Shown here: positions 1 through 24,374 of the stretch, in pieces | Numbering within the stretch: position 1 is the stretch's first letter | Layout of the letters: every line of letters starts with the position of its first letter | From: a virus | Taxonomy: Duplodnaviria; Caudoviricetes | Virus record (IMG/VR): IMGVR_UViG_3300033512_000651 | Coordinates: 1-24,374 of that record | Direction: 5' to 3' (one strand) | DNA: 24,374 nt | Program-made: the position numbers and the translations under genes | The notes under the pieces: model-generated | Databases searched by the model: none | What the model was told of the DNA's origin: nothing | The model's input: only the letters and a program-made list of their open reading frames with translations

Positions 1-2
1 CT

Positions 3-77
3 CAATGCGCAAATTGTATTGTAGCTTGTAGCAAACGCACTAAATTACCGGTAATTAATAAATTATTTTACAACTAA
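3..77 (+). CDS. 3' end of a possible upstream ORF (partial, ...QCANCIVACSKRTKLPVINKLFYN*)
   Basis: Open frame from the window edge to TAA at 75-77, same strand as downstream genes; too short to confirm. Confidence 0.3.
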   Translation, partial: QCANCIVACSKRTKLPVINKLFYN

Positions 78-168
78 ATTTTGTTTATGGGTGCATTGCA
101 GCCTTGCTGGACGGCGGGCTGCTTCACCCAAAACTTAAAAACCATTTTTAAAATTAGAGAAAGCGAAT

Positions 169-960
169 ATGGCACGAATACGCACTATCAAACCTGAATT
201 TTGGGAAGACGAAAAGATTGGCAAACTTTCGAGGGACTGTAGGTTATTGTTTATCGCTCTATGGAACTTTGCTGACGACTTCGGGGTTTTCCGTGCAAAT
301 CCTGCCGTATTAAAATCTAAAATATTTCCATTTGACGACTCTTTGAGAGTTAATGAAGTCAAAAGTTGGTTAGATGCCTTAAGTATAGCCCGTATGATTT
401 TACCTTTTGAATATAAAAAAGAAAGCTATTATGTAATACGCACCTTCAAAAGCCATCAGATTATCGACAAAAGATACCAAAAAAGCTTGCTATCTAAGGA
501 CTTATTAGAAACTCAAAGAATAATAGATAAAATCACTATGTGTTTACATAGTGTACACGATAAAAACACCACGATGGAAGTGGAAGTGGAAGTGGAAATG
601 GAAATAGGAAGTGGAAATGGTATAGAACACAATGAGAAAAATGAAGATTGCTTTTCACAAAAAGAAGAAGAAACACAGAAATTAAATGGTGAATTTGCAA
701 AAACATGGCAGCGATGGTTGGAATACCGTTGCGAAATTAAAAAACCATACAAATCGCAAAAATCAATTGAAAATCAGCTTGCAGATTTAAAAAAATATGA
801 TGAAGATACTGCAATCGCAATGATTGAGCAGAGTATTACATGCGGTTATATTGGGGTATTTCCACTTAAACGCAACAATCATGTTGAAAAGGAACATATT
901 AGAAATGATTTAACAAAACGAATTTATGCAAAATCAAACGAGCAAATTACCGGCAATTAA
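169..960 (+). CDS. Phage replication initiator / replisome organiser
   Basis: N-terminus MARIRTIKPEFWEDEK...RLLFIALWNFADD.G typical of phage replication initiators; low-complexity E/V/G linker; C-terminal W..W..YR...KK...AIAMIEQSI..GY.G.F domain; head of early cluster. Confidence 0.8.
   Translation: MARIRTIKPEFWEDEKIGKLSRDCRLLFIALWNFADDFGVFRANPAVLKSKIFPFDDSLRVNEVKSWLDALSIARMILPFEYKKESYYVIRTFKSHQIIDKRYQKSLLSKDLLETQRIIDKITMCLHSVHDKNTTMEVEVEVEMEIGSGNGIEHNEKNEDCFSQKEEETQKLNGEFAKTWQRWLEYRCEIKKPYKSQKSIENQLADLKKYDEDTAIAMIEQSITCGYIGVFPLKRNNHVEKEHIRNDLTKRIYAKSNEQITGN
575..620 (+). repeat. Tandem TGGAAR hexamer repeat inside the initiator gene
   Basis: tggaag x3, tggaaa x2, then degenerate copies; encodes EVEVEVEMEIGSGNG. 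Confidence 0.85.
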
Positions 961-1531
961 TAAAATTACCGGGTTGGTAAAAATATGCCCAACTATTGGA
1001 GAATTTTGTTTAAAACGAAACCCTATGGAGTGTTTTAAAAAATACAGACACATCAAAACAGCTTTACAAGCCTTTGAAAGTGATGCTTATAAATTATCCG
1101 AAATAAAAAGTGCGTACGACCAAGATAGCGTTGAATTGTATATTGAAATTTGGGTGGAAAATTTAAACAGTGCCTTGAATTTAACACGAAAGTTAAACGC
1201 TGAGCAGCTTAAAGAAATAGCCTGTTTCATCTACGATGAGTTTTGTTTCTTAAACATAGCTGAATTATTGCTTGTTTTCAACAAAATTAAAAAAGGAGAA
1301 TATGGCGATTTTTATGGTGGTATTGATGTTTCTAAAATAATTACTTCATTTAGAACTTATTGTCAACAAAGAAACACTGAAATTCGACAAAAAGAATTTA
1401 ATAAAGGTGGGTATTCAATGGTCGAAAAAGTTAATATGTTGCATAAACTATTGGTTTCAAACTCTGACAAATGCCCAAGCTATATGAAATTAGTTGATAG
1501 CGTGAAAGTAACACCATTGAATAAAAATTAA
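926..1531 (+). CDS. Phage protein, DUF6633-like (possible helicase loader/inhibitor partner of the initiator)
   Basis: Overlaps the initiator stop; motif L..AELLLVF..IKKGEYG.FYG.ID...I...FR.Y typical of Bacteroidota phage proteins at this position. Confidence 0.6.
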   Translation: MQNQTSKLPAINKITGLVKICPTIGEFCLKRNPMECFKKYRHIKTALQAFESDAYKLSEIKSAYDQDSVELYIEIWVENLNSALNLTRKLNAEQLKEIACFIYDEFCFLNIAELLLVFNKIKKGEYGDFYGGIDVSKIITSFRTYCQQRNTEIRQKEFNKGGYSMVEKVNMLHKLLVSNSDKCPSYMKLVDSVKVTPLNKN

Positions 1532-1543
1532 ACATATATTTCG

Positions 1544-1927
1544 ATGAATGAAGAGCTAATACATAAAGATTTTCAAAGGCTAATAACAAAAACGGCATTA
1601 TCGTACGATGAAATAATTTATACAATTGATGGGCTTACAGGCATAAAAACAACTGTTATGAAACAGCATATACGTTGTGCACCTGTGGTACGTAGTCGCG
1701 ATTTATTTTTTTATTGTTCTTTTCAATTTTATCAAAATTTATCGGAAATAGGTAGATTTTTGGGTTTTGACCATGCAACTGTGCTATATTCGGTTAAAAA
1801 GGTAATAAACACGAACGATGGAAAGTATTTCGAAAAAGATATGAAAATGATTATGAATAAATTAATTGACTTAAATAATATTAAATTAAAATTTACACAC
1901 AATGAGAAAAAAAGATTATTTACCTGA
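1544..1927 (+). CDS. Stand-alone DnaA C-terminal-like (domain IV) helix-turn-helix protein
   Basis: R..VVRSR.LF.Y...LSEIGRFLGFDHATVLYSVKKV matches the DnaA signature (IG..FG.RDHTTV). Confidence 0.8.
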   Translation: MNEELIHKDFQRLITKTALSYDEIIYTIDGLTGIKTTVMKQHIRCAPVVRSRDLFFYCSFQFYQNLSEIGRFLGFDHATVLYSVKKVINTNDGKYFEKDMKMIMNKLIDLNNIKLKFTHNEKKRLFT

Positions 1928-2513
1928 AAATGTTGAATTTTTCAGTAAAGAGCATGAATTTGACATGCCAAAAGAATTGTTCGACGATTTAGCAGGCAAT
2001 GAAGATGCTATAAGAAATGCACTAAAAGATAATTTCGATTACGTGCAACTTGAACGAAAATTGCAAATTGAAAGATTAATGGATGATAGTGAACGTGAAG
2101 AACTTCGCAACGATTACAATGCCATTATGGAGAATCAAATTCCGGTGCTCGAAAGCAAACTTGCTGAAGTAACCGAATTGGCAAAGCGCATGGTAGCCGA
2201 TGCAAAAGCTTCGTTGCAAGCCGCCACAACCGAAGTACGCGACATGGTTTATGCCGTTCGCCGAAATCGTAAAGAATTTGTTACCGTTCCGGAAAAAACA
2301 TATCGCATTGCACACGACAAAAAGTATTATTATTACTCGCTTGTAAACAACCGTTGCAAGTTGTTTTATACCGAAGATATTCCTACGATAGAGCAAGGGC
2401 AACTATACGGTATTATAGCCCGAAATGAAGTTAGTAATAATGATTTATCGCGTACCGAAACCATTGACATTGGAACCGCAGTAGCGCCAAACAAATTAAA
2501 GGAAGCAATCTAA
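1902..2513 (+). CDS. Hypothetical phage protein with central coiled coil
   Basis: 203 aa ORF overlapping both neighbours; heptad-rich middle. Confidence 0.7.
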   Translation: MRKKDYLPENVEFFSKEHEFDMPKELFDDLAGNEDAIRNALKDNFDYVQLERKLQIERLMDDSEREELRNDYNAIMENQIPVLESKLAEVTELAKRMVADAKASLQAATTEVRDMVYAVRRNRKEFVTVPEKTYRIAHDKKYYYYSLVNNRCKLFYTEDIPTIEQGQLYGIIARNEVSNNDLSRTETIDIGTAVAPNKLKEAI

Positions 2514-2809
2514 TGAGAATCAAAGGACGTCCATCGGCATACATGAAATCGCTGCAAGAAGATACAAATTGGAATGAAGCCAAAATTCGCACCAGAAACC
2601 GCGATGGTCATAAGTGCGTAATTTGTTCAACGAAAACCAATTTAGATATTCATCACCTAACTTATTATGTGAATGGTATAAATATCCGCGGCAAGGAATT
2701 GAATTACTTGCATTGCCTAATTACTGTTTGCGCTTCGTGCCATACCGATATTCATAATGACGATGGACATCCTTTAAACCCAAAAAACTACATGAAAGTT
2801 AAACGTTAG
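2513..2809 (+). CDS. HNH endonuclease
   Basis: RDGHKCVIC...LDIHH...CLITVCASCHTDIH: CxxC, HH and CxxCH motifs; TAATG coupling to the upstream gene. Confidence 0.88.
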   Translation: MRIKGRPSAYMKSLQEDTNWNEAKIRTRNRDGHKCVICSTKTNLDIHHLTYYVNGINIRGKELNYLHCLITVCASCHTDIHNDDGHPLNPKNYMKVKR

Positions 2810-2840
2810 AAAATTAAAAGAAACCCATAAACAACACAAA

Positions 2841-4001
2841 ATGAAAAGGAATTACACAAATAAGCAATTGCATGAGCTTATTACAAAGCATTATTTAAGA
2901 CATCGCGAACATTTTAGTTGTATTTTAGAACGACAAGAACCAAAATTGACTGAAGACGATATTCTTGAATTAAAAAGAATTCTTAAAATACGAAGCCAAA
3001 GAAATGATTCTTATTTTTTAAATAATCGAAATAAATATTTAGAAAGAGCGCTTTCAAGTAAAATTAGCGCTCGTATTACCGCCGAATATAAAAGTAAATT
3101 TTTAGACAATCGCGATAATTTGTTTGACCGTATAACAAAAGATATTGATAAAAATTTTGATATTCATTATTGCAGATATGTTTCATATAACGATTATAAT
3201 GGATATACTTTATATTTTCCTTTCACACGAAAACTCGAAGTTATAGGTGGTGTATTAACAATTATCGGTAAAAAAATTGGAAATCATTTATACAAGTGCC
3301 ATTATATTGATAATAATCGCCACAAACCAAAAATAATTGAAGGCTACATTTACAGAGGTTATCATTTTGCCGAAACGCAAAAGAAATTAGTTACTTGCGA
3401 ATTTGTCAATCAAATTAAAAAGGAATTTCTTATTAGTGTAAAAGAATTAATAAAAACACTTGATGTAAAATCTAAAAAAGCAATTTTAAAACGATTAAAT
3501 ACAATTTTAGAACGTTTTGAAAAGCTAAAAAGCAAATACAAAACCTTAAACGATTTAAAAAAACAAAATGAAGTTTTTTTTAACGAAGCCAATTTAAATG
3601 TAAGGTCGCATATTTTTAATTTGTGCGATGAAATTTTAACCAACAGTTTCAAAACTCTTCCGATAGCAAGCGATTGGCACATCGCAAATGTTGTTTATTC
3701 GCAAGACAGAAAAAGGAGCGAATTGTGTCTTGATATTTTGAAAAAACGACTACATAAACTTGAAGCAATTAAAAAAGAATGGTTTTGTTTTAATGATTCC
3801 ATAAAAGTTGGTAATTGCTCAGTTGGTTCAACAGCTTTTATCGCCAATGTAATTGTTCCGTATTTCGAAAAAGAAGGTTACGGAAAAGTTGACGTCGAAA
3901 ATATTAAACACAACGTGTATTTTCATAGAACATTAGTTTCGGAATGGGCTAAAACAAACTATGCTTCTTACAATTTGAATAGAATGTTATTTGGTAATTA
4001 A
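2841..4001 (+). CDS. Hypothetical phage protein (basic, 386 aa)
   Basis: Long ORF with A-rich leader; no family recognised with confidence. Confidence 0.7.
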   Translation: MKRNYTNKQLHELITKHYLRHREHFSCILERQEPKLTEDDILELKRILKIRSQRNDSYFLNNRNKYLERALSSKISARITAEYKSKFLDNRDNLFDRITKDIDKNFDIHYCRYVSYNDYNGYTLYFPFTRKLEVIGGVLTIIGKKIGNHLYKCHYIDNNRHKPKIIEGYIYRGYHFAETQKKLVTCEFVNQIKKEFLISVKELIKTLDVKSKKAILKRLNTILERFEKLKSKYKTLNDLKKQNEVFFNEANLNVRSHIFNLCDEILTNSFKTLPIASDWHIANVVYSQDRKRSELCLDILKKRLHKLEAIKKEWFCFNDSIKVGNCSVGSTAFIANVIVPYFEKEGYGKVDVENIKHNVYFHRTLVSEWAKTNYASYNLNRMLFGN

Positions 4002-4013
4002 ATCAAAAAAACA

Positions 4014-4607
4014 ATGGAAAAGCTATTTTTATACGACTTGGAAACTACCGGCGTAAAGTATTGGAAAAACGGCATACATCAAATTGCCGGAATGATAATC
4101 ATTGATAACCAAATAACCGAACGTTTCAATTTTCATGTTTGCCCGAACGAAAGCGCAATAATTCAAGAAGATGCCCTGAAAATTTCAAATGTTACCAAGG
4201 AGCAAGTTTTGGAATACCCTAAAATGAATATTGTATATACGCAACTTATCGAATTGCTATCGAAATATGTAAACAAATTTGATAAAAGAGATAAATTTCA
4301 TTTAGTCGGGTATAATATCAACGCTTTCGATAATGCGTTTTTTCGTGCTTTTTTTGTGCAAAACAACGATAATTATTTTGGTTCATGGTTTTGGGCAGAT
4401 AGTATTGATTGCTATGTTTTAGCAAGCAATAAATTTAAAAATCTACGAGCTTCATTTGAAAACTTTCAACAAAGAACAGTTGCAAAACACGTACCTGATT
4501 TTATTTGTGAAAAAGGGAATAGTGAAATTTTAAATAATTATTGGGATGCTATCAAAGAAAAAAGAGGTTTAACGCCTTATCCTGAAGCTCCTTTCTGTTA
4601 TAAATAG
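4014..4607 (+). CDS. DnaQ-like DEDD 3'-5' exonuclease, C-terminus apparently replaced or truncated
   Basis: ExoI YDLETTG and ExoII VGYNINAFD present; the usual ExoIII H-x4-D motif is not evident after ...RTVAKH. Confidence 0.78.
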   Translation: MEKLFLYDLETTGVKYWKNGIHQIAGMIIIDNQITERFNFHVCPNESAIIQEDALKISNVTKEQVLEYPKMNIVYTQLIELLSKYVNKFDKRDKFHLVGYNINAFDNAFFRAFFVQNNDNYFGSWFWADSIDCYVLASNKFKNLRASFENFQQRTVAKHVPDFICEKGNSEILNNYWDAIKEKRGLTPYPEAPFCYK

Positions 4608-4657
4608 TTGCTAAAAAATACAAATAATAATTTATTAATAATTAAATATTTATAAAA

Positions 4658-5083
4658 ATGACAACAAAAGAATTAGCAAATTTATTAAATGGTCGTGAAT
4701 ACAATGTTGAAATGACCAATGAAGAAGAAAAGGCTGCTAAACAATATGGGTTAGTGGTTGTTTTTGGCGCAAGTGATGATTTAACAGAATTTCGTGGTGC
4801 TATCGATGACGAAAAAGGACATTATGAAGGTGGTAATATATATTTTACCAAAACCGGAAAAATAATAAATGCAGATGACGTTGATAGCGATGACGATAAT
4901 ATTCAAAACAAATGCAAACGATGTAAAAATGTTATTGAAGCGGTTTGGGATAAACAAGCAGAAAATGGTAATAAATATTCATGGCATTTTAAAACAAAAA
5001 TTCAGCATGAAACATTTGATATTATTGAAGATGGTGAATTTTATTGTCAAGGCATAGTCTTTTCGTTATCTGATTTGCAGTAA
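4658..5083 (+). CDS. Conserved hypothetical phage protein
   Basis: 141 aa; GLVVVFGASDDL.EF.GAI.DE and HETFDI.EDGE.YC.GIVF resemble a common phage hypothetical family. Confidence 0.75.
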   Translation: MTTKELANLLNGREYNVEMTNEEEKAAKQYGLVVVFGASDDLTEFRGAIDDEKGHYEGGNIYFTKTGKIINADDVDSDDDNIQNKCKRCKNVIEAVWDKQAENGNKYSWHFKTKIQHETFDIIEDGEFYCQGIVFSLSDLQ

Positions 5084-5153
5084 CCGCTAACGTTCAGGCG
5101 CTTTGCGCACATCGCGTTTTTTGTAACTGAACGCACATCGCTTGTTATAAGTA
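5083..5153 (-). repeat. attC-like site 1 (short, degenerate)
   Basis: accgcTAACg...tGTTAtaagta; internal inverted repeat cgttcag/ctgaacg (5091-5097/5127-5133) and direct repeat cgcacatcgc (5106-5115, 5132-5141). Confidence 0.6.
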
Positions 5154-5182
5154 GTTTTTTATTAATCATTTATTTTTTTATC

Positions 5183-5473
5183 ATGCTTAAAATAAAAATT
5201 GGGTCGGATGTATCAGATGCAATTCAACCTTTTAAAGTAAAATTAAAATCGAAACCAAAATATAAAGGGAAAATACGTGGTAATGGATTTTCTAAGGCAA
5301 AAGATGGAAAATGGGAATATCATAACATTATTGGAACTTGCAATTGGTATGCTGACAAAATAGGTGAAATTGTAGAAGTTTTACCATTTAATGAAAAATT
5401 CTATCGTGTAAATAATCCTTATGGTTGTGGATTCTATTTTATCCATAAAAACGATTGTGAAATTGTTTCATGA
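5183..5473 (+). CDS. Hypothetical protein (cassette 1)
   Basis: 96 aa ORF filling the space between sites 1 and 2; stop lies just before the site 2 core. Confidence 0.65.
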   Translation: MLKIKIGSDVSDAIQPFKVKLKSKPKYKGKIRGNGFSKAKDGKWEYHNIIGTCNWYADKIGEIVEVLPFNEKFYRVNNPYGCGFYFIHKNDCEIVS

Positions 5474-5474
5474 T

Positions 5475-5614
5475 TGCTTATAACGGAAATGTATATGCGT
5501 AGTTGCGGGATTTCAAGGCACTTACGTTTCAATTAAGTAAAATGTAATTTACTTGCACAATGTTTCAAGTTACCACGAATGCCCGCAATTATCGCATATA
5601 CAATGTTATAGCCA
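5475..5614 (-). repeat. attC-like site 2 (140 bp imperfect palindrome)
   Basis: tataac-ggaaa-tgtatatgcg-tagttgcggg ... cccgcaatta-t-cgcatataca-at-gttata: paired arms, asymmetric spacer, one extrahelical base. Confidence 0.85.
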
Positions 5615-5620
5615 TTTTTT

Positions 5621-6853
5621 TTATTTTTTTTGACATATCACAATATATTCCATTAACATAGTATTAACTGTTGCACCTGCTTTATTTGTTGGTGAATTTT
5701 TTGACGGCATTGTTTTATTACTAAGTAATCTTTCATAAGTTGTAATATGTTTAAATCCATTATTTTCAAATTTTTCTGCAATAAATTGGTCGGTTGGTAA
5801 TAATACGTTTTTTACAGTTCGATTACCAACTACGTAAATTGATAAACCTTTCTTTTTTATACTTTTTGATACTTTGTTAATTGAAGCATCCAAATCACGA
5901 TAAAATGCTGATACTTCATAACTTCGTTTTTCGTTATCTTTGTAAATTTCGTTTATATAGTCCGAAATCACACCATCTTTATAAACTTTTTTCTCAACTT
6001 TACCACCCATTAGCAAATTATCAATTTGTCTTGCATTATCAATATCAAGCCACTCGTTTGCAAAATTTGAAAATTGTCCGTAAGCAACTGTTGTTTTGCT
6101 ATCTCCATAAGGCGGACTTGTTAAAACTACATCAAAATATTCTGTTTTGGGTTCAAATTTTTTATATTCTATTGAAATATTTACGTTTTCTTTTAATTTC
6201 GGATAATAAATATATTGGTATGTTTCAATGACTTTTTTAAGTTTTGAAAAATATACGCCAAAAATATCGGGATTGAATTTTAACATTTCTTCCGGTTTCA
6301 TTCGGAAAAGTTTAAATTCACTATTTCGTGTATAAGAACATTCTCTAACTGTTTCGGCAAAAGGAATTAAAAATAAACGTCTTATGTTTTCGTCTTTTAT
6401 TTGATATAAAATATGTTTTAATGCTGTAAGATTTTTTATGATTTCTGTTGAATACCAAAATTCAATATTTTTAATCTTTGGGGGTTTTAGATTATTTAAG
6501 TTATCTTCTATTTTCAAAAACTCGTATAAATTGTTTCTTATGTTTTGATTTTCTTTATTAACCGCTTCCAAATCAATCTTTGTAAATTTTGCCTTTGAAA
6601 TTAGAACAGCAAAAGGGTTGATGTCAAAACCGACCATTTCATTTATGCCAACTTCCAAACCAGATGCAAATGAAGAACCTGAGCCACAATATGGGTCAAG
6701 CATACTTCCACTTTTTATATCAAATTCTTTTAAAATTTCAATACCGATTTGTGGTATCATTGTTGCCGGATACCTATGCAAATTTGGATATTTTGTTGAA
6801 TAGGATTGACCGGTAAAATCATATTTAGTGTTTCTTTCAACTTTGTATATCAT
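5621..6853 (-). CDS. N4-cytosine DNA methyltransferase, M.MvaI-like (alpha motif order), cassette 2
   Basis: HRYPATMIPQI, motif I DPYCGSG before motif IV TSPPY; coupled to the endonuclease gene by a 1-nt overlap. Confidence 0.9.
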   Translation of the reverse strand: MIYKVERNTKYDFTGQSYSTKYPNLHRYPATMIPQIGIEILKEFDIKSGSMLDPYCGSGSSFASGLEVGINEMVGFDINPFAVLISKAKFTKIDLEAVNKENQNIRNNLYEFLKIEDNLNNLKPPKIKNIEFWYSTEIIKNLTALKHILYQIKDENIRRLFLIPFAETVRECSYTRNSEFKLFRMKPEEMLKFNPDIFGVYFSKLKKVIETYQYIYYPKLKENVNISIEYKKFEPKTEYFDVVLTSPPYGDSKTTVAYGQFSNFANEWLDIDNARQIDNLLMGGKVEKKVYKDGVISDYINEIYKDNEKRSYEVSAFYRDLDASINKVSKSIKKKGLSIYVVGNRTVKNVLLPTDQFIAEKFENNGFKHITTYERLLSNKTMPSKNSPTNKAGATVNTMLMEYIVICQKK

Positions 6854-7533
6854 TATATATCAATAATTTCATTAAACAATCTTGGTAGTTTGTTTTCAAA
6901 AGTTCTAAATCCTGTTCCATGATTTCGTGCAGAAGTTCCTTTATCATGTAACCGTAAATCAACTAATATATCGCCTGTTTTAAATAAATCAGAAAGTAAT
7001 TCAGGTGTTGTTCCTTTCATTAATTGCGCTCTATAAAAATGAAAATACTCTTTCCCGTCTCTTTCTTCTGTCAAAGCAGAAACAAAAAGTAATGCAGGAA
7101 TTTTTTGTAAAAATCTTTCTGCAAGATTATCTAATCTCCACGTTGCAATTATTTCTCCGGAAGTATGTTGAACTGTAATTTTTTCTTTATCAACTGTTAA
7201 AAATAAACCTGCACTATTGGGTGTTAATGACATTGTGTAATACATTCCTAATCTGCCATTTTGGTCGTAACTTCCGTATTTTTTTATTGCGTCAAGTGGC
7301 GGCATTATCCATGCTTTATTGTTAAAGGTAAATAATGTAATCATACTATTCACACCGTCTCTATGTGCTTTTATTTCAATATTATCAATATCAGGAAGTG
7401 CAAAATTATTTTCGTCAAGTTCTAATGCTGTTTCAAAAGTATGTCCTATTCCTGTTGGACCTTTCCTTGTAGTCGGAATAAATCCACGTTCTTTCAATGA
7501 TTTGAATTTTGTTTTAAATTCTTCTAATGTCAT
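6853..7533 (-). CDS. MvaI/BcnI-family Type II restriction endonuclease, cassette 2
   Basis: RKGPTGIGHTFE..L...ENN...PD...IEIKA, ITLFT and RNHGTGFR motifs of the MvaI/BcnI family; adjacent MTase. Confidence 0.9.
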   Translation of the reverse strand: MTLEEFKTKFKSLKERGFIPTTRKGPTGIGHTFETALELDENNFALPDIDNIEIKAHRDGVNSMITLFTFNNKAWIMPPLDAIKKYGSYDQNGRLGMYYTMSLTPNSAGLFLTVDKEKITVQHTSGEIIATWRLDNLAERFLQKIPALLFVSALTEERDGKEYFHFYRAQLMKGTTPELLSDLFKTGDILVDLRLHDKGTSARNHGTGFRTFENKLPRLFNEIIDI

Positions 7534-7559
7534 AATCTTGTTAAAAATTTATTTTTCTG

Positions 7560-7588
7560 CAAATATAGTAAATTTATGTTCTATTCAA
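7560..7588 (-). promoter_or_regulatory. Putative Bacteroidota housekeeping promoter for the MvaI-like R-M operon
   Basis: Minus-strand TATATTTG (-7, 7567-7560) with TTG 18 nt upstream; 26 nt before the ATG at 7533. Confidence 0.55.
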
Positions 7589-7604
7589 TTCTGTTTGTTT
7601 TCAT

Positions 7605-7708
7605 TGGCTATAACGAAAAAAAATTGCTGGCGTTGCTTATTTTTAGCGCGTTGGCAATTTTGCGGGTCGGGAAAAATAAGCAATGACCAGCAATTTAATG
7701 TTAGCAAC
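7605..7708 (-). repeat. attC-like site 3 (104 bp imperfect palindrome)
   Basis: taac-gaaaaa-aaattgctgg-cgttgcttattttt ... aaaaataagcaatg-a-ccagcaattt-aat-gtta: same layout as site 2, with an extrahelical base after a 10-bp stem. Confidence 0.85.
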
Positions 7709-7737
7709 ATTTTATTTATCATTTGTTTATAATTTCA

Positions 7738-7815
7738 ATACAAAATTAGTTAATTATTTTTGTATTTTTTGACGAAAACACTTGCAAATACAAAATTAAA
7801 TGTTTATATTTGTAT
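7738..7815 (+). promoter_or_regulatory. Promoter with two operator-like palindromes ATACAAA-N14-TTTGTAT (cassette 3)
   Basis: Palindromes at 7738-7765 and 7788-7815; TTG (7782-7784), 20 nt, TATATTTG (7805-7812) fits the Bacteroidota -33/-7 consensus. Confidence 0.65.
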
Positions 7816-7850
7816 CAAATTAATAAATGTTTAATTTAATACTAAAAAAA

Positions 7851-8078
7851 ATGAATTACTTAGCAATCACAGAACAAGACTTCTTAAATAGATGGTCTTC
7901 ATCAGAACAAAAATTATTTGTATCTGAAATTATTTGGAAATCAGATTTTAATGATTTTCCTAATTTACAAACAAAACTTGAAAATTTATTTTTAGATAAA
8001 TCAATTTTTGTTATATCAAAAATCAATTTTCTTATAGTAATTGGAAGTAAACATATTATTGATTTTTTATACGAATAA
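7851..8078 (+). CDS. Small hypothetical protein (cassette 3; start 7851 preferred over 7827)
   Basis: ATG after an A-run downstream of the promoter; 2 nt gap to the next ORF. Confidence 0.5.
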   Translation: MNYLAITEQDFLNRWSSSEQKLFVSEIIWKSDFNDFPNLQTKLENLFLDKSIFVISKINFLIVIGSKHIIDFLYE

Positions 8079-8080
8079 TT

Positions 8081-8287
8081 ATGTTTACAGTTCAAAAAAT
8101 AGAAGATTGGACAGACTTAAAGAATTTCGGCAGTATTGCCGAAATTCTTAGGCATTATAACAACTTTAATGCTGATACGCTTTATGATTATTTTACACGT
8201 CAAAAATTATCCGAAGTTGAATATAAAGGGTATCGGATTTTAAAACGTGAATTAATCAAATCGAAGCGTTCAAAAAATAGTTGCTAA
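8081..8287 (+). CDS. Small basic protein, possibly DNA-binding (NUMOD1/HTH-like), cassette 3
   Basis: F.SIAE.....TLY..F.R.K....YKGY.I pattern; its TAA stop is the TAA of the site 4 core (gttgcTAAc). Confidence 0.55.
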   Translation: MFTVQKIEDWTDLKNFGSIAEILRHYNNFNADTLYDYFTRQKLSEVEYKGYRILKRELIKSKRSKNSC

Positions 8288-8438
8288 CGAAAAATAACAC
8301 ACGCCGTTGCTTTTTTTGTGGGCGTGTTAGCACAAATGTTTCAATTACTTACAAATGTTTCTTTCTTGCACAAAAGTATCAAATTTGCACTTCTGCCCAC
8401 AAAAAAAGCAATGGTCGTTGTGTTATATGTTATACGCT
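8280..8438 (-). repeat. attC-like site 4 (159 bp imperfect palindrome)
   Basis: taac-gaaaa-ataacacacgccgttgctttttttgtgggc ... gcccacaaaaaaagcaatggtcgttgtgttat-at-gtta with two extrahelical bases; loop shares gtttcaatta and cttgcacaa with site 2. Confidence 0.85.
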
Positions 8439-8537
8439 TTTTTATCATCTGTTTATCAAGTTATTATATCATTAACAAATTAATCATTTATCACATTATT
8501 TTGATTAACTATATTATTATTCAACTAATAAATAATA

Positions 8538-8560
8538 GTGGGTCGGCGAAGCCGACCACA
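8538..8560 (-). terminator. Intrinsic terminator after the Type IIG gene (possibly bidirectional)
   Basis: GC stem ggtcggc-gaa-gccgacc (8541-8557) just past the stop at 8564, with AT-rich tracts on both sides. Confidence 0.65.
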
Positions 8561-8563
8561 CTT

Positions 8564-11500
8564 TTATTTATTTTGTTTTTCAATTACTTCAATCTCACTA
8601 TCAACTATTCCATAAATTTTATAAACTATTTTATCAATTTCGTTTTCTAAATTTATTGTTTCTGTTTTATTTAATTTTTTGTCTAATATTTCATTTACCA
8701 ATTTTTCTATTTTTTTTATTGAATTCTTTTCTTTTGGAATGCAAATTGGTAATTCTCCAACACTTCGTGCCTGAATTTCAGAAAACACAGTCTTTGTAGA
8801 TTTGAACTTATTTACATAAATATAATTCATTAATTTTGAGTTCATAATTGCCAATAAATATTTAATGTTTAGAGTAACATTATTCTTTGAAGTTACAACA
8901 ACTAATGTATTTAGAGCAAAATACTGTTCGCTGTCATATGTAAAAATAAGGTTTGCTGAAACTCGTCTGAAAAATAATTTTTCTTTTGCTAAGAATATGT
9001 CTTTGGTTTTACAAGAATGGATTTTATTAACATCGTAGTCTAAGAATACATTATCCCAATTTATTGAATATTTTTGTATATTTCTACCGTCTAATAATTT
9101 ATAATATTTTCCTTCCGGATTATTGTCTTTTAACGATAACGATTTATCGCCTTTTAATGCAATAGCCTGATTTATATTGCATAATTCAGAAAGTTTTTGA
9201 AATTCATTTGTAAAAATCTTATCTATTAAAAGATTATCATTTAATGCGAAATTGAAATTTGGTTGCAAAATGAAATTTTGTTTTGATTTTTCAGAAATCG
9301 GCAATGTGTTAATTTCTGTCTGTTCAAATATTTGAATATTATAATTCTCTAAAATTCTATTTTTGATAATTATTGAAATATTTTCAACAACTGCTGTTTC
9401 AAATGGTAAAAATGGATATGTAATAATTTGTTGAATTTCAGATTTTTCAAGTATAAATTGTCTTGTAAATTGATAATACTCTTGTGATAATAAAGTATTT
9501 GGAATGATAAAACCTAACATTCCGTCTTTTTTAAGAAGATTAAAACTATTGTGAATAAAAAAGATAAAGGTATTTAATCTGCCTGCTGATGTTTTAAACT
9601 TTTCTAATAAGTATTTTTTATAAATATCTGATAAGTTTTCAGTTTTAGATAATTGAATATATGGCGGATTTCCAATTATAGCGTCAAAACCAATGAAATA
9701 ACCATTATCATCTAAAACTTCTGGAAACTCAAAACGCCACTCAAATGAATTGAAATAAATTTCTTTCCTTTTTTCTTCATATCTTTTTTCTAACTCAACT
9801 CTTTCTTTATTTAATCGCGTCAACTTCATACTCCATTGAGTTTGTTCATCTTTATTGAAAAACAATGGTGTACTTCCAATTTCCGCTTCAAGTTCTTTTA
9901 TTTTTTTAAAATCATCATCATTGGGTTTAACTACTCTACTAAAATATTCTTTACATTCTACAATAAATTTTTCAACAACTTGTTTTTCTTGTTTTGTTTG
10001 CGAGTTTTTATACTGTTCAACTTTTTCTTTATATTTTTGTGTGAATTGTTTTAATTTTTGTGATTGACCATTTGTTAATCCATTACCATTAAGCGTAAAA
10101 TGGCTTACTAATGAGTTTCCTGTTTTAATATTTATATCAATATTTGGTAAAGTTTCAAGATTTGTAAAATTACTTTCTTTTGTATAGAAAGAATTTTTAA
10201 GTAGCTCAATCCATAATCGTAAACGACAAATTTGAACAGATTTTGGGTTTATGTCCACTCCAAATAAACAGTTTTCTATTAAAATTCGTTTTTCTTTAAA
10301 AATTGTTTCTTGTATGCGTTGACTTTCTTTGTCCTTAAAATTATAGTTAAAAAATTGACCAAAATGATTTATAAATAATTCATCGTTTTGAACTTCACAA
10401 TATGTATTTCGCAATATTTGTCCTTCGCTATCTATTAAAATTCCAAGTTCAGATTTTATTGCAATTAGTTCATTTAAAGCTGAAACTAAAAAATGTCCAC
10501 TGCCAACCGCAGGGTCACAAATGCGAATAGAGTTAAATATTTCGTTTGCCTTTTCTATATCAATTTCAGAAATTTTATTATAAAGCTGTGGTTTTAAGTT
10601 GGTACAATTCCAATTATAAACAGTGTTGAATTTTTGAATTACAGTTTTACGTATTGTATCACGGCAAATATACATAGTAATAAAACCGGGTGTAAAAAAA
10701 CTACCTTCTTTATAACCATTAATTTTTTCAAAAAACAGACCTAAAACAGAAGAATTTATTACAGTTTTGTAATGTTCTTGAATTTCTAATTTATTATCGC
10801 TTGCAAAGTTATAGCTATCTAAAAATTCAAAGATATATTGTAATACAGGTAAATCACCGTTTTTTCTTTTACCTAAATTGTCTTTGAGTACGGTTAAGTT
10901 ATAAATTGGTAATGTAGTATTATGCTTTAAATGATTGACTTTTACTGTTTCTTTTTCAAGTGCTGTAAGTTCAAAAAGAGAACTATTTAGATACGGAACT
11001 TTTTCATATTTTGATTGTAAAGTTTTTTTTCTGTCTTCGGGTGTAACGGCAAGAATTTCAAAGAATATAATTTTTAATTCTTCAAAATCTTTAATTTTCT
11101 GATTGTTAAGAAATGCAAAATCGAAATTTTTACTATTATATTTTATTAATTGACTTTCGAGAAGTTTTAAAAATAAAATTCTATTCAACCAAGTAATACA
11201 CAATTCTAAACCAATACTAAATATTTGTTCTTCTTGCGTTTCACCAAAACGTTCCGGTTGTTCCAAATTTTGAAATATATCGTCTGTTTCGATAATTGAA
11301 ATAACATTTTCAAGCAAACTTCCTTCGTTTCGGTCTTGTATTTTAAGTCGTTCAATTTTTCGAGTATTATCTTTGGTTTCGTACAAACCGATAATATGAA
11401 GTAGTTCATTATAAAATTCACGATTTAAAGTATTGCTATCATTTTGAAATGGAAGTTTTAAAAGGTGTTCAGGTGAAAATATTTTGTATAATTCAATTAT

Positions 11501-12145
11501 TGTGTTTTCATTTTCGATTATGTTTTTAGATAATTGAAAATGTGTACAACTAATTTTTTCTTGACTTTCTTGTATAAATGGTTTTGCAATTACAGAATAA
11601 AACCAATCTTTGTTTTTACTTACTAATTGTTGATTTGTCCAATCATTATATTTTTTTAGGAATGATTTGTTTTGATAAAAAAGTCGTTCAAACTCGGAAG
11701 CATTAAAAATAAACCAATCAATTGAATTTGTAATAATTAAATGTTTAATCTCTAAATTATCATTAGTTACTCGTTCTTCTAAGTAATATTGTATAAGTTC
11801 CTGAAATGCTTTTTTATTTAATTCTTTGGTGGTAATCATCTCTGTTGATTTAATTGCTTTTGTTTCAACGATTACACCAATGTTATCGTTTTCTTCTTTT
11901 CCGTTGTAAATTACAAGGTCAATGTTATTTATATTTTCTTTTATTGTAAATTTGTTTTTATAGTATGTGTCACGAAAAAAAATATTAATATAATCTTTTA
12001 ATGTTTCTTCATTATCATTCTGTTTAATTGATTTTAATAAATTTGCATAGTTTTCTTTAAACGAAGATATTTCATCAATGAATGTGCTTTGAGCTAAATA
12101 AACTTTATTTACTGAATTATTTATATTTATAATTTCTAATTCCAT
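8564..12145 (-). CDS. Type IIG (Eco57I-like) fused restriction endonuclease / m6A methyltransferase with C-terminal TaqI-like specificity domain, cassette 4
   Basis: N-terminal PD-(D/E)xK-like IDLVI...IVETK...QE...YY; GSFFTP, CDPAVGSGHFL (motif I), GVDINP, IIGNPPY (motif IV); C-terminal YLLAIMNSKL...EIDKIVYKIYG. Confidence 0.92.
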   Translation of the reverse strand: MELEIININNSVNKVYLAQSTFIDEISSFKENYANLLKSIKQNDNEETLKDYINIFFRDTYYKNKFTIKENINNIDLVIYNGKEENDNIGVIVETKAIKSTEMITTKELNKKAFQELIQYYLEERVTNDNLEIKHLIITNSIDWFIFNASEFERLFYQNKSFLKKYNDWTNQQLVSKNKDWFYSVIAKPFIQESQEKISCTHFQLSKNIIENENTIIELYKIFSPEHLLKLPFQNDSNTLNREFYNELLHIIGLYETKDNTRKIERLKIQDRNEGSLLENVISIIETDDIFQNLEQPERFGETQEEQIFSIGLELCITWLNRILFLKLLESQLIKYNSKNFDFAFLNNQKIKDFEELKIIFFEILAVTPEDRKKTLQSKYEKVPYLNSSLFELTALEKETVKVNHLKHNTTLPIYNLTVLKDNLGKRKNGDLPVLQYIFEFLDSYNFASDNKLEIQEHYKTVINSSVLGLFFEKINGYKEGSFFTPGFITMYICRDTIRKTVIQKFNTVYNWNCTNLKPQLYNKISEIDIEKANEIFNSIRICDPAVGSGHFLVSALNELIAIKSELGILIDSEGQILRNTYCEVQNDELFINHFGQFFNYNFKDKESQRIQETIFKEKRILIENCLFGVDINPKSVQICRLRLWIELLKNSFYTKESNFTNLETLPNIDINIKTGNSLVSHFTLNGNGLTNGQSQKLKQFTQKYKEKVEQYKNSQTKQEKQVVEKFIVECKEYFSRVVKPNDDDFKKIKELEAEIGSTPLFFNKDEQTQWSMKLTRLNKERVELEKRYEEKRKEIYFNSFEWRFEFPEVLDDNGYFIGFDAIIGNPPYIQLSKTENLSDIYKKYLLEKFKTSAGRLNTFIFFIHNSFNLLKKDGMLGFIIPNTLLSQEYYQFTRQFILEKSEIQQIITYPFLPFETAVVENISIIIKNRILENYNIQIFEQTEINTLPISEKSKQNFILQPNFNFALNDNLLIDKIFTNEFQKLSELCNINQAIALKGDKSLSLKDNNPEGKYYKLLDGRNIQKYSINWDNVFLDYDVNKIHSCKTKDIFLAKEKLFFRRVSANLIFTYDSEQYFALNTLVVVTSKNNVTLNIKYLLAIMNSKLMNYIYVNKFKSTKTVFSEIQARSVGELPICIPKEKNSIKKIEKLVNEILDKKLNKTETINLENEIDKIVYKIYGIVDSEIEVIEKQNK

Positions 12146-12166
12146 TTATCGTTGTTTTATTTGCAG

Positions 12167-12174
12167 CAAAGTTA
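12167..12174 (-). promoter_or_regulatory. Putative -7 promoter element for the Type IIG gene
   Basis: Minus-strand TAACTTTG 21 nt upstream of the ATG at 12145; -33 element not clear. Confidence 0.45.
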
Positions 12175-12220
12175 ATAATTTTTATTCATTTTCATAGTTG
12201 CACAATTGTTGGTTTTTCAT

Positions 12221-12267
12221 AGCGTATAACATTTTAATTTACACACGTACAAATGTGCAGTATGTTA
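12221..12267 (-). other. Array-terminal recombination core (attI-like or secondary insertion site)
   Basis: agcgtataac (12221-12230) is the exact reverse complement of gttatacgct (8429-8438); followed by A rather than G and lacks a long hairpin. Confidence 0.55.
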
Positions 12268-12483
12268 ACAGAGAAACAAATACAAAACATTCATAAACTC
12301 GATGCACAAACGTGCAAAGCGATTATGCACGAATGTGCAGAGCGTTTAGGCGTTGTTTCTGTAAAAGAATTTTGCAAAATTTTGAATATGCCACGCCGCA
12401 CAGTATATGATTTTATGGAGCGTGGTAAAATTCAATATATTACTATTTCAGAACATAAATTTCCGATTATTAACGATAAATAA
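12262..12483 (+). CDS. Small HTH protein (excisionase/MerR-like)
   Basis: VSVKEFCKILNMPRRTVYDFMERGKI motif; alternative start at 12253. Confidence 0.7.
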   Translation: MLTEKQIQNIHKLDAQTCKAIMHECAERLGVVSVKEFCKILNMPRRTVYDFMERGKIQYITISEHKFPIINDK

Positions 12484-12492
12484 TTAATAAAT

Positions 12493-13158
12493 ATGCCATT
12501 AAATACATCAAAAGGAAACATGTATGATTTTATAACTCATACATGGAATACGGTAAAAGGGAAATGTGAACATGATTGTTTTTATTGCTACATGAAAAAA
12601 TTCAAAAATCAACGGGCATGTAGGTTTGACGAAAAAGAACTGAAAACCGATTTGGGTTCTGGCAACTTTATTTTTGTTGGCAGTTCAAATGATTTGTTTG
12701 CAAATAGTAATCCAGTCAATTGGATAGATGAAACTTTACTTCATTGTGCGCAATTCGATAACGATTATTTATTTCAATCGAAAAACCCGGCAAGGATACA
12801 AGAAATGACAAACTATTTGCCTTCAAAATCGGTTATTTGTACAACTATTGAAACGAATAGGTTCTATCCGGAGATAATGAATAATTCGCCAAAACCGTTA
12901 GAACGCGCAATGGCAATGAACGATTTGTCCACGGTTATGAAAACATTCGTTACTATTGAACCAATTATGGATTTTGATATTGCTGAAATGCTTGATTTAA
13001 TTTATCGTTGCCGACCAACTCAAGTTAACATCGGCGCTGATAGTTGCGGGTATAATTTGCCCGAACCTTCCAAAATAAAATTATTGTCTTTAATAGAAGA
13101 ATTAAAGAAGTTTACAACTATCCACAGAAAAACAAATTTAGCCAGATTGTTGAAATAG
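12493..13158 (+). CDS. DUF5131 / Gp37-Gp68-like radical SAM protein
   Basis: TWN...G.CEHDCFYCY (CxxxCxxC), IFVGS..DLF, FQSKNP.R and FVTIEP motifs. Confidence 0.82.
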   Translation: MPLNTSKGNMYDFITHTWNTVKGKCEHDCFYCYMKKFKNQRACRFDEKELKTDLGSGNFIFVGSSNDLFANSNPVNWIDETLLHCAQFDNDYLFQSKNPARIQEMTNYLPSKSVICTTIETNRFYPEIMNNSPKPLERAMAMNDLSTVMKTFVTIEPIMDFDIAEMLDLIYRCRPTQVNIGADSCGYNLPEPSKIKLLSLIEELKKFTTIHRKTNLARLLK

Positions 13159-13226
13159 AAATAAATTATTAATTTTGTGCATTATATATAAAATATATTG
13201 TTAACTATTGAGAAATTTTAATTTTT

Positions 13227-13454
13227 ATGGGAACGCAAATAATAAATAACAAACCTAAAAAAGAAAATGACGATAACATTAAACAAAAGATTTTAAATTA
13301 TTTAGAAGATTTAAAATCGCAAAAGGTTGAAGCAATGAAGGTATTCGAGTTGAATTTAGACAAATCGAATCCGGTAGTCCAAGCTGAAGAAATGATTTTA
13401 AAAAACAAAATCTGGCAAATACAGGAAATTAGCCAAGTAATAAAATTATTATAA
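13227..13454 (+). CDS. Hypothetical protein
   Basis: 75 aa helical ORF, 1 nt before the next start. Confidence 0.6.
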   Translation: MGTQIINNKPKKENDDNIKQKILNYLEDLKSQKVEAMKVFELNLDKSNPVVQAEEMILKNKIWQIQEISQVIKLL

Positions 13455-13455
13455 A

Positions 13456-13893
13456 ATGGGTAGGAGCAAAAAAGCTGATGATTATCTTAAAGTTCGACAA
13501 ATTCAAGAAGAATTTCTTAAAGGTAAAAATCAAACCGACATAGTATATCAATTATGCAATCAATGGAAAGTTTCCAAAGCAACTGCATATAGATATATTA
13601 TAAAAGCTCTCGAATTATTTAAAGAGCAAAGCATTGCAAAAATTGAACATAAAAAAGCCTATCATGTTCAAGCAAGAATGAAATTATTCGAAAAAGCTAT
13701 GGAAATAAATAAACCCAATCCAAAATTTGCTCTTGAAATTTTAATTGACTTAGCTAAAATAGAAGGCTTGTATGTCGAAAAAATTGATAACACGCATGTA
13801 ATAAAAGAACAAAGTTTGAATTTCACGTATGAGCAGCTTATGGATTTGAAATATGGCAAAGGAAAATGGCAAGAATTAGACAAGGTTACGTAA
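13456..13893 (+). CDS. Putative terminase small subunit
   Basis: N-terminal HTH (DIVYQLCNQWKVSKATAYRYI), AL..L..LAKI.GLY.EKI helical core; adjacent to terL. Confidence 0.6.
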   Translation: MGRSKKADDYLKVRQIQEEFLKGKNQTDIVYQLCNQWKVSKATAYRYIIKALELFKEQSIAKIEHKKAYHVQARMKLFEKAMEINKPNPKFALEILIDLAKIEGLYVEKIDNTHVIKEQSLNFTYEQLMDLKYGKGKWQELDKVT

Positions 13894-15276
13894 CCATTGA
13901 GCCGAGCCAGCCAAAACATCTGGCGCATCATCGTGTGTAACATCGCCATTAATCGGATAACTATACACATTTTGCATAAACTTAGCATAATCGCTCCCTT
14001 CTGATACATCGTCTCTGAAAACAAAATACTCCTTAATAAATTGAGTTTGAAATAAAATACGGCTACGTTTGTTCGCTGTATTCTTCACTGAACTAACAGA
14101 TGAAAATGTACATTCTTTTTGAATGTCATTTTTAAAAACTATTCCGGAACTGTTTGTTTCAATGCGTTCGTTTTCAATCCTGTATTTTTTTATCATTTCA
14201 ATACACGCTGGCATTGCATACTCATAACTTTCATCAGTAAAAATTGCATCAATCACATAAAATTTTGCTCCCGATTTTGCAATAAAAACTTTCGCGAAAT
14301 AATCGGTACCAAGCAATTTGGTATCAATATAACCAAATGTTCCTTCAATGGTAGAAAATATTTTATCGTCTGTTTTTGCGAGATAATAATTCTCCAAGTC
14401 CAGTTTAAATGTATCGTCAAACTTGAAAAACTTAAAATCTTTCGGATAAAAAGCCATACCCGATATTTCGGTTGGTTGCTGTTGGTATATCGAAAGAAAA
14501 ATAGCTTTTGATGTTATTTTCCGTAAATCAAGATAATATTCTGTGGTGTGAACTTCTTCACAAAAACTCTCATCGTTTTCGTCCAATGCCGAAATTATAA
14601 TTTGCTCATCGAAACCATTTCGTTTTGAAATAATTCCAATGGGATCTTTTTTCGACCAACGAGTGGAAATATGAATTTCGATGCAATTACCTTCCAACCT
14701 GCTTTTATGAGCCGATTCGAACCAACTACCAAGTTTATCAATAATGGTTTCCGATTGTGAATCTTCAAAGTTCTTAATGGGGTCGTCTAATATTGCCATA
14801 AGTGAAGCTCCAAATCCGGTGATTGAGCCTCCAACACCGGCGCAAAAGTAACTTACCTGTTTTGCAGTGGTTAAATTCCAACCCGAAACGGCGTGTTTGT
14901 CTATGCTTAATGCTACAGTTGGAAAAACTTTAATGAATTTTTCCGTTTTTATTAAATCCCTTGTATCGTAGCTTAGTTTTTCAGCTAAAGTTGCTGAGTA
15001 CGAATTTCGCATTATTGATTCTTCCGGAAACTTCCCAAGCATCCACGCGCAAAACAGCGATGTAATGTAAGATTTTCCAGCCCTTGGCGGTGTCGAAATT
15101 CCAATAGTGTATTTTTCACCATTGGCATATTTCATATAAGCACGTTGAAATAATTCTGCTATTTTTTTAAGATGTTTCTTCTTTTTGGTAAAGAATTTCT
15201 CATCCATAAAAAGGCAAAACTCATAAAAATTAATACGTGCTAATTCGATGTTTACAAACTCGTCAATTTTTACCAT
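13876..15276 (-). CDS. terL: Terminase large subunit (inverted relative to neighbours)
   Basis: Walker A PPRAGKS, GVGGSITGFGA, Walker B ILDDPIK, TRW..KD, YQQQP, C-terminal nuclease HDDAPD. Confidence 0.93.
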   Translation of the reverse strand: MVKIDEFVNIELARINFYEFCLFMDEKFFTKKKKHLKKIAELFQRAYMKYANGEKYTIGISTPPRAGKSYITSLFCAWMLGKFPEESIMRNSYSATLAEKLSYDTRDLIKTEKFIKVFPTVALSIDKHAVSGWNLTTAKQVSYFCAGVGGSITGFGASLMAILDDPIKNFEDSQSETIIDKLGSWFESAHKSRLEGNCIEIHISTRWSKKDPIGIISKRNGFDEQIIISALDENDESFCEEVHTTEYYLDLRKITSKAIFLSIYQQQPTEISGMAFYPKDFKFFKFDDTFKLDLENYYLAKTDDKIFSTIEGTFGYIDTKLLGTDYFAKVFIAKSGAKFYVIDAIFTDESYEYAMPACIEMIKKYRIENERIETNSSGIVFKNDIQKECTFSSVSSVKNTANKRSRILFQTQFIKEYFVFRDDVSEGSDYAKFMQNVYSYPINGDVTHDDAPDVLAGSAQWLRNLV

Positions 15277-15505
15277 CGTAAATTATCTTTTTTATTGTTG
15301 TCATACTTAGGTTGAATTCAACCGACAATTTAGCAATAAAATGAGCAATGGTATTCTCCTTGTCTCGTTTGTTCCCTTTTTTTAGCTCAATATTTTTTAT
15401 CCGCTCTTTAATTTCGTAGCGAATAATAATATTTTCTTTTTGAAAGTCGGTCAATGAATTATAAATAAATTCGACCGGAATTTGTGAAATTAATGTAGTC
15501 GCCAT
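15263..15505 (-). CDS. Small protein with C-terminal HTH (Mor-like regulator candidate); start 15505 preferred over 15565
   Basis: IAKLSVEFNLSMTTIKKIIY HTH pattern; overlaps the terL start; a promoter motif lies inside the longer ORF version. Confidence 0.6.
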   Translation of the reverse strand: MATTLISQIPVEFIYNSLTDFQKENIIIRYEIKERIKNIELKKGNKRDKENTIAHFIAKLSVEFNLSMTTIKKIIYDGKN

Positions 15506-15533
15506 GATTAAATTAATTTTTATAGTTACAAAA

Positions 15534-15603
15534 TTTGGTACAAAAGTATAAAATCTTTGGTACATTAATTTGAATTTTAATTGGTTGGTTATATTTAATT
15601 TTG
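15534..15603. promoter_or_regulatory. Divergent promoter region (terL operon versus portal operon)
   Basis: Minus-strand TACTTTTG (15548-15541), plus-strand TAATTTTG (15596-15603); direct repeat tttggtaca at 15534-15542 and 15556-15564. Confidence 0.55.
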
Positions 15604-15625
15604 CAATGTATGTAAATACTTGTGT

Positions 15626-16891
15626 ATGTTTGATTTTTTTAGAAAAAAGGAAATAAACTTAAAAGCTGCTACTTCTACAATGAGCACTATAATTGGTGGT
15701 AGCAATATTTATATTTACAATTATTTACAAAACGACTTAGAGCTTTTAAAAGCATTCAAAGATTGTCCGGAGCTTAATTATATAATTAGATACCGTGGTA
15801 AACTCATTAGCCGAGTAGGTTTTAAATTATACCAAAAAGATTCCAAAGGGAATGAAGTAGAAGTTATCAAACATCCAATTATTAATTTGCTTGATAAACC
15901 AAATCAATTTCAATCGTTTAATGAATGGTTCAGGCAGTTTTGGAGTTACAAAGATTTATTTGGAAATGCTTATATAAATGCAATGACTCCGACAGGTTTT
16001 AAAGAACCTTCCAATTTATTCAACTTACCCAGCCAATATACCAAATTAAAGATAGATAGTAGTTTAAAAGACTTCAGACTTTCAAAAGTAAATGGTTATC
16101 AGGTTTATTTTGGTGGTCAAAATTTAGAACCATCGCCAGAATCGGTGATGCACTCAAAGGAAGTTGTTTTGGATTTTGATAAAAATGGTCAACCGTTTGC
16201 GTATTCCATTGCAGCAACCAATGAAAAAGCAATAAATTCAATTTTAGCTAATTATAGTACAAAAGTATATTTGCTAACCGAAGGAACTATGATTGGTTTG
16301 CTTACCGGTTCGGGTAACGAATTTTCGCAGCCAAATCCAAAAAACGTTTCACTTTTTCAGGAACAATTAAAAAAGTACGGTTTGAAATCGAACCAATACA
16401 AAATAATGGCAACCGACCAACAATTGAAATATCAATCGGTTCGCAGCCCTTTGCAAGATTTGAATTTAATCGAAAACTTACGCGAAGATAGAATTACATT
16501 ATGTAATTCTTTTGGTGTACCATCAGTAATATTCGACAATTCCAGCGCTACTTTCACTAATAAAATTGAAGCAAATAAAGAATCATACACTAACGCCATT
16601 CCAGAAATAAATGATTTTTTTAACGATATAACAAACTTTTTAATGACGAAGTTTGGAGAAACCAGACAAACCATTATAAAAGCCGATTATTCAAATATCA
16701 GAGAATTACAAGATTCGTTAAATGAAAAGAGCGCCAGATTATTAGATGAGTATAAGCTCGGCTTAATATCAAAAGGAGAATATCGCGAGGCTATGGGAAA
16801 AGAAGTAGAGCAAAGCGACTACAAAGTTTATTATACTGCAAATACAAATGTACAAATTGATAATACGTTAAGCAATGTCACAACCAACTAA
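15626..16891 (+). CDS. Portal protein, HK97 family
   Basis: HPIINLL.KPN.FQS, L.GNAYI, LCNSFGVPS.IF...ATFTN, E.REAMG motifs; precedes protease and capsid. Confidence 0.9.
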   Translation: MFDFFRKKEINLKAATSTMSTIIGGSNIYIYNYLQNDLELLKAFKDCPELNYIIRYRGKLISRVGFKLYQKDSKGNEVEVIKHPIINLLDKPNQFQSFNEWFRQFWSYKDLFGNAYINAMTPTGFKEPSNLFNLPSQYTKLKIDSSLKDFRLSKVNGYQVYFGGQNLEPSPESVMHSKEVVLDFDKNGQPFAYSIAATNEKAINSILANYSTKVYLLTEGTMIGLLTGSGNEFSQPNPKNVSLFQEQLKKYGLKSNQYKIMATDQQLKYQSVRSPLQDLNLIENLREDRITLCNSFGVPSVIFDNSSATFTNKIEANKESYTNAIPEINDFFNDITNFLMTKFGETRQTIIKADYSNIRELQDSLNEKSARLLDEYKLGLISKGEYREAMGKEVEQSDYKVYYTANTNVQIDNTLSNVTTN

Positions 16892-17804
16892 AACATATCG
16901 TGAAGTTCATAAATCATTAGAACGTGAAATTTTAAAAGTTTCGTCGGAAGGTATTATTGAGTTTGCTTATTCCGTATTTGGAGTAACCGATAGTGATAAT
17001 GAATTCACTATTGAACCAACTTTTAAAAAGACTACCAGTGAAGGAATTAAACGGAAACATTATTTGTTAAATCATGATATTTATTTGCGCCCGGGCGTGA
17101 TTAAGGATTTTTGGCAGGACGCTAAAAGCGCCTATGCCCGAATTAAACTAAATATAAATACTCCACTTGGATTGGAAGTTTTTGAAAACGAAAAGTTCTT
17201 CTTAAATGAAAATCAACCTTTGGAACATTCGTATTGGGCTGATGTAATCAATTCACGAAGAATGAATGATGGTAGAACCGAACTTTCGGAAATGCGGTTA
17301 AAAGAAATTTCAAGCCTTTACAATTGGGCAGCCAACCCACAAGCTGTTACCGGAAGTGTAAAGCAAATGAATTTTAAACAAATGGAAAATAGAATTTTGC
17401 ATAATTACAAAAAACGTAAAGACATGGACGAAAATATGATTTCCTGCCCAAATTGTGGGTTTCAATTCAATCCCGATACTCTTACACCAGAAAACGAAGA
17501 TAGAATAATTTGGTATGCTGAAATGTTGATTCGTGAAATACAATATGAAGCTGTACGTAATGAAGTGGAAGGACAGGAAAGACAAATAGAAGATGATGTG
17601 CGAGCGATATTAGTACGCAACAATGTAATTAAAGCCGATGAGAGCATTATGAAATCAAAGATAATTTGTAAAAACTGTGGAATTTCAATTAACCGTACAT
17701 TAACAACCGTAAGTAAAGCAGCGCCGATTGTTCACGCTGGAAATACTGACATTGCTAAAAAATTGGCTGATGAAATCCGCAAATTAAATATTCTCAATTA
17801 TTAA
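16875..17804 (+). CDS. HK97-type prohead protease with C-terminal split CxxC extension
   Basis: SVFGV.DSD, LLNHD, EHS and L.E.RLKEISSL..WAANP.A motifs; CPNC and CKNC in the tail. Confidence 0.8.
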   Translation: MSQPTKTYREVHKSLEREILKVSSEGIIEFAYSVFGVTDSDNEFTIEPTFKKTTSEGIKRKHYLLNHDIYLRPGVIKDFWQDAKSAYARIKLNINTPLGLEVFENEKFFLNENQPLEHSYWADVINSRRMNDGRTELSEMRLKEISSLYNWAANPQAVTGSVKQMNFKQMENRILHNYKKRKDMDENMISCPNCGFQFNPDTLTPENEDRIIWYAEMLIREIQYEAVRNEVEGQERQIEDDVRAILVRNNVIKADESIMKSKIICKNCGISINRTLTTVSKAAPIVHAGNTDIAKKLADEIRKLNILNY

Positions 17805-17822
17805 TTAAAACTTTTCAAAAAA

Positions 17823-19349
17823 ATGAAATTAACTAAGTATTTGCCAGCTATATTGCTGATAATGTTTGTAATTTTAGGAGCTGTTCTTTATGCCGTATTA
17901 CCTGCGGTTGGTGGAATAGGTATTTTTATGACCGGAATTGCTATTGCGCCAGTAGCAGGAAGTGAAGGTTTCGACGATGTTTTAAAAGCCGTTAACGAAA
18001 AAATATCCGGCACTGTAAAAGACCTCTCGAATAAGTATGAGGAAGCCATTAAATCAAGTGTAACCAAATTAGATCTTGATAATAAACTTGCTTCTTTGAC
18101 GAAAGAGATAAATGAATTGTCGGAAATTGGAAAACAATCCGTTGTAAAATCGCTCAATGAAATAAACGAGAAATTAAACAAAACCGAAGATGCCTTGAAA
18201 GCTCAAGGTTTAGTTATTGAATCGTTTAAACAACGTGGCGAGAATTCTCCTAAAAAAGAACGTACTACTTTTAAAGATGCACTTTACAGCGCAATAAAAA
18301 GCGAAAAAGTTACCGGAGTACGAAAATCTGATTTTGGAAACGATGATATCGAAACGTTAAAATTCACGCCCGGGATAGGCATGAAATTACAAGTTCAAAT
18401 ACCAAATGGCGCTGATTTGATAGCGCGTAAAAAAGCAGCAGTTGACATGACCGCCGCATTAGCGCTTAGTGGAGTTAACACAGGTTATTTAACTCAATAC
18501 GATAGTGAAATAAGCTCTATTCCATTAACTACAAATATTCATGCTTTGAATATTTTCCCAGTTGTACCGATTAATTCCAAATACTACGGTGTTATTGTAG
18601 AATATACTTATTGGGATGGTTCGGCAACTAAAGCCGAAGGTAGCGCATCGGGCAAATCAAGTGTACTTTTGAAAACAGTAGAATTCAAAGTATTTACTAT
18701 TTCAACTTATGCTCATATTTCGAAAGAAAATATTGAAGATTTGCCAAATTTCGTTGACGAACTTAACATTTTGATGCCCGACAAAATTTTGTCGAAAATT
18801 GATTCTAAAATATTTGTTGCAACCGGCGACAATTCAGCCGATATAAAAGGTTTTTTCCATGCTGACCATCAAGCAGTATTTGTTCCTTCTACTTATTCGG
18901 GCAAAGTAACCGATTGTAATATTATTGATGTTATTGTTGCCGCAAAAACACAAGCAACCAAGAGCGATTACATTCCTAATTTTGTAGTTTTGAATAAAGA
19001 CGCGATTTGGGAAATTGGTCAGATAAAAGACAAAAACGACAATTCCATTATGGACCGCCGTGTTAATTTTGTTAACGGCGTGCCAACAATGATTGCAGGT
19101 ATGACAATTGTGAATAACGATTCGGTAACTGCAAATCAGGCTTATATGGGCGATGTTCGCGCAGCTCGCATTGGATTACGTCGAGATATGACTATGACGA
19201 TTTCAGACAGCGATAGCACTGATTTTGTTGAAGGCATGGTAAAAGTAATGTTTGATATTCGTTTGGCTGCGGCTAATCGTGCAAAAAACGCCTTTTGCTT
19301 TGTAAGCGACATTGCTGCTGCAATAACCACAATGGATTCCGGTTCGTAA
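17823..19349 (+). CDS. Major capsid protein (HK97 fold) with coiled-coil delta domain and hydrophobic N-terminus
   Basis: Position after the protease; coiled-coil N-region, AEGSA...S, ISKE.IED, DFVEGMV......R motifs; followed by a terminator. Confidence 0.85.
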   Translation: MKLTKYLPAILLIMFVILGAVLYAVLPAVGGIGIFMTGIAIAPVAGSEGFDDVLKAVNEKISGTVKDLSNKYEEAIKSSVTKLDLDNKLASLTKEINELSEIGKQSVVKSLNEINEKLNKTEDALKAQGLVIESFKQRGENSPKKERTTFKDALYSAIKSEKVTGVRKSDFGNDDIETLKFTPGIGMKLQVQIPNGADLIARKKAAVDMTAALALSGVNTGYLTQYDSEISSIPLTTNIHALNIFPVVPINSKYYGVIVEYTYWDGSATKAEGSASGKSSVLLKTVEFKVFTISTYAHISKENIEDLPNFVDELNILMPDKILSKIDSKIFVATGDNSADIKGFFHADHQAVFVPSTYSGKVTDCNIIDVIVAAKTQATKSDYIPNFVVLNKDAIWEIGQIKDKNDNSIMDRRVNFVNGVPTMIAGMTIVNNDSVTANQAYMGDVRAARIGLRRDMTMTISDSDSTDFVEGMVKVMFDIRLAAANRAKNAFCFVSDIAAAITTMDSGS

Positions 19350-19359
19350 TTTTAATAAC

Positions 19360-19391
19360 AATCAGCGAGGTTTTCCAACCTCGCTGATTTT
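19360..19391 (+). terminator. Intrinsic terminator after the capsid gene
   Basis: 13-bp perfect stem aatcagcgaggtt-ttcc-aacctcgctgatt with a short T tail. Confidence 0.8.
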
Positions 19392-19404
19392 AAAAACTAA
19401 TTTT

Positions 19405-19968
19405 ATGGAAATTTCAGATTATAAAGCGTTTTGGAACGATAAAACAAATATAATGTATGGTCAATTAAAAATGATTGACCTTATTAAAAGCCGTAGAGAT
19501 AAACCGGAATTTGATTTTATTGTGGAAACGATTAAGCAATATAATATCAAAACAGTTTTGGAAATTGGCTGTGGTGCCGGAATAATATATGAAGTTCTAA
19601 AACAAAATTGTAAAGGTTTGAAATACGATGGATACGATATTGCAGAAAAGCAAATTGAATTATTTGAAATTTTCCATTCGAAAAAAGTGAAAACCGATTT
19701 GACTAAAATAAAATCGAAAAGTTACGATTTGGTTTTTTCTCATTCTGTTTTAATGCACATCGAATTAAAACATGCCAAAGAATTATTTGCAAAAATGCAA
19801 AGAATTGCAAAAAAAGTGATTTTGTTAAATGAATTTTCAACACTTGATGAACAATTTCATAAAGCGTTGGCACCATTTAATTTTAATCACAATTATACTG
19901 ATTTTGAAGTTTTTACAGAAATAAAAAAGCATGATTTTAACCGAAAATCATTTTTGAAAGTATGCTAA
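19405..19968 (+). CDS. Class I SAM-dependent methyltransferase (non-DNA type)
   Basis: VLEIGCGAG, YDGYDI, YDLVFSHSVLMHI motifs; no DPPY/NPPY. Confidence 0.88.
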   Translation: MEISDYKAFWNDKTNIMYGQLKMIDLIKSRRDKPEFDFIVETIKQYNIKTVLEIGCGAGIIYEVLKQNCKGLKYDGYDIAEKQIELFEIFHSKKVKTDLTKIKSKSYDLVFSHSVLMHIELKHAKELFAKMQRIAKKVILLNEFSTLDEQFHKALAPFNFNHNYTDFEVFTEIKKHDFNRKSFLKVC

Positions 19969-21227
19969 AAGTTATTATGTTATCGAAAAAGGATTTTGCC
20001 GGAAGTGGAAATAAACTTTGTCAAGCTGTTTCCAAGTATTCCGACATATATATTCGATTGATAACTACTGAGCTGTCAAAATATAACTATGATACTGATT
20101 ATTTGTTGAATAAAACCAACCGTAGCTTCTTGCAACGATTAATAAACAATGCCGATATAATTCATTTCAAAGGCGATGATTTGCCTGAAATAAATTGGTT
20201 TGGTTTGAAATTAACAAATGTACCTGTAGTTGTTACCGTAGGTGGTAGCGGATTCAGACGCAATGTTGACAAAAGCGTTGGTTATTCGTGGTTTGGTTTT
20301 AATAAATATATTGAACGTTCCGATTTAAGAACTACATTAACACCAGATCTAAATTATCCCGACTATAATGGACAATATATACCACAAACAATTGAATGCG
20401 AGGAAAAAGAAAATAGTTTTCAATATAGAGCTATTCCTGTTATTGCTCATTCACCAAGTAATCGAACAAAAAAAGGGACTGGTAACATCATTTTACCTGC
20501 ATTAGAAATATTAAAAAATAAAGGCTATAAGTTTGAACTTGACTTGATTGAAAATGTAAGTAATAAGGAATGTATTGAACGTAAAAGAAACGCCAATATA
20601 TTTATTGACCAAATTAGCGATACAGGTTTTTACGGTATTTCGGCGCTTGAAGCCATGCAATTTGGTATTATTACAATGGCTTATGTCAGCGAATTAGCCA
20701 TTAATCAATCGAATGAAATTTTAAATTCGAGTAATTTAACTGTAGTTAATACCGGAAATTCTATTGATAGTTTAGTTAAATCTCTTGAAAATATTCTCAA
20801 TTTATCGGAAAAACAACAAATTAAACTTAGTGAAAAGACTAAGAAATACTGTGATGTAATTCACGGTGAAAAAGAAATTGCAAATAAATGGACTTCAATA
20901 TATAAAACTATTTATGCTAACAATATAGACCGCATAAATAGAGCAAAAGAAACACAACCAATGACTGAAATCCCAAAAACAGATTTTGTTAAAATAAAAA
21001 TAATTAACAATAAATTCAATGGGCATGTATTAGATTATCAATTATATCAAATAATTGAAGTTGATTATATGCAAGCCGTACAATTTATTAAAAAAGGAAT
21101 TGCCGAAATTTCAAATGATGAAGTTTCACCGGTTCAAAAATTGGCAATTGACAAAAAATTAAACGTAGTCCCAAATTCAGGGTGGGCAAACAATATAAGC
21201 GCTATTAATTATCGTAGTAAATATTAA
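19962..21227 (+). CDS. Glycosyltransferase (GT-B, GT4-like) with extra C-terminal domain
   Basis: IAHSPSNR.KKGT, ANIFIDQI...GFYGISALEAMQFG motif; overlaps the methyltransferase stop. Confidence 0.85.
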   Translation: MLKVIMLSKKDFAGSGNKLCQAVSKYSDIYIRLITTELSKYNYDTDYLLNKTNRSFLQRLINNADIIHFKGDDLPEINWFGLKLTNVPVVVTVGGSGFRRNVDKSVGYSWFGFNKYIERSDLRTTLTPDLNYPDYNGQYIPQTIECEEKENSFQYRAIPVIAHSPSNRTKKGTGNIILPALEILKNKGYKFELDLIENVSNKECIERKRNANIFIDQISDTGFYGISALEAMQFGIITMAYVSELAINQSNEILNSSNLTVVNTGNSIDSLVKSLENILNLSEKQQIKLSEKTKKYCDVIHGEKEIANKWTSIYKTIYANNIDRINRAKETQPMTEIPKTDFVKIKIINNKFNGHVLDYQLYQIIEVDYMQAVQFIKKGIAEISNDEVSPVQKLAIDKKLNVVPNSGWANNISAINYRSKY

Positions 21228-21228
21228 T

Positions 21229-22482
21229 ATGGCAAAAACAATCAAAGTTAACTTATCGCTAAACAACCACGAATTACAATCATTTGTGGTCGAAAAACTT
21301 TCTACCGACCCAAGTGGGTTGGTTGAAGCGCGAATGTGGTATAATACAACTTCAAAACAGTTGAAGTATTATGACGGCACATCAATAAAGATATTAGCGG
21401 AGAGTTCTCAAATTGCTACCACTATTGTAACTCAAACAAACGCTTCAGCAGCAGCAAATAAAATAAAATTATCGTCTGGCGCTGATAGAGTTCTTAAAGA
21501 TTACGACCGCGGAGCCGGTATTGTGAAAGTTAATGCCAGTGGTGTGGCATCAGCAGCTACTCCCGGAACTGATTATTTAAGTCCGGCAGGAGCTGCAACT
21601 GTAACAAACAAAACTATAAATGCTGATAATAATACTATCAGTAATTTAGAAACCGACAATTTTAAAAGTGGAATAATCAAAATTGCACTGTCAACTACCG
21701 GTGAAACAAATTTAACCATTCCATCGTCAAAGGCGGTGGTTGATGCAATACTTGCTTGGGCTACCCGTAGTATAAGTTATCGCTCACCTTGTGATTTGTT
21801 TTTTAACGATGCTGGTAGTGTGCTTCCAACTTCTACAACCGTACAAATTGATGGAATTACGGTATTAAATAATATGCGTATTTGTGTAGGTGCTTCATCA
21901 GGTTCTTACGATACTAAAATTGTAAAAGCAACCGTAGCCGATACAACAATTACATATACCGTTCAGCAAGATGGTACCGGAAGCGATTTACCAACCGATG
22001 GTGATACAGTTTGGATTAAAAACGGAACTACTTATAAAGATAGTTTATATACATTCAATGGGCAAGGTGCTTGGGTACAAACCAACGGAACATCATCAAT
22101 TCCCGATGCTACAACCGATTTAAAAGGAAAAGTTGAACTTGCCACAGTTGCCGAAGCTATGGCACGCACCGTTGAAGATGTTGCGGTTACTCCAGCCAGT
22201 TTAGTAAAATTTCCAGTAATGAATACTGGCGATTTTTTAATTGCTGACTGGGTTGAAGATGCTTCAATTTTTACGCTTGAAATTTTGCAAGCAACCCACG
22301 AATGTACCACAGGGAATAGAATAATTGTAGATGTTTACGAAATAGGAACACCAAATATAAGAGTAACTGATGCAATTGACATTACAGTTTCAGATACCGG
22401 CGATGTTACATTAACATCGCTCGAAACGTTTGACGGGTATTGGATTATACACGGAATAAATTTAGCCGGAGACCAACAATAA
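21229..22482 (+). CDS. Virion fibre-like structural protein 1
   Basis: T/S/G/A-rich; fibre repeat PDATTDLKGKVELAT.AE...AVTPASL; TVTNKTI repeat. Confidence 0.7.
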   Translation: MAKTIKVNLSLNNHELQSFVVEKLSTDPSGLVEARMWYNTTSKQLKYYDGTSIKILAESSQIATTIVTQTNASAAANKIKLSSGADRVLKDYDRGAGIVKVNASGVASAATPGTDYLSPAGAATVTNKTINADNNTISNLETDNFKSGIIKIALSTTGETNLTIPSSKAVVDAILAWATRSISYRSPCDLFFNDAGSVLPTSTTVQIDGITVLNNMRICVGASSGSYDTKIVKATVADTTITYTVQQDGTGSDLPTDGDTVWIKNGTTYKDSLYTFNGQGAWVQTNGTSSIPDATTDLKGKVELATVAEAMARTVEDVAVTPASLVKFPVMNTGDFLIADWVEDASIFTLEILQATHECTTGNRIIVDVYEIGTPNIRVTDAIDITVSDTGDVTLTSLETFDGYWIIHGINLAGDQQ

Positions 22483-23501
22483 TGAAAGAATTAAAGGTAG
22501 ATTTGTCGTTGGAAGGCAACCAATTAAAAAGGTTTGCATTTGAAAAGCTCAGCGTTGACCCCGAGGGTGGAGAGCTTTATCAAGGGCGTGCGTGGTTCAA
22601 TACCACATCGCGACTTTTGAAGTATTACAATGGTACCGACATTATACCTTTGAATTCCGGTTATATGCAATCATTCTTTTGGAGTGGATTGTTTTCCGAT
22701 TTAGTAGAAATTCAGAATGTTATTGACAACAAAATGGATTATTATTTGCCCGAAAACTATATGTTTGTTGGTGGAGCAAATGATATTCCAGTTGCTTTTA
22801 CTGCTGAAGAAATACGTGCTTTCCTATCTGTTTTAACCCAAACTGAAATTGAAACGCTCATTTCGGCAATTGATTTAAGCACAAAAGCTGATTTGGTTGA
22901 CGGCAAAGTTCCGGCAAGCCAATTACCAAGTTATGTTGACGATGTAATTGAAGTTGCCAATTTAACAAGTTTACCGGCTGAAGGTGAAACAAGCAAGATT
23001 TATATCACACTTGATAATAATTATACGTATCGCTGGAGTGGTAGCACGTATATTAACATTTCAGCATCATTAGAAACTTTGGCTACCGAAGGTGCAAGAA
23101 TCAACAGTGCAACGGCAAAAACTACTCCGATTGATGCAGATATGATTGGCTTAATGGATAGTGCCGATAGTAATATTTTAAAAAAACTATCGTGGGCAAA
23201 CATTAAAGCAATTTTGAAAAGTTATTTCGATAACATATTCAATGTAAAACTAAATCAAGTAGTATCGCAAACGCTTGTAACAGCAAATTGGTCACTTGTT
23301 TCTGGTTTATATGAATATGATTTATCGAACGAAAATATTCTTGCTACAAGTATAATAGATGTAATACCCGATAATGCTTCTATTGATTTAATTATTGCTT
23401 CGGAAATTTTACCGAAAACTGTTAGTAGCATAGGTAGCGTGAAACTATACGCTAAAAATGCACCTACCGGAGATATTGTTGTAACTATTAATATTTATTG
23501 A
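22482..23501 (+). CDS. Virion fibre-like structural protein 2 (start 22482, TAATG-coupled)
   Basis: KADLVDGKVPASQLPSYVDDVIE fibre motif; N-terminus paralogous to the previous gene. Confidence 0.7.
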   Translation: MKELKVDLSLEGNQLKRFAFEKLSVDPEGGELYQGRAWFNTTSRLLKYYNGTDIIPLNSGYMQSFFWSGLFSDLVEIQNVIDNKMDYYLPENYMFVGGANDIPVAFTAEEIRAFLSVLTQTEIETLISAIDLSTKADLVDGKVPASQLPSYVDDVIEVANLTSLPAEGETSKIYITLDNNYTYRWSGSTYINISASLETLATEGARINSATAKTTPIDADMIGLMDSADSNILKKLSWANIKAILKSYFDNIFNVKLNQVVSQTLVTANWSLVSGLYEYDLSNENILATSIIDVIPDNASIDLIIASEILPKTVSSIGSVKLYAKNAPTGDIVVTINIY

Positions 23502-23503
23502 TT

Positions 23504-24374
23504 ATGGCAATAGGCTCATTCAAATTACCAATTAAAAAGGCTTCACCTGTGTGGACACATCACCCAGATTGGATTGATATTTCAGAAGTTGAAGATAATG
23601 AAATTAATTTACTCGTTTCCGATAAGGGTATAGGAATTGCTTTTAGCGTTACTACGGAATCGGGAACATATTCGATAAATTGGGGTGATGGAACAATTGA
23701 AACCGATAGAGTATCCGGTACAATTTACGAACATCAATACACCGACGGTTCTGGAACTGAATGTGCATTGGGCTATACTACATTTAAAGTACGTATTTAT
23801 GGTGCAAGTAGTAATATAACACGTTGGAAAGTTGAATTTCATTCATTCTCTACCGGAAATCAATTTGTTCCTATTTTGTGGGCTGTTTTTGGAACATCAG
23901 GAATAACCGATTATTCTTATGCTTTTTATCGTGTAAATACTATATCAGCAAAATGCACTATATTGCAGTCGGTAACAATAAAAAGTTTTGCAGCTTGCTC
24001 AACTACTGCTTATATGTTTCAATATTGTAACGCTCTTGTTAATATTGAATTTCCTGATTCGTTTGGAAGTGTAGGTAGTACACAACAAATGTTTTATCAA
24101 TGTACTGCGCTAACTTCAATTGTATTGCCAAATTCATGGGGAAGTGTAAGCGCTGTAATTAATATGTTTTATAATTGCTATGCCTTATCAAGCATTACAT
24201 TACCAACATCTTGGGGAAGTATTACAAATGCTTTTGCAATGTTTGGTAATTGCTATGCCTTAGCGAACATTACATTACCGACATCCTGGGGAAGTATTAC
24301 TACGGTTAATTCTTTATTCAGTGGTTGCTATGCCTTATCAAGCATTACATTACCAACATCTTGGGGAAGTATTA
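23504..24374 (+). CDS. BspA/DUF285-like leucine-rich repeat protein with PKD-like N-domain (partial; absent from the ORF track)
   Basis: Manual translation is open to the window end: MAIGSFKLP...YSINWGDGT...MFQYCNALVNIEFPDSFGSV...CYALSSITLPTSWGSI; 25-aa repeats. Confidence 0.85.
   Translation, partial: MAIGSFKLPIKKASPVWTHHPDWIDISEVEDNEINLLVSDKGIGIAFSVTTESGTYSINWGDGTIETDRVSGTIYEHQYTDGSGTECALGYTTFKVRIYGASSNITRWKVEFHSFSTGNQFVPILWAVFGTSGITDYSYAFYRVNTISAKCTILQSVTIKSFAACSTTAYMFQYCNALVNIEFPDSFGSVGSTQQMFYQCTALTSIVLPNSWGSVSAVINMFYNCYALSSITLPTSWGSITNAFAMFGNCYALANITLPTSWGSITTVNSLFSGCYALSSITLPTSWGSI
24176..24374 (+). repeat. 75-bp coding tandem repeat (LRR units)
   Basis: Units start at 24176, 24251 and 24326; 24176-24224 is identical to 24326-24374. 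Confidence 0.9.

Follow-up and report, generated by a model that had tools for sequence, protein, structure and literature searches.

Relation to described systems

The closest described systems are integrons, with IntI, attI and attC, including their sedentary chromosomal forms. In Bacteroidota they are considered rare (PMC9024848), and the insertion carried by IntI is considered indispensable for their function (PMC8138268). Clusters of attC sites without an integrase (CALINs) have also been described in phages; 17 were found in 10,705 phage genomes, one of them in Polaribacter phage P12002L, and of six phage sites P12002L_attC1 alone gave no recombination with IntI1 (PMC9892861). In the accessible portion of that work the phage sites are treated as classical, and a link to another enzyme is not made.

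The window analyzed here, a stretch of 24,374 nucleotides, is likely a fragment of a phage with a Bacteroidota host. It shares with integron cassettes the GTT/AAC cores, the folded bottom strand and the cassette-specific complementarity of the ends, and restriction-modification cargo is likewise described for integron cassettes in the accessible parts of PMC8946536 and 10.1101/2024.07.02.601686. Like the phage CALINs, as far as PMC9892861 is accessible, it presents an attC-like cluster that carries methyltransferases and lacks an integrase, and the geometry of P12002L_attC1 is that of the hairpins in the window. Unlike those CALINs, it carries whole restriction-modification systems with endonucleases, in units of up to 3.9 kb. 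It departs from classical integrons in a 3-nt spacer offset, in variable or missing bulges, in an end complementarity of 9–10 bp versus about 7 bp, and in the absence of the recombinase from the contig. The window adds a phage that has taken up complete predicted restriction systems and, for one cassette (cassette 2), near-identical copies that sit in three settings and break off at the cores. We consider it likely that the locus is a four-cassette array loaded in trans by a XerA-like tyrosine recombinase of the host.

Organization of the array and its cargo

The top strand of the array is the minus strand of the window. Its features are the following:

5088..5147, +: H0, degenerate attC-like site of cassette 1 (TAAC..TGTTA ends; predicted crossover 5090/5091)
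5091..5483, -: cassette 1, unit of 393 bp with body 5144-5484
5481..5608, + (the folded bottom strand is +): H1, attC-like hairpin of 128 nt (fold z, sequence family)
5484..7613, -: cassette 2, unit of 2130 bp with body 5605-7614; type II restriction-modification pair, homology stops at the cores
5621..6853, -: type II DNA methyltransferase, 410 aa (PADLOC MTase_II, E 2e-99)
6853..7533, -: MvaI/BcnI-family restriction endonuclease, 226 aa (PF15515, E 4e-39; PADLOC REase_II)
7611..7703, +: H2, attC-like hairpin of 93 nt (fold z -8.7)
7614..8287, -: cassette 3, unit of 674 bp with body 7700-8288
8285..8432, +: H3, attC-like hairpin of 148 nt (fold z -6.9; contig breakpoints)
8288..12229, -: cassette 4, the first of the array, unit of 3942 bp with body 8429-12230
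8564..12145, -: type IIG restriction enzyme-methyltransferase fusion, 1193 aa (PADLOC REase_MTase_IIG, E 4e-223)
12227..12267, -: H4, array head (predicted crossover 12229/12230; no stable hairpin, no clear attI)

Cassettes 2 and 4 encode complete predicted restriction-modification systems, with intact frames that match family profiles. The translated methyltransferase of cassette 2 contains DPYCGSGS and SPPY motifs, and the type IIG fusion matches the Eco57I, TaqI_C, DUF7149 and DUF7814 domains. The small ORFs of the other two cassettes lie on the plus strand, antisense to the array. Cassette 1 holds a 96-aa ORF (5183-5473) with no match in Pfam, NCBIfam, PADLOC or PHROG and no viral relative. 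Cassette 3 holds two ORFs (7851-8078 and 8081-8287, the stop codon of the second lying inside the core), for which no family was found; a scan of similarly long proteins with the 75-aa ORF returned that ORF alone. Flipping of the bodies of cassettes 1 and 3 was discarded, as their ends keep the polarity of the array. TAnnTTTG motifs, which we take to be promoter-like, precede cassettes 2–4; the motif occurs 54 times in the window and is a weak signal.

H1, H2 and H3 fold far better than shuffled sequences (z -5.6, -8.7 and -6.9, respectively), and the outer sites H0 (z -2.4) and H4 (z -0.9) fold weakly. The three stable hairpins have one polarity and belong to three different sequence types; they resemble a CALIN, in that at least two attC-like sites lie in a single orientation with no integrase nearby. 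The sequence family of H1 is present in 27 of the 201 genomes of one order, and metagenome contigs diverge from the window at 8286 and 8432. No Rfam family reached its gathering score in the window, where an E-value scan returned sub-threshold matches only. Searches for Flavo-1 yielded nothing.

H4 overlaps the start of an excisionase-like gene (12253-12483). That it is an attC site is ruled out by its z of -0.9 and by its right arm, which is the start of a gene. With an attI matrix built from 14 sites, H4 scores -0.2 and ranks 34th among 1021 GTT sites; 4 of the 14 true sites scored lower in leave-one-out. Entry of a cassette at a GWT of the genome, with no attI involved (attG/SALIN), would explain both H4 and a lone cassette in locus L011 if the XerA-like recombinase is capable of it; according to the accessible part of 10.1101/2022.09.11.507474, it was shown for IntI enzymes in Proteobacteria.

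Matching ends of the four units

A preliminary description of this DNA had assigned a pair of inverted end-cores to each unit. All eight coordinates and sequences are correct, and a recount reproduces the matches of 9/10, 10/10, 9/9 and 10/10 for cassettes 1 to 4. The two ends of a single hairpin match as weakly as it had claimed (6 nt in H1, 4 nt in H2 and in H3), and the non-cognate end pairings in the window (n = 12) give runs of only 4–6 nt. Circularization in silico at the GTT closes the anticipated stems of 9–10 bp in units 2, 3 and 4, where the perfect stem grows from 6 to 10, from 4 to 9 and from 4 to 10 bp, and falls short in unit 1, where it grows from 4 to 8 bp. The lengths of about 0.3, 2.0, 0.6 and 3.8 kb given there hold for the bodies from core to core, not for the circular units, which include the hairpin on the low-coordinate side and measure 393, 2130, 674 and 3942 bp.

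The chance of such matches was estimated from 47 distinct cassette end pairs of genome G033, in which 18 of 2162 non-cognate pairs (0.8%) match at 6/6 positions after the GTT and 126 of 2162 reach 5/6. At this rate, and assuming independence, the matches of 5, 6, 6 and 6 in the window have a probability of about 3e-8. The product for units 2 and 3 only, those with both boundaries called as hairpins without use of the match, is about 7e-5. Conserved GTT/AAC cores with cassette-specific complementary ends, as in classical integrons, are present in the window; the end-matching itself is textbook integron biology, expected of cassettes and not new.

That terminators or miniature repeats account for the hairpins, and chance or target duplication for the end matches, is extremely improbable. 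The sequence is A+T-rich, its flanks share a bias, one non-cognate pair in the window does reach 5/6, and degenerate copies are scattered in G001, an incomplete genome in which cassette 2 occurs, all of which would suit this reading. By contrast, the matches have inverted rather than direct orientation and are specific to each unit; the rule is obeyed by 77 of the 82 bodies in G033, which match at 6/6; and the homology of cassette 2 ends at both cores.

Site geometry and the associated recombinase

The chromosomal array of G033 spans 77 kb, with all of its 83 sites on the same strand, and ends at the gene of a XerA-like tyrosine recombinase. One of its sites belongs to the H1 sequence family, and in its repeats the R''-side hairpin remains with the body. 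The spacer geometry in the window (5/2, 6/3 and 5/2) is that of G033, where 77 of the 83 sites have 5/2, and an A occupies position +8 in 4/4 cassette starts of the window, as in 56/56 foreign starts. The G033 recombinase passes the NF040815 model and fails TIGR02249; it has 20 residues where IntI4 (2a3v) spans 63, and lacks the IntI insertion. The same short spacing is found in 29/29 homologues. NF040815 is not specific, as it also passes a Xer-like protein of 29% identity in G001 and proteins in 4 of 14 control genomes.

Homologues of the recombinase occur in 50 of the 151 genomes of the phylum. An oriented site lies within 6 kb in 22 of 29 homologue loci, and adjacent bodies match at no fewer than 5 of 6 positions in 31 of 38 cases. 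In 13 of the 19 loci with downstream sites, the GTT right after the gene matches the far end of the first cassette. The background of the site finder was 1 site in 328 kb, which is a floor, over 17 loci chosen after their inspection and with L265 (one 47-nt match) left out. This adjacency is observed, and suggests a link between recombinase and sites in these other genomes. As in integrons, the arrays of G033 and other genomes run on one strand, with a tyrosine recombinase and an attI-like site at their head; unlike in classical integrons, the linked enzyme has no IntI insertion and is often directed toward the array (15 of 22 linked loci). The sites of the window share sequence family, 3-nt offset and the A at +8 with these recombinase-headed arrays. 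A literature search found no paper on an insertion-less recombinase variant with cassettes.

An ordinary CALIN, in which an IntI of the host moves cassettes with classical attC sites, would account for the GTT/AAC cores and for the TAACG..TGTTA asymmetry, which fits the classical bottom strands in Table S3 of PMC9892861; phage CALINs have been published in that work, and a few integrons do exist in Bacteroidetes/Chlorobi (PMC9024848). We nevertheless regard this origin as very unlikely. By-eye values from the same Table S3 give classical attC sites a spacer offset of 0–1 and an extrahelical G nine bases from R'', and neither is seen in the window, where the offset is 3 and bulges lie at 11–14 with none at 9. 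A protein above the TIGR02249 cut-off was found in 0 of 9 genomes tested, a large array is headed by the insertion-less enzyme, and P12002L_attC1, a single site of the same shape, failed with IntI1 as far as PMC9892861 is accessible. The proposal that these are integron-type cassettes stands, with homologues that break at the cores, in all but its classical form: hairpin geometry and linked recombinase are non-classical.

Recurrence of the cassettes

Cassettes with other neighbors and breakpoints at the core, as the preliminary description anticipated, were found for cassette 2, whose homology ends at the cores in copies of 89% and 98% identity. The copy in L001 is 88.8% identical over window positions 5606-7619 and has a different hairpin arm upstream. 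In run X5, from another study, a 2074-nt contig aligns to 5602-7614 with 43 differences and continues into foreign sequence at either end; on the side expected to travel with the cassette its arm is unlike H1. The X5 arm motif was met in 11 of 301 genomes at 2–3 mismatches, no more often than its reversed control. Cassette 4 recurs by one end only: L011 shares 13 nt from the core, has a different upstream flank and lacks the far end. Alignment with the more distant methyltransferase homologues L002–L004 is confined to the gene. The matching ends and the two units that recur beside other neighbors make insertion by an integron-like enzyme of the host likely.

No match to 5000-8600 was returned by blastn against 50,697 phage records, and viral scans with the left flank gene, the portal, the ORFs of cassettes 1 and 3 and the H1 motif found nothing. 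The viral and phage searches gave no relative in which the site is empty or the cassettes stand in another order. Neither a precise excision nor an empty-site joint was among the joints listed for five runs, which come from contigs that drop rare variants; one joint of run X1, 5621-7598, retains both ends and has a 27-nt side, and was not counted as excision. In the light of these searches, the separate insertion of four circles proposed earlier is something we infer rather than observe.

Phage setting

With the array left out, a gap of 30–39 nt remains between co-oriented phage genes, which is of ordinary size. Gene 4658-5083 is a PHROG phage gene, and its homologue lacks cassette ends. No PF00589 match was found in the record, a fragment estimated to be 23% complete; a recombinase may be encoded elsewhere in the phage genome. 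The best match of the G033 recombinase in cultured phage records is 38%, with no close one, and no close homologue was seen in the incomplete genome G001. None of 86 phage loci reached via two flanking genes (51–69% identity) had an array; 16 had one finder match and none had two.

Entry of real cassettes as one block, either as a host array copied by homologous or illegitimate recombination or with loss of the phage's own recombinase and attI by deletion, is unlikely in our judgment. The flank left of H0 resembles a further cassette start (start consensus, A at +8), H0 is degenerate, and a nearby exonuclease gene is cut at about residue 160, which indicates a local deletion; these features would agree with a block. 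Against it, the array ends on its right exactly at a core, with host DNA absent, and the hairpins are of three sequence types; the ordinary gap and the flanking PHROG gene noted above also speak against a block.

Proposed mechanism and implications

In loading by the host recombinase, the folded plus strand would be cut at AA|C. The excised circle would comprise the body and the hairpin on its low-coordinate side, with a fully paired outer stem of 8–10 bp, and integration would split this stem, so that either end of the cassette retains one half. The first cassette presumably entered at a GTT between two co-oriented phage genes, with a stop codon 7 nt to the left and the next start 23–32 nt to the right, and later cassettes would have been stacked at the 12230 end. 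The two restriction-modification cassettes are predicted to methylate, and so protect, the phage DNA, and to restrict competing DNA in the lysogen.

On a more speculative reading, on balance doubtful, the locus may represent a second, phylum-wide integron class of Bacteroidota, with an insertion-less XerA-like enzyme and its own hairpin geometry, that delivers whole restriction systems to phages in trans and exchanges at both cores, so that a body gets a new hairpin on change of host. If so, cassette 2 would have been refitted in this way in its 98%-identical copy, which has foreign arms at both ends, and the origin of cassette attC sites would become directly testable. Should the insertion-less enzyme shuffle cassettes, hairpin recombination would have a second structural solution, and current detectors would miss a large cassette pool. 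H1–H3, the attI set and one enzyme are ready-made substrates for a direct assay.

A repeated element of G001 is labeled here as an intron by its ends, which we take to be those of domains V/VI. Directly after it come TA and an end like that of a cassette in 7/7 copies listed; Rfam made no intron call, the copies being cut at contig ends. It lies on the bottom strand at the hairpin/body border, at the inverse core of cassette 2, and in this is like the group IIC-attC introns described in the accessible part of PMC3001079.

Organisation of the cassette array

The array is real and works like an integron cassette array. It comprises four units and their bordering sites (H0–H4):

H0, 5088–5147: degenerate site
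Cassette 1, 5091–5483: small ORFs, neither family nor relative found
H1, 5481–5608: strong hairpin
Cassette 2, 5484–7613: MvaI/BcnI-family endonuclease and type II methyltransferase (profile matches)
H2, 7611–7703: strong hairpin
Cassette 3, 7614–8287: small ORFs, neither family nor relative found
H3, 8285–8432: strong hairpin
Cassette 4, 8288–12229: type IIG fusion (profile matches)
H4, 12227–12267: no hairpin in the folding test

The preliminary description had proposed circular units with matching inverted end-cores, and the four end pairs are indeed as described, each match being specific to its own unit. Over the 6 nt following the GTT the units score 5, 6, 6 and 6, and 18 of 2162 foreign pairs from a pool of real cassette ends, the chance baseline, match at 6/6. 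When each circle is closed in silico at the GTT, its outer stem grows: it reaches 10, 9 and 10 bp in cassettes 2–4 and 8 bp in cassette 1.

Three sequence-based tests agree on the array polarity, with the minus strand as the top strand. H1–H3 all read TAACG..TGTTA on the plus strand; because the classical bottom strands listed in Table S3 of PMC9892861 read likewise, the top strand of the array is the minus strand, with cassette 4 first. In G033, a genome with a large chromosomal array, the top strand of that array opens with the recombinase and the first cassette. Its repeated cassettes differ less at the R''-side hairpin than on the other side in a 12-copy cluster (mean 1.2 versus 22.3 differences) and in a 6-copy cluster (0.7 versus 4.9), and both sides are near-equal in the other four clusters. 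An A at position +8 is present in 56/56 foreign cassette starts and at the four high-coordinate ends of the window. Since the tests agree, the units measure 393, 2130, 674 and 3942 bp; the division into four units stands, but the core-to-core lengths proposed for them (about 0.3, 2.0, 0.6 and 3.8 kb) are those of the bodies alone. The end polarity of cassettes 1 and 3 is normal although their genes run antisense to the array.

Cassettes beside other neighbours

The suggested search for the same cassettes with other neighbours and breakpoints at the core was successful for cassette 2 and for one end of cassette 4. Of the four genome loci found for the cassette 2 methyltransferase, L001 is 88.8% identical over window 5606–7619; upstream of the core its hairpin arm differs from that of the window, and a repeated element has displaced the hairpin at the opposite core. 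This element has eight matches in G001, a genome with a cassette 2 relative; there, all seven of its listed ends lead into TA and then into an end resembling that of a cassette. The element is a putative group II-type intron; an Rfam search gave no intron call for it. Group IIC-attC introns are described in PMC3001079 as inserting at this same place. The other three methyltransferase loci show 68–75% nucleotide identity, with the alignment confined to the gene.

A single 2074-nt contig from another study (run X5) spans window 5602–7614 with 43 differences, departs at both cores and carries a foreign arm at the end with which H1 would be expected to move. The visible arms (21 and 30 letters) are partly complementary by eye, and their motif is without enrichment in 301 genomes; this one contig may represent hairpin replacement. 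Two metagenome loci matched cassette 4; in one of them, L011 (64% at the amino acid level), the 13 nt from the core are shared, the flank is chromosomal and non-hairpin, and the far cassette end is lost. Other contigs depart from the window at 8286 and 8432 (H3) and at 5482 (H1), as would be the case if other cassettes in the community were bordered by these hairpins. Neither precise excision nor an empty site was found among the listed contig joints, and the search for phage relatives yielded none near enough to reveal an empty site.

In G001, the end of cassette 2 is found behind other genes (L037:7481–7542 and L282), and such ends are therefore reused with different cargo. H1-family hairpins also adjoin a 416-aa ORF, a putative reverse transcriptase as read from its sequence, and a group II intron end above the gathering score of Rfam RF00029 (L055:228–1639 and L060:1337–1614).

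Site geometry and candidate recombinase

The unpaired spacers of H1–H3 are 5/2, 6/3 and 5/2, and those of G033 are 5/2 in 77 of 83 sites. Bulges in window-type sites lie 11–14 from the R'' core, whereas classical attC sites, by eye in the PMC9892861 supplement, have an offset of 0–1 and a G at 9. The array lies outside classical integrons on the features tested. Polaribacter phage P12002L carries at least three sites of the window geometry, and P12002L_attC1, which shares the shape of the window hairpins, is reported in section 3.4 of PMC9892861 as the sole one among six phage sites without IntI1 integration; this single failure fits a different enzyme. The P12002L sites at 30009, 32224 and 38880 (L291; NC_028924) are near methyltransferase genes, and only the first matches either of two sites tested in PMC9892861.

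No tyrosine recombinase is encoded on the window contig, a fragment estimated to be 23% complete. The G033 array, reached via relatives of H1, contains 83 sites on one strand over 77 kb and ends at a recombinase gene directed into it; 77 of its 82 bodies (core-to-core stretches) have 6/6 ends. This sedentary array (G033:C1:466140–545148; L113, L114, L081, L115 and L116) holds many copies of a ~375-bp cassette without a long ORF. The recombinase has a long N-terminal extension, and 20 residues where IntI4 has 63. It scores 242 bits with NF040815 (cut-off 220), a model that also passes ordinary Xer-like proteins, and 178 with the integron integrase model (cut-off 265).

A survey of 151 genomes from the phylum found homologues in 50. 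Flanks were fetched for the 29 best-scoring other loci: the short spacing is found in 29/29, and an oriented site lies within 6 kb in 22 (15 downstream, 7 upstream). Among 19 loci with downstream sites, 13 have a GTT that matches a short way beyond the gene. Of 38 adjacent bodies across all 36 fetched loci, 31 match at 5/6 or better. IntI above cut-off was found in none of nine genomes tested, and no close recombinase homologue was seen in the incomplete G001 genome. The link between recombinase and sites is drawn from adjacency. The IntI insertion is called "not fully conserved" within the integron-like subgroup in PMC8138268, whose datasets may therefore include members that lack it. The published titles and abstract openings searched, which take in few subscription journals, describe no cassette system of Bacteroidota paired with an enzyme of this kind.

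Probable insertion into the phage

With the array removed in silico, a stop codon lies 7 nt to the left and a start codon 23–32 nt to the right of the crossover. This junction would be a normal phage gene gap and is compatible with the use of a secondary GWT site for insertion, by analogy with IntI, for which such insertion has been demonstrated (10.1101/2022.09.11.507474). Scored as attI on a 14-site matrix, H4 reaches -0.2, rank 34 among 1021 GTT sites, and 4 of the 14 true sites fall below it in leave-one-out scoring. Possibly, the array was instead captured as a block or is the remnant of a longer, decayed one: the left flank resembles one more cassette start, and the exonuclease gene close by is truncated, probably by a deletion.

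Phage backbone

The window, a linear virus record, encodes a replication initiator, HNH nuclease, terminase, portal, protease and capsid. The phage host is probably a member of the Bacteroidota, because the nearest cassette 2 copy is in an Acetofilamentum sp. MAG and H1 relatives occur in its order (27 of 201 genomes sampled).

The DnaQ-like exonuclease (4014–4607) aligns with four homologues up to roughly residue 160, beyond which it departs from them, and the final motif conserved among them is missing; a run X2 contig bridges this spot, and a deletion or fusion is likely. The terminase large subunit and an adjoining 100-aa gene (13876–15565) are on the minus strand among plus-strand genes, and the terminase shares the strand of the exonuclease in 26/26 related loci. 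Both junctions are spanned without mismatch by contigs of run X1, which may be the source of the window; no clear inverted repeat was found at the segment's bounds. A methyltransferase and a glycosyltransferase (19405–21227) directly follow the capsid gene.

CCWGG is the cleavage site of MvaI and would be a candidate target of the cassette 2 enzyme, which is of the MvaI/BcnI family by profile. In the backbone (1–5090 and 12230–24374), CCWGG is the most depleted among 31 five-base palindromes, with 1 seen where 6.0 would be expected; avoidance of GATC is also strong (3 versus 35 expected).
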